From: Crenarchaeota archaeon 13_1_40CM_3_52_10
GTDB taxonomy: Archaea > Thermoproteota > Bathyarchaeia > 40CM-2-53-6
Direction of reading: 5' to 3'
NCBI GenBank assembly: GCA_001918765.1
Contig: MNGO01000035.1
Span: 1-44,122, forward strand
Length of the DNA stretch: 44,122 nucleotides
The number at the start of each line of letters is the position of its first letter. Positions within the stretch are counted from its first letter, which is position 1. The translations under genes were made by a program, and so were the position numbers. This document shows, piece after piece, positions 1 through 44,122 of this stretch. The notes below the pieces were generated by a model, which did no database searches, was not told where the DNA came from, and saw only the letters and a list, made by a program, of their open reading frames with translations.

Positions 1-828
1 GCCATCGTTGAGTTCACCGGAGGCTTTCTAGGCCAGAGTCTTGCATTGGTCAGCGATTCAGGCCACGTACTAACAGATGTGTTGGCGGTCGGGGTGGGCA
101 TCCTCACACTGAGATTGGGACGGAAGCCTCATACTGCAAGACGGACCTTCGGTTACCATAGAGCCGAGATATTCGCGGCCCTGATCAACGGCTCAGTCCT
201 GATAGGCGCGGCCTTTCTGATAATTTTCGAGGCCTACCTGAGACTTCGTCAGCCTCCAACTGTCCAGGGACCACTAGTTCTCGCAATAGCATCAATCGGT
301 CTCCTGGGAAACCTCACCAGCGCAGGGCTGTTGTCCCGCTCGAGACGAACCAACCTCAATGTCAAAGGCGTGTTCCTCCACACAGTCGGAGACGTCCTCT
401 CGTCTCTAGCCGTGATCGTCAGCAGCCTCATCGTAATATTCTCCGGCTACCTTGTAATCGACCCACTCGCGGCCGCCGTCATCGGTGTCCTGATCATGCG
501 GAGCGCTTATACACTCGTCAGAGACTCGACAAACATTCTTCTCGAAGCCACTCCCCGACAAATGCAGCTTGAGACAATTGCCAAGACAATTGGTAGCGTT
601 GACGGGGTGAAGGGAGTCCACGACCTCCACGTCTGGACGATTACCTCTGGTCTCTACGCTCTCAGCGGACACATCACCGTAGACACTGACAGCATCAGTC
701 AAGGCTCAACCATCGTGGAGCATATAGAAGCCAAGCTAAAGGAATCCTTCGGGATAGAACACGTTACCCTTCAAGTCGAGAAAGAGACGCTAGAGAATAT
801 TCAGGAACACGAATCGTCTACGATTTGA
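1..828 (+). CDS. Cation diffusion facilitator (CDF) family metal efflux transporter, 5' end cut by window edge
   Basis: The frame is open from nt 1, and the track 'M' at 46 is an internal TTG (Leu). AIVEFTGGFLGQSLALVSDSGHVLTDV carries the CDF TM2 metal-site motif. FLHTVGDVLSS is the TM5 HxxxD motif. The C-terminal cytoplasmic domain contains VHDLHVWTITSG. Confidence 0.9.
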   Translation, partial: AIVEFTGGFLGQSLALVSDSGHVLTDVLAVGVGILTLRLGRKPHTARRTFGYHRAEIFAALINGSVLIGAAFLIIFEAYLRLRQPPTVQGPLVLAIASIGLLGNLTSAGLLSRSRRTNLNVKGVFLHTVGDVLSSLAVIVSSLIVIFSGYLVIDPLAAAVIGVLIMRSAYTLVRDSTNILLEATPRQMQLETIAKTIGSVDGVKGVHDLHVWTITSGLYALSGHITVDTDSISQGSTIVEHIEAKLKESFGIEHVTLQVEKETLENIQEHESSTI

Positions 829-853
829 ACGATCTCCATTGACCTTCCAGAAA

Positions 854-1708
854 TCAATCGGATTGTGGCTTTCGAGGGACAGCTAGCGCGTTCAGCTCAT
901 CAAATGTTATCGCACCCTCAACTAGATTCTCGTAGGTTCCTTTCTCAAGCACTTCTTTGGCAGCTCGTTTCAAGAGACCCATCGCGGCATACGATGGGCT
1001 GGGACCGAAGCTCACTCGGGCGACGCCGAGTCTCTGTAGCTCACTCACTGGCGGGAGACCCTTTCTGACCATGACATTGATCGGAAAATCCAGTGCCTTT
1101 ACGAATCTCGCGATGGAAGCCGCATCGATGAGACCCATTGGGTAGACGCAATCAGCCCCGGCGTCCCTATAGGCGGTGGCTCGACGAATCGCCTCTTTGA
1201 CCCGTGCCTCTTCGTCACCCTCTGCAAATCTCAGCGCGTCCGTTCGAGCATTGATCACAAGCGGAACTCCTGTCGTCTCGCCTAGCTTTCTGATAGCCTT
1301 GACATTCTCGATCTGTCTCTCGACCGGGTAGAGCTTCTTCGTCGCATGGATGAAATCTTCGATGTTTACTCCGATGGCTCCAGCTTTGAGAATCGCTTTG
1401 ACTGTCGCCAATACTTCTTTTGTGGTCTTTCCAAAGCCAGCGACAATGTCGGCAGAAAGTGGAACGGACAAGACCCTTGCGATTCTTCCAACAGCCGAGA
1501 CAAACTCTTCTCTAGCGATTACCTCGCCATCAGGATAGCCCAAGGATACTATCATGCCCGCGCTGGATGTCGCGACTGCAGGGAACCCCGCATCCTCAAA
1601 CACCCTTGCGCTCGGGACATCCCATCCGTTCGGAAGGATCAAGATCCGCTTCCCTCGATGAAGCGCACGAAAATCCTCCGCCTTCTCCTTCTGAGGTTTC
1701 AAAGGCAT
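854..1708 (-). CDS. Isocitrate lyase / PEP mutase superfamily enzyme (2-methylisocitrate lyase or carboxyvinyl-carboxyphosphonate phosphorylmutase-like)
   Basis: The ORF is 284 aa. ILPNGWDVPSARVFEDAGFPAVATSSAG and GVNIEDF are typical ICL/PEPM barrel motifs. ATG at 1708, TGA stop. Confidence 0.8.
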   Translation of the reverse strand: MPLKPQKEKAEDFRALHRGKRILILPNGWDVPSARVFEDAGFPAVATSSAGMIVSLGYPDGEVIAREEFVSAVGRIARVLSVPLSADIVAGFGKTTKEVLATVKAILKAGAIGVNIEDFIHATKKLYPVERQIENVKAIRKLGETTGVPLVINARTDALRFAEGDEEARVKEAIRRATAYRDAGADCVYPMGLIDAASIARFVKALDFPINVMVRKGLPPVSELQRLGVARVSFGPSPSYAAMGLLKRAAKEVLEKGTYENLVEGAITFDELNALAVPRKPQSD

Positions 1709-1731
1709 CTGCGATCACCCTTGTGCTATGT

Positions 1732-2676
1732 CTAATTCGTCTCAATAATTCTCTTGCCTAGAGCCAGTTGTTTGGGAACGATGCTCACAGCTTCCGGATG
1801 AGGGTTCTCTGGAAACAGCTCCGGATGTATTATGTGAGCTAGGATCTCGAGCCCGTCTACCACCCTGGGACCTGACCTGCTGAAATACGCGGACGCGTTG
1901 ACCGCATAGATTCTCGAGGACTGGAATGCGGGGATTTTCTCCCATCCTTGGTACGATGACAGCACGTGCGCCTCTTCCATGACCTGGTTTGCATCGAACC
2001 CGCAAGGAGACAGGATGATTATCTCTGGCTTGTACTCAACAACTTCGTCCCATCCTAATCTGTAAGAAGGCTTGCCGAGACGGCCAAGCCCGTCAAATCC
2101 TCCAGCGTAATCGACCATCTCGGGAATCCAGTGTCCCCCAGTCCAAGGAGGTTCGAGCCATTCCATGAAGAAGACCCGCGGCCTATGTAGTTCAGTCTGC
2201 GTTTTGTCCTTCACCATGTTTATTCTTTGAAGCATCTGCTGAGCTAGTTTCTCAGCTTCTCCCAGCTTGCCCGTCATCCTGCCAACCAGCATGATGTTGT
2301 CGACAATCTCTTCCAGATTCGTCGGTTCTAACGAGACGATTTTCGTATCTGCATCCAAGACGCTAGCGGCTTCCTTGACCTTTGTATAGGAAACAGCACA
2401 AACATGGCAGAGCTCTTGGGTCAGAATAAGATCCGGCTTCAGTTTCTCCAGAAGTTTCTCGTCAATCTCGTAAATGTCGCCTCCCCGTTCCTCAACTTCC
2501 AGGTCAACCTCAAGGCTTCTGTGGATCTTCTGGTGGATCGCTGACTTCGTCAAAACAGGCCGGCTAGAAGCCTCAGAAGGATAATCGCATTCATGCGATA
2601 CTGCGACAACCTGGCCCCCAAGGCCGAGAGCGAATGCAATCTCCGTGGCGCTGGGAAGTAGAGAACAGATTCTCAT
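1732..2676 (-). CDS. BtuF/FepB-like (TroA-fold) cobalamin/siderophore-type binding protein lacking any signal peptide
   Basis: The ORF is 314 aa. The N-terminus MRICSLLPSATEIAFALGLGGQVVAVSHECDYP begins directly at the motif that is the mature N-terminus of periplasmic BtuF-type proteins. There is no signal peptide or lipobox. Confidence 0.7.
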   Translation of the reverse strand: MRICSLLPSATEIAFALGLGGQVVAVSHECDYPSEASSRPVLTKSAIHQKIHRSLEVDLEVEERGGDIYEIDEKLLEKLKPDLILTQELCHVCAVSYTKVKEAASVLDADTKIVSLEPTNLEEIVDNIMLVGRMTGKLGEAEKLAQQMLQRINMVKDKTQTELHRPRVFFMEWLEPPWTGGHWIPEMVDYAGGFDGLGRLGKPSYRLGWDEVVEYKPEIIILSPCGFDANQVMEEAHVLSSYQGWEKIPAFQSSRIYAVNASAYFSRSGPRVVDGLEILAHIIHPELFPENPHPEAVSIVPKQLALGKRIIETN

Positions 2677-2728
2677 TTTGTGCCTTGCAGCTCGCCTAGT
2701 TGCACTAGAGAAAGGATATATTTAACGG

Positions 2729-2747
2729 GCGGGTAACTTTGCCCGCT
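2729..2747. promoter_or_regulatory. 19-nt dyad motif GCGGGTAACTTTGCCCGCT, copy 1 (operator or RNA hairpin)
   Basis: It is identical to 5573-5591. It lies 4 nt downstream of an A/T-rich TATA-like box (GGATATATTTAA, 2714-2725) and 8 nt upstream of ATG 2755. GCGGG..CCCGC arms can form a 6-bp stem with a hexaloop. Confidence 0.5.
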
Positions 2748-2754
2748 TCTTCGC

Positions 2755-3360
2755 ATGACCAGCACCCCTACTGCGGCTTCCGTCCTCGATAGGCGATCTA
2801 CCAAAGTCATGATCACAGCCGTCTTCTCCGCTCTGGCACTCGCAACCAACTATGCGCTGATTGGCATCCCAAACGTCAAGATAATGGACACCCTGGTCTT
2901 TATCGCCGCTTTCTTCTTCGGTCTTCGACTCGGAATCGGAATCGCCCTGTCTGTCTGGCTAGTTTACGGATTCGTAAACCCCAACGGCGTGGACACTTTC
3001 CTCATGTTATCATTCCTGATGGTCGGAGAGTGCTTTTATGCCCTTGCGGGTGTAGCTCTCAAGAAAAGCTTCGTTGCCCGAGATATTGTGAGAGGAACGA
3101 AGGAGTATCAACGGGTAAGCATCGTATTCGGACTTGTCGGGCTTCTATCGACGTTTGCTTATGATGCACTTACGAACTTTGGCAGCTGGATTTTCAGAAC
3201 AGGTTCTCTTTACCAGGATTTTGTCTTCGGCAATATTATTGGCGTGCCTTTTTCCGTTGCACATGAAGCCAGCAACGTCGTTTTCTTCGCAACCGTTGCC
3301 CCTGCCATAGTCGTCGCGGCGACGCGCCTCGGTCTTAGAACTCGACCGGATGTGCCCTAG
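2755..3360 (+). CDS. Polytopic membrane protein, ECF-transporter S-component-like
   Basis: The ORF is 201 aa with about 6 hydrophobic helices. RRSTKVMITAVFSALALATNYALIGIPNVKIMDTLVFIAAFFFG resembles the N-terminal pattern of ECF S-components. This assignment is by eye only. Confidence 0.45.
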   Translation: MTSTPTAASVLDRRSTKVMITAVFSALALATNYALIGIPNVKIMDTLVFIAAFFFGLRLGIGIALSVWLVYGFVNPNGVDTFLMLSFLMVGECFYALAGVALKKSFVARDIVRGTKEYQRVSIVFGLVGLLSTFAYDALTNFGSWIFRTGSLYQDFVFGNIIGVPFSVAHEASNVVFFATVAPAIVVAATRLGLRTRPDVP

Positions 3361-3883
3361 ACTGGGGCTCTACATCATCGGGGAACACAAAGCGTTCCTC
3401 GCCGTCCTCATTCTGATTGGAGCGGGTATCGTGGCGTTCCAAACAGGCGCGTATTATTACTATCAGAAATCAACCAGCGCCTGCTCAACTCCCTGCCTGG
3501 GACCTACTGTCAAAGTCGAGACCCTGATAAACTATGGAAACACGACTAGCCAATGGATCAACAAGACCGATGTACCCTTCGATTGGAATTTCTATCAACT
3601 GACAACATCTATCTCGCGAGTCCAGGCCACTTACTACGGCCCTCCAACGTCCGAACACTTGATCACTTCGATAAACGGGGTCCAGAGCAAGGGGCAGTAC
3701 TTCTGGAGCTTGTGGGCTATATGCGAGAAATCTGACGCATGGATAGCCACCAGCGTTGGTGCCGATGCGCTTCACTTTACAACCTATCATACATTCGCTT
3801 GGTACTACCAAGCCGCAAACTCGCAAGACTCGTCCAATTGGAAATCACCAGTCCCTGGGGCCGCTAAAGTAACCATGTGTTAG
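3350..3883 (+). CDS. Membrane-anchored DUF4430 / transcobalamin-like C-terminal (beta) domain protein
   Basis: The ORF is 177 aa and overlaps the upstream gene by 11 nt. It has an N-terminal TM anchor (FLAVLILIGAGIVAF). The pattern VKVETLINYG...LITSINGVQSKGQYFWSLW...GADALHFTTYHTFAWYY follows the DUF4430 consensus (..I.G......W.......ga......D...w.y). Confidence 0.5.
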   Translation: MCPRLGLYIIGEHKAFLAVLILIGAGIVAFQTGAYYYYQKSTSACSTPCLGPTVKVETLINYGNTTSQWINKTDVPFDWNFYQLTTSISRVQATYYGPPTSEHLITSINGVQSKGQYFWSLWAICEKSDAWIATSVGADALHFTTYHTFAWYYQAANSQDSSNWKSPVPGAAKVTMC

Positions 3884-3886
3884 GAT

Positions 3887-5512
3887 TCAGGCTTTACCGT
3901 CAACTCTATCCTGCCCTACCCTTTCGCTCGTTCGGCGGCCTGGTGCTCCATAGCCACCGCCACCTGGCGTTATCACAGTCAGAACGTCACCACCATTTGC
4001 ACTAAGAGTTGTCTTCGAAGACAAACCGGTGATCCTGTTTCCTCGCACGATTGCGTATGCGCCTGGCGATCCCGATTTTCCTCTAGACAATCCCCAAGGT
4101 CGGTGGCGTTGTCGCTCGCCCATTAGTGAGATGGTAGATCTTTCAGCCAACACCTCTGTGTCTCTCCTGATGCCTAGTCCTCCTCGGAACTTTCCTCGTC
4201 CACCGGAGCCTCGTACCAGCTCGTACTTCTTGACCCTCAGGGGATATGCTGATTCCAGTGCTTCTATGGGGGTGTTCAATGTATTCGTCATGTGACTATG
4301 AATTCCGTCAACACCATCTTTGCTGTAACGCGCACCGAATCCGCCGGCGATGGTCTCATAGTAGGTGAAGTATTTCCCGGTCCGCGGGTCAATTCCTCCG
4401 ATGGTTACGTTGTTCATTGTTCCTTGACAAGCAGCACATACTCTCTCTGGAATGATACTAGAGAAGGCCTTGAGGGTCACGTCAACAATTCGCGTCGACG
4501 TTTCCACGTTTCCACCTGCCACTGGCGCAGGCGGCTCCGCGTTGACAATGGTCCCGGATGGTGCTGTAACCTGTATGGGTTTGAAGCAGCCCGCGTTTGC
4601 TGGAATCGAGGGATCCGTCACACATCTTACCACGTAGTAGACGGCTGAGAGAGTGACGCTGTAAACGGCGTTCAAGGGTCCCTGAACCTGTTTCGCAGAA
4701 CCGGAAAACTCGAACGCTATGGATTGTTGATTAATTGTGACCTTGACCCTGACCGGGATATCGGTCGCACCAAAACCATCGTCGTCGAGATAGTCAACCG
4801 CTGATGATGACTTCCTCGGCAGTTCACGAATCTTCTTGAGCATCAGCTCCTCGGAGTAGTCGATCAATTGATCCATCCCACTCTCAACTGTTGAAGCTCT
4901 CGATTTCTTCAGTAACTCTCCCAAACGTTTCGCGCCGACAAGATTCGCGGCCCGTTGCGCTCTGAGGTCTCCCAGTCTCTCATCAGGGGTCCGGACATTG
5001 GACAGTACAAAGTCCAGGATTTGCCGGTTCGGTTTGCCCCCCGTCCAGATCTTGATAGGAGTAATACGGATTCCTTCCTGATTAACGTCTCTCGATAGCG
5101 CGGACATGCTCCCTGGCGCGACGCCTCCGACATCAGAGTGGTGAGCGCGGTTAGCCGCAAACCCAACCAACTTTTCCTTGAAGAACATCGGAGAGACCAT
5201 GGTAATGTCGGGGAGATGTGTCCCACCCCGGTATGGATCGTTGATGATGATGTCGTCACCTTCAGCTAGATCATCTTTGAACTCTTTCTGAACCGCCTGC
5301 ACTGAGTGTGGCATAGCGCCGAGATGGACTGGAATGTGCTCTGCTTGAGCGACTAGCTGTCCCGACTTGTTGAAGAGAGCGCAGGAGTAATCTCGCCTCT
5401 CCTTGATGTTGGGAGAGAAGCTCGATTTTCGGAGAACCACTCCCATATCTTCCGCAATGGAGATGAGTGAGTTCTTGAGAATCTCGAATGATATTGGGTC
5501 AAGATTCTCCAT
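3887..5512 (-). CDS. hyuB: Hydantoinase B / oxoprolinase family protein
   Basis: The ORF is 541 aa. It has the typical N-terminus DPISFEILKNSLISIAEDMG, and length and composition match HyuB/OplB-type subunits. Confidence 0.9.
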   Translation of the reverse strand: MENLDPISFEILKNSLISIAEDMGVVLRKSSFSPNIKERRDYSCALFNKSGQLVAQAEHIPVHLGAMPHSVQAVQKEFKDDLAEGDDIIINDPYRGGTHLPDITMVSPMFFKEKLVGFAANRAHHSDVGGVAPGSMSALSRDVNQEGIRITPIKIWTGGKPNRQILDFVLSNVRTPDERLGDLRAQRAANLVGAKRLGELLKKSRASTVESGMDQLIDYSEELMLKKIRELPRKSSSAVDYLDDDGFGATDIPVRVKVTINQQSIAFEFSGSAKQVQGPLNAVYSVTLSAVYYVVRCVTDPSIPANAGCFKPIQVTAPSGTIVNAEPPAPVAGGNVETSTRIVDVTLKAFSSIIPERVCAACQGTMNNVTIGGIDPRTGKYFTYYETIAGGFGARYSKDGVDGIHSHMTNTLNTPIEALESAYPLRVKKYELVRGSGGRGKFRGGLGIRRDTEVLAERSTISLMGERQRHRPWGLSRGKSGSPGAYAIVRGNRITGLSSKTTLSANGGDVLTVITPGGGGYGAPGRRTSERVGQDRVDGKA

Positions 5513-5552
5513 TGCGAGCCCTGATTCCCGGGTTCTGCCTCGTTGAGCTTAT

Positions 5553-6986
5553 ATGGAGGCATTGCTTTTTGAGCGGGTAACTTTGCCCGCTCCAAGAACC
5601 CTTGCAGTGCTGACCCTATTCATTGTTCTATCATCCCCAGCATTCACGCTTCCTGGCCATCACACTCCGCCTACTAGTCAGCCTACCGTACGATTGGCTC
5701 CTTCTTCCCTTTCATCGGCGATAAGTTCAGCGCTTGTATGGTTGGCTCATAACCAGTCTGTCGATGGCTCGTATGGAGCGTTCCAGGAGCACTTGGCCGC
5801 GGCCGCAGCTTATGCTCTCTGGCTCAACAGTTCGGACTCTCCAAAAGCAGCTCAATCCTACACATGGTTAGCTCATCAACTGAACAGTTCTCAAACATGG
5901 TTCTGGGGACAGTACGGAGAGGCTGATGTTCCGGGATCAGTACTGTTCAGTCTAGCTCTGAGCTCGAACCTGCGTCTCGTCAACACAACGATCGTTGCTA
6001 GCAATCTTCTACAGTTACAGAAGGCCGACAGTGGATTTGAGGGATACTACGATGGCTCCCAGACCGTTGCTAGCAGTGTCGACACGGACACAGCTCTCTT
6101 GGGACTCATCAATTCGAGAACGATTTCTGTTTCGAGTCAAACCAATGCGATCAACTTTGTTCTCTCGCTTCAGAATCCAAACGGTAGCTTCAATCTGACG
6201 AGTAGCAAACCGTTCGATCCATTCTATTCACTTGGGCCGGATTCAATTAGCATTACTGCATTGACGCTTCTCGTCTTGAAGAGCGCAGGGTTTGTGCATG
6301 ACAGTCCAAGTGTTTCGAGCGCTCTGAGCTTTCTGAATGCAGCGGCCTCTTCGGACTTTGGCGGACATGTATACGCTGCAGCCCTCTCCGCGCTAGCACT
6401 CAAGGCCTTCAACAAACCTGCTAACATAGTTACGGCAGTTACATACATCCTTTCTCAACAGAACGGCGATGGAGGGTTTAGCGATAGTAGTCGTTCTTCG
6501 CCTTCTAAATCGAATGCGCTTGATACAGGATTGGTTGCCGTGGCTCTCGAAGAAAATCCAGTCCTATCTGTAAACAGTCCTCCGACGGCCGCTCTCGTCT
6601 ATGATCCTGCTTCACCAAACGTGGGGGTAACGGTTCATTTCGACGCGAGTTCATCGCACGACTCCGATGGTGATCAGCTCTCGTATCTGTGGACCTTTGG
6701 TGACGGTTCTTCAGCTACAGGCTCGACCCCAAGTCACACTTATTCTCAGCCAGGCAATTTTAGCATCACCCTAACCGCGACGGATTCAGGCACGAACCCA
6801 GCGGCTCTATCTAATACCAAATCGCAAACCGTGACAGTGCAACCTGCGAATGTTCAGAATAACTCCAGGCTACCGTTCAGTGGCGTGGGACGGCTAATCG
6901 CCTTGGGGATCGTCGCGCTAGTCCTAGTCGTCGGAGCCGCCGTCTATCTGGTCCTGAAAAGGGCTAGAAGACCGGCGATGCGCTAG
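5553..6986 (+). CDS. Secreted/surface protein: prenyltransferase/terpene-cyclase-like alpha/alpha-toroid repeats + PKD domain + C-terminal TM anchor
   Basis: The ORF is 477 aa with a signal-like N-terminus (RTLAVLTLFIVLSSPAFTLPG). It has repeated 'Q.(S/P)DG(S/G)(Y/F)' helical-hairpin repeats (HNQSVDGSYG, LQKADSGFEG, LQNPNGSFN, QQNGDGGFS). The PKD domain is VHFDASSSHDSDGDQLSYLWTFGDGSSATGSTPSHTYSQPGNFSITLTATD. The C-terminal anchor is LIALGIVALVLVVGAAVYLVLKRARR. Confidence 0.75.
   Translation: MEALLFERVTLPAPRTLAVLTLFIVLSSPAFTLPGHHTPPTSQPTVRLAPSSLSSAISSALVWLAHNQSVDGSYGAFQEHLAAAAAYALWLNSSDSPKAAQSYTWLAHQLNSSQTWFWGQYGEADVPGSVLFSLALSSNLRLVNTTIVASNLLQLQKADSGFEGYYDGSQTVASSVDTDTALLGLINSRTISVSSQTNAINFVLSLQNPNGSFNLTSSKPFDPFYSLGPDSISITALTLLVLKSAGFVHDSPSVSSALSFLNAAASSDFGGHVYAAALSALALKAFNKPANIVTAVTYILSQQNGDGGFSDSSRSSPSKSNALDTGLVAVALEENPVLSVNSPPTAALVYDPASPNVGVTVHFDASSSHDSDGDQLSYLWTFGDGSSATGSTPSHTYSQPGNFSITLTATDSGTNPAALSNTKSQTVTVQPANVQNNSRLPFSGVGRLIALGIVALVLVVGAAVYLVLKRARRPAMR
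5573..5591. promoter_or_regulatory. 19-nt dyad motif GCGGGTAACTTTGCCCGCT, copy 2
   Basis: It is identical to 2729-2747. It lies 18 nt after a TATAT (5550-5554), inside codons 7-13 if ATG 5553 is the real start, or 16 nt upstream of the alternative in-frame GTG 5607. Confidence 0.5.
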
Positions 6987-7030
6987 ATGGCGAAACCGAT
7001 TCTACCTATTAGAGTATGAAATGGAAAATT

Positions 7031-7305
7031 CCAAAATCGCCCAATATCAGCCCTGATCTCGATTCTGAGACATGCGCAATATTTCGCCCTAGAATCGTTC
7101 GGGAATGGCTGACGATCTCCCGACGATTTGCCCTGCCTTCAACGCCGTATCATGCCCTGAATCGCGAGACTCGCCCATTATCCCTGCCAGACGGGAAATC
7201 TCCCTTGGACGAGGGAGGGTCTTAGCGATCGCGTCTCGCGACGCAAGAGTGGTTTCTCCGGGGCTTTCCAAACCCATCGTTTCCTCGCGTAAGAAACGTA
7301 AAGAC
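7031..7305 (-). repeat. Non-coding paralogous element, copy A (minus orientation)
   Basis: The reverse complement aligns collinearly with 20580-20836. Conserved blocks are 7238-7260 vs 20604-20626 (22/23), 7153-7200 vs 20667-20714 (40/48), 7084-7099 vs 20768-20783 (15/16) and 7031-7071 vs 20796-20836 (34/41). No convincing ORF is present. Confidence 0.7.
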
Positions 7306-7393
7306 GAGTATTCTGAAAGGTCCCGAAAAATGGGGCTTTGGATTTCCAGAGCCCTGAGGCCCTGGTTTCTTTTCTTTGGCTAGCTCGTACAGT

Positions 7394-7885
7394 TTAGTTG
7401 TTGGTGGCGTGCTTGGTGGCCGGTGAGCCATCGAGCGCGTGAACCAGGTTGACGACAACTCGCAGCGTTGGAAGCAGGGCGATCAAGAGGAATATCAATG
7501 GATAAGCCCAAGGCGCGCTGGTAAAGTACTGGCTGGCAATACCGTTGCTTACGCTGTAGAGTATGACGATGGCGATGATCTGGAAGATGTACGCTAGCAA
7601 CGGAACCCAAGTCTGGTAGTTCTTGTACGCGTCCGAGACCGCCTTCGAGAGCTGCGTTCCGAACTTGAAGACGATGAAAGCAACGACAAGCCCGATCATG
7701 AACACTACAATGTTCGCGATCGAAATGGTACTGCCTGTGATATTCTGGCTGATCCCTGGAAAGCCGAGCACAACCGCCTCGATAATCACCAGTACAATAA
7801 CGCCCGCTATCAACCGTATGAATGCTGGCATGACTGGAGTAAATGCTCCCCACGTGCTGTTCGAGCCGCTTGATGTATTGGTCAT
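7394..7885 (-). CDS. Small polytopic membrane protein, unknown function
   Basis: The track ORF runs to 8026, but its first 47 codons overlap the hyuA 3' end and are W/R-rich. ATG 7885 (MTNTSSGSNSTWGAF...) precedes 4 clear hydrophobic helices. Confidence 0.6.
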   Translation of the reverse strand: MTNTSSGSNSTWGAFTPVMPAFIRLIAGVIVLVIIEAVVLGFPGISQNITGSTISIANIVVFMIGLVVAFIVFKFGTQLSKAVSDAYKNYQTWVPLLAYIFQIIAIVILYSVSNGIASQYFTSAPWAYPLIFLLIALLPTLRVVVNLVHALDGSPATKHATNN

Positions 7886-7985
7886 ATTTTCTTCACTGTT
7901 AGAGCAACTTACCAAGTGTAATCCGATATTGCCTTGTTGAAACCAGCACCACCAGACACGAGTAACAGCCCTCTTCATCCGAGCG

Positions 7986-10064
7986 TCATATCGCAATAGA
8001 AACCGATCCATTCCGGTCAACCACATATCGTGCTCGAGGCGGAATCACCAGGGTTGAATCGTAATCCTCAATCACACACGGTCCCTTTCCCTTGGAACCA
8101 GGAAAAAGGCTGTTCCGCTGAAAGACTTGACACCCGATACCACGTCCACCCATAAACCACACTCTTCTCCTCATCACAGGACCCTTCTCTCGTGCAAAAA
8201 TACCGGTTACTCCAGAGACGGTTCCAGCTTTTCCTCTACAGTAGCTGCGAACATTCACAATCTCAACAGACCTGTCCGATTGAGAGTAGCCATATTGCGT
8301 TTGATGTCTCTGGTGAAAGTCTCTAACAGCAGATCGAACCACCTTTCCAGTAATAATCCCGTTCCGTAGAGGAACTGATAATTCGTAAGATTGTCCCTGA
8401 TAACGCATATCCAAGAATCTCTGATAAGTGACATCCTTCTCCTCAACTCCTTCTCTTCCGAGCAGACCTCTCGCTCTCTCCTTCATCCCACGAAAGATCT
8501 TCTCAAGCTCTTTGACGCTCGCACTCTCTGCGTCTCTCAGTACGGTCTGGACGGAATCATGCAATGGTTCCGCAAGAAGGAGACCGAGGCTCGACAACAG
8601 CCCTGCAGCCGGGGGCACAACAACCCTCTCCATCTCTAGTTGTTCAGCAACCTCACAGGCAAACATCGGTCCCGCCCCACCAAACGCCACCAGAACCATT
8701 TCGCGCGGGTCGAGACCCTTTTCCACCGTCGCCGCCCGCAACGCCTCCGCAATCCTCGCGACAGCAATTCTCAAAACACCGATAGCTCCGTTGATCACAT
8801 TCATTCGAAGCGGCTTCGCAACACGCTCAGCAACAGCCCTGTAAGCAAGTCGTGGGCTCAATCGCAGATCCCCGCCAAGAAGAAGGCTAGAGCTCAACCG
8901 GCCAAGAACAAGAGACGCATCCGTCAGCGTCGGCAACATCCCACCCTTCCCATAACAAGCCGGACCCGGCAGCGCTCCAGCACTCTGAGGCCCAACATGC
9001 AAAACACGAGCATCGTCAACCCAGGCAACGCTCCCACCGCCGATTCCAACCTCGACGAGGTCCAGGACCGGAAACCTGACAGGGTATCCTGATCCTTCAA
9101 CTCGCCTCGTTCCATGCAAACGTCCCCCAACTTCGTACTCGTTGGTCACCTCGAACCCGTGGCCAGACCAGACTCCTGCCTTCGACGTGGTCCCGCCGAC
9201 GTCAAGAGAGACGATACTTTGAGATCCGCGAGAATAGAACTTGGACGCCACCGCCCCAGCAACGGGTCCTGATTCTATGAGGCGAGCTGGCTCAAGGGCT
9301 GCTTGGCGAGAGAGCACAGTCCCACTATTCGACTGCATTACAAACAGAGGCGCATGGACCCCAAGTTTCTCCAGCCCGTGTTCGAGTTTTTCCAGATAGT
9401 CCGAGAATAACGGCTGCAGACACGCATTAACGACTGTAGTGCTAGTCCTCTCGTACTCTCGAAACTCTGGAAGAAGCTCCGAAGACAAAGACAACTTCGC
9501 GCTAGGATGCTCTCTCCTGAAAATCTTCCCTAGCTTCTTCTCATGTCTCGGGTTCGCGTAGGAGTGAAGAAGGCAGAGAGCAACCGTTCCGATACCGAGT
9601 CTTCGTATCCTTCTCGCAACCTGAGTAGCCTGCGACGTGTCAAGCGGTTCCAGGATCCTTCCGTCATACGTGATTCTCTCACGGACCTCGAACCTGTATC
9701 GCCTCGGGACCAGTGGAGGCAGCCGCTCGACCTGAAGATTGTACAGCTCCGGCCTGTTCTGGCGCCCGATCTCAAGAACATCTCGAAAACCCGAGGTCGT
9801 GATGAGAGCGGCCCTAGGAATATTTCCCGTCAGAAGGGCGTTTGAGGCGAGCGTAGTCGCATGAATAACAACTCTGACAAGACCAGAATCAACCTCCTCT
9901 TTTTCCAACAATCTTCGAACAGCATCAAGCGCTCCTACAGATGGATCTGTCGGCGTGGTCAGGACTTTGATCTTCCAGACCCCACGCTTCTCGTCTGCGG
10001 CCACGAGATCCGTAAAGGTCCCACCGATATCGATTCCAATTCTAATCGTATTCGTCGCAACCAT
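7986..10064 (-). CDS. hyuA: Hydantoinase A / oxoprolinase family protein
   Basis: The ORF is 692 aa. ASKHA-fold phosphate motifs are IGIDIGGTFTDLV and SLDVGGTTSKAG, and the length is typical of HyuA. Confidence 0.9.
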   Translation of the reverse strand: MVATNTIRIGIDIGGTFTDLVAADEKRGVWKIKVLTTPTDPSVGALDAVRRLLEKEEVDSGLVRVVIHATTLASNALLTGNIPRAALITTSGFRDVLEIGRQNRPELYNLQVERLPPLVPRRYRFEVRERITYDGRILEPLDTSQATQVARRIRRLGIGTVALCLLHSYANPRHEKKLGKIFRREHPSAKLSLSSELLPEFREYERTSTTVVNACLQPLFSDYLEKLEHGLEKLGVHAPLFVMQSNSGTVLSRQAALEPARLIESGPVAGAVASKFYSRGSQSIVSLDVGGTTSKAGVWSGHGFEVTNEYEVGGRLHGTRRVEGSGYPVRFPVLDLVEVGIGGGSVAWVDDARVLHVGPQSAGALPGPACYGKGGMLPTLTDASLVLGRLSSSLLLGGDLRLSPRLAYRAVAERVAKPLRMNVINGAIGVLRIAVARIAEALRAATVEKGLDPREMVLVAFGGAGPMFACEVAEQLEMERVVVPPAAGLLSSLGLLLAEPLHDSVQTVLRDAESASVKELEKIFRGMKERARGLLGREGVEEKDVTYQRFLDMRYQGQSYELSVPLRNGIITGKVVRSAVRDFHQRHQTQYGYSQSDRSVEIVNVRSYCRGKAGTVSGVTGIFAREKGPVMRRRVWFMGGRGIGCQVFQRNSLFPGSKGKGPCVIEDYDSTLVIPPRARYVVDRNGSVSIAI

Positions 10065-10202
10065 TTCCTTTCCGTCTTCATCCGAATCTCACACACTTCC
10101 TGCTGTGTTCGAGATCCGACACGTCACGTTCGGCTATCTCCAACTCTTAATATCGTTCCAGTTCATCCGAAGACGCCGATTGACTTCAGTAGCTAGATTA
10201 CA

Positions 10203-11354
10203 ATGACAATCCACGTTCTCCTGACAGCAGACAACCACCTAGATCCATCCGCAGTCCAGTACGGTCCCAAGCGGTTCGAACGCAAGCGCGACTTCCAGCG
10301 TTGCTTCGAAATTCTAGTCAACTTTGCCTTGGAGAATAAGCCCGAAATTCTTCTAATCGGCGGAGATTTCTACGATGGCATTCTGCCCGGCAACCCCACC
10401 AGGGCGTTTGTAGCAGAACAATTCAAGCGTCTACACGAGAAGAACATCAAAACCATTCTTGTAAGCGGCCACCACGATACCCCACGCAGCGCAGAGCAAG
10501 GCGCATCACCCCTCGCCGTTCACGCAAGGTCCGGACATGTATACTTCATACAAGAACAACATCCAACGAACAAGAAGTTCAATTTCGGAAGCGAAACCGT
10601 CAACGTGACAGGGATGAGCCTCAACCCATCCCTACCCGTCGAAGCAGATCCACTCGTCGGTCACGAGATCAAGCAAGACGGAGACGTCAACATTTTCCTG
10701 ACACATTATCCGATCGAACGCTTCGACGGCTACTTTGGACAAGAAGTCCACATCCAGAAATCATCCATCCCCAGGAACCTCCAACTCTTCGCCTCAGGCC
10801 ACCTGCACAATCATCAAAGAAAAACCATCAACGGGACACCAGTCATCTATCCCGGAAGCACCGAGCGAGCTTCGTTCAACGAAGAAGGCGAGACGAAAGG
10901 GTTCGTATGGCTCGAACTGGACAAGTCCGGAATAGTCCAGCAAGAGTTCCATCCAACGCCCGCTCGGCCCATGGAAACCCTTGAGTTCCGAGTGGCTGGT
11001 GAGGGAAGCCTCACACGACAAATAGAGGAAGCCTTGGAGAAGAGAATAGACGACGAGAAGATACTTCGCGTAAAAGTCTCCGGAAAAGTCACACTGAATC
11101 AGCTCTCTACCTACAAGCGATCCGCAATCTACACCTACGCAGAGGACAAGTTCTTCCACATTGAATTCGATGAAGAACAGCTCAACGTTCTTACGATGGT
11201 CCCGTTGGAGTCGCTTCCGAAGACTACTCCGCTCCAGGAGCTAGACCGGACATTCCAGAACCTGCTAACAAAAGCAGGCGACCAGGATAGACCGCTTGTT
11301 CAAGAAGCCTGGAAGCTCACAATTGCAAAGCTTCAGGAGGAGGGAGTCGACTGA
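10203..11354 (+). CDS. mre11: Mre11/SbcD-type metallophosphoesterase nuclease
   Basis: The ORF is 383 aa. Phosphoesterase motifs appear in the Mre11 order: ADNH (I), GGDFYD (II), SGHHD (III, atypical), FLTHYP (IV), SGHLH (V), IYPGS. Its stop TGA overlaps the start region of the downstream rad50-like gene. Confidence 0.85.
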   Translation: MTIHVLLTADNHLDPSAVQYGPKRFERKRDFQRCFEILVNFALENKPEILLIGGDFYDGILPGNPTRAFVAEQFKRLHEKNIKTILVSGHHDTPRSAEQGASPLAVHARSGHVYFIQEQHPTNKKFNFGSETVNVTGMSLNPSLPVEADPLVGHEIKQDGDVNIFLTHYPIERFDGYFGQEVHIQKSSIPRNLQLFASGHLHNHQRKTINGTPVIYPGSTERASFNEEGETKGFVWLELDKSGIVQQEFHPTPARPMETLEFRVAGEGSLTRQIEEALEKRIDDEKILRVKVSGKVTLNQLSTYKRSAIYTYAEDKFFHIEFDEEQLNVLTMVPLESLPKTTPLQELDRTFQNLLTKAGDQDRPLVQEAWKLTIAKLQEEGVD

Positions 11355-13717
11355 AACTACTAAGTCTCTATGCTCACAATTTCAAGAAACTGAAATTCTC
11401 CCAACCACTACCCTTCACGGAGGGCATCTCGCTAATCACAGGATTGAACGAGAGCGGAAAATCCACCATCCTCGACGCGATCCTCTTCGCCCTCTTCGGC
11501 CGCATGATACGGCCCAGCCAGAAACCTAGCAACGAAGAAATCCTCACCTACGGAACCGGCGAAGCCCAGGTAAAACTCGAATTCGCCATCGGCGACCTCA
11601 AGTACCGAATCGTAAGAGAGATTCACAAGACCAGACCAAACCGCGCACAGCTCTATGAGCTTGGGCCGAACGGTCGACAAAAGACAATCGCAACAACCGT
11701 AAACGACACAACAAGCGAAGTCGAACGGCTCCTAGGAGGCATTACCTACAACGAAATTGTCGCAAGTAGCGTCGTCGCACAGAAAGATCTGGAACGACTA
11801 ATCAAACAAAGACTCGACGACCGAAGAAAAGTTGTCAACGTGTTCCTGAACCTGGACAGTTTCAACAGAGTGCAGGACCAGTTTGATACGGAGAGAGCCA
11901 GAATCGAAGGCACAACCCGGAATCCGGGACAGCTAACAGTTGAACGCGAGCGGCTCCAATCGCTTCAAGAACAAATGAAAAGGTACAAGGAAGCCGAGAC
12001 CCAACTCTCAACCCTGGCACAAAAAATCGAGAAGCTCAGGCTCGAACTAGTGGACATGGAGAAAAAGTTCGCGGCCACAGATTCTCTCCACAGGACCCTT
12101 AACAAGTACGATGAAGCAGTGAAACTCCAAAAATCTCTTCAGCAAGAGATTCAGGACAAGACGCGTCTTGCAGAGAACCTCCAACGACAACTATCCGGGA
12201 TTTCATCCCAACGAGAAGAACTGGAGAAAGCCCAATTGGAACTCGAACAGTTCTCTGGACTTTCCGAAATAGAATCCCAACTCGCCCAGGCATCGAATAT
12301 GCTTGAGGAATTTCAATACGCCGAAATCCGCAGAATCCAGTTGGAGGAATCCAAGAATAATCTATGTGCTAAAATTGCACAGAAGACAAAAGACGTCTCG
12401 GGTCTTGGAAATCCGAAACCGTTGGACTCCAAGCCAAGAAGGGTCTGGACATATCTCATTTCAACCTCAGCTCTAGGCGCCGGAGCCATTCTATCCTTCT
12501 TCCTCGGTCTCCCACAAGTCGCAGTTGCGTTCGGCTCCCTGGCTATAGTCTCCCTCCTCTTACTGACACGACAGATTGTCTCGCTTTCGCAACAAGCTAG
12601 CAGCTCGAGATACGAGCAGGAACAGTTAGCCAGCCTGCAGCTCGTCCGCTCATGGGAGAATGAGCTGGCGGAGAACCAACAAAACCTGACCAAAATCCAG
12701 CAGGACCTTGCTGAAAGGTCCGAGAGTCTTCTGGGAACACTGAGTTCAATCACACGATACTCAGCCACGGTCGGAGCGGCAAACGACCCTAAGACTGCTT
12801 TCGAGACCATATCTTCATTGTTCGACAACGACAAGCAAACACATCAGTCTCTCGAAGAGAAGGTCAGATTACTAGGCCAACAACTGAGAGAGGAACCCCA
12901 AATCAAAGAACGCCTCGACCTTATCCAAGGCGAAATCAAACAGGTCGAAAAGAAATTCAGCACGGCTCAGTCGCCGGATCTCCCAGCAGGTCTATCCTTC
13001 TCCGAGACGCTTCTTGAAGAGACCGCCGAAGTCAGAGATACGCTAAAGGAATCCGTTTCGAGAAATAGGGCACAGATCGAAGACTCGATTTCCCGACAGC
13101 TCGAACTACGCCAGCTACTAGAGGAGAACAGCAGTCTTGATGATCAAGTTCAGACCCAAATGAAGAAAGTGATGCTCCTAGAGAAGGACTGCGCGGTCGT
13201 CAAGCTGTCTGTCAAAGGATTGGAGCAAACATCGGAGTCCTTACGTAATCGTGTCAAGCCCCAGGTCGAACGCTACATGGGGCTCATCCTTCCCGTAATA
13301 ACTTCCGGAAGATACAAGGCCGTGCAACTCGACGAAGACTACACTGTCAGAGTCTTTGATCCAGAGGCTGGAGAGTTCAAGTCCAAGGAAGTTTTCTCGG
13401 GAGGTACAGAAGACCAGGTCTTACTGGCAATGAGGCTGGCCTTCGCTCTTGCCTTGATACCTCAAGCCAAAGGCCATAATCCCGAATTCCTATTCCTCGA
13501 CGAGCCTCTCGGCAGCTCGGACAGAGTTCGTCGAGAAGGAATTCTCACACTACTCCACCAAGAACTGTCACAGAATTTCAAACAAATCTTCCTCATTAGC
13601 CACGTAGGAGATCTTGAAGCGGAGGCGGACACCATAATACAGATGGACAACGGTATGGTTCGCGAGGTCATTGGAAGAAAATCTCAACCACGACAGCCAG
13701 TCGAGGTTGCCGCGTGA
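11351..13717 (+). CDS. rad50: Rad50/SbcC-type SMC-like ABC ATPase with a mid-protein transmembrane hairpin instead of a zinc hook
   Basis: Motifs are Walker A GLNESGKST, signature FSGGTEDQ, Walker B FLFLDEPLGSSD and H-loop FLISHV. Long heptad-rich arms are present. The conserved N-terminus xKLLSLYAHNFKKL starts at CTG 11351. The track start, TTG 11444, lies inside the P-loop strand and cannot be the true start. Confidence 0.8.
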   Translation: MKLLSLYAHNFKKLKFSQPLPFTEGISLITGLNESGKSTILDAILFALFGRMIRPSQKPSNEEILTYGTGEAQVKLEFAIGDLKYRIVREIHKTRPNRAQLYELGPNGRQKTIATTVNDTTSEVERLLGGITYNEIVASSVVAQKDLERLIKQRLDDRRKVVNVFLNLDSFNRVQDQFDTERARIEGTTRNPGQLTVERERLQSLQEQMKRYKEAETQLSTLAQKIEKLRLELVDMEKKFAATDSLHRTLNKYDEAVKLQKSLQQEIQDKTRLAENLQRQLSGISSQREELEKAQLELEQFSGLSEIESQLAQASNMLEEFQYAEIRRIQLEESKNNLCAKIAQKTKDVSGLGNPKPLDSKPRRVWTYLISTSALGAGAILSFFLGLPQVAVAFGSLAIVSLLLLTRQIVSLSQQASSSRYEQEQLASLQLVRSWENELAENQQNLTKIQQDLAERSESLLGTLSSITRYSATVGAANDPKTAFETISSLFDNDKQTHQSLEEKVRLLGQQLREEPQIKERLDLIQGEIKQVEKKFSTAQSPDLPAGLSFSETLLEETAEVRDTLKESVSRNRAQIEDSISRQLELRQLLEENSSLDDQVQTQMKKVMLLEKDCAVVKLSVKGLEQTSESLRNRVKPQVERYMGLILPVITSGRYKAVQLDEDYTVRVFDPEAGEFKSKEVFSGGTEDQVLLAMRLAFALALIPQAKGHNPEFLFLDEPLGSSDRVRREGILTLLHQELSQNFKQIFLISHVGDLEAEADTIIQMDNGMVREVIGRKSQPRQPVEVAA
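12443..12580 (+). other. Predicted two-helix transmembrane hairpin at the Rad50 coiled-coil apex
   Basis: The sequence is KPRR-VWTYLISTSALGAGAILSFFLGL-PQ-VAVAFGSLAIVSLLLLT-RQ. This covers residues ~365-410 of ~788, the midpoint of the protein. The protein has only two isolated Cys and no CxxC. Confidence 0.65.
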
Positions 13718-13738
13718 GACTTTCTCAGGTCGTTTTTG

Positions 13739-14125
13739 CTAGCAAATATACGCTTGAACTATAGGCGCCTGCAAGGCCTTCAAAGCAAGTAAGAGAGTTT
13801 GTTCAGCAGTAGTTCTTACATCGCCGATTTCTGAGAGGAGGGTCGTCCAAAGCATGTAGATGCTACCTTCATTCTCGGTCGCCTGAAAGAATCCCAAACT
13901 TTCGAGGGACGATGTTATTTGGTGGAAGCGGTCTGATCTTGACGAAAGACCAACGGTAATCGTCCAGTCGCCTAGCTTGTCAAGGTTGACCCCTACAATT
14001 GCATCAGAGAAAGCAATCGAAAGGCTAGAACCGCGCTTCAATGAAGCATCAACCATTGTTGCCACTGATCTTGGATCTACCAAACCGGGATCGAGTCTGG
14101 ACTGGGGCCTCTGGTTTTCTGTCAT
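13739..14125 (-). CDS. Hypothetical protein
   Basis: The ORF is 128 aa with ATG start and TAG stop, convergent with rad50. No motif was recognised. Confidence 0.4.
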   Translation of the reverse strand: MTENQRPQSRLDPGLVDPRSVATMVDASLKRGSSLSIAFSDAIVGVNLDKLGDWTITVGLSSRSDRFHQITSSLESLGFFQATENEGSIYMLWTTLLSEIGDVRTTAEQTLLLALKALQAPIVQAYIC

Positions 14126-14211
14126 AGGCTCAGCCCACCATCGATATCGGGCTTAACAATCGTGTTACTTAGCAGGCTGCCGCAAGGGAAATCGCTTGGG
14201 TTTCTCGGGTG

Positions 14212-14218
14212 TTTATAT
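14212..14218 (+). promoter_or_regulatory. TATA-like box upstream of dph2
   Basis: TTTATAT lies about 43 nt upstream of ATG 14261 in an otherwise GC-balanced spacer. Confidence 0.3.
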
Positions 14219-14260
14219 CGGGCTCTACCCTTTTGGTAGCTTCTCGCCGGCGAATTTGAC

Positions 14261-15268
14261 ATGTCCATGTTTGACCTTGACGAGGATAAGCTCCTAGCTG
14301 AGATAACGGGGAGAGGTGCACGAAGGATACTGATCCAGCTACCCGATGGTCTCAAGAACGAGGGGACCCGGCTTGCAAGTCTCGTCCGAGGGAAGACGGG
14401 CGCGGACGTGTTTGTCTCCGCTGTGCCTGCCTGGGGAGCCTGCGACTTGTCTTTGGATGCCGCTAACCGCCTGAAAGCTGACCTGCTAGTCCATTACGGG
14501 CATAACGAATTCCTGCGAGACAGTTCCAATGGAGTCCCGGTCGTATATGTCCCTGCAAAGAGCAATCACGAGGTCATTCCTGTCGTAGAGAAGGCGGTTT
14601 CCGCCCTTCAAGGCAGGAACATTGGACTAGCCACCACAGTTCAGCATTTGCACAAGTTTCCTGAGGCGATAAAACTTCTAGAGGCGAGAGGGTTCAGTGT
14701 TCTTGTTCCAGGGCGCGGTCCATGGTCACACGAGACAGGTCAGGTCCTTGGTTGTGACTATTTTGGACTCAAGAGGATTCAATCTCAGGTCGACTCATTT
14801 CTGATCCTAGGCAGCTACTTCCACGGTCTCGGTGCAGCTCTTTCTGTAGAAAAACCGACAATTCTCGCAGACCCCTACGACGGAACAGTCAAAGTTCTAG
14901 ATCAGGATAGGGACCGGATTATTAGGCAGAGATATGCAATGGTGGACAAAGCTAAGAGAGCCAGCAATTTCGGAATAATCGTCTCAACTAAGCCAGGACA
15001 GAGCAACCCACAAATTGCTCTCTCAATTCTCAAGCAGATCGAGGAAGCAGGCAAGAAAGCGGTCATCCTCTACGCGGATGAGATTGTACCGCAGAAACTG
15101 CTCGACTTCACCGACATCGATGTCTTTGTCGATACTGCTTGTCCCCGCCTTGCGCTAGACGATCCGGAAAGATTTCCAAAGCCAATCATCACAAGGGACG
15201 AGATCATGGTTGCCATCGGTGCTTGGACCTGGGAGCAGCTTTTGGAGCGCGGACTGGTCCGCCTATAA
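14261..15268 (+). CDS. dph2: Diphthamide biosynthesis radical-SAM enzyme Dph2 (2-(3-amino-3-carboxypropyl)histidine synthase)
   Basis: The ORF is 335 aa. Motifs are RRILIQLPDGLK, WGACD, LVHYGH and DTACPRLALDD, which include the three-Cys cluster ligands typical of archaeal Dph2. Confidence 0.85.
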   Translation: MSMFDLDEDKLLAEITGRGARRILIQLPDGLKNEGTRLASLVRGKTGADVFVSAVPAWGACDLSLDAANRLKADLLVHYGHNEFLRDSSNGVPVVYVPAKSNHEVIPVVEKAVSALQGRNIGLATTVQHLHKFPEAIKLLEARGFSVLVPGRGPWSHETGQVLGCDYFGLKRIQSQVDSFLILGSYFHGLGAALSVEKPTILADPYDGTVKVLDQDRDRIIRQRYAMVDKAKRASNFGIIVSTKPGQSNPQIALSILKQIEEAGKKAVILYADEIVPQKLLDFTDIDVFVDTACPRLALDDPERFPKPIITRDEIMVAIGAWTWEQLLERGLVRL

Positions 15269-15883
15269 TTGGCAAAAGAACAAACAGTCTCTAAACGCCA
15301 ACTGGAAATCCAGCTAGGAAAGCTGAAGATCCTCGAGACCCCCAAACTGGGACTCGAACAATACCCAGTCTCTTCCGAAGTAGCGGCTGAACTGCTCTAC
15401 ATGGCCGGTTTTGAGCATCGCGATCTGCATGGTGAAACAATCGACCTCGGAACCGGCACTGGACGTCTAGCGATCGGTGCGGTCATAATGGGGTCTATGA
15501 AAGTCGTTGGCGTAGATATCGATGAGAGGTCCATCGCTTTAGCGAGGGAGAATGCGATCGCTGCGGGAGTCCAAGTCGAATGGGTTGTATCTGATGTCGA
15601 CGAAGTCGTGGGAAAGTATGACACGGTGATCATGAATCCTCCATATGGGACGCGGTCTCCCCATCTTGATGTCCGATTTCTTAAGCGAGCATTCGAACTT
15701 GCCCCCATTTCGTATTCTATTCACAAGAGTTCGACTAGAGACTATCTTAGGGGCGTTATTGCAAAGAAAAATCGGAAGGTTGACGACGTGCGTACCATGA
15801 GTCTAAACATTCCTCATCTCTTCCCATTTCATCACAAGAAGTGGGAGAATGTAAAGGTCGACCTTTATCGGATAGTATCCTAG
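15269..15883 (+). CDS. METTL5-like / COG2263-type SAM-dependent N6-adenine methyltransferase
   Basis: The ORF is 204 aa. The TTG start directly abuts the dph2 TAA. Motif I is DLGTGTGRLAIGA and motif IV is VIMNPPYG. Confidence 0.75.
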   Translation: MAKEQTVSKRQLEIQLGKLKILETPKLGLEQYPVSSEVAAELLYMAGFEHRDLHGETIDLGTGTGRLAIGAVIMGSMKVVGVDIDERSIALARENAIAAGVQVEWVVSDVDEVVGKYDTVIMNPPYGTRSPHLDVRFLKRAFELAPISYSIHKSSTRDYLRGVIAKKNRKVDDVRTMSLNIPHLFPFHHKKWENVKVDLYRIVS

Positions 15884-18800
15884 CCCCCTTGCTTCTTCTC
15901 CTCACTTGAATTGGATGGTGTTGTCGGGGGTTGTTCTTGGTTTCGGACTAGTGGTTTGAGGGGTGTCTCCTTTGTGGCGGGAAGTCCTACTGAGGGCAAA
16001 CTCGACGGTGGATTGGAAACGGTCGTAATTACCGGTATTTTCGTTCGTCTCGGACGAAGTTTGCCCAACTGCCGGCCCACTTTGCGAAGCAAGGCGGGTT
16101 GGTCTGACCCTCCCGGCCTGGGTTTGCCACGGAGAAGTATGTAGGTGGTCAGAAATGATGTCACTCCAAGTATTACTCCAGTCCAGACGTTGATCCCAGC
16201 TAGAAGCCTTGAGCTCGTCTGGTTGACGAAGCCCTGAAGATACTGGTTGTTGATGTAGTCGAGATAGAGTACTAGTCCGAGCCCTACGGTCGCAAAGGTT
16301 TCGACTGTTACGGCGAGTTTTGTCGTCATTGGAATGGGAGGTATGAGTTTTTCTTCTGGAGTGACTGGAACTCTTCTTATCCGTCCTGGAGCCCACCAGT
16401 TGAGACGTTTCATGTGTCTCATTATCGAAGGAACTAGGTAGACTCGGGTGAGGGTCGCGTCGAGAATAACGACTACGAAGAATGCGAGTCCGAGCTGTTG
16501 GAGCATAGGTATTTGGGAGAGCATCATGGTTCCGAAGGCACCTGCTGTTACCAGACCGGTGGCTGTGATTATGCCTCCAGTGCGTTCTACCGCGGTTTCG
16601 ATGGCCTCGTCATCTTTCGCTCCGCCGACCACGTACTCCCTGATCCTAGTTACTAGGAATATGTCATAGTCAAGTCCCAATCCAAGCATTATCACAAGCA
16701 GCATGATAGGCAGTATCCAGATCAGTTCCATTCCAATGTATGTGTGGAAGATGTAGATTACCGCGGCCATCGCCCAAGAAATGCTGAGAAGTATCGTGAA
16801 GATGAGCCGCAAAGGAGTAAAGATCGAGCCCAAGGCGATCATCAAAACTACGAAGACTCCCACAAGGACGAGCGCTGTCATGTTGAAGTAATCAGCTGCG
16901 CTTGAGTTGGCAAGATCTGCAACGGAAGCAGTTTCTCCCCCGACAAGCATGGTAGATGCAGCGAGCAATTTGTCGTTGCCCTGCAGACTATTGATGTTCT
17001 GTCTGATTTTCGTGAGGGTGACGATGGCCTGATCTGTGTAGGGCTCGTTGGACAGGTTAGCCCAGACCATTGCCGACTTCCCGTCGCTCCCGAGGAAGGG
17101 CTTCATGCTCCTGATCATTGCTTGCTGTTGTGCAGTATTGAGCTGGTTGAACGTTGAGTATGGGATCGGGTCACCTGAAGGATGTGTAAGCCCGTAGACT
17201 TTCGATACGCCGGAGATCGACAGTGTCGAGTTCTCAGCGTAGGATAGAGATCGCAACGCGGTGACGTTGATCCAGTTGTCAGTTGCGAGCCGGACTGGTG
17301 TCTGCACAATCGTGTAGGTTGGGGTTATGGTGCCAGGTCCGAATCCCTGGACCATGCTATTGTAGCCGGCCCGGCTCTCGAGCGAGTTTGGAACCTGGCT
17401 TATGAGGTCGTGGCTTGTCTGTGAGGAAAGGACTGTGCTAGTGGCTGGTAGACTGACGGCCAATGCCACGATAAGGATTAGCTTCGAGTGCTTTGCTGTG
17501 AATCTTGCGGCACGTGCATAGTAGCTGCTTCCTTTGGCTTTCTTCTTTCTCCAAAGACCTAGTCCGCCGGGCCAGAATATCTTGTCCCCGAACATGGACA
17601 GAATTGCCGGCACTAGCGTAAGGGCGACTAGTAGTGCTATGGATATGCCCATCATCACAGCAATCCCGATAGAACGGAGCATTCCAAAGCCGGCAATGGC
17701 CAGGCTTCCGAATGCTATGACGACGGTTGCTCCACTCGTGGCGATGCTCTCGCCTGCCCATGTCACTGCTCGCTCAACCGCATCCTTCTTTCCTCTTCCC
17801 ATCCGTCTCTCCTCAGCGTATCTGCTAACGAGAAATATGCAATAGTCCGATCCTGCCCCGAACATGGCGACGGGCAAGAGTGTCAGGATCAGGAAGTGTA
17901 CGCTGGTGAACCAAGTGCCGATTACGTAGACTAGGCCGAAAGCTATGCCCACGGATATTCCGATGGCTGAAACAGGGATTAGTGGAGCTGCAAGTGACGC
18001 GAAAAATAGGCCGACGATGACCATTATTAGAATGATGGTGATTGGGTCAATCCGTTCAACATCTCTGATCGATTCTGTTTCAATGTCATAGTTGAACGCT
18101 GGAGCGCCTGTAACGTAGACTAGGAGGTTTGTGTTGCTGAAGACGTTCGCGTGTTGAACGTCGGTTCTAATGCTAGCGATGCTGTTTTTCGGGTCAGGTC
18201 CGGTTGTCTTGAAGTCGAGTATGACGAGCATGGTGTCGTTGGAGCCTGAGACGAACTGGGTGTAGACGTCCTTGCTCGGCTGGACGGGGTAGCTGTTGAT
18301 GTTATAGTTTCGAAGGAGCGTCCCTGCGAGGCTTGTAAAATCCCCGAAACTCGCAGAAGCACCCAGGGAATAAATCTCACCGATGATAAACGTCTGGGTC
18401 GGAGTTGCGTTGACCGCTCCCGAGAAGGTGTCAACAACGAAGGTCTGAATTGCCGCAGGGTCGTTCCAATAGTTATTGGGACATGTATTAGGGCAGAAAT
18501 TGAACAGGTTGAAGAATGCAGCGGAATCGACAAAGAGCGCGCGGGTTATGGGGTCTGTTATGCTGGACTGGAAGAACGGTAGAGTGATGTTGTAGTACGC
18601 TGGCTGGGCCACCAGTAGCGGGCTTCCTTTGGTCACGTTTTGGGCTCGGGCTAGTGGTGGCGCGACTATCGTGAGCTGTGTTTGGGTGTAGGTGGAGGCG
18701 GTGAATGTTTTGTTCCATGACTGGTAGAACAGGTTCTCGTACGCGAGAGCGAGGGTCTGGTTTGCTTGGGGGGTTTGCGAGGATATGATTGGCCATGCGG

Positions 18801-19350
18801 ACTGGTTGGCTTTTTGGTTGTAGGAGGCGACCTGTGACTGGTTTATGTTAAAGGGTCCTGAGTTTACTTGGGTTGTCCACTGGTTTACGTAGATTGCAGG
18901 TATGCCGAATTCGAGAGACGTAGCAAGGCTCGTCAGGTTCTTCTCTCGGTAGAGCTGGAGGTGAACCACGGTAGTATAGCCGACTAGTAGCTGGTAGTAG
19001 ATGTCGTAGATGCTTGTGACGTTGCTGAGGTTTGTAATTGTTCGGTCGTTATGGAGGGTCTTGTTGAATGTTAGAGTGAAGTCGCGAACGTCGTTGCCTC
19101 TCACATCCATTGATGTGATTACAACGACGACGCTGTTGCCCTGGCTGATGCTGAATTGTTTGCTGACGATGGATTGAGCGATGCTGGACTCTGATGTCTT
19201 GGGGTTGTAAGCTGTCTCCGTGTAGACGATGACGCTCTGAACTTGTAGTATGGCTGGGACGCTCAGCGCGAGGGCTACTAGCCAGATTACGAAGACCGCC
19301 CGGTTGTGCTTGATGATGGTACGGGCTAGCCTTGTGAAGAGCAAATCCAT
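15880..19350 (-). CDS. MMPL / RND-superfamily exporter with a large extracytoplasmic domain
   Basis: The ORF is 1156 aa. It has two TM bundles, each with the MMPL signature (GSDYCIFLVSRYAEE and GLDYDIFLVTRIREY). The N-terminal ~400-aa loop is N/Q/T/S-rich with many N-x-S/T sequons. Its stop overlaps the convergent methyltransferase stop as CTAG. Confidence 0.85.
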   Translation of the reverse strand: MDLLFTRLARTIIKHNRAVFVIWLVALALSVPAILQVQSVIVYTETAYNPKTSESSIAQSIVSKQFSISQGNSVVVVITSMDVRGNDVRDFTLTFNKTLHNDRTITNLSNVTSIYDIYYQLLVGYTTVVHLQLYREKNLTSLATSLEFGIPAIYVNQWTTQVNSGPFNINQSQVASYNQKANQSAWPIISSQTPQANQTLALAYENLFYQSWNKTFTASTYTQTQLTIVAPPLARAQNVTKGSPLLVAQPAYYNITLPFFQSSITDPITRALFVDSAAFFNLFNFCPNTCPNNYWNDPAAIQTFVVDTFSGAVNATPTQTFIIGEIYSLGASASFGDFTSLAGTLLRNYNINSYPVQPSKDVYTQFVSGSNDTMLVILDFKTTGPDPKNSIASIRTDVQHANVFSNTNLLVYVTGAPAFNYDIETESIRDVERIDPITIILIMVIVGLFFASLAAPLIPVSAIGISVGIAFGLVYVIGTWFTSVHFLILTLLPVAMFGAGSDYCIFLVSRYAEERRMGRGKKDAVERAVTWAGESIATSGATVVIAFGSLAIAGFGMLRSIGIAVMMGISIALLVALTLVPAILSMFGDKIFWPGGLGLWRKKKAKGSSYYARAARFTAKHSKLILIVALAVSLPATSTVLSSQTSHDLISQVPNSLESRAGYNSMVQGFGPGTITPTYTIVQTPVRLATDNWINVTALRSLSYAENSTLSISGVSKVYGLTHPSGDPIPYSTFNQLNTAQQQAMIRSMKPFLGSDGKSAMVWANLSNEPYTDQAIVTLTKIRQNINSLQGNDKLLAASTMLVGGETASVADLANSSAADYFNMTALVLVGVFVVLMIALGSIFTPLRLIFTILLSISWAMAAVIYIFHTYIGMELIWILPIMLLVIMLGLGLDYDIFLVTRIREYVVGGAKDDEAIETAVERTGGIITATGLVTAGAFGTMMLSQIPMLQQLGLAFFVVVILDATLTRVYLVPSIMRHMKRLNWWAPGRIRRVPVTPEEKLIPPIPMTTKLAVTVETFATVGLGLVLYLDYINNQYLQGFVNQTSSRLLAGINVWTGVILGVTSFLTTYILLRGKPRPGGSDQPALLRKVGRQLGKLRPRRTKIPVITTVSNPPSSLPSVGLPATKETPLKPLVRNQEQPPTTPSNSSEEKKQGG

Positions 19351-19454
19351 TCCCTCTCTGAGGGTGTGAAACGAGCGGGGAACGGGCTGAGCGTCATAAA
19401 GCCGTACTGTAACCCTGAACTCTGAGCCGGGGCTAATACGGGGCGTTGAGTATG

Positions 19455-19463
19455 TCTATATGG
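19455..19463 (+). promoter_or_regulatory. TATA-like box upstream of the CN-hydrolase gene
   Basis: TCTATATGG lies about 40 nt upstream of ATG 19499. Confidence 0.3.
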
Positions 19464-19498
19464 CCAAACTGAGCGGAATCTAGCGTAGGCGAGCGTGG

Positions 19499-20326
19499 AT
19501 GAAGCCGGTCAGCCTGTTACTAGCCCAAACTGGTCCCAAAGTCGGGAACAAGGAGCGAAACCTGAGGCAGATCTCGGAACAGGCCGCCAAGGCTCGGAAG
19601 AAGAACGTTGACTTGTTGATCTTTCCGGAGTTGCACCTGACGGGGTATACGATGCGGGATGAAGTCTCCCATTTGGCAGAGTCGATTCCGGGTCCCAGCA
19701 CGGGGAAGGTTCAGAGCATCGCGAAGGAGCACGGTGTTCATATCATCTTCGGCATGCCCGAGGAAAGCGAGGTCAAGGGAGTAATTCACAACACTGCGGT
19801 GTTTGTTGGCCCGAAGGGCTTGATTGGGAGGTACCGGAAAATCCATCTTCCGACGCATTCTGTTTTCGAGGAGCGTCGCTATTATCGTCCGGGACAAGAA
19901 GCGCCGGTGTTCAAGACGGATATCGGAACTATCGCTTTGAACATCTGTTATGATCTCTATTTTCCCGAGCTGACTCGTCTGCAGGCTTTGCAGGGTGCAC
20001 AGTTGGTCGTCTGTATTTCCGCGAGTCCCGGGTTGCGGCGGAGGTTTTTCGAGGGGTTCTGTTTGAGCCGGGCGATGGAGAACGCTGTCTATCTCGCCTA
20101 TGTTAACCGGGTTGGTATTGAGGAGGGTTTGCAGTTCTGGGGTGGAAGCAGGGTGATAGCGCCTAATGGTTCGGTCCTAGCGCAGTGTAAGTATGATGTG
20201 GAGGAGTTTCAGATCTGCAAGGTGGACCTAGACGAGGTTTCTCGGGCTAGGGCGTTCATTCCGACAATAAAGGACCTAGAGCCGAGCCTCTTCGACCAAC
20301 TGAGAACCAAGAGCAGGGAAGCCTAG
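19499..20326 (+). CDS. Carbon-nitrogen hydrolase (nitrilase superfamily), paralogue 1
   Basis: The ORF is 275 aa. The Glu-Lys-Cys triad contexts are FPELHLTGY, YRKIHLP and ICYDLYFPE. Confidence 0.85.
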   Translation: MKPVSLLLAQTGPKVGNKERNLRQISEQAAKARKKNVDLLIFPELHLTGYTMRDEVSHLAESIPGPSTGKVQSIAKEHGVHIIFGMPEESEVKGVIHNTAVFVGPKGLIGRYRKIHLPTHSVFEERRYYRPGQEAPVFKTDIGTIALNICYDLYFPELTRLQALQGAQLVVCISASPGLRRRFFEGFCLSRAMENAVYLAYVNRVGIEEGLQFWGGSRVIAPNGSVLAQCKYDVEEFQICKVDLDEVSRARAFIPTIKDLEPSLFDQLRTKSREA

Positions 20327-20473
20327 AATCGGGTTTCCGTGGAGGGTGGGCCACGAGACTCAAGTAGGCCCCCCCGGGGGGATATTCGCGATACGTGTTT
20401 CAGAAAGTGTTTCAACAGATGATTGCAGAAGTTGTTTCTTGATAGCGGTTCAATAACCGTTTTCAAAACATGA

Positions 20474-20487
20474 TTCCATGCATGGAA
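20474..20487. repeat. Perfect 14-bp palindrome TTCCATGCATGGAA inside an A/T-rich tract
   Basis: Read directly from the sequence. It is flanked by GTGTTTCA direct repeats (20395-20402 and 20407-20414) and a CGGTT-CAAT-AACCG hairpin (20446-20459). Confidence 0.6.
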
Positions 20488-20579
20488 AAATTGCTTGAAA
20501 GAATTAGTAGAAAGGAAGGGCCGTAATCAAGCGTGATCTTTTCTAGCAAAGAGAATGTGATATATGGAGGACGAGTGGG

Positions 20580-20836
20580 ATTTCTTTACATTCGCCACGC
20601 GTCCGGAGGAACCACTCTTGCGTCGCCAGATGCTCTGCTCTTATCCCCCCCTCTTTTTCTAGAGAAGATTTACTGTCTGGCAATGATAATGGGCGAATAT
20701 CGTGATTTAGGGCAGGGTCCGGGCTTTGATGAAAAGGAAAAAGACGGGAAATCTAGGCCGACTCTCAAACGATTTTAGGGCGAGTTCGGACCCGGGTCCC
20801 AGATTCGAGAACAGGGCTGATAACGGGCGATTTTCC
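20580..20836 (+). repeat. Non-coding paralogous element, copy B (plus orientation)
   Basis: It aligns with the reverse complement of 7031-7305 (block coordinates are given under copy A). It contains three GAT(A/T)(A/T)n(G)GGGCGA sub-repeats and the palindrome GGACCCGGGTCC (20788-20799). Confidence 0.7.
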
Positions 20837-20951
20837 TATTTCGTATCGGTTCAGTACTAGATAGCAAGCTTGAACAAAATGAGATAATAGGGAATCTCCA
20901 GCATCCTTTCAGCCCGTTTCTCGCAACAACCCTCATTAGCACCCTCAACTA

Positions 20952-21494
20952 ATGCCCGTGTGGTACTCACTCATGAAGGGTCGTAACTATCGTTCCCCCT
21001 CGGGCCAGGCCTTCACCCGGATGAAATACATCCACGGGTCCCCCGCGCCTAAGGTTTCCAAGTTCAACATGGGAGACCTATCCACCCAGTTCGCCCGAAA
21101 GATCCATCTTGTTGCTAAGGAACACGTACAGATCCGGCACAACGCCCTAGAATCGGCCCGTGTATCCGCGAACAAGGTTCTAACCGACAGATGGGGAGAA
21201 ACAGGATACCGATTACAACTGTGCGTGTACCCGCACATTATTCTCCGAGAAAACAAGATGATCGCCACCGCCGGAGCCGACAGACTGCAGGAGGGAATGC
21301 GGCGAGCCTTCGGAAAGCCCACCGGCAGAGCTGCCAGAGTCGAAAACGGTCAGGACCTCTTCATCGTCTACGTTCCAGAAGACGGCGTCGAAACCGCGAA
21401 GAAAGCATTGGAAGTCGCTGGCACAAAAATGCCGATGAAAACCCGGATCCTAGTCGAAGAACCAGTCGCTCCACAAATGCCGGCTGGAGCCTGA
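20952..21494 (+). CDS. rpl10e: 50S ribosomal protein L10e (uL16)
   Basis: The ORF is 180 aa. FTRMKYIHGSPAPKVSKFNMGD and the length and charge match archaeal L10e. Confidence 0.9.
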   Translation: MPVWYSLMKGRNYRSPSGQAFTRMKYIHGSPAPKVSKFNMGDLSTQFARKIHLVAKEHVQIRHNALESARVSANKVLTDRWGETGYRLQLCVYPHIILRENKMIATAGADRLQEGMRRAFGKPTGRAARVENGQDLFIVYVPEDGVETAKKALEVAGTKMPMKTRILVEEPVAPQMPAGA

Positions 21495-21498
21495 TCTT

Positions 21499-23886
21499 TT
21501 GCCCAAGCCTGACGCCATAGTTGTCCGGCTTGAAGATGTGAGAAAAGACGACATTCCACTAGTCGGTGGAAAATGCGCCAACCTTGGCGAGTTAACGGCC
21601 AAAGGAGTCCACGTCCCTCCCGGATTCGCAGTAACTGCAGAAGCATTTCGCCTGTTTCTCGAAGAAACAAAAATCGGGGAGATCATACACAAGACCCTCG
21701 GACGTTCTAACGGGTCCAAGGACCCGAAACAGTACGAGGAAGCATCCGAGGAAATTCGCAAGATTCTAGAATCCGCCCCAATGCCTCCGGACATCGCGAG
21801 CAAGGTCCGGAGCGCCTATCGGGAGCTATGCGAGAAAACCGGAGACAAGAACGTAACTGTCGCGGTAAGGTCCTCCGCAACCAGCGAGGATTTGCCTGAC
21901 GCATCATTCGCTGGGCAACAAGACACCTACCTCAACGTCAGCGGCGAGGACCAGCTAGTACACTACGTCCAGAAATGCTGGGGTAGCCTCTACACGCCTC
22001 GCGCAATATTCTACCGAGAAGAGAAAGGCTTCCCACACGAGAAAGTGCTGATCAGCGTCGGAGTCCAGAAGATGGTACAGTCGAAATGCTCAGGCGTAGC
22101 TTTCACGCTAGACCCGATCAACGGCGACCCATCCAAGATTGTCATCGAATCAACATGGGGTCTCGGAGAAGCCCTTGTCGCAGGAATCGTCCGTCCTGAC
22201 CGATTCATCGTTGACAAGGGCACCATGCAGCTGATCCACAAAGAGATCGTCCCAAAGATGATCGAACACCTCCCGAACGATAAAACTGGGCTGACGATGC
22301 AGAGCGAGGTTCCCATAGAGCGACGTAATGTTTCAAGCCTAACAGACGACGAGGTTATTGAAATTGCCAAGACAGCCGTGGACATCGAAGATCACTACCA
22401 CACTCCACAGGATATCGAATTCGCCGTCGAGCACGTGTCGACTGGAAACTCAATCTACGTTGTCCAGACAAGGCCCGAGACCTTCTGGAGCAAAATGAAG
22501 GGTCCAGCTGGACAAACAGATTCCCACATCGTTCACAGAGTCGCAGTAGTCCACGGCCTAGCCGCGAGCCCGGGATTACATGCAGGAAGAGCCAAGATCG
22601 TCCCAACCACAGCTGAAGCGGGACGCATGATGAAAAACAAGGATATCCTCGTCACTCGAATGACAAACCCTGACTGGGTTCCCTACATGAAAATCGCAGG
22701 CGCAATCGTCACAGAAGACGGGGGAACAACATGCCACGCCGCCATCGTCTCCCGAGAGATGGGTATCCCATGTATCGTTGGCGCAAGGAACGCGACCAAA
22801 CTCATGCAGATGGGACAAGAGTACACGGTGGACGCGAAATCAGGAGTCGTCTACAACGGCCTAGTCGAAGAAATTCTCAAGGCAACACAGCCTCAACATG
22901 AAATCCCTCCTATCATCCCAATAACCGCAACAAAGATCTACGTGAACATCTCACTCCCAGAGCTCGCAGAGAAAGTCGAACGGGAAACGCACGCGGACGG
23001 CGTAGGTCTCTTGCGAGCAGAGCACATGATGCTTTCCGTCGGGAAACATCCCCGATTGCTGATAGAAGAGGGAGGAGGCAAGAAGATGGTCGATGCTTTC
23101 GCAGAGGGAGTCAGAAAGGTCGCAACACCCTTTGCTCCAAGGCCGGTCGTCTACAGATGCCTCGACTTCAAGCCTGACGAGTTTCTTGGACTTCCAGGCG
23201 GCGAAAAATATGAACATGAAGCCGGTCACGTCGGGCCCAACCCCCTCCTCGGATACCGAGGCTGCTTCCGATACGTGAAAGAGCCTGACATTTTCCGGTT
23301 GGAGTGTCAAGCCATAAAGAAAGTCAGAGAAGAGTACAAGCTCACCAATGTCCACGTTATGCTACCCTTCGTCCGGACGCTCGAGGACTTCAGAAACGCG
23401 AAGAAGATCCTCGAGGAAGAAGGATTGAAGCGAGGCCCAGATTTCAAGCTCTGGATCATGGTAGAAGTTCCCGCGACAGTATTGCTGATCGACAAGTTTG
23501 TCGACGAGGGAATTGACGGCATATCCTTCGGAACCAACGACCTGACCATGCTGATCCTTGGCATTGATCGAGACGACGCATCGATTCAGGAAATCTACGA
23601 CGAACGCAATCTCGCAGTACTGCGGGCGATGAGCCATGTCATCAGGATATGCAGCGAAAAAGGCGTGACAACATCGATCTGCGGTCAAGCACCCTCAAAC
23701 TATCCTGAAGTTGTCGAGTTCCTAGTCCGGGAAGGAGCAGTAAGCATGAGCGTCAACCCCGACAAGGTCATCGAGACGAAACTTCTCGTGGCTGCCATCG
23801 AGCAGAAGCTTATCCTTGAAGGGATGAGAAAAATGCACCAGTCCAACGGAGACCAAGGAGCGATGCAGCCCCGCTGGCCCAAGTGA
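21499..23886 (+). CDS. ppsA: Phosphoenolpyruvate synthase (pyruvate, water dikinase)
   Basis: The ORF is 795 aa. Motifs are DIPLVGGKCANLGEL, VRSSATSEDLPDASFAGQQDTY, the phospho-His loop GGTTCHAAIVSREMGIP and the PEP-utilising TIM barrel SFGTNDLTM. The TTG start is 4 nt after the rpl10e stop. Confidence 0.92.
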   Translation: MPKPDAIVVRLEDVRKDDIPLVGGKCANLGELTAKGVHVPPGFAVTAEAFRLFLEETKIGEIIHKTLGRSNGSKDPKQYEEASEEIRKILESAPMPPDIASKVRSAYRELCEKTGDKNVTVAVRSSATSEDLPDASFAGQQDTYLNVSGEDQLVHYVQKCWGSLYTPRAIFYREEKGFPHEKVLISVGVQKMVQSKCSGVAFTLDPINGDPSKIVIESTWGLGEALVAGIVRPDRFIVDKGTMQLIHKEIVPKMIEHLPNDKTGLTMQSEVPIERRNVSSLTDDEVIEIAKTAVDIEDHYHTPQDIEFAVEHVSTGNSIYVVQTRPETFWSKMKGPAGQTDSHIVHRVAVVHGLAASPGLHAGRAKIVPTTAEAGRMMKNKDILVTRMTNPDWVPYMKIAGAIVTEDGGTTCHAAIVSREMGIPCIVGARNATKLMQMGQEYTVDAKSGVVYNGLVEEILKATQPQHEIPPIIPITATKIYVNISLPELAEKVERETHADGVGLLRAEHMMLSVGKHPRLLIEEGGGKKMVDAFAEGVRKVATPFAPRPVVYRCLDFKPDEFLGLPGGEKYEHEAGHVGPNPLLGYRGCFRYVKEPDIFRLECQAIKKVREEYKLTNVHVMLPFVRTLEDFRNAKKILEEEGLKRGPDFKLWIMVEVPATVLLIDKFVDEGIDGISFGTNDLTMLILGIDRDDASIQEIYDERNLAVLRAMSHVIRICSEKGVTTSICGQAPSNYPEVVEFLVREGAVSMSVNPDKVIETKLLVAAIEQKLILEGMRKMHQSNGDQGAMQPRWPK

Positions 23887-23906
23887 TCTGAGATCCATCC
23901 AGAATT

Positions 23907-24332
23907 TTGTTCGAACAGATAGTAGACTGGATCAAACAGAACTACAGCGATGCCAGAAAAATCATAGAAATCGGGGTAGGCCACCGCATATACGTGGCCG
24001 AGCGAATATCCGAAGCACTGCCTCGAGCGGAAATCCTTGTAACAGACAAGGATGAGTCATGGGTGCGCTCGAGAAAGCCCGGACGAATCAGAGCTATCGC
24101 AGATGACGTGATGTTTCCAACCCTCAGCCTGTACCGAGGCGCGTCCCTCGTCTACTGCCTTCATCCGCCAGGCGAGATCCTGTCTGGGTTAGAGAAGTTG
24201 GCGAATGGAGTCGGAGCAGATCTCTTGGTCGTCCCGATAAGCGATGAGCAACACGACCTTCCGCAGGATAAGTGGAGAGAGCTCGTGGTGCGTGGGAGGA
24301 TCATTGGCTGGCTCTTCAACAAGCGTGTTTGA
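23907..24332 (+). CDS. UPF0146-family protein (small methyltransferase-like fold)
   Basis: The ORF is 141 aa. KIIEIGVGHRIYVAERI...DDVMFPTLSLYRGASLVYCLHPPGEI matches my recollection of the archaeal UPF0146 family. Confidence 0.65.
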   Translation: MFEQIVDWIKQNYSDARKIIEIGVGHRIYVAERISEALPRAEILVTDKDESWVRSRKPGRIRAIADDVMFPTLSLYRGASLVYCLHPPGEILSGLEKLANGVGADLLVVPISDEQHDLPQDKWRELVVRGRIIGWLFNKRV

Positions 24333-24392
24333 TCGGTGAGATAGCTCCGCTAGTAACGGAGAGACGCCTACCTTGGTATTAGACGACTAATA

Positions 24393-25517
24393 GTGCAGAA
24401 CCCGGCTTCTCGTTGCTCCCTCGAGAAGTCTTCCTTGAGCACGTGGTATCCGCAAGTCACAGAGAAAAAAGGGCGCGTAGCCCGGATAATCAGTTACCTC
24501 AAGGCGCATCCACTACTTTGCCTGCTCATTCTGAGCCCAGGGATTCCCGAGTACCTTTCAGGCTCAAGCAACATGGCTTTCCTAGTTCTATCTCCTCCTG
24601 TATTCTTTCTCTTTCTCGCTGCGAACCTTGCGCTCTATGGTCCAGGGGTCATACTGATCCGCGAGGCCAAGATTCGCTGGAACAAAGGCTGGGCATCCGT
24701 CTTCCTCCTGGGTGCAGCCTACGGGATTGTCGAAGAAGGGCTAGCACTGCGAACCTTGTTCAATCCAACGTCATCAGTGGTAGGGAATTTAGGCGTCTAC
24801 GGACACTGGCTTGGGGTCAACTGGGTCTGGACTGTTGGATTGGTAATCTTCCATTCAGTCTTCAGCATTGGCTTACCAATTTTCATCTTTGGACTAGCCT
24901 TTCCAAATCTCAAATCAAAGAGCCTTGTCTCGATTAGGGGGATACGAGTCAGCATAATCACGTTAGCTATCGATAGCGTCCTTCTCTCGTTGTTCGTGAA
25001 CTATTGGCCTGCGGAGATATGGGGGCTGCTAATTTTTTCAAGCATCATGGTGGCATTGCTAGTTGTGGCTGCGAGGAAATTGCCTGCTGATTTTCTGAAG
25101 ACTGTCAGAGCAGAGCCGAGGTGGAGGCCCCGAGCATTCTTCCTACTCGGAGCAGCATTCTTCCCGATCTGGCTGCTAGCAGGAGGCTTCGCAGCAGGCG
25201 CCAACCTCTTTCCGCCAATCGTCGTAGTTTTCGATATCGTCGTCTCACTGTGGATACTTCGGCTCGTCTTCAGGTCAATGGGAACCCGGCTCAACCAAGC
25301 CCACAAAGTCGCATTCGCCTTCGGACTGATCTCTCCGATCATCATCTTCGGCATCGCGGCCAGCGCGTCGTTCCCACTTGTCATAATGAATGACCTGCTG
25401 GTCATTCTCTTCTCCAACAAGATGTGGACAAAATGGAAGGCATGGACGTTCAACCAGCATTATTCGCTCATGCAAGGGCTTCCAAAGTTGGGTAGCGATG
25501 GAAGCTCTATGCCCTAG
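24393..25517 (+). CDS. Polytopic membrane protein, unknown function
   Basis: The ORF is 374 aa with about 9 hydrophobic helices. The GTG start is uncertain and the true start may be downstream. Confidence 0.55.
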   Translation: MQNPASRCSLEKSSLSTWYPQVTEKKGRVARIISYLKAHPLLCLLILSPGIPEYLSGSSNMAFLVLSPPVFFLFLAANLALYGPGVILIREAKIRWNKGWASVFLLGAAYGIVEEGLALRTLFNPTSSVVGNLGVYGHWLGVNWVWTVGLVIFHSVFSIGLPIFIFGLAFPNLKSKSLVSIRGIRVSIITLAIDSVLLSLFVNYWPAEIWGLLIFSSIMVALLVVAARKLPADFLKTVRAEPRWRPRAFFLLGAAFFPIWLLAGGFAAGANLFPPIVVVFDIVVSLWILRLVFRSMGTRLNQAHKVAFAFGLISPIIIFGIAASASFPLVIMNDLLVILFSNKMWTKWKAWTFNQHYSLMQGLPKLGSDGSSMP

Positions 25518-25673
25518 CCTCACCCGACCAGAACCAAGAACCAAAAGGATTGTTTCAAGACATGGCGATGTCTCCGCCCCATAGTCTTTGAAGACCTCTT
25601 AACAGAAGAGAGGAACGCTTGAACCAGAGCGTTTTACGGATCATTCTGCATGGTCTAATCAGGGAAAGGGACG

Positions 25674-25976
25674 TTGACGAGCCTGAAGAACCTGTATATG
25701 TCCCAGATAAATCGAGCGAGAGAAGTTAGAAAGAACATGAGCGCCAAGAGTATGAAGTCAGCTCTCAAAGGAACCAGCATCGAAGAGAAGGACGCGAAGG
25801 AGATCATTTCGGGGGTCCAAGCAATGTACGACAAGATTCCAGGATTTATCCGGCCCATGCTGCCAAGCCTGCCCGACATTCTCAAACGGATCCCATCGAG
25901 CGCTGGAAAATATACTCTCAACGAGATCATCCAGCTTCTAGACTGGGCCTATGAAAGCGGACAATTGAAGAAATAG
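25674..25976 (+). CDS. Hypothetical small protein
   Basis: The ORF is 100 aa and K/E-rich. Its start is uncertain (TTG 25674 or an internal ATG). It lies just upstream of coaBC on the same strand. Confidence 0.35.
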   Translation: MTSLKNLYMSQINRAREVRKNMSAKSMKSALKGTSIEEKDAKEIISGVQAMYDKIPGFIRPMLPSLPDILKRIPSSAGKYTLNEIIQLLDWAYESGQLKK

Positions 25977-25988
25977 AGAAGGTCGGAA

Positions 25989-27251
25989 ATGACCCACCCG
26001 TCCAAGGACATCACCGGAACTTCAGGCACACAACTCTCGGGAAAGAAGATCGCGCTCCTAGTATCAAGCAGCGTTGCTTCGTTCAAAGTTCCCGAGATCG
26101 CGCGCGAGCTAATGAGACATGGAGCGGACGTGTATGCAGTGATCTCTCCATCGACCGAGAAGATGATCGGAGCCGATCTTCTGGAGTGGGCTACAGGAAA
26201 TCCAGTAGTCCGGGAGCTGAGCGGCAAACTGGAACACATTGCTCTTGCTGGAAAGAGTTCTGGACACGTTGATCTAGTTCTCATCGCTCCTGCAACTGCT
26301 AACACCATCGGGAAGCTTGCATCGGGAATTGATGATACGCCAGTCACGACGGTGGCTGCGACCGCTATCGGTTCCAAGCTGCCAGTTCTAGTAGCTCCTG
26401 CGATGCACGAGCCACTGTATGATCATCCAATAGCCCAAGAGAACATTGCACGTCTCAAGAGGATAGGCGTGGAGTTTATCGAACCGGAGATTGTGGAGGG
26501 AAAGGCGAAGATTGCGTCAACGGCCAAGATTGTCCAGGCTGTCATCACACGCCTCTCTTCTCAGCTCTCATCTCAAAAGAGAGATCTTGAGGGCCGTAGA
26601 GTGCTGGTGACGGCTGGTCCCACCATCGAGCACATCGACCCTGTCAGAGTGATCACCAACCGATCCTCAGGGAAGATGGGCCTCGCCATTGCAGAGGAAG
26701 CATGGTCTAGGGGTGCCGAGACAACTCTGATTCTGGGACCCGGGTCGGTCCTACCTCCTGCCAGCGTGAAGACAGTCAAGGTTGAGACTACGGAGGAGAT
26801 GCTTGAGGCTACTCTTCGCGAATTGAAGAAGGGTAAACACGATCTGGTTTTCGCTGCAGCAGCGCCAAGCGACTATAGGCCGTCGAAACCGGCGGGCCGG
26901 AAGATAAGTACACGGAAGGAAAAAACTGTCGATCTGGAGCTAGAAGCCACCCCGAAGATAATTCGAGAAATTCGCCTGGCAAGCCCGAAATCGTTTCTCG
27001 TGGCTTTCAAGACGGAACACGGCGTCTCGAACGAGCAACTTGTGTCAGAAGCGTTTGAGATACTCAGCGAGAAAAACGCCGATCTTGTCGCGGCCAATGA
27101 TGTCTCGCTTGAGGGAGTGGGGTTCCAGACTGACACCAACGAGCTGTTCGTTGTTGACGAGCGGCAGAAGGTAACGCATATCACGTTGGCGCCGAAACGT
27201 GAGGTTGCCCGGCAGCTATTGGACATTGCCGTAAAGAGACTGAAAGGCTAG
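25989..27251 (+). CDS. coaBC: Bifunctional phosphopantothenoylcysteine decarboxylase / phosphopantothenate-cysteine ligase
   Basis: The ORF is 420 aa. The N-terminal flavoprotein domain is GKKIALLVSSSVASFKVPEIARELMRHGADVYAVIS...APATANTIGK. The C-terminal CoaB domain is VLVTAGPTIEHIDPVRVITNRSSGKMG. Confidence 0.92.
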   Translation: MTHPSKDITGTSGTQLSGKKIALLVSSSVASFKVPEIARELMRHGADVYAVISPSTEKMIGADLLEWATGNPVVRELSGKLEHIALAGKSSGHVDLVLIAPATANTIGKLASGIDDTPVTTVAATAIGSKLPVLVAPAMHEPLYDHPIAQENIARLKRIGVEFIEPEIVEGKAKIASTAKIVQAVITRLSSQLSSQKRDLEGRRVLVTAGPTIEHIDPVRVITNRSSGKMGLAIAEEAWSRGAETTLILGPGSVLPPASVKTVKVETTEEMLEATLRELKKGKHDLVFAAAAPSDYRPSKPAGRKISTRKEKTVDLELEATPKIIREIRLASPKSFLVAFKTEHGVSNEQLVSEAFEILSEKNADLVAANDVSLEGVGFQTDTNELFVVDERQKVTHITLAPKREVARQLLDIAVKRLKG

Positions 27252-27297
27252 GATCAGAGGCACTCCTACGTCAAAGAAGATTGTTCGAGCGGTAGCA

Positions 27298-28050
27298 GTG
27301 CAGACAAGACCGGTAGGAACGTCGGTCAAAGAAACGATCTTCCGAGCCGTCAAACAGGCAAAGCAGGCGGCTGAGAAGGACGCGGACATTATCTGCCTGC
27401 CCGAGCACTGGTTGCCAGAGAAAACGATCCCATCTCCCATGAGCCCCCTTCCAGGGCTCCAGTCGATTGCGGAGGAGTACGGTGTTGTTGTTGTCGGAGG
27501 AGCTTTCTATGAAAAAGTCAGAGGACGACTCTATCTCAACAGTCCAGTCATCGGACGAGACGGAGAAGTCGTAGGCCGACAGCCCAAGATTCACCTGTTT
27601 CATTTCGAGAAGAAGATTGCGCATCCAGGAAACGACTATAGTGTCTTCCAAGTGAATGGGTTCAAAGTGGGAGTCCTCGTTTGCTATGATGTTGACTTTC
27701 CAGAGGCCTCGAGAATCCTGACCCTCAAAGGCGCGGACTTGCTGATGTGCCCGTCAAGGATTGTGAGACAGGGAGTTGAGCCGTGGCACCAGTACGTCAC
27801 GATTCGATCGCTGGAGAACCGAATAGCAGTTGTAGCACCGAACGTCTATTCCCCGCCGTTGTTCACGGGGTACAGCCTGATTGTTAGCCTCAAGGAAGAT
27901 CCAAAGATGAGGATATCTCACCCCAAGATGCACGTGTTCAAAGAGAGGCGAGAGGGAATAGTCATTGAGGATATCGATCTCGCTCTTCACGCTCGATTGC
28001 GTAAAGAACGGTTCGCTGATCGCAGGCCCGAAACATATCTCTGGAATTGA
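27298..28050 (+). CDS. Carbon-nitrogen hydrolase (nitrilase superfamily), paralogue 2
   Basis: The triad contexts are CLPEHW, QPKIHLF and LVCYDVDFPE. The first canonical start is GTG 27298, but the conserved first strand KKIVRAVAVQT begins at 27274. The real start may therefore be ATT 27280. Confidence 0.8.
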   Translation: MQTRPVGTSVKETIFRAVKQAKQAAEKDADIICLPEHWLPEKTIPSPMSPLPGLQSIAEEYGVVVVGGAFYEKVRGRLYLNSPVIGRDGEVVGRQPKIHLFHFEKKIAHPGNDYSVFQVNGFKVGVLVCYDVDFPEASRILTLKGADLLMCPSRIVRQGVEPWHQYVTIRSLENRIAVVAPNVYSPPLFTGYSLIVSLKEDPKMRISHPKMHVFKERREGIVIEDIDLALHARLRKERFADRRPETYLWN

Positions 28051-28056
28051 AAGGGA

Positions 28057-28785
28057 CTGATCGACAGGAAGATTCGCGGAGTAGTCTTCGATCTAGATAA
28101 CACTCTCATCCAGTCCAAGAAGGGCGCTCAAAAGGGTCTCCTCGCAGTCGCGAGCATTTTTGCGAAACGGTTGAGCGTAGAAGGATACCACTACACTGAG
28201 GCAAACCTGTTCAGAAGACTCCAGATGATCGATCTGGAAATGCATGGCCGAAAATTTCTCTACAATAGAGATGTCTGGTGGGAGACCCTGCTCAAAGAGC
28301 TCGGCTCATCTAAGCTCAAGGGTCCATGGGTTCACCAGACAACCCTCCGTTATTGGAAGACGTACGCTCAAGCGAGTCCAATGTTCTCTGACGCGATGTC
28401 GACCATTCGTCGAATGAAGAAGGAAGGATTTAGGCTTGGAATGGTTTCCGACTCAGATGGAACTCCTGGAATGAAAATGAAGAGAATTCGTAAACAGCCA
28501 TTTCTGAAGTATCTTGAGACAATAGTTGTTGCCGGCGAGGACACGCCTAGTGTGAAACCAAGCAGGAGACCCTTCACCCTGGTCGCAGAGCGGTTAAGAT
28601 TACAACCCAGGGATTGCGTCTACATTGGCGACAATCCAGACACAGACATTAAGGGAGCGAAGGGGGTTGGCATGATGATGATACTGGTGAAACGTCGAGG
28701 TCCAAAGGGTGGACATCCAGACTACCGGGCTCGATCGTTGAGTGATGCTGCTAGGCTGTTAACGGGGAACCAACCTGTTCCATAA
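28057..28785 (+). CDS. HAD-superfamily hydrolase
   Basis: HAD motif I VVFDLDNTL (28081-28107) lies upstream of the track start TTG 28171. The frame opens right after the TGA of the upstream gene, and CTG 28057 gives a normal N-terminus (xIDRKIRGVVFDLDNTL). Motif II is GMVSDSDG and motif III is YIGDNPDTDIKGA. Confidence 0.8.
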   Translation: MIDRKIRGVVFDLDNTLIQSKKGAQKGLLAVASIFAKRLSVEGYHYTEANLFRRLQMIDLEMHGRKFLYNRDVWWETLLKELGSSKLKGPWVHQTTLRYWKTYAQASPMFSDAMSTIRRMKKEGFRLGMVSDSDGTPGMKMKRIRKQPFLKYLETIVVAGEDTPSVKPSRRPFTLVAERLRLQPRDCVYIGDNPDTDIKGAKGVGMMMILVKRRGPKGGHPDYRARSLSDAARLLTGNQPVP

Positions 28786-29617
28786 CAGACTGTTTTCGGA
28801 AAACGATTCTTTCCGATTCGTGGCCCATCCGTTCCTGAATAATTCCCGAAAAGTCTTGTAGCTTCTCATATCCGATGAATCGACGGCTAAGATCCATTGC
28901 TGCCTTGAGAGTGGTTCCAGATCCGAGAAAAGGGTCCAGGACCAGATCATCTTCTATGGAGAACATTCGGATCAGTCGTCGTGGGATCTCTTCTGGGAAT
29001 GCGGCGACTCGTCTTTCTAATTTTCCGTGGGTTTGTCTTGTTCCTTTGACGCTCCAGACTTGTGAGAACCATTCGTCCCGTTCGTTCTTGGTAAACTTGC
29101 TCCCGTAGCGTTTCGGATCCTTTGGCTCGAAGGTTCTCAGACTTCCCTTGCGAAAAATCAAGATGTACTCCATGTCCAAGGTTACGTACGCGTTAGGGGG
29201 GAGGAAACCTGAGCCTAGAAATGCTCCCTTCCCTTTGTAGCGAGGTTTCGTGGTAGGCTTCTTCCAGAGGATATAGGGGAGGGTAACGAGGCCGAGGTGT
29301 TCGAAGGTCTCTATCACTCGTGAATGGTTCGGGTATAGATGGAACATACCATCCTTGGTCCGGGTCGCGTCGCCAATATTGATACAGGCGAGTCCGCCGG
29401 GGGCCAAGACCCTTTTCACTTCTTTCCACGTTTGGCTAAGGTAGCTGTGCATCTCGTCGTAGGACTCTGCGGATTCTTCTCGGAAGAAATCGTCCCATAT
29501 ACCAACCATTGGGTAAGGTGGCGAGGTGACGACCAGATTCACGGAGTTATTGGCTAGTTCTTGCATCTTACGGCTGTCGCCGATGATTACGCGGTAATCG
29601 GCCGTCGTCTCAGTCAA
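28751..29617 (-). CDS. Beta-class (N6_N4 family) DNA methyltransferase with SPPY motif
   Basis: The ORF is 288 aa. Motif IV VVTSPPYPM lies N-terminal to motif I DPFLGSGTTLKAA, which is the beta-class order. It starts 7 nt after the PAC2 gene stop. Its 3' end overlaps the convergent HAD gene by 35 nt. Confidence 0.85.
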   Translation of the reverse strand: MTETTADYRVIIGDSRKMQELANNSVNLVVTSPPYPMVGIWDDFFREESAESYDEMHSYLSQTWKEVKRVLAPGGLACINIGDATRTKDGMFHLYPNHSRVIETFEHLGLVTLPYILWKKPTTKPRYKGKGAFLGSGFLPPNAYVTLDMEYILIFRKGSLRTFEPKDPKRYGSKFTKNERDEWFSQVWSVKGTRQTHGKLERRVAAFPEEIPRRLIRMFSIEDDLVLDPFLGSGTTLKAAMDLSRRFIGYEKLQDFSGIIQERMGHESERIVFRKQSVMEQVGSPLTA

Positions 29618-29624
29618 TTCTCGG

Positions 29625-30368
29625 TCACCCGATATATTCAGAACTACCTGAAGATTCTGAACTCTTGTCGCCGCCCTGTTTCAGAGCGGTCTCGATCTCC
29701 TTCGCTTGTCCTTCCAGTTCGGTCATATCGATCTGTAGTCTAAGCTTCTTGACTAGGACGCGGAGAATTATCATCGCTGCACGTGGATCAATCATGAAGC
29801 CCGACGTTTCCCCTGAGAGAAATAGGCCTTTGAGATTCCGAACTTTTGCCAGGCCTGGGATAAGTCCGTTCATCCAGGTGACCGCGCCACTGTCGATAAT
29901 CTTCACACCTAACTCTTCGAGTTCTTGGACGAGAACTAGATCGCTCGCGGCACCGTAAACTTGTGGATGCTCAGCGATCCTGCCGGTGATGAAGGCGCCG
30001 ACCGTTACAACTGTCTCGACCCCGAGTTTTTCGGCGAGTTTCACAACTGCCTCCGAGAGACGGAAGGCTCCTTCAGGTAGGATTGGTTGCGCGTCTCCGG
30101 TGTACAGTATGAGGTCGGGGCCGGAGTCTTTGTTGATCCAGTAGAATATTTCATGCTTCATCAGGTCAGAGGTTCCGTCGGGCTTTAGCAGGAGGCGAGG
30201 TGGGAGATAGTCCGAGTAGAGATGGCCCAAGGGGATCGCTTTGAGCGTCTTGATGAGTTGGTCGAGAACGATCTTCGCCACTCGTCCGCTGTCTGGAAGG
30301 CCGGCTATCAGAACCGGAGTTTTTAGTGGCGGAGCCTCGTTGAGATGGAGTTGGATACGTTCTCGCAA
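29625..30368 (-). CDS. PAC2-family (proteasome assembly chaperone 2-like) protein
   Basis: The ORF is 247 aa with a TTG start. It has the typical PAC2 N-terminal strand-loop PVLIAGLPDSGRVAKIVLDQL. Confidence 0.75.
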   Translation of the reverse strand: MRERIQLHLNEAPPLKTPVLIAGLPDSGRVAKIVLDQLIKTLKAIPLGHLYSDYLPPRLLLKPDGTSDLMKHEIFYWINKDSGPDLILYTGDAQPILPEGAFRLSEAVVKLAEKLGVETVVTVGAFITGRIAEHPQVYGAASDLVLVQELEELGVKIIDSGAVTWMNGLIPGLAKVRNLKGLFLSGETSGFMIDPRAAMIILRVLVKKLRLQIDMTELEGQAKEIETALKQGGDKSSESSGSSEYIG

Positions 30369-30559
30369 GATTTGATTCCCTTCTCAGAAATCCTCTCTAG
30401 ACGTTAATGCAACAATTGTCGGGGCTGATAGACATTCCCGTGTAACTATTTTCACTCATTTGAGTGAAAATAATCCCTACTTTTCTCCGTAGAATCTTTA
30501 TATCGTGGAAGCACCGAGCCAAACCTCCCCGCGCTTTAGGTGTCCATTTGGCAAAATTC

Positions 30560-30793
30560 ATGCTGTCACTCCGCGACGAAAGTTTTGAACTCCTACAAAC
30601 AGAAGCAGAAGACCGAGGCATATCGATCCAGGAATTGATCAGAGCCGTGATCATCCCTGACTGGGTCAAACTAAACTCTGTTGCTAAACCTGCCTTTGAC
30701 AACGGGAATAACGGATTGCGAGCCTACAGATCGTCGGCTCCAGTGCGTGACCAAGAGCAAATGTTCCAGCCTGCCATGAGCCGGATACGCTAA
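30560..30793 (+). CDS. Ribbon-helix-helix (CopG/Arc/MetJ-like) DNA-binding protein
   Basis: Starting from ATG 30560, MLSLRDESFELLQTEAEDRGISIQELIRAVI fits the strand-helix-helix pattern. A TATA-like CTTTATATCG lies at ~30497-30506. A T5 run follows the stop. Confidence 0.55.
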   Translation: MLSLRDESFELLQTEAEDRGISIQELIRAVIIPDWVKLNSVAKPAFDNGNNGLRAYRSSAPVRDQEQMFQPAMSRIR

Positions 30794-30897
30794 CACACTC
30801 AATCACACCTTCAACATTTTTCGACTCTTCAAAGACTTTTCCAAAACTCCATCGCGGTTTCGATGGAGGTCTGATTGCAGCTTCAGGTGCCTGTTTT

Positions 30898-31092
30898 CTA
30901 TTTTGTTGATATCTGCAAGATCAGTTTTTCCAGATTCAGATGATGATATCGCCGGTGAACGATCAAGATGGTGAGGCAGCGCTCACAGATCGTTGCAGAG
31001 TATCCAGCGGCTTCGACCTGAACTAAGCTCTCAACAGGGACATGCTCTCTCCTAAACGCACAGGTCGCAAGCATCAGCGAACTCAGCCTCAA
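30898..31092 (-). CDS. Hypothetical small Cys/His-containing protein
   Basis: The ORF is 58-64 aa (internal ATG at 31074) and contains C..F..EH and CERC. The coding status is weak. Confidence 0.25.
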   Translation of the reverse strand: MRLSSLMLATCAFRREHVPVESLVQVEAAGYSATICERCLTILIVHRRYHHLNLEKLILQISTK

Positions 31093-31211
31093 ACAAGGAC
31101 CTTTTGTTAGGCATCACCCGTCCTTAAGCATTCAAGCTTCAGTTTCCTCCACTCTCCCCACCCACGTACGAAAGGCTGTTCCACGACAAACTCCACAACT
31201 CTTATGGAGCA

Positions 31212-31442
31212 TTGTTCAACGCAGTCCTCAAACGAAGTGCAATGGGAATAGTCTCTGACATCGAGAAAACGTTGCAGATTCCACGACTAGGCACTGCTTT
31301 ACTGGCCATCCTCTTCGGTGCCTTGCTTCTAATGATTCCTTGGTTATTGAACTACCTAATCGCGATAGGCATGATCGTCTGGGGCATCTCGGAAGCAGTG
31401 AAGGCGAGCAACACTTCGAAAAGTTCTTCCTCGGCCAAATGA
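31212..31442 (+). CDS. DUF3096-like small membrane protein
   Basis: LGTALLAILFGALLLMIPWLLNYLIAIGMIVWGISEA follows the DUF3096 two-helix pattern. The start is either TTG 31212 or ATG 31242. Confidence 0.5.
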   Translation: MFNAVLKRSAMGIVSDIEKTLQIPRLGTALLAILFGALLLMIPWLLNYLIAIGMIVWGISEAVKASNTSKSSSSAK

Positions 31443-31479
31443 GTCTCAAGAAAACGAAGTAAGATTCTGGGAGTCGTTC

Positions 31480-31926
31480 GTGGACCCGGCCATTAGACGA
31501 TACGAGAAGAATGATGGCGTCGCCGTTCTCGAGCTCTCACAGAAGTATACCTCTTGGGACTCTACTCCGACAGAGGCTGACATTCAGGGCTTCTACTCGT
31601 CCGAGCCTGACTTCTTCCTAGTAGCTGAGCTCAACCGAAGAATAGTTGGTTTCATCTTTGGCCGTGAATCCAAGAATGTTCCGGATGAAGTTCTACGGAG
31701 ATGGAGGTCAGCTAAGGTGGGTTCCGTTGAGATACTCGCAGTCGAGGAACGGTATCGGCGTAGGGGAATCGCCACTTTGCTCCTGAATCGTCTATTCATA
31801 GGTTTCAGGGAGAGACGTATTGACACCGTAACGCTTTCGGTGCCAGCTGACGAGAGAGGGGCCAAGGAGCTGTATGATAAGTTGGGTTTTGAGACGAGAG
31901 GCTATTTCATGAAAAAGAGGCTCTAG
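31480..31926 (+). CDS. GNAT-family N-acetyltransferase
   Basis: The ORF is 148 aa. The acetyl-CoA motif A is VEERYRRRGIATLLLNRL. Confidence 0.8.
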   Translation: MDPAIRRYEKNDGVAVLELSQKYTSWDSTPTEADIQGFYSSEPDFFLVAELNRRIVGFIFGRESKNVPDEVLRRWRSAKVGSVEILAVEERYRRRGIATLLLNRLFIGFRERRIDTVTLSVPADERGAKELYDKLGFETRGYFMKKRL

Positions 31927-31947
31927 GCCGAGGTCGAGAGAAGATGA

Positions 31948-32442
<495 letters not shown>

Positions 32443-32454
32443 TTAGTGTCGGGG

Positions 32455-33015
32455 CTAGTTTTGTACGACTTGGGCTTCTTCTGTCCGGCCGGGGTGCTCG
32501 TTTTGAGCGAACATTGCCATGGCCTGTTTCTGTTTCTCGTCTTTCTCTTTCTTGCTCATGTTGACTTGCTGTGATAATGACCAGTGGTGTCCGTATGGGT
32601 CGGTCAGTTGGCCGTAGCGTTCGCCCCAGAACTGGTTGTCCAATGGCATGGTGATCTTGGCGCCGGCGTCGACGGCTTGCTGCCAGAGCTTCTCAATGTT
32701 GCTAGTGTAGATGTGCAGTGTGACAGGGCTGTTGCCGAGAATATCAGGGGATTGAGGGCCGCCACCTGGGAATGTGTCTGATAGCATTACTATCGAATCG
32801 CCGATTCTAATGCGCGCGTTCATGATTTTCCCGTCTGGAATGGCATCTCGTGCTAGTTCTTTTGCGCCGAAGGCTTTCTTGTACCAGTCAATCGCGGCCG
32901 CTGCGCCATTGATCGCGAGGTATGGTGTTATGGTCCGGAATCCTGGAGGGATGGGTGCTTTCTTGGATTTTGCGGGTTTCTTCGCTTTTGCCTTTTTGGA
33001 TTTGGATTTAGGCAT
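32455..33015 (-). CDS. PhnB/YjdN-like VOC-family protein with a lysine-rich N-terminal tail
   Basis: The ORF is 186 aa. The core is ITPYLAINGAAAAIDWYKKAFGAKE...DPYGHHWSL. The N-terminal 22 residues are MPKSKSKKAKAKKPAKSKKAPI. Confidence 0.75.
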   Translation of the reverse strand: MPKSKSKKAKAKKPAKSKKAPIPPGFRTITPYLAINGAAAAIDWYKKAFGAKELARDAIPDGKIMNARIRIGDSIVMLSDTFPGGGPQSPDILGNSPVTLHIYTSNIEKLWQQAVDAGAKITMPLDNQFWGERYGQLTDPYGHHWSLSQQVNMSKKEKDEKQKQAMAMFAQNEHPGRTEEAQVVQN

Positions 33016-33338
33016 GCTCCGGGGGCTTGTAAAGTCGTAGACTAAAACCTTGCTAGCGTTTCTTGACGTCTAATGTTGGTAGGGGTTTGAGGTCTCGGGG
33101 GACACGCCAGGAATGGGCTTCTTTTCTCCAGTTCCAAGGCTGTTTGAGGTCGGAGTTTTGAGTCCGAAGATGACCGACGCTAGGAGGGCCCAAGGATGGT
33201 GTGAGGAAAAGGTCACTTGTCGTTTCGGAGGCTGATGGGGCCGGGCGGAACCCCCATAACTGCAACTTGTCCAAACGCTCTAATGCAGGCTCATGAGATT
33301 ACTGGAAGAGGATAGTTACTGGGTGACGTGATTGTCGA

Positions 33339-33743
33339 ATGCGACTGTGTCCAAAGTGTAGTACAATTGTCTCCGAGGAGTCTCGTACCTGCGGAGTCTG
33401 TGGCGCCTCCCTTTGGGAGGCACAAAACCGGTCGATTCAAGACGCCACAACGGAAGCCCAGAGGGCCAAGACTGCGGCCGACCAGCATCTGAGAGAAAAG
33501 GAGTTGGCGAGCGCCCGCCGGAGAATAATATCGAGGCTCGTTTTCTACGCTGGGACGGTGGTATTCATTCTTTACGGGTTCTTGCTTCTGTTCTCTTCCA
33601 CCACTTCCCTATTCACAATCGGTATCGTGATCGTCGTAACGGGCTTCGTGATACTGCTGTTCTTCATAATTGGAGCAGGCCCAACTACGCGTCGTTATAG
33701 AGGCCGCTGGTTTGTCTGTCCACAACCTAACCCGCGTCGCTGA
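33339..33743 (+). CDS. Zinc-ribbon protein with two C-terminal TM helices
   Basis: The CxxC...CxxC ribbon is MRLCPKCSTIVSEESRTCGVCGASL. It is followed by two hydrophobic helices. Confidence 0.6.
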   Translation: MRLCPKCSTIVSEESRTCGVCGASLWEAQNRSIQDATTEAQRAKTAADQHLREKELASARRRIISRLVFYAGTVVFILYGFLLLFSSTTSLFTIGIVIVVTGFVILLFFIIGAGPTTRRYRGRWFVCPQPNPRR

Positions 33744-33856
33744 AATAGTTGCCAGAAAACTAGTGATGCATCAGGTATCTTTGGGTCTAGAAAGATTTCC
33801 TAGCAGGAGCAATGCTTAACGTGCGCGAAGTAATACTAGATTATTGCGTTTAGACT

Positions 33857-34081
33857 ATGGGCGAAGAAGACCCTTCAACCTCCAATCCCTTGGGAGAGCC
33901 GGATAGGTTGAGTCCTGACGAAAACGGATCGGGCGACACCCATAAGCTGCCAGACGTCGTTCGCGGTAGAATGTTATGCCTGGTTCACGGCCGTATGTGT
34001 TATCGAAGGATTTCGAAGGTCGGCCTTGGGGAATGGATTTGTCCTGACGAGCGGCATCGAACTCCGATCAGAAGCTCCTAA
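33857..34081 (+). CDS. Hypothetical small protein (possible Cys/His metal site)
   Basis: The ORF is 74 aa with an acidic N-terminus followed by CLVHGRMC...CPDERH. The coding status is uncertain. Confidence 0.25.
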   Translation: MGEEDPSTSNPLGEPDRLSPDENGSGDTHKLPDVVRGRMLCLVHGRMCYRRISKVGLGEWICPDERHRTPIRSS

Positions 34082-34302
34082 GAGAATTCGCCCATCCTAA
34101 CGGCCCATCTATCTCCACTGTTTCTAGGGAATAGTACTTCGATTCGAGGAGCATAAGGAGAATGCTCTTTCCAAAGATATCTGAGGTGACTGTTTAGAGC
34201 GCCTTCACTTGATGCAATCCGATATCCTTTAAGCCATCCCAGAAAAGAGAGTTTCCAGCGCGGGTCATCTATGGTCATAAGGTCGTTTTTCCGAATAGTC
34301 AT
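34078..34302 (-). CDS. Hypothetical small protein
   Basis: The ORF is 74 aa with ordinary composition (DPRWKLSFLGWLKGYRIASSEG). It overlaps both neighbours by a few nt. Confidence 0.3.
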   Translation of the reverse strand: MTIRKNDLMTIDDPRWKLSFLGWLKGYRIASSEGALNSHLRYLWKEHSPYAPRIEVLFPRNSGDRWAVRMGEFS

Positions 34303-34828
34303 CTCTCTGGTGGGCGCGGTTCTTCCTTTCCTCTTCCTGTCTGGCTCTTACTCGCCGCTCGGATCCTATCTTCCCAGCTTACTGAACTTGTTTGGTAAAG
34401 AGAGCTCATTGGGAAACCTTCTCGGAATACAGGCGACTCCAGTTTTGCCGATCGGGGCGGCGGGGCTGACCGGGTTCGCGACGTACAATGTCTTGCAACG
34501 CGTCTTGAGAACAGCACAAGCTGCGACTTACTCGCCACCGAACATGGATATGTCGCAGATGATGCGTCAGGTCCAAAACATGATGCCTGCAGGGATCGGC
34601 GTGTGGCGAGAAACCGCCGGTCCAATGAACTTGCCGAATGATATGACCCGGTCGCAGTACTTGATATTGACAAAATACCAACAGGGCTTCGGGAAGCCAA
34701 AGGAGATCGCAAAAAATCTCTCAATGGACAAGAACCACGTTGAGAAGGAGACGAATGCTTTGAAAACGAACGGCTATCTCACTGGAAAAAACAAGCTCAC
34801 GTCCAAAGCCCTCGAAACATTCTCGTAA
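34271..34828 (+). CDS. Membrane-associated protein with C-terminal winged-helix (MarR-like) domain
   Basis: The N-terminal region is hydrophobic (IVISLVGAVLPFLFL, PVLPIGAAGLTGFATY). The C-terminus, MTRSQYLILTKYQQGFGKPKEIAKNLSMDKNHVEKETNALKTNGYLTGK, looks like a wHTH. The start is uncertain. Confidence 0.5.
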   Translation: MVIRSFFRIVISLVGAVLPFLFLSGSYSPLGSYLPSLLNLFGKESSLGNLLGIQATPVLPIGAAGLTGFATYNVLQRVLRTAQAATYSPPNMDMSQMMRQVQNMMPAGIGVWRETAGPMNLPNDMTRSQYLILTKYQQGFGKPKEIAKNLSMDKNHVEKETNALKTNGYLTGKNKLTSKALETFS

Positions 34829-34839
34829 CTGCGTACGGG

Positions 34840-34847
34840 TTTTTTTT
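34840..34847 (+). terminator. Oligo-T (T8) archaeal-type terminator
   Basis: GGGTTTTTTTTG lies 12 nt after the TAA at 34826-34828. Confidence 0.45.
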
Positions 34848-34924
34848 GTGCGCCAGGTGACTTGTATCTTTATCCGTTGGGCGTCCCTGAGCAGAACTGT
34901 CCAATAGCATGTCCCAGAATCTAT

Positions 34925-35686
34925 TCATGTCCGGAGTGTTGTTACTGCTTCCAACACAACTTCCTCTGCTTTCTTCAAGGCGTCAGCCAGCTCTGGTCGG
35001 CCAATAGCAGGCCTCCAGTCTCTCCATAGCTCATCGCTCACTACCAAGAAATTGCAGACCTCTACATTCCGATACACGCCTAGGCCGTACATCGCGGAGG
35101 TTTCCATGTCCACACCTAAGATGTCTCGTAGTCGATAGTTCTCGATCGTGGTCACCATCTCCCTGTAAGGCGCGTCGGTAGTCCAGAGGGGACCCGTGTA
35201 TGCCACAACACCCTTCTTGACACGCGCTTTCTCAAGTGCCCGGACCAGCCGCTGGGCTGGACGAAGCCCCTCATCACTCGACAAATAGTGACGCGATGTC
35301 CCTTCTTCCCTAATACAAGAGGTTGGAATGAAACAGGTCCCGACTGGCGCCTCAGGCTGAATACTACCGGCTAGTCCAAGTCCCAAGAAAATCCTTGTCC
35401 CGCAAGCGATCAACTCCTCCATGACCATGACCGTCGCAGGCGCGCCCAACGGAAGACAAACGATAGAAACTTTCTTTCCATCAATCTCACCGTTGTACAA
35501 GGGAAATCGTGGTCCCCACCACCATGAGGGGGAGGACACGGCGCCAACTCTCTCGGCTAGAGACTTGACAGTACCAAGGTCCCAGGAGCCAACGACGATA
35601 GGAGCGATCCCAACTTGTTCGACAGAGACTCCCCGCTGGGACGCCCAGAACTCCACAGCAATGCCAGCTGAGAGGTGTTCGCTCAT
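34925..35686 (-). CDS. PNP/UDP-family nucleoside phosphorylase (uridine/purine/MTA phosphorylase-like)
   Basis: The ORF is 253 aa. It has the family motif GVDMETSAMYG and an EEGTSRHY phosphate/ribose site context. Confidence 0.8.
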   Translation of the reverse strand: MSEHLSAGIAVEFWASQRGVSVEQVGIAPIVVGSWDLGTVKSLAERVGAVSSPSWWWGPRFPLYNGEIDGKKVSIVCLPLGAPATVMVMEELIACGTRIFLGLGLAGSIQPEAPVGTCFIPTSCIREEGTSRHYLSSDEGLRPAQRLVRALEKARVKKGVVAYTGPLWTTDAPYREMVTTIENYRLRDILGVDMETSAMYGLGVYRNVEVCNFLVVSDELWRDWRPAIGRPELADALKKAEEVVLEAVTTLRT

Positions 35687-35778
35687 GGAATTGACAACTT
35701 ACTATCAGTGATAGGCTTTGCGAGCATTGTTTTTCAACATCAGCTTAGGTTAAGATTGGTAGAGAAGCTGCGTCTCGA

Positions 35779-36456
35779 ATGAAACTTGCAGTTCTGAGCG
35801 ACTTCGATGGCACTGTTACGCTCAACGACACGTTCGAGAATGTTCTAGCAAGATTCGGAAAAGGTGACTGGAGAACCGTCGATGAGCAGTATGTAAGAGG
35901 GGAGATCACACTTGAGGAATGTGTCCGGCGACAAGGTGCCATGGTCCGGGTCTCAAGCTCCCAGATATTGGGGTACTTAGATGGAGTAACCGAGTTCAGG
36001 CCCAACTTCGACAAGCTCATCGAATTCTGCCAGGCAAACCACTTCCCAATCGTAATAGTCAGCGCCGGCCTTGATTTCGTTATCAAGCATTTTCTAACGC
36101 GCGAGATGTTCCGAGACAAGGTGGAATTGTGCGCGGCGTCGGCGAAGGCTACGCCAACGGGTATCAAATTCAAATGGCCCAAGCCGAAAAGTAACCGGTC
36201 AATGAACTTCAAAGACGACATGGTCAGGTACTACAAGCAGAAAGCGGACAGCGTCGCCTACGTTGGAGATGGGAGATGGGATCTTCACGCGTTAAGAAAC
36301 GCGGACCGCCGATTCGTTATCAGGAATTCAAAGCTTGCAGAGCTGTGCAAAGAACAAGAGATCCAGGCGACGACAATCATCGACTTCCAAGAAGTGGTCA
36401 TCTCGCTTCAGAAGCAAATGGCCGAGCGAGATATTCGGAAAGGAAACAGTGAATAG
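35779..36456 (+). CDS. HAD-IB phosphatase, MtnX / phosphoserine-phosphatase-like
   Basis: The ORF is 225 aa. Motif I is VLSDFDGTVTLNDT and motif III is YVGDGRWDL. The cap region GEITLEECVRRQ resembles MtnX-type enzymes. Confidence 0.7.
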   Translation: MKLAVLSDFDGTVTLNDTFENVLARFGKGDWRTVDEQYVRGEITLEECVRRQGAMVRVSSSQILGYLDGVTEFRPNFDKLIEFCQANHFPIVIVSAGLDFVIKHFLTREMFRDKVELCAASAKATPTGIKFKWPKPKSNRSMNFKDDMVRYYKQKADSVAYVGDGRWDLHALRNADRRFVIRNSKLAELCKEQEIQATTIIDFQEVVISLQKQMAERDIRKGNSE

Positions 36457-36979
36457 GGATACCTCCATTCGGCCCTTCAATTGTGTCTTCAGGTGGGACC
36501 TGTCCACCTTCAATTACCAAGATCCCACTCAAACCGCAGAGACGCGAGTTAGGCTTGCACTAGAGAACGAGATAGGTTCGGCGGCTGAACTATGGTACGA
36601 TGGTCTCAGTAGGGAAGAAGGTTCTCCTTGGGAGAGCTATCTGAAGAAATGGACGCCCGCTAGCGCTGCAAAGTGGTTTCTAGACTCGAAGAAACGACTA
36701 GGCACGAAGATGTTGGTCCCCGAGCAGCAAGAGGTGATCGTTGGAGTCAACGGGATAATCTCCGAGAAAAACTCGGGTAAAGGTCGGTTCTTCACGGGAA
36801 TAGTCGTCTCGCCCAATTATCGAAGACGAGGAATCGGTTCTCTACTATTGCACAAGACCCTGTCGGACCTGAAGAAAGAGGGCCTTCGATGCGCGGAAGT
36901 GGAAACCATCCAAGGAATACCCGCGGCGAAATATCTCTATCCGAAACATGGAGGAAAGAGCATCCAGGTCCCCGCGTAG
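36449..36979 (+). CDS. GNAT-family N-acetyltransferase
   Basis: Motif A is VVSPNYRRRGIGSLLLHKT. The track start 36335 lies inside the upstream gene. GTG 36449 overlaps the upstream stop (GTGAATAG) and gives a normal GNAT length. Confidence 0.7.
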   Translation: MNRDTSIRPFNCVFRWDLSTFNYQDPTQTAETRVRLALENEIGSAAELWYDGLSREEGSPWESYLKKWTPASAAKWFLDSKKRLGTKMLVPEQQEVIVGVNGIISEKNSGKGRFFTGIVVSPNYRRRGIGSLLLHKTLSDLKKEGLRCAEVETIQGIPAAKYLYPKHGGKSIQVPA

Positions 36980-36998
36980 GGGCACATGCTCTTTCTGA

Positions 36999-37406
36999 CT
37001 ACGACTCAGATTGTAATTCTTGTTTAGTCCTGTTTGCCTTGTCCGTAAGGATGTCTATCGCGTCCTCTAGCCTCTTGCATTTCTCTTTCTCTGAGAAGAG
37101 GGCTGCAAGTAGCTCGTTGATCTTGCTGAGCGCATAATCCATACTTCTATTGATCTGGCCCAACGGGGCATAGTCTAGGCGGCGGGGCATAGTTGCGAAG
37201 AGCTGTCGTTGGGCCGCGTTGATCTCGCTCATCTTGGCGTTATCGGTGGCGCCGAGCCAGGTTACTTCTCGCGCGGTCTTCAGACTCTCGTATAATTGGT
37301 TTTGTAGCTCGATGTATGCGTTCCAGTAGACGAGCCAGGACTCGTTGAACTCGTCAAACGTTTGCTCTATCCGCTTATTCTTCTCCGCGTTCGAACTAGC
37401 TGACAA
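36999..37406 (-). CDS. Hypothetical all-helical protein (faint phasin/PhaE-like look)
   Basis: The ORF is 135 aa and heptad-rich. The segment MPRRLDYAPLGQINRSMDYALSKINEL is reminiscent of PHA-granule protein motifs, but this is unverified. Confidence 0.4.
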   Translation of the reverse strand: MSASSNAEKNKRIEQTFDEFNESWLVYWNAYIELQNQLYESLKTAREVTWLGATDNAKMSEINAAQRQLFATMPRRLDYAPLGQINRSMDYALSKINELLAALFSEKEKCKRLEDAIDILTDKANRTKQELQSES

Positions 37407-37482
37407 TGGTGGTGATGGAAAGAGACCGCGTCCGGTAAATGTGTTGCGGGGTCAAGTAGCGACTGTTTATGAGTAACTATGC

Positions 37483-37668
37483 TTGGCCCACCGATTGGTA
37501 ATCTTAGTGGAACATGTTTGCGACAGGTGCGGTGGTCAGTTCGAATACAGTGAACTCAATTCTCAGGAAAAACAGATCCTCGACTCGTCTGGGAAATGGA
37601 AGACGGAGCGAAGCTATCGATGTTTTGATTGCGAGAAAGAAGCCTTACTCGGACAAGGCCCAGCCTGA
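37483..37668 (+). CDS. Small zinc-ribbon protein
   Basis: The ORF is 61 aa with CDRCGG ... CFDCE (two CxxC knuckles) and a TTG start. Confidence 0.45.
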   Translation: MAHRLVILVEHVCDRCGGQFEYSELNSQEKQILDSSGKWKTERSYRCFDCEKEALLGQGPA

Positions 37669-37702
37669 TCTGATGGACAGACTCGGGCTTCGTTATCGAG
37701 CC

Positions 37703-37879
37703 CTATCTCTTCTTGAGTGCGGCGGACTCGACCTTGCCATGGACCCTTACGGTTCCAACTCGCAAGGATGAAGTTGCGAGCTCCATTGTCACGTCGAAAT
37801 TGAATGCGTAGTCTTTCTCAGCCATTTTCTCCAAAACCTCCGCAAGAGAGGACGGAGATGATCCATTCTTCTGAGGCAT
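37703..37879 (-). CDS. Hypothetical 58-aa protein (below the ORF-track cutoff)
   Basis: Hand translation gives MPQKNGSSPSSLAEVLEKMAEKDYAFNFDVTMELATSSLRVGTVRVHGKVESAALKKR, with ATG start and TAG stop. The composition is plausible, but no family was recognised. Confidence 0.25.
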   Translation of the reverse strand: MPQKNGSSPSSLAEVLEKMAEKDYAFNFDVTMELATSSLRVGTVRVHGKVESAALKKR

Positions 37880-38103
37880 GATGACCGAGTTTGCTATCCT
37901 CGTCTTGAGTATAAAGTTCTATGGAATGGTACTCTTGAGCAAATTCCTGTTTCGTACGGTCCTCGCCTATCACGAGAGAAAGGTAGTTTTCGATTGTCCG
38001 GGAATATTTCGAGGAAAGAGACCTCTCTGTTTCTGATGAGCTCGGCAGGAAGGCCGCGGAAGCTGTCCGGCAAGACCCTTAAGGCCGTTTTTTCAGGCCC
38101 AGA

Positions 38104-38490
38104 TTGTTGACAATCAAGAGGCCTCTACTGCAATTCCTACTTTTGAGCGTAGTCCCGTACGCAGTTGGCCTCACTGCGGTTGAACTGTCTTCCCTTTACA
38201 CGGTAACCACGGTAACTCCTCCAGGAGTATGCAATAGCGTGTTTCAAGATTCGCAATCGGGCTACCCGGAACCCTTCATCGGGTCCTTCGATATGTTGCA
38301 CTATACCAATCCATGTACGGCTCTGTTTGTTTTCCATGAATCCCTCGATGATTGGAGAGCATTTGGGCTCGACTTGATGTTCTATGTCGAGGTCTACTAC
38401 GCGATAGCCTTGGGCGTCCTAGCTTTGTCGAGATTGACTGGAGAGAGGGGACACCTCGATTGCTTTACGCACCAAGTTGGACAGCAATAG
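38104..38490 (+). CDS. Hypothetical membrane protein (possibly the 5' part of a frameshifted gene)
   Basis: The ORF is 128 aa with an N-terminal TM (LLQFLLLSVVPYAVGLTAV) and a second TM (VYYAIALGVLAL). It overlaps the next ORF in another frame. Confidence 0.35.
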   Translation: MLTIKRPLLQFLLLSVVPYAVGLTAVELSSLYTVTTVTPPGVCNSVFQDSQSGYPEPFIGSFDMLHYTNPCTALFVFHESLDDWRAFGLDLMFYVEVYYAIALGVLALSRLTGERGHLDCFTHQVGQQ

Positions 38491-38900
38491 GTGCTACCAG
38501 CAAGAGCTCTGTTTTCTCGAGGCATCTAACCGAGTTGCTCCTCATAGTCTCAACGAGCGGCTTCGTTTCAATGATGACAGTATACCTTTCGCAGTCTCCT
38601 ATTTTTCTCTTCGATGCAACTAGTATTGCCGCCTCTCAAATTCAAATTCTGGCGTCATCATTGGTCTTTCTGATTCCACTTTCTCTGAGCTTAGTTCTAA
38701 CTGTCAGGGGCAAGACGGGAGGTGTAGTAGTAATCTGGATCGGTCTACTCCTTGCCACTTCCTTCGCATACGCAATGCCTCTAATCACTGTTCAAAGGTA
38801 CTCTGCTCAATGTAATGGAACTTATGCCGAGTGGCAGTCACTTGGCTACCGACTATTTGGCGTGGGACTTCGCACTGAAGGTGTTTTCTGCGAGTCGTGA
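38352..38900 (+). CDS. Hypothetical membrane protein (the first ~45 codons are probably not real)
   Basis: Three or four hydrophobic helices start from ~38530. The R-rich N-terminal part overlaps 38104-38490. The internal ATG at 38571 would cut a helix. Confidence 0.35.
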   Translation: MESIWARLDVLCRGLLRDSLGRPSFVEIDWREGTPRLLYAPSWTAIGATSKSSVFSRHLTELLLIVSTSGFVSMMTVYLSQSPIFLFDATSIAASQIQILASSLVFLIPLSLSLVLTVRGKTGGVVVIWIGLLLATSFAYAMPLITVQRYSAQCNGTYAEWQSLGYRLFGVGLRTEGVFCES

Positions 38901-38977
38901 AGTACCCTTGCTAATCTCCTAAGTTAGCTCTCGCCATATCTTACCGGAACTTGCACGGTTTCTAAACCCAGATCCTT

Positions 38978-40492
38978 CTAGGCTAGGGCGTCGTTGTATA
39001 ATGCGTCGAGTACCGAGTAGGCTTCCTCGGGAGTCGAGGGGTTCGCTGGCAGAATATCCTCTGCTATGGACCGTTCAAGTATCTGGCGTATGCAATACCG
39101 GAGCTTAGTTGGGGTCAAACTGGCTTCCACGTTCCACATGGGATGGTCCATGTTGACAAAGACGGTTCGAACCCCGTTCTTATCAGTCTCAACATATGCC
39201 TGACCACGATCTCCACCGTGAGCGATATCGAAGGCTAACACCTGGTCCTTTAGATGTATGACGCTGCGGGTAGCGTCTCTAGAATGTGTCTTCGACTTCC
39301 GGTCTTTCCTGTGTCCAGACCCGTTCTCCTTCTTCGGCACATAGTTCGATGCATGACTAACTTTTGACGGTGCTTTCGCTTTGATCATTGCTTTCGAGAT
39401 GATCTCGATGTTTCGTCGGAGACTACGCCGTAGCCTCTCTGCAATCTCGCGATTGAGATATTGTATGCTGCGGAGTTCTCTGCGGCTGGCGGTCTGTCTG
39501 AGGAACTTGTAGACCCTATTCCGAACAAACCCGCGCATGGCCTTCTCGAACACTCTCCACTGCGCACTATCTCTCTCGAACTCGTTACCACCCGGCAATC
39601 GTCGGAGGAAGTCTGCGTTAACCCAGCCCTGTATACGGCTAAGCCCATGAATACGATACTGATCCAAGCCGAAGAACTGGTGTTGCAGACATGTGATGTG
39701 TTTCTGTTGGACACTCATACCAGCCTCAGATATTCCGGCACGTGTCTTCGAAATGGGAAGGATCAAGACTTCGCCAGTAATCTTCCCGTATTCTGTGGCA
39801 ATATTGACGGGGAGGAGGGTTGCGCCGCGGAGTTCTTCAGGCTTCACCGTCTCACCATTGACGAGGACTTCGAATGGCCCGTATCCCCGCAGGGCAAGGA
39901 CGTTCGCTCTCGCCAAAAGTGCTCTGCGGACTTCTCCGGAGTCAGTTTTCTTCGTCAACGATCGGATCCTGATTCTCAGACCATCATGGTCCAGCGGTGC
40001 CTGGATTACACGTAGGGGCCTCCATGTGGACTGGTCGGTCGGGGCCCAGTGACGATCGATAAGGCTCTCTGTCAACATGATCGTCCGATCGAAACGCCCT
40101 TTGTGAACCTGGAGCTCCAGCTCGCGACCTAGAGTTAGCCAGGCGAGACTGCCCATACCATATGATTCGCGGATCGGGCGTTTGTATTTTGGCGAGAAAC
40201 CTTCGCCGGTTGTTTTTCCTTTGGTGAGAAATTCGCGTAGACCGTCGAGGTCCATTCCGTGGCCCCATTCCTCGTATTCGATCTGAGAGCCTGAGTCGGC
40301 AACCTTGATTTCGACCCTTGTTGCTTCGCCCCACATCCACGAGTTGACAACAAGCTCGACGAAAAACTGCGCCGCATCCGTATACTGTCGTCCAAGGGTC
40401 TTAATGATGCTCTTGTGAGTAGAGACCTGCAGGTCTTCGTCGACTATCGAGTGTACTGCTCTCGCTGAATGCACTGATCGTCTTGATGCCAA
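38978..40492 (-). CDS. Divergent GHKL (Bergerat-fold, HATPase_c_3/MORC-like) ATPase with an uncharacterised C-terminal region
   Basis: The ORF is 504 aa with a TTG start. The N-box is FVELVVNSWMWGEA, G1 is EEWGHGMD (Glu where the canonical Asp sits) and G2 is ESYGMGSLAWLTLG. It continues with an R-rich helix, a K/S/R-rich linker and a C-terminal helical domain. Confidence 0.65.
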   Translation of the reverse strand: MASRRSVHSARAVHSIVDEDLQVSTHKSIIKTLGRQYTDAAQFFVELVVNSWMWGEATRVEIKVADSGSQIEYEEWGHGMDLDGLREFLTKGKTTGEGFSPKYKRPIRESYGMGSLAWLTLGRELELQVHKGRFDRTIMLTESLIDRHWAPTDQSTWRPLRVIQAPLDHDGLRIRIRSLTKKTDSGEVRRALLARANVLALRGYGPFEVLVNGETVKPEELRGATLLPVNIATEYGKITGEVLILPISKTRAGISEAGMSVQQKHITCLQHQFFGLDQYRIHGLSRIQGWVNADFLRRLPGGNEFERDSAQWRVFEKAMRGFVRNRVYKFLRQTASRRELRSIQYLNREIAERLRRSLRRNIEIISKAMIKAKAPSKVSHASNYVPKKENGSGHRKDRKSKTHSRDATRSVIHLKDQVLAFDIAHGGDRGQAYVETDKNGVRTVFVNMDHPMWNVEASLTPTKLRYCIRQILERSIAEDILPANPSTPEEAYSVLDALYNDALA

Positions 40493-40586
40493 GGGTCTTG
40501 GTCTTTGTCGTATGGAAAGTCGGCCGGATAATGGACTAGTGTAACCGGTCTCAAGAAAGAATGGGAAATAATCGAGCTACTTCTAG

Positions 40587-41228
40587 CTAGCGCGACCCGG
40601 CTTTCCTAGTAACTTCTTTCGCAGGCTCCGGGGTATCTGGGAAAAGGTCCTTCGGCATTCCGGATAGAACATCAGACAGCGAATCTCGACCCATTTGTCC
40701 CTGGCCGCCGGTCTGGAAGGGTCGAACCCTGTTGAACAAATCGTCGATCTTGTTTGCCATCTTCATCTTCTCGTTTATCCTCCCATCAAGCTCTTGACCG
40801 TCCGCTTCCAGTTGTTGCACTCTAGGCGCGAGTCCTTCTATTCCCTTTGAAACTTCAAGCATTCCGTTGACCGTGGCGAGTGACGATCTCAAACTGGTAA
40901 TTTCTTTCTGCATCGCTTCTCGGTAACTGCGGAGCCTTTCGAGAATAGGTTGGTAGAGGCGGAGGAAGTCGACCATAAGACTCTCGAACTGACGAATAGC
41001 GAGGGTGAATTTTTCTTCTCGCTTCTTCTCGGCAAACTGTTTCGCTGTACCTAAAAGCTTCTCGCGGAGAGCAACCCTCTCAATAACATCATCCAATACT
41101 TCTCGTACATTGTACGACTCATCAAACACTGTCTCACGCATTGACCGTCGATGTTCCTCACAAAGAGCCTGAGCATTAAGAGACACGTCACTCGCGATCG
41201 CGAAATACAGTAGCACTCGTCTGCTCAA
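40587..41228 (-). CDS. Hypothetical coiled-coil protein
   Basis: The ORF is 213 aa with a TTG start, almost entirely helical and heptad-rich (LRSYREAMQKEITSLRSSLATVNGMLEV..., QQLEADGQELDGRINEKMKMANKIDDL). The C-terminus is G/Q-rich and looks disordered. Confidence 0.5.
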   Translation of the reverse strand: MSRRVLLYFAIASDVSLNAQALCEEHRRSMRETVFDESYNVREVLDDVIERVALREKLLGTAKQFAEKKREEKFTLAIRQFESLMVDFLRLYQPILERLRSYREAMQKEITSLRSSLATVNGMLEVSKGIEGLAPRVQQLEADGQELDGRINEKMKMANKIDDLFNRVRPFQTGGQGQMGRDSLSDVLSGMPKDLFPDTPEPAKEVTRKAGSR

Positions 41229-41318
41229 TAGGTCACGTACTGCTCAATGCTTCCTTTAATGATCATACCCAGCATCCGTGCTGACAAAAAGAAGGTCAAG
41301 GAGATGAACCCGCATCAG

Positions 41319-42389
41319 TCAGCCTGAGTCATTCATCCACTCTAGCCATTCTCCGTGTGAGTGGCACCTCGCCAAGATTTTCTCTGTCTTGACGCCATCG
41401 CTGAATTCCGCGAGACCTACGAGAGGAGTTTCTGAGTCCGTGGCCCACTCCAACCAGACGAGGAACAGGTCTCTCTTCTTGGATCCTTTTGTTAGGAGTG
41501 CGTGTAGGTTCTCCCGTGGTTTCCCGCCCGCGAGGGTCAGGGTGAAAGAGTGGTAGATGCATAATGGTGCTTTCTCGGGGACTTTATCGATGAGGCTTGA
41601 TAGAAGCTCCAGGGCATTTCCAGTGATGATTCTCGGAGGAGCTTGCTTGACAAACTGGATGGCATGTTCCAGTTGTCTAGCTCGTTTCTGGTTGTCAGGC
41701 CAAACGAGAGCGCGCAACCATTGCACGTTCTCGGCGTTGTTGACGTCGATGGGTGAAAGGTCGATGCCTGTACGAGAGGCGACCTTCGGCAATTGCCCCG
41801 GTATCGGGGGACGCATTTCTCCGCGCAGGGAGCACTCGATCTTTACCGGTGAGTTTGGATCTCCACACTCTAGGCCGTTTCCGTACCGGTAGTGGTAGTG
41901 GTCCCAGAGCAAGGTCAGTCCTGCGCTGGAACCAATCTCAAACATGGCCATCGGCTGACGTTTCGTTTGGGCCGTTACGAGTTCAAAGGCCGGGACGAGC
42001 ACAGCGCAGCGTCCCACTTCGTTCGTCTGGACAGAATGAGTCATCATGATCTGGCGAATCTCTTCCCGGTGCTCAAGGACGAAGCTGCGGAAGTAGGGGT
42101 AGACGTAGTCGTAGTGCCGGGAGGAGTTGTTGAGACTGGGGTAGAAGGCTGCGAGCTGATGGTGCTCGCCTTTGAGCAGCAACAGATGTACGGCGGCAAA
42201 GAACAGGTTGGGGAGAGCAGCTTTCTCTTGAGCGCTGGCTGCTAAGCTGACGAGTTCAGGGTCCTCTGCAACTCTGAGAGCGAGATTCGTGTAGAGCGGT
42301 GACCGATCGGCGTAGATCTTGCCAGCAAAGTAGCGGAACCGCTCAGCGGTCTTGTCCAGAAGTAAAAGTGAGCCTGTTGACTCGCTCAT
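41319..42389 (-). CDS. DUF2332-like protein (probable SAM-methyltransferase-like fold)
   Basis: The ORF is 356 aa. The N-terminal pattern RFRYFAGKIYADRSPLYTNLALRVAEDPELVSL...PNLFFAAVHLLLLKG and the EIGSSAGLTLLWD segment match my recollection of DUF2332. Confidence 0.65.
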   Translation of the reverse strand: MSESTGSLLLLDKTAERFRYFAGKIYADRSPLYTNLALRVAEDPELVSLAASAQEKAALPNLFFAAVHLLLLKGEHHQLAAFYPSLNNSSRHYDYVYPYFRSFVLEHREEIRQIMMTHSVQTNEVGRCAVLVPAFELVTAQTKRQPMAMFEIGSSAGLTLLWDHYHYRYGNGLECGDPNSPVKIECSLRGEMRPPIPGQLPKVASRTGIDLSPIDVNNAENVQWLRALVWPDNQKRARQLEHAIQFVKQAPPRIITGNALELLSSLIDKVPEKAPLCIYHSFTLTLAGGKPRENLHALLTKGSKKRDLFLVWLEWATDSETPLVGLAEFSDGVKTEKILARCHSHGEWLEWMNDSG

Positions 42390-42487
42390 GGACCACTGTT
42401 TCTTGAAGCTGTTAATGGTAAACTTTCGGTCGTACAGTCCGCATAAGGTCGTGACCGCTAGAGTTTCGTCCGCCAGTTTTCTACCCG

Positions 42488-42975
42488 CTATTGCGTCTGG
42501 GCTACCTGTCGCAAGGCGTCGTACGCTACGTGGCCGTCGGGTTCACCCACGACTATTATGATATCGCCGTGGCCGAAGAAGGCATCGATTATGTTGACGT
42601 CGTTCCGGTGGAGAAGTTCTGTGATGTAAGATGTTATTCCAGGAGTGTCCCAGGCATTCGTGGGCAAGTACAGTGAGAGCTTGGCGACGTTCGGTTGAAC
42701 TGTGACGATATTGAGATGGCGCAGTTTCGTTCGAAGCAGTTCGTAATCCTCTGATGGTATTATGATCCTACATCTGCTATTCCATTTGAAGGGGAGATTC
42801 TATTGTTCTCCAATGCCCTTACAGGATCTAAGGATTTCAGTTCCTCTAAAGTATCTGAGAATCCCTTAATCGCTACGACTAGCGTCTTGATGGTAGGTTT
42901 CCGGCCCGTTAGCTGTTGGATGTTTGGCTGGATGAGCTCGGCAACTGAGTGGAAGTTCATGAGCTTCATCTTCAA
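42488..42975 (-). pseudogene. ACT-domain protein gene split by a frame change
   Basis: The N-terminal frame (42975-42760, 71 aa) ends at TAA. A second frame, open from 42799 to the TAG at 42488-42490, has no canonical start. It encodes IIIPSEDYELLRTKLRHLNIVTVQPNVAKLSLYLPTNAWDTPGITSYITELLHRNDVNIIDAFFGHGDIIIVVGEPDGHVAYDALRQ, a clear ACT-type fold pattern. The two frames overlap at 42760-42799. Confidence 0.5.
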
Positions 42976-43106
42976 GCATTGGTAAAGGGGGTAGTTCTTG
43001 GTGAGTATCTGCGTACGGCCATTGGAACGGTCATGTTCTTCTTTATGAGAGCCGCATTCTCAATCGCTTGTCGTTACTGTAATACCCGCGGTTCCGAGTT
43101 AAAAGG

Positions 43107-43114
43107 TTTATATA
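43107..43114 (+). promoter_or_regulatory. TATA box for the RAM-domain gene
   Basis: AAAAGGTTTATATAC (BRE-like purines + TTTATATA) lies about 35 nt upstream of ATG 43147, which implies a near-leaderless transcript. Confidence 0.4.
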
Positions 43115-43146
43115 CAAAGTAATAGGTGTTACTTGATTGCAATAAG

Positions 43147-43665
43147 ATGATATCTATGCAAAACACAAACTATCCCGCCTACGTCTTCGCAACCGTTAAT
43201 CACGGCATGACGAAGAACGTGGTCGAGGAGCTAAAGAACAACCCGAACATCGACCTCATCGCACCAGTCACCGGACGCTTCGACTTAGCACTCCGACTAA
43301 AGCAGAACACCCCAGAGCAAATCGTACAACTCGTCAGCCAGATCCGCCAAGTAAAAGGCATCCAGACAACCCAGACACTCTTCGGTTTCAACGGCATCAA
43401 CGGCGCTCACTTCCAGAACCAGATGCCACTCGGCATCAGCCTCTTCAACGTCACCACCCCATTCCAGACATTCGTCAACCAGCTCAAGAGCTTCCCAGGC
43501 CTCATCGAGGCATGGACAACCCCAGGCCAGTTCGACATCGTAGCACTCTGGCAGGCAAGGACTTCTGACGAGATCGTCAAGTCCGCCTTCGAGAAGTTCC
43601 CTACTCTACAAGGCATCACCCACAGCGAGACACTTCTCGCCCCCACACCACTCTTCAAACAATAA
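43147..43665 (+). CDS. Tandem RAM (Lrp/AsnC ligand-binding) domain protein without an HTH
   Basis: There are two beta-alpha-beta-beta-alpha-beta units: AYVFATVNHGMTKNVVEELKNNPNIDLIAPVTGRFDLALRLK... and ISLFNVTTPFQTFVNQLKSFPGLIEAWTTPGQFDIVALWQA... ATG 43147 is preferred over the track start GTG 43126 because of the TATA position. Confidence 0.7.
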   Translation: MISMQNTNYPAYVFATVNHGMTKNVVEELKNNPNIDLIAPVTGRFDLALRLKQNTPEQIVQLVSQIRQVKGIQTTQTLFGFNGINGAHFQNQMPLGISLFNVTTPFQTFVNQLKSFPGLIEAWTTPGQFDIVALWQARTSDEIVKSAFEKFPTLQGITHSETLLAPTPLFKQ

Positions 43666-43697
43666 ACATACCAGTTAGCTCCAAGACCAACCTCCCC

Positions 43698-43707
43698 TTT
43701 TTTCTTT
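43698..43707 (+). terminator. T-rich terminator (TTTTTTCTTT)
   Basis: It lies about 33 nt after the TAA at 43663-43665. Confidence 0.3.
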
Positions 43708-43777
43708 CGTCTCAAGCAGAGGATGCTCCGCCAGAGGTCAGCTCGCGACACCTAGCTTCGAAAGCTAAGCCTATCGG

Positions 43778-44122
43778 TCATCCGCCGAGAACTCGTGCGA
43801 GCAGTTTGAACATCGCGATATAGAAATTCCCCTCCAACGGTCTCAGAAACGGCCCTGTATCGAAATAGGGCCTGAGAACCCAGGCCATCTGGGTTCCAAC
43901 AAACACTTGGACCAAGAGGCTGATGAGGAAACCTTCTACCCAGCGACTGTTAGCGTGAAGGCTCTCCATTCCCGCGAACTGGTAGACTAGGCCCGCAATT
44001 CCTGCTATGGCGAATATTCCGACGTTGAGGAGGACTATGAAGGCGTAGGTCTGAAACCCCTGACCCGGTGTCGTCAGGATGAAGAAGAGGTTCACGGGAA
44101 CAAATGCAAGTAGCACTATTGA
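43778..44122 (-). CDS. Polytopic membrane protein, 5' end probably beyond the window
   Basis: The frame stays open to nt 44122. Hydrophobic helices are present (YAFIVLLNVGIFAIAGIAGLVYQF, LISLLVQVFVGTQMAWVL). No family was recognised. Confidence 0.45.
   Translation of the reverse strand, partial: SIVLLAFVPVNLFFILTTPGQGFQTYAFIVLLNVGIFAIAGIAGLVYQFAGMESLHANSRWVEGFLISLLVQVFVGTQMAWVLRPYFDTGPFLRPLEGNFYIAMFKLLARVLGG

Follow-up and report, generated by a model that had tools for sequence, protein, structure and literature searches.

The two inverted copies of an element in the window, by which we mean the whole 44,122-nt stretch of DNA analyzed, are not a private duplication but members of a dispersed family. 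The family is lineage-specific, high-copy and previously undescribed; it consists of non-coding elements of about 230-250 nt and, by our estimate, occupies tens of sites per genome in soil Bathyarchaeia. Conserved blocks within the elements are under selection, orthologous loci are kept, and the elements are biased in position and orientation relative to genes. Our best reading, to which we give a probability of about one half, is that the elements act from the sense strand as an RNA element or sRNA family with boxes that would be recognized by protein.

Bathyarchaeia, abundant in soils and sediments, are uncultured, and to our knowledge their non-coding genome is almost unexplored. With ~23-45 sites per Mb and ~240 nt per site, the family would make up ~0.5-1% of each genome, and its copies are currently misannotated as hypothetical proteins of 60-70 residues. 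If the elements are RNA, they form one of the largest paralogous archaeal ncRNA families outside C/D sRNAs and tRNAs. If they are REP-like, they would be, as far as we know, the first well-defined repeats of this type in the phylum and would point to a mobilizing or binding protein. On either reading, the element offers metatranscriptome and pull-down experiments a specific marker that is easy to search for.

The inverted pair and its family

The reverse complement of 7026-7305 (copy A) aligns collinearly with 20580-20841 (copy B), which bears out the sequence-only reading. A repeat search of the window returned inverted arms at 7026-7201 and 20666-20841 (176 nt, 71% complementary) and a second pair at 7231-7261 and 20603-20633 (31 nt, 90%). 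Identity between the copies is about 75-78% (78% is the mean column identity of the pairwise alignment), and the alignment reproduces the alternation of near-identical and variable blocks described earlier. Identical blocks of 17-23 nt are common to both copies and absent from all shuffles; each of four block patterns has exactly two matches in the window, one in either copy, where shuffles predict 0.00-0.16. The insertion of ~20 nt reported for copy A is real, measures 23 nt in the alignment (about 7263-7285) and lies 5' of the family-defined core. Copy A faces the 3' end of a PKD-domain gene. Between the end of copy B and the start of rpl10e at 20952 there are about 110-117 nt, in agreement with the 115 nt given before.

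Further homologues had been expected, and at least 227 were found. Matches to a 19-base pattern taken from one block lie at 37 sites in ~10 soil Bathyarchaeota MAGs, another pattern matched in more than 120 soil-metagenome contigs, and a profile search yielded 227 copies. Of these, 166 are unique and full-length; at 80% identity there are 62 clusters. The copies span at least 60 gene contexts. A sister family (family 2) has both ends in common with family 1 and is without the first box described below. The earlier view that the element is not a degraded known gene is borne out by these searches: Rfam 15 at gathering thresholds gave no matches in the whole window, the two copies at E up to 10 gave only a 14-bit chance match to SCARNA6 (gathering score 68), and searches of viral contigs, plasmids and phages found no matches to the element.

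The sequence-only reading had laid emphasis on the 13.3-kb segment that the copies bracket, and had proposed that they might mediate its inversion. The geometry of the window is the sole support for an inversion pair or a composite mobile unit, and we consider either very improbable. The emphasis on bracketing is not supported: copies A and B are unrelated members of a dispersed family, and by eye, in one alignment, each is closer to copies at other loci than to its counterpart. The interior carries housekeeping genes (hydantoinase A, Mre11, Rad50, Dph2 and an MMPL transporter). Inversion is also unlikely because the longest exact match between the copies, which are about 75% identical, is only 22-23 nt. 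Both junctions have the window configuration in every independent contig recovered (3-4 per junction) and in a relative with 91% rpl10e identity, and no contigs were found that link the 210-aa gene to the CN-hydrolase gene via a hybrid element.

Coding status

Both copies contain short ORFs that gene callers annotate in metagenome contigs: 62 codons in copy A (7089..7277, minus strand) and 67 codons in copy B (20575..20778, plus strand, or from 20533). The sequence-only reading had listed both and had judged the conservation not to be protein-coding. A family of small proteins of 60-70 residues, as the gene callers have it, would agree with several features of the window ORFs. They have the orientation of the element, the same frame and the same TAG stop, and they share the motifs TTLAS.DA, LA.IMGE.RD.G and RF*. 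Their sole indel, missed earlier, is of 3 nt and keeps the frame.

The wider family argues against this reading. The 159 copies compared have no common open frame, and their conservation has no 3-nt periodicity. Through block 2, even the best frame runs open for 60 codons or more in fewer than half of them (45%), and for 80 or more in 14%; most family members have the ORF frame interrupted or shifted. Because C and T runs vary in length by 1-2 nt, the frame of the N-terminal part differs among the copies, and all three frames occur. Finally, the best-conserved module lies beyond the stop codon. On this sequence evidence the small-protein reading is effectively refuted, and neither ORF is a real gene.

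Architecture of the element

Core boundaries were set by position profiles over 131 5' flanks and 162 3' flanks. The core extends from TCCGGAnnAAC-CACTC (5') to GGGCGATTTT (3'), with element ends TCCGGAnnAACCACTC and GGGCGATTT in the flank profiles. The 3' boundary is sharp (GGGCGATTY, then TTY), and the 5' boundary is fuzzy. In copy A, the core occupies 7033..7262 on the minus strand (~230 nt; nhmmer family-profile hit 7267-7025, score 193), and in copy B 20602..20834 on the plus strand (~233 nt; hit 20600-20840, score 206).

From 5' to 3', the first conserved module is the block CCACTCTTGCGTCGCCAG, an imperfect palindrome TCTYGCG-N-CGCRAGA (20612..20629, plus strand; copy A 7235-7252, minus strand). 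Its positions are 75-95% conserved across all 166 unique copies, none of which was found by means of this block. A C-run, a T-run and an A-rich stretch follow (CCCCCC-TTTT..AGAAnATTT; 20640..20672, plus strand; copy A about 7195-7225, minus strand), directly 5' of CTGTCTGG. In a profile anchored on CTGTCTGG, C reaches 0.6-0.9 at -25..-20 and T 0.7-0.8 at -18..-15; the stretch may resemble a terminator or a promoter. Block 2 with the first box, CTGTCTGGCAatGATAATGGGCGA, is exact in both copies (20673..20696, plus strand; copy A 7171-7194, minus strand). It is followed by a candidate hairpin predicted by RNAalifold, the G.U-rich uUAGGGC / GCUUUGA (20703..20729, plus strand; copy A about 7139-7165, minus strand). 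The element closes with a terminal hairpin, CCCAGAU-UCGAG-AnCAGGG, and a terminal box, CTGATAAyGGGCGATTTT (20797..20834, plus strand; copy A 7033-7070, minus strand). Hairpin and terminal box together are the best-conserved module and are also present in the sister family; in 42 copies found through block 2, most of the positions are 0.8-1.0 conserved.

Three kinds of box are invariant: GUCUGG, UGAUAAUGGGCGA, which occurs twice, and GGGC, which occurs five to seven times. In 124 copies ascertained via the other block, GUCUGG is 0.89-0.94 and GGGCGA 0.75-0.98 conserved. CTGTCTGG and GGGCGA stand a constant distance apart, with medians of 157 nt for family 1 and 159.5 nt for family 2, although the intervening sequence differs. 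The motif GATnnn(n)GGGC recurs in every element as five direct copies.

Such direct motifs, together with the palindromic 5' block, would suit a DNA-level regulatory cassette, a shared control module beside many genes in which TCTYGCG-N-CGCRAGA and the GATnnnGGGC boxes would be bound by chromatin proteins or by transcription factors, with the promoter supplied by the AT-rich stretch. The window has 16 matches to GATnnn(n)GGGC, against 5.4 expected, and six of them lie within the two copies. Separately from this reading, a TATA-like box, GTGATATATGG, is found ~35 nt 5' of the copy B core (20557..20567, plus strand) and is possibly a private promoter of copy B; similar boxes, GTTTATATC, GTCTATATGG and CTTAATATC, precede dph2, the CN-hydrolase gene and mre11 in the window. 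The box GTGATATATGG is no family trait, since 131 upstream flanks have no conserved AT box or promoter. In 10 of 24 family-2 copies, a TATA-like hexamer lies at a fixed distance, -30 to -21 of CTGTCTG, and occurs nowhere else within -70 to +60; a corresponding internal box is present in only 1 of 140 family-1 copies. The cassette would also agree with the conservation of the blocks as sequence with little covariation, and with the position of copy B upstream of rpl10e, which is kept in relatives. However, GATAATRGG is no general promoter motif in the window, and the placement of the elements relative to genes, described next, speaks against a cassette as well. We regard it as unlikely.

Placement and persistence

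The elements favor positions after gene 3' ends, in the same orientation as those genes. Among 121 unique contexts, tandem genes flank 45 co-oriented and 19 anti-oriented elements, 39 elements lie between convergent genes, and 18 lie between divergent genes. At 87 of 158 sites, the 3' neighbor is on the opposite strand. This preference for downstream rather than upstream positions, and the opposite-strand 3' neighbor of over half of the elements, disfavor the DNA cassette, as do the 39 convergent contexts, in which there is no promoter to serve. The same counts, together with the orientation of copy A towards a gene 3' end, led us to reject a riboswitch or other 5'-leader cis-regulator. The 242 flanking proteins fall into 147 clusters, and no recurrent partner gene was seen beside the copies in windows of up to ~14 kb per copy.

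The element is kept at the same junctions in species in which third-codon identity of the flanking genes is only 0.57-0.80. At these diverged orthologous junctions, whole-element identity is 0.50-0.76, and the blocks still persist. The spacer between the CN-hydrolase gene and rpl10e, for example, is occupied in relatives with 91, 89 and 86% rpl10e identity. Outside ascertainment, core positions of the blocks are mostly 0.75-0.98 conserved. Because spacers drift approximately neutrally while blocks persist, we conclude that the blocks are under selection. They stay constant while neighboring synonymous sites are saturated, and therefore the cell or a resident enzyme must read them.

One rival reading is a non-autonomous mobile or selfish repeat, of the type of REP/BIME, BOX or IS200/IS605-derived PATEs. 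Such a repeat would owe its spread to an enzyme whose gene lies at another place in the genome and would now be mostly immobile, its boxes being kept by enzyme recognition and gene conversion and not by host function. The dozens of dispersed sites in unrelated contexts are consistent with this, as are sites after gene 3' ends, which are typical of REP-like repeats. Tandem pairs are frequent, and at six orthologous junctions the number of copies is one or two, depending on the genome. Nearly identical cores occur at different loci (L029 and L030) within one MAG, BA_3, and an ancestral-site copy has been replaced by another subtype. One sharp and one fuzzy end would also fit. The left-end and right-end hairpins of IS608 are similar and on the same strand, and the two direct copies of one box per element are reminiscent of them.

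Against mobility, the polymorphic junctions are all one versus two copies, never zero versus one, and no empty site was found. A target-site duplication signal is missing: the longest word common to the 5' and 3' flanks of 97 single copies averages 4.66 nt, against 4.64 +/- 0.10 in shuffled pairings, although the copies are old and duplications may have decayed. A repeat search of both window copies found no terminal inverted repeats joining the ends; HUH/Y1-type elements likewise do without such repeats and without target-site duplications, so that a mobile origin of that type would fit this lack. A target or guide motif at the 5' end is not apparent either, with at most 0.13 bit beyond position -12 in 131 upstream flanks. 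A recurring transposase or reverse-transcriptase gene was not seen beside the copies (windows of up to ~14 kb), and viral contigs, plasmids and phages gave no match. The stability of sites across species with saturated synonymous divergence, and an orientation bias relative to genes that mere persistence would not lead one to expect, also speak against this reading, which we consider doubtful, with perhaps a minority share of the probability.

Comparison with the known repeats is mixed. REP/BIME of enterobacteria and REP-like repeats are also high-copy and extragenic and lie after gene 3' ends; they are transcribed together with the gene before them, as the soil element would be in the case of read-through. 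They often occur in composite or tandem clusters, have neither terminal inverted repeats nor target-site duplications, and keep short recognition sequences. However, REP is an imperfect palindrome of ~35 nt with a strong hairpin, has a GTAG-type tetranucleotide in front of it, and is linked to RAYT, whereas the soil element has ~240 nt, no strong palindrome, no 5' flank motif and a dissimilar sequence. No RAYT gene was seen in windows of up to ~14 kb around the copies. BOX of Streptococcus pneumoniae (boxA-boxB-boxC) is likewise modular, intergenic and 100-300 nt long. Its boxes are conserved and its middle varies; a genome has more than 100 copies, none of them coding, and a function at the RNA level is debated. 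It is, however, bacterial, unrelated in sequence, predicted to fold stably and thought to be MITE-like, whereas the soil element has folding z-scores near zero and stable sites across species. MITEs, such as the Correia elements of Neisseria and SM1-4 of Sulfolobus, are short non-autonomous dispersed intergenic repeats as well; their defining terminal inverted repeats and target-site duplications were looked for and neither was found, so this class was rejected. PATEs of IS200/IS605 and TnpB omega-RNA scaffolds share the lack of both features, direct same-strand motifs, a sharp 3' boundary and a length of 150-400 nt. They differ by subterminal hairpins at both ends, a fixed 4-5-nt target 5' of the insertion, and autonomous TnpA/TnpB copies. 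In the soil element the second box is internal and not at the 5' end, there is no conserved target motif, and no TnpB or TnpA gene lies beside ~180 sites (windows of up to ~14 kb).

Folding, covariation and strand asymmetry

Candidate helices were found on one strand only, the strand that reads CCACTC...CTGTCTGG...GGGCGATTT. In the terminal hairpin, 750 cells are Watson-Crick, 135 G.U, 14 A.C and 94 other. The candidate hairpin at 20703..20729 has 87% of its cells paired, with changes almost only from G.U to A.U or from C-G to U.G, and the sister family has a homologous hairpin, GACGGGC/GCUUGUC. In one subfamily, the 5' block is complementary to the segment after the first box; in the pattern test this pairing is made by G-C, G.U and A-U and never by A.C, and two cells are non-standard in a wider alignment. 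Overall, nearly all helix changes are from C-G to U.G or from G.U to A.U. This asymmetry of G.U over A.C would be meaningless on duplex DNA, which again argues against the DNA cassette.

Covariation is weak. For family 2 the score is 0.170 against 0.148 in shuffles, with one of 500 shuffles as high, although kinship alone can beat shuffles; 12 cells, where 4.4 would be expected, have changes on both sides. G.U makes up about 30% of the "paired" cells of family 2, which is expected of a strand rich in G and U and weakens these helices. In family 1 and the window-type subfamily, covariation is no better than in shuffles, and RNAalifold gives family 1 -5 kcal/mol with no compensatory pairs. Folding energies of the window copies are unremarkable (z = -0.94 and +2.02), the mean z over 34 copies is -0.7 sense and -0.5 antisense, and averaged base-pair probabilities are below 0.25 throughout. 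A suspected 5' hairpin was dropped because it stood at the permutation level. The two different palindromes that the sequence-only reading saw at one equivalent position are present, but the conserved hairpin that they had hinted at is not: 57% of cells are paired, which does not exceed shuffles or slid registers. Of its three candidate explanations, a structured ncRNA family is still the best, and it is unproven because covariation is weak.

A model for the element and its RNA relatives

The elements are probably made into RNA. From the comparisons above we infer transcription, the active strand, the fold and a protein partner. The RNA would be read from the strand CCACTC...CTGTCTGG...GGGCGATTT by one of two routes: read-through from the co-oriented upstream gene, which would make it a 3'-UTR element, or transcription as a separate sRNA, for which the top candidate is an RNA of ~155-165 nt from about CUGUCUGG to GGGCGAUUU. 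GUCUGG, the two UGAUAAUGGGCGA boxes and the GGGC motifs would be recognized by at least one protein, or by a nucleic acid acting in trans; they are set between spacers that drift freely and short candidate helices, which are rich in G.U and differ from subfamily to subfamily. Hints at RNA and its strand are the co-orientation of elements with tandem genes and the G.U-rich candidate helices of one strand only; indirect hints at a discrete transcript are the TATA-like hexamer of 10 of 24 family-2 copies, the sharp 3' end with TTY, and the constant span of 157-160 nt. Against the RNA reading count the unremarkable folding, the lack of a conserved upstream promoter, the near-absence of the internal TATA-like box from family 1, and the visible decay of some copies (for example the first copy at L080). 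Candidate roles are transcript stabilization or termination, protein titration, and guiding.

Archaeal box C/D sRNAs resemble the element in several respects, with dozens of paralogous small non-coding genes per genome, boxes plus variable sequence, CUGA near the 3' end, a UGAU-containing box nearer the 5' end, and a possible 5'/3' terminal stem. They differ, however, in their length of 50-70 nt, in the K-turns formed by RUGAUGA and CUGA, and in their additional C'/D' boxes. We rejected membership in this class: UGAUAAUGGGCGA corresponds to (R)UGAUAA, which has an A where the C box has an essential G, this one box is present in two copies, the unit has at least 148-160 nt, family 2 is without the first box, and there was no Rfam snoRNA-type match.

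As a tentative analogy, the protein-titrating sRNAs CsrB/RsmZ also repeat one short motif many times (in the soil element GGGC, often within GAUnnnGGGC), with variable spacers and short hairpins. They are encoded by one or few genes per genome, present GGA in hairpin loops and have CsrA as partner, whereas the soil element occupies dozens of loci.

A bolder version of the RNA reading, and a long shot in our judgment, is that the elements are genes of a new archaeal multi-copy RNA class of ~160-250 nt, bound by a dedicated protein and acting in trans. GUCUGG, the two UGAUAAUGGGCGA boxes and the terminal hairpin would form a common scaffold around a locus-specific central domain. Such RNAs could be guides, for example, or a co-regulated sRNA regulon under one transcription factor that reads TCTYGCG-N-CGCRAGA. 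If so, the class would have a genomic weight like that of C/D sRNAs while being unrelated to them.

A family of dispersed elements in Bathyarchaeia

The element family is real and selected, and the two copies in the window are members of this large family rather than a private pair. The sequence-only reading had looked to further homologues, and a profile search found them: nhmmer detected 227 copies over 167 fetched stretches (1.1 Mb), of which 166 are unique and full-length; clustering these gave 131 groups at 90% identity and 62 groups at 80%. The 19-base pattern TCTGGCANNGATAATGGGCGA, taken from block 2 (the block with the first box), was looked for in 185,579 species, each represented by one genome (596 Gb in all), and found at 38 sites. 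Of these, 37 lie in about ten MAGs whose titles name Candidatus Bathyarchaeota, Bathyarchaeia or 'Crenarchaeota archaeon 13_1_40CM'; a single MAG has up to 10 exact matches. The MAGs derive from vadose or Angelo-type grassland soils. The sole non-archaeal match, in a Victivallales bacterium MAG (L010), has no similarity beyond the pattern and was set aside as chance; 19 fixed bases should turn up a few times at random in 596 Gb. The 3'-block pattern ATCAGGGCTGAWAAYGGGCGA was found in more than 120 metagenome contigs among the matches listed; viral contigs, plasmids and phages gave no match.

Sites other than the seeding match occur at about 23 per Mb, which, together with the two in the 44-kb window, leads to an estimate of tens of sites per genome. 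One contig (L005, JGI 3300002912) ends inside copy A, at the equivalent of about position 7244 of the window and about 150 nt past the gene for a 210-residue protein. The repeat family may break short-read assemblies of these genomes, in which case copy counts based on MAGs would be underestimates. No paper in the literature collection that was searched ties Bathyarchaeia to such an element, and we file it as a new family of dispersed conserved intergenic elements or putative non-coding RNAs. The closest analogues by behaviour are the bacterial REP/BIME and BOX repeats, and by organisation the archaeal C/D sRNAs, with their many loci, conserved boxes and variable spacers; among the defining features of these systems that were tested, the element shows none.

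The two window copies and the interval between them

An inverted-repeat search confirmed the inverted, collinear arrangement of copy A (7033-7262, minus strand) and copy B (20602-20834, plus strand), with arms at 7026-7201/20666-20841 (176 nt, 71%) and 7231-7261/20603-20633 (31 nt, 90%). Conserved blocks do alternate with variable stretches of equal length, as had been described, at a column identity of 78% in a MAFFT alignment of the reverse complement of copy A with copy B. For each of four block patterns the window contains two matches and no more, against 0.00-0.16 expected. The window is archaeal DNA, and searches of its whole length for tRNAs and Rfam families returned zero of either.

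The 13.3 kb between the copies hold housekeeping genes. The genes around the two copies code for a PKD-domain protein, a 210-residue protein without Pfam match, hydantoinase A, Mre11, Rad50, Dph2, an MMPL transporter, a CN hydrolase, a PEP-utilising enzyme and rpl10e. The suggestion that the inverted copies could mediate inversion of this interval is not supported. Every contig that crosses either junction has the arrangement of the window, and homologous inversion is improbable between copies that are about 75% identical and share no more than 22-23 exact bases. In one alignment, judged by eye, copy B is close to the element at L158 and copy A to that at L087, each nearer to these than to the other. 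The inverted geometry is incidental.

Anatomy of the element and its sister family

To find the limits of the element, the flanks of single copies were profiled, 131 on the upstream and 162 on the downstream side. On the 5' side conservation fades gradually, at about -11 of CACTC (TCCGGAnnAAC), and further out the 131 flanks have neither a conserved AT-rich box nor a conserved target motif; the 3' end is sharp, at GGGCGA-T-T-Y-Y, with random sequence beyond. From 5' to 3' the element consists of the block CCACTC(T/A)TGCG(T/A)CGCGAG, a C-run, a T-run and an A-rich stretch, CTGTCTGGCAnnGATAATGGGCGA, a candidate G.U-rich hairpin, a variable middle (of which several unrelated versions occur), CCCAGAT-TCGAG-ATCAGGG, and CTGATAATGGGCGATTT. 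The box TGATAAyGGGCGA occurs twice per element in direct orientation, 134 nt apart in copies A and B alike, and each copy has five GATnnn(n)GGGC motifs. Core positions are mostly 0.75-0.98 conserved in blocks that were not used for ascertainment. Crude subtype labels, which left 93 copies untyped, were dropped.

The same fetched DNA contains about 28 full copies of a sister family (family 2), with elements of about 240 nt, which has CCACTCTYGC, TTTCTGTCTGG and the entire 3'-terminal module in common with the window's family (family 1). Its middle differs, reading GGGCTTGTTTCTTCGAGACGGGCTTGTTATCGGCTTGTCTGG...GATCCCCGTGGATTCCCCTAGGGATC (L101, L052, L088, L077, L059 and others). CTGTCTGG and the terminal GGGCGA lie a constant distance apart, with medians of 157 nt (family 1) and 159.5 nt (family 2). 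Because GAGACGGGC can pair with either of two similar flanking segments, alternative hairpins are possible in the sister family. About half of its members carry AAAAGTTATAGGA, a good look-alike of an archaeal BRE/TATA.

Conservation is not protein-coding

The ORFs of copies A and B have their frame and stop codon in common, which might suggest a small protein. Across the family, however, no frame is kept open and there is no period of three, which bears out the earlier view that the conservation is non-coding. The frame through block 2 is broken after 13-50 codons in many copies, any given frame is open over 60 codons or more in fewer than half of them, and, since the C and T runs vary by 1-2 nt, the part upstream of this block is read in all three frames. 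A small protein was therefore rejected, and the 'proteins' of 62 and 67 residues that gene calling gave in public contigs are mis-annotations.

RNA or DNA

We put the probability that the element acts as an RNA at about 0.5, as the individual hints are weak and a strand so rich in G+U looks more paired than it is. A discrete sense RNA would start near CUGUCUGG or CCACUC and end at GGGCGAUUU. Alternatively, the element would belong to a 3'-UTR, with transcription continuing from the upstream gene. The UGAUAAUGGGCGA box is a candidate protein-recognised site, either as RNA or as double-stranded DNA.

Several observations speak for a sense-strand RNA: the orientation bias relative to genes, the sharp 3' terminus ending in U, and helices that appear on the sense strand only, with changes almost all from C-G to U.G or from G.U to A.U. 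The terminal hairpin has 135 G.U against 14 A.C cells. A small 2x2 test of the palindromic 5' block against the segment after the first box found G-C, A-U and G.U at two independent loci each and A.C never. Family 2 has a modest excess of covariation (1/500 and 4/500 shuffles as high), and in 10 of its 24 copies a TATA-like hexamer, in agreement with the promoter boxes of the host organism, lies 21-30 nt before CTGTCTG and nowhere else nearby. Against a strongly folded RNA count the folding z-scores of the window copies (-0.94 and +2.02) and of 34 copies (means of about -0.7 sense and -0.5 antisense), a poor RNAalifold consensus, low averaged pair probabilities, and covariation that does not rise above shuffles in family 1 or the window-type subfamily.

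Several attractive helices also failed permutation tests and count against strong folding. The hairpin suggested at the palindrome position has 57% pairing, no more than the controls. The 5' hairpin GAGTGG/CCACTC that several copies show did not exceed permutation, and the complementary AGAUC/GAUUU closing the terminal box scored 0.686 against 0.679 in permutation. Also rejected was the long-range helix GUCUGG/CCAGAU, which offers a few compensatory-looking cases, but GUCUGG is near-invariant and many partners are uncompensated; CCUGUCU/AGACAGG around the first box exists in some subfamilies only and is missing from the window type. A window-type pseudoknot (5' block with post-box segment; AUUUnCUGUCU with AGACGGGAAAU) shows no covariation beyond shuffles, its first helix being 90% paired and its second only 60%.

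Other identities were dropped as well. GATAAT is not the host's TATA box, as gene starts show no enrichment of it; the real promoters resemble YTWATAT. A hammerhead core, a group II intron, a CRISPR and a replication origin were weighed on the sequence and set aside: the catalytic G is missing from CUGAUAA, the element is too small and without Rfam match, and neither its spacing nor its copy number fits.

Placement and stability

No gene recurs beside the element; clustering of the 242 flanking proteins gave 147 clusters. Both neighbours were called in 121 unique contexts, of which 45 are tandem co-oriented, 19 tandem anti-oriented, 39 convergent and 18 divergent, so that the element favours the 3' side of genes, in the same orientation as them. 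Tandem pairs make up 33 of 188 sites, and at six orthologous junctions genomes differ in having one or two copies. Of the 156 junction types represented more than once in the fetched loci, none showed an empty site. A MITE was rejected, as neither target-site duplications nor terminal inverted repeats were found.

At one orthologous junction in five genomes, identity ranges over 0.57-0.80 at third codon positions of the flanking genes and over 0.50-0.76 in the element; the genomes vary there in the type and number of copies, with the blocks intact. The CN-hydrolase/rpl10e spacer is occupied in relatives with 91, 89 and 86% rpl10e identity. No element is recognisable in this spacer in a relative with 80% identity, where the spacer is unalignable and of similar length and hence not a clean empty site. 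Some copies are decaying. Near-identical cores, including the unusual end AATGGGGGATTTCTT, occupy separate loci in MAG BA_3 (L029 and L030) and a locus in BA_4 (L033), which, for loci of one MAG, points to gene conversion or recent copying. L029 is orthologous to the site of copy A, yet is of a different subtype, an indication that dispersed copies undergo gene conversion or replace one another.

Surroundings of the window copies

The 210-residue ORF (7394-8026, minus strand, without Pfam domain) overlaps the end of the hydantoinase A gene (7986-10064, minus strand) by 41 nt, and ORF and overlap are kept in several contigs. Hydantoinase B lies at 3887-5512, beyond the PKD-domain gene, so that the hyuA/hyuB pair is split. 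Directly after the 210-residue gene and about 60 nt before copy A is a terminator-like signal (7326-7365, minus strand), a hairpin CCAGGGCC-TCA-GGGCTCTGG at 7346-7365 followed by CCCCATTTTT (T5 at 7326-7330). The hairpin is kept with altered bases at L080 (CCAGAGCC-CTTGA-GGCTCTGG). Read-through into the element would have to cross this terminator.

A palindrome outside the element family, TTTCAAAACATGATTCCATGCATGGAAAAATTGCTTGAAA, with the perfect core TTCCATGCATGGAA (20461-20500), lies in the spacer that separates copy B from the CN-hydrolase gene. Before the rpl10e start codon (20920-20951), AACCCTCATTAGCACCC(T/C)CAAC is near-identical in L167 and L169, from relatives with 86-91% rpl10e identity, in which the remainder of the spacer is not similarly conserved; a conserved leader, or a site of autoregulation by a ribosomal protein, may lie here.

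Follow-up and report, generated by a model that had tools for sequence, protein, structure and literature searches.

Two overlapping genes of Crenarchaeota archaeon 13_1_40CM_3_52_10 probably encode a genuine Mre11-Rad50-type complex for DNA-end processing, in which a membrane-embedded helical hairpin of about 42 residues replaces the CxxC zinc hook at the apex of Rad50. The hook is the constitutive dimerisation module of the canonical Rad50 apex. The pair resides in a window of 44,122 nucleotides, that is the whole stretch of DNA analysed, and consists of a gene for a Mre11-like nuclease followed by a 788-codon Rad50-like frame. The following elements were located.

10203-11354 (+): Mre11/SbcD-like nuclease gene, 383 aa, assigned by Pfam, NCBIfam and conserved motifs
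10224-10244 (+): phosphoesterase motif I, TADNHLD
10359-10376 (+): phosphoesterase motif II, GGDFYD
10464-10478 (+): phosphoesterase motif III, SGHHD
10695-10712 (+): phosphoesterase motif IV, FLTHYP
10794-10814 (+): phosphoesterase motif V, SGHLHNH
11336-11344 (+): Shine-Dalgarno-like GGAGGAGGG, 6 nt 5' of the proposed Rad50-like start, read directly
11351-13717 (+): Rad50/SbcC-like ABC ATPase gene, 788 codons plus stop; the proposed start, CTG 11351, overlaps the mre11 stop as cTGA
11441-11467 (+): Walker A / P-loop GLNESGKST, residues 31-39, read directly and from alignment A1
11771-11788 (+): Q-loop VVAQKD
11930-12400 (+): ascending coiled-coil arm, residues 194-350 (AlphaFold helices 194-299 and 304-350)
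12401-12442 (+): non-helical linker (AlphaFold), residues 351-364, ending in basic KPRR (12431-12442)
12443-12502 (+): predicted hydrophobic helix 1 of the apex hairpin, residues 365-384, VWTYLISTSALGAGAILSFF (hydropathy, AlphaFold)
12503-12517 (+): predicted turn LGLPQ, residues 385-389 (AlphaFold helix break at 385-387)
12518-12568 (+): predicted hydrophobic helix 2 of the apex hairpin, residues 390-406, VAVAFGSLAIVSLLLLT, then RQ (hydropathy, AlphaFold)
12575-13300 (+): descending coiled-coil arm, residues 409-650 (AlphaFold secondary structure)
13394-13408 (+): signature FSGGT, residues 682-686, opening the motif block of the C-terminal ATPase lobe (13394-13606)
13487-13507 (+): Walker B FLFLDEP, residues 713-719, same lobe
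13511-13522 (+): D-loop GSSD, same lobe
13592-13606 (+): H-loop LISHV, residues 748-752, same lobe

The assignment as a Mre11/Rad50-type pair, made in a preliminary description of this DNA, is shared by Pfam, NCBIfam and Foldseek. The Mre11-like protein matches Pfam Metallophos (E 3.6e-11) and the NCBIfam models Mre11_Sulfo (76.7 bits) and SbcD (67 bits), neither of which reaches its cut-off. Phosphoesterase motifs I-V are intact in the window gene, which the Rad50-like ORF overlaps, and are kept across 47 partner proteins. Neighbouring genes are housekeeping genes, and the synteny is kept in at least 8 relatives. HerA and NurA were looked for throughout the 44-kb window and neither was found, as previously noted.

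The Rad50-like gene has no canonical start codon. The 788-codon frame formerly reported is intact, but its length requires a non-canonical start, since codon 11351 is a CTG, placed after a strong Shine-Dalgarno-like site; the earliest in-frame ATG, GTG or TTG is a TTG at 11444, within Walker A. A CTG or TTG codon with GGAGGAGGG ahead is conserved among aligned relatives, and a GGAGG-type site is found at the same spot in most of them. The complete set of SMC/Rad50 head motifs was recovered, each string being located where the preliminary description had placed it. Residues of Walker A, Q-loop, signature, Walker B, D-loop and H-loop are invariant in 37 divergent members; in alignment A1 the invariant residues are G31, N33, E34, G36, K37, S38 and Q144, and S683, G684, D717, E718 and H751. 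Pfam matches are AAA_23, SMC_N and SbcC_Walker_B, and the top NCBIfam matches are archaeal Rad50 models. The NCBIfam equivalog cut-offs are widely missed (PRK03918 Rad50, 115.1 bits against 700; SbcC, 72.8 against 478.5), and orthology to canonical Rad50 is therefore deduced from operon position, not from score. In the AlphaFold model (pLDDT 83.7) the head folds as in solved Rad50 structures. Foldseek ranks Rad50 chains first (E 1e-22 to 1e-11; best 7zr1_D, E 1.4e-22), with TM-scores of 0.7-0.8 against archaeal and bacterial Rad50 heads, and Smc5/6, MukB and condensin follow in a second tier.

A long coiled coil of Rad50 type is inserted in the model between the N and C lobes (helices 194-350 and 388-650), and its arms would pair in antiparallel fashion. 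The linker at residues 351-364 is the block of lowest confidence except for the C-terminal tail (pLDDT ~53). The arms are no more than roughly equal: the ascending one covers residues 194-350, the descending one about 409-650, with breaks at ~466, 477-479, 514, 539-551 and 593-595.

Residues 365-406 (42 residues), at the midpoint of the protein, form its longest stretch free of D, E, K and R, and lie within KPRR-VWTYLISTSALGAGAILSFFLGLPQVAVAFGSLAIVSLLLLT-RQ (residues 361-408, nt 12431-12574). Kyte-Doolittle (KD) values exceed 1.6 in one region only, residues 365-412, where the 19-aa maximum is 2.16, against a whole-protein mean of -0.47 (sd 0.78). AlphaFold predicts here a helix-turn-helix (helix 365-384, turn, helix 388-465), and helix 2 runs unbroken into the descending arm. 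The turn sequence is conserved within the close clade only. CxxC was sought over the whole 788-aa protein and is absent; the cysteines are just the two isolated ones already described, 339 and 614. Two apolar helices of ~20 residues, a short turn and positive flanks conform, in sequence and model, to what is expected of a hairpin with both termini inside (N-in/C-in), and the basic net charge on either flank implies that both ends should be cytoplasmic. Membrane insertion of the apex is predicted, on hydropathy rules and by analogy; composition, length, the two basic flanks and the predicted fold all fit the earlier proposal of a membrane hairpin with cytoplasmic arms. The helices of the window protein are rich in Gly, Ala and Ser, and their Hessa values, simple sums over that scale, are only marginal (+1.0 and +2.2 kcal/mol); relatives are far more hydrophobic, with KD maxima of 2.5-3.4. 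The turn has no polar residue in many relatives, so that the hairpin may equally well be monotopic or re-entrant as cross the bilayer twice.

Judged by sequence, hairpin-type Rad50 is widely distributed among archaea and several phyla of bacteria. Among 300 full-length relatives, 261 have the mid-protein hydrophobic hairpin and no mid-protein CxxC, and 24 have a mid-protein CPxC hook and no hairpin. A single protein scores for both, but its CRNC is off-centre. Hairpin and hook are mutually exclusive. The segment is kept, and CxxC absent, in all of 120 close homologues from independent assemblies; of the 150 best representatives of 50%-identity clusters (25-61% identity), almost every full-length one shows the same. 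What is conserved is hydrophobicity, not sequence. Across the family, the median length of the longest uncharged run is 38 aa; the run has its centre at relative position 0.49, and its mean KD is ~2.0. Where runs measure only ~20-27 aa the hydrophobic segment is divided by a charged residue, which is consistent with two helices. Net charge per 10 aa is +2.0 in one flank and +1.6 in the other, compared with -0.36 for the arms. Hook-type controls from the same operon type, with CPIC at 406/825 or CPVC at 403/803, lack any such hydrophobic run. The proposal that the hairpin replaces the zinc hook is supported by relative position: the hairpin sits at 0.49, and CPxC of hook-type relatives at 0.49-0.50. 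The architecture is not confined to one genome, being shared by a large family; SbcE/YhaN of B. subtilis likewise lacks CxxC and has a hydrophobic centre. The literature search returned no paper on an archaeal Mre11-Rad50 system of this kind, or on the hairpin variant; the preliminary description likewise knew of no characterised archaeal example.

In a variety of taxa hairpin-type Rad50 is the last, fourth gene of NurA-HerA-Mre11-Rad50 operons. These occur in archaea (Thermofilum of the Thermofilaceae, Promethearchaeota, Thorarchaeota of the Asgard group, Brockarchaeota, Nitrososphaerota, Bathyarchaeia) and in bacteria (Dictyoglomota, Krumholzibacteria, some Chloroflexota), and herA-nurA adjoin mre11-rad50 at the hairpin-type loci L001, L017, L019, L021, L022, L027, L029-L031, L033, L035, L038, L039, L041, L042, L046, L050-L052, L054, L056, L067 and L080. 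NurA-HerA-Mre11 operons of Bathyarchaeia close with a hook-type Rad50 at L147, L148 and L151, and with a hairpin-type Rad50 at L019, L029 and L152; at L149 the contig end cuts the gene at the start of a hydrophobic stretch. The occurrence of both types in the same slot of related operons suggests that they do the same job. In a neighbour-joining tree the pair-only clade of the window is nested within the operon-type archaeal clade. Both the operon linkage and this nesting weaken the early suggestion that the pair acts in something other than classical end resection, which leaned in part on the absence of herA and nurA from the window.

A rival reading, favoured in the preliminary description, sees the same membrane-anchored complex as devoted to DNA crossing or contacting the envelope, whether viral, conjugative, transforming or trapped at division, and not to general repair of chromosomal breaks. 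Free ends of DNA coming in at the membrane are the natural Mre11-Rad50 substrate, and linkage to herA-nurA has been lost in the window clade. SbcE and SbcF of B. subtilis, a pair with a hydrophobic centre and no CxxC, function in double-strand-break repair and transformation, and form polar foci in competent cells (PMC2811018); the Ted loci, which serve DNA import in Pyrobaculum and Vulcanisaeta, contain herA-like genes and a rad50 that may or may not be of the hairpin type (PMC9905601). Yet mutation of SbcE also sensitises cells to double-strand breaks (PMC2811018), genes for uptake, conjugation, defence or division are not conserved neighbours, a status reserved to mre11 and, in relatives, herA-nurA, and PADLOC gave no match on the neighbours. 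Hairpin and hook proteins also share a slot in Bathyarchaeia operons. Such a specialisation seems unlikely. A soluble apex, in which the segment stays outside the membrane and a buried four-helix bundle dimerises two Rad50 apices as a protein substitute for the hook, is quite improbable. Apex modules are interchangeable dimerisers, the zinc hook reportedly being swappable with an SMC hinge (PMC6969161), the small residues of the window helices (GAGA, GS) favour helix packing, and the simple Hessa sums are slightly positive. A soluble bundle of four such helices would, however, expose a large apolar surface. Moreover, 40-50 residues in a row are charge-free (mean KD ~2.0) and conserved in hydrophobicity only, both flanks are enriched in basic residues, no amphipathic pattern is evident, and the central domain of SbcE is wholly insoluble if expressed alone (PMC2811018).

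The top PADLOC match of the Rad50-like protein, the LmuB model (91.7 bits, E 1.5e-26), would suit a Lamassu-like SMC-type module directed against plasmids or phages, and not repair. The match, however, spans generic SMC/Rad50 heads, neither a LmuA-type effector nor a kleisin lies close by, and PADLOC gives no match for the Mre11-like protein or the flanking ORFs. The locus is stable and syntenic, with housekeeping neighbours, and relatives are located in NurA-HerA operons. A search of viral contigs found no hairpin-type relatives, and plasmid matches were weak; the plasmid search returned Bacillaceae operons of the hook type. A defence role is very improbable. The missing canonical start codon 5' of Walker A might raise the suspicion of an artefact, be it chimeric assembly, a pseudogene produced by frameshift or a hook erased by sequencing error. 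The intact 788-codon frame, the recurrence of the hairpin in over 250 sequences obtained independently in many studies, and the conserved start region, with GGAGGAGGG preceding CTG or TTG, contradict this reading, whose probability is negligible.

A membrane-anchored complex for DNA-end processing is the preferred reading. By analogy with solved Mre11-Rad50/SbcCD complexes, two Rad50-like protomers and a Mre11-like dimer would form a M2R2 head, able to bind and cut DNA ends in an ATP-dependent manner. Each protomer would fold back through its coiled coil, as modelled by AlphaFold. At the fold-back point, composition, length and basic flanks suggest two hydrophobic helices and a 3-5-residue turn placed in the cytoplasmic membrane, ends inside. 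The hairpins of two protomers would probably pack within the bilayer, in place of the constitutive apex dimerisation ensured by the hook, and the nuclease/ATPase head would hang ~23 nm beneath the membrane (~157 helical residues x 0.148 nm). Co-transcription with the HerA helicase and the NurA nuclease in many relatives points to DNA-end resection for recombination as the ancestral job; in the window lineage the pair would have parted from herA-nurA, these being elsewhere or lost. More tentatively, NurA-HerA-Mre11-Rad50 may be an integral membrane machine in several phyla of bacteria and in much of the archaea (Thermofilaceae, Bathyarchaeia, Nitrososphaerota, Brockarchaeota, Asgard lineages), a transmembrane hairpin dimerising the arms and fixing end processing to the envelope. 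If so, the zinc hook is not universal, and break repair, or the destruction or uptake of incoming linear DNA, is spatially organised at the membrane. The FtsK-related HerA helicase would gain the membrane link that Iyer et al. reportedly hypothesised for it in 2004.

SMC proteins proper and MukB share with the window protein the head, the antiparallel coiled coil and a dimeriser at the apex. They differ in partner, a kleisin instead of a Mre11-type nuclease, and in the hinge: a Pfam search of the Rad50-like protein found no SMC hinge domain, the apex being the hydrophobic hairpin. LmuB of Lamassu and other SMC-like ATPases of defence have in common with it a generic Rad50/SMC-like head, but here both LmuA effector and defence island are missing, and the operon partner is Mre11, joined in some cases by HerA-NurA. 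With canonical Rad50/SbcC the window protein has in common an ABC head with all catalytic motifs, folded as in Rad50, a long coiled coil that doubles back on itself and an overlapping upstream gene for a Mre11/SbcD-type nuclease; many relatives also hold the fourth place in the NurA-HerA-Mre11-Rad50 operon, from which the window copy differs in being unlinked to herA-nurA. In contrast to canonical proteins, CxxC is missing and the apex is a predicted helical hairpin of 40-50 uncharged residues, the P-loop reads G-x-NESGKST and not GPNGAGKS/T, and the arms are shorter (~160-240 residues).

Among characterised proteins, SbcE/YhaN of B. subtilis, itself characterised in part, comes closest as an analogue. 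The window protein scores 21.2 bits with Pfam AAA_27, just below the 22-bit cut-off, which is exceeded by several archaeal relatives; P0141, P0200, P0122, P0152 and P0171 reach 24-36 bits. We take AAA_27 to be the YhaN-type head family, and YhaN presumably has two transmembrane helices in its UniProt annotation. SbcE, a protein of ~106 kDa, is SbcC-like, lacks CxxC and features a hydrophobic central domain between two heptad regions; the SbcD-like nuclease SbcF (YhaO) is encoded alongside (PMC2811018). SbcE differs in being bacterial, its central domain is not termed transmembrane in PMC2811018, and its conserved central proline is not family-wide among hairpin-type relatives. Yet the traits by which SbcE has been described, similarity to SbcC in the absence of CxxC, a hydrophobic centre between heptads and an adjacent SbcD-like gene, are all present in the window pair.

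The ATPase of the Rad50/SbcC kind encoded in the window overlaps an upstream Mre11-like gene, and carries a hydrophobic helical hairpin where a zinc hook would be expected. The relevant features are as follows.

10203-11354, plus strand: Mre11-like gene, encoding a 383-aa calcineurin-type phosphoesterase
11291 to the stop codon at 13715-13717, plus strand: Rad50-like open frame, 788 aa when read from 11351
11291-11444, start region of the Rad50-like gene: CTG at 11309, GGAGGAGGG at 11336-11344, CTG at 11351, TTG at 11444
Rad50-like protein, residues 31-39, Walker A GLNESGKST; Q144, Q-loop; residues 682-686, signature FSGGT
Rad50-like protein, residues 713-719, Walker B FLFLDEP; D-loop GSSD; H751, H-loop

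The protein matches the Pfam families AAA_23, SMC_N and SbcC_Walker_B. Archaeal Rad50 models are its best NCBIfam matches, at 115 bits versus a 700-bit cut-off, and an NCBIfam search with eight relatives found no model dedicated to the hairpin-type family. Only two cysteines, 339 and 614, are present, and the CxxC motif is missing. Residues 365-412 are the sole hydrophobic region, and include a run of 42 residues (365-406) free of D, E, K and R, preceded by KPRR and followed by RQ. Sequence strings and coordinates reported for this protein in the preliminary description proved correct on re-reading.

Codon 11351 is CTG, and the earliest in-frame ATG, GTG or TTG is the TTG at 11444, so that none of these codons is found upstream of Walker A in the frame. 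A protein begun at 11444 would lack its initial beta-strands, along with the leading glycine of the P-loop. The conserved, SD-like GGAGGAGGG ends 6 nt before 11351, and the CTG overlaps the mre11 stop codon (cTGA). The equivalent codon is TTG in three relatives (loci L012, L016 and L062) and CTG in ten further close relatives. Distant relatives feature ATG, TTG or GTG at the same place or one codon before, again overlapping the mre11 stop, as in ATGgTAA, TTGgTGA and GTGA. Given the SD-like site and the start codons found in relatives at the same place, translation likely begins at 11351, via either CTG or termination-reinitiation. Because of the CTG start, truncation is common among public models of the clade (736, 756 or 757 aa), which leave out the initial strands and some of the P-loop.

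An AlphaFold2 model of the window protein, obtained from a 37-sequence alignment (mean pLDDT 83.7), features a two-lobed head, helices at 194-299 and 304-350, a basic linker of low confidence (351-364), a helix at 365-384, a three-residue turn, and a helix at 388-465 continuous with the descending arm. The two long arms, originally described as roughly equal, differ in length in the model, spanning about 157 and about 240 predicted residues, the latter with breaks. In Foldseek searches of the PDB the top match is Rad50 from C. thermophilum (7zr1_D, E 1.4e-22); the Rad50 heads of M. jannaschii, T. maritima and P. furiosus are matched at TM-scores of 0.7-0.8, and Smc5/6 and MukB rank after Rad50.

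The hydrophobic segment is kept in all of the 120 best homologues (61-92% identity), none of which has a CxxC, and many of which have no cysteine at all. The names borne by proteins of 84-92% identity suggest that the window derives from a soil archaeon of the Bathyarchaeia type, and copies with 92% identity occur in VBBP01, VBBQ01 and VBBR01. In the close homologues a recognisable motif reads R-R-V/I-W-T-Y-L-x-S/A-T-A-A-L-G-A-G-A-I/V-L-S-F ... G-S-L-A-V-x-S-L-L-L-L-x-R-Q. With E<1e-30 as threshold, an exhaustive HMMER search over 1.84 billion representatives of 50% identity clusters returned about 309 clusters. Of the top 150 (25-61% identity, 580-1390 aa), nearly all full-length proteins carry a hydrophobic stretch of 40-50 residues near the midpoint, and no hook. 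The longest uncharged run, monitored in 136 of these 150, has a median length of 38 aa, is centred at relative position 0.49, and has a mean KD of about 2.0. Hydrophobicity and length are conserved, sequence is not. The 10-residue flanks carry net charges of +2.0 and +1.6, versus -0.36 in the arms. Such composition and flanks are what lipid-facing helices usually show when both of their ends lie in the cytoplasm, as far as sequence can tell. In members with a shorter uncharged run, of only about 20-27 aa, the hydrophobic segment is interrupted by a charged residue and falls into two parts, which is what two helices would produce. Simple sums on the Hessa scale are only marginal for the two helices of the window protein itself, and the signal relied upon is therefore that of the family, rather than that of a single sequence. 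That all 120 close homologues and almost every distant one share the hairpin bears out its conservation, and rules out that the hairpin stems from a chimeric assembly or an accidentally lost hook.

Hairpin and hook are mutually exclusive, and almost never found in one protein. In a set of 300 full-length relatives, in which the hairpin was scored by a strict 30-aa rule, 261 have a mid-protein hairpin and no hook, and 24 a mid-protein CPxC and no hairpin. A single relative combines the two, and its off-centre CRNC is probably due to chance. The remaining 14 have neither under the rule; most of them carry a shorter or split hydrophobic segment, which is wholly absent only in proteins P0245 and P0262. 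As hook-type controls, NurA-HerA-Mre11-Rad50 operons of the Bacillaceae Priestia and Pontibacillus were obtained by tblastn of plasmids. In their Rad50 proteins, CPIC (406/825) and CPVC (403/803) match the hairpin in relative position, and the long uncharged run is lacking. In a neighbour-joining tree of head domains, crude and indicative only, hook-type proteins form one clade and hairpin-type proteins the remainder.

Archaeal Mre11 and bacterial SbcD are the best family matches of the Mre11-like protein, all under curated cut-offs. Its five nuclease motifs (TADNHLD, GGDFYD, SGHHD, LTH and GHLH) are conserved in the 47 partners encoded at related loci. Motif III (10464-10478) reads GHHD rather than the usual GNHD; the residue is H in 21 of the 47 partners, mostly from the archaeal clade of the window, and N in 18. 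The surrounding genes are of the housekeeping type (hydantoinase A/B, diphthamide synthase, methyltransferase, MMPL transporter, nitrilase, PEP synthase). Neither HerA nor NurA was found in the window, as first reported, and no defence gene either. The neighbourhood is syntenic in at least 8 relatives, which marks a stable chromosomal locus, and beyond the close clade no conserved neighbour other than mre11 was found. A role as a defence system was discarded, since PADLOC yielded a generic LmuB match alone, and the neighbours none. A viral or mobile origin was similarly rejected: no hairpin-type relatives were found in IMG/VR viral contigs, where all relatives are of the hook type (CPTC), and plasmid matches are weak or hook-type. 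The window also hosts an N6/N4 DNA methylase gene (28751-29617, minus strand) with no obvious restriction partner, and, at 38978-42389 (minus strand), genes for a 503-aa protein weakly matching GHKL ATPases, a coiled-coil ORF and a DUF2332 protein.

With the family alignment as query, 78 loci were recovered from GTDB species genomes. Carriers include Bathyarchaeia, Nitrososphaeria/Thaumarchaeota, Thermofilaceae, Thor- and Promethearchaeota and Brockarchaeota among archaea, and Dictyoglomota, Chloroflexota, Nitrospira, Krumholzibacteria and Armatimonadota among bacteria. Dictyoglomus turgidum is a cultured carrier. No Firmicute names were encountered among the bacterial cluster representatives looked up. 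In at least 23 of the 78 loci the hairpin-type gene is the last of a NurA-HerA-Mre11-Rad50 operon, a position also held in Thermofilum and Promethearchaeota contigs. This weakens the early suggestion that the hairpin-type protein does not act in classical resection. In a neighbour-joining tree of the heads, the clade of the window, in which mre11-rad50 pairs lack herA-nurA, lies nested in a larger archaeal one, where every deeper branch is of the operon type; in the simplest history, the pair parted from herA-nurA in this lineage. NurA-HerA-Mre11 operons of Bathyarchaeia, gathered with a single HerA query (53-57% identity to their HerA), end with a hook-type Rad50 (CPTC) at loci L147, L148 and L151; a hairpin-type Rad50 is last in the operons at L019, L029 and L152. 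A hairpin is also suggested at L149, where the contig stops as the hydrophobic stretch starts. The search for herA, nurA or a hook-type rad50 in the lineage of the window led to these MAGs of other Bathyarchaeia. Either apex type thus occupies one slot of the same machine.

Some loci deserve a separate mention. L030 and L037, from one Thermofilaceae MAG, are not two paralogues but the same gene (98% identity). Near-identical operons with hairpin-type proteins of ~918 aa are found at L042 and L054, binned as Bathyarchaeia and Krumholzibacteriaceae, respectively, and the entire ~920-aa "Bathyarchaeia" clade clusters with bacterial sequences in the tree, both indicating horizontal transfer or mis-binning. 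Protein P0105, which shares 61% identity with the window ATPase, bears the label 'Candidatus Angelobacter sp.' (Acidobacteriota), and probably derives from a mis-binned archaeal contig. In Promethearchaeota (L004/L047) a second NurA-HerA pair (HerA 725 aa), followed by an HNH gene, lies at 15100-18354, 4 kb downstream of the hairpin-type operon, and Csa3-like and SMODS-like genes lie upstream. In Thermofilum (L001) a second SMC-like gene (12510-14348, minus strand; 612 aa; SMC_N, AAA_15, AAA_23) resides 2 kb away from the operon. The hook-type operon of L147/L148 is flanked by defence-type genes, encoding a PLD/NgoFVII-like nuclease and BrxL (4477-5586 and 14276 onward).

The working model takes as established the ATPase and nuclease motifs, the predicted Rad50 head fold, the gene coupling and the operon contexts, along with the composition, position and conservation of the hairpin and its mutual exclusion with the hook. 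An M2R2 complex would form, with the hairpins inserted in the cytoplasmic membrane, both ends inside. Packed against each other in the bilayer, two hairpins would serve as the constitutive apex dimeriser in place of the zinc hook. The head, suspended about 23 nm into the cytoplasm, would process DNA ends, and pass them to HerA-NurA where present. A full double span and a re-entrant hairpin are both possible, as many relatives lack a polar turn. The tether may serve dimerisation alone, or direct the complex to DNA at the envelope. The structural interpretation advanced in the preliminary description, a hairpin in place of the hook with predicted membrane insertion, is well supported in silico. 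A reported engineered swap of hook for hinge suggests that apex modules can stand in for one another (PMC6969161).

Many proteins, of wide phylogenetic range, occupy the Rad50 slot of a canonical repair operon while bearing a membrane-type hairpin in place of the hook, a variant that is surprising for the Rad50 field. If the hairpin is indeed inserted, the apex module is exchangeable in natural evolution, beyond engineered swaps, and DNA-end processing is envelope-tethered in the carriers, which would have a bearing on the way archaea organise recombination and the import of DNA, and fend off foreign linear DNA. Cultured carriers such as D. turgidum make the proposed membrane anchor directly testable.

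The CxxC zinc hook is regarded as defining and essential for Rad50/SbcC. The window protein would work alike, but lacks this hook and scores under the curated cut-offs, and is classed within the Rad50/SbcC kind as a variant devoid of the hook, rather than among the canonical members. In the full-text literature, earlier mention elsewhere being possible, neither a membrane-anchored Rad50 nor a hairpin-type Rad50 encoded in a NurA-HerA operon was found described, nor a characterised archaeal system of such architecture, in line with the initial impression; the variant is widespread, and seemingly undescribed in the literature searched. The nearest characterised system is SbcE(YhaN)/SbcF(YhaO) of B. 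subtilis. SbcE resembles SbcC but is devoid of CxxC, and its 'unique central domain', insoluble and rich in hydrophobic residues, was not read as transmembrane by the authors of the study; an SbcD-like gene adjoins, and SbcE has roles in break repair and transformation, and forms polar foci in competent cells (PMC2811018). Matches to Pfam AAA_27 (21.2 bits for the window protein, 24-36 bits for relatives), as the one line of evidence, suggest a sequence kinship with SbcE/YhaN. Membrane insertion of the hairpin, if true, could explain why the central domain of SbcE is insoluble, a long-standing puzzle.
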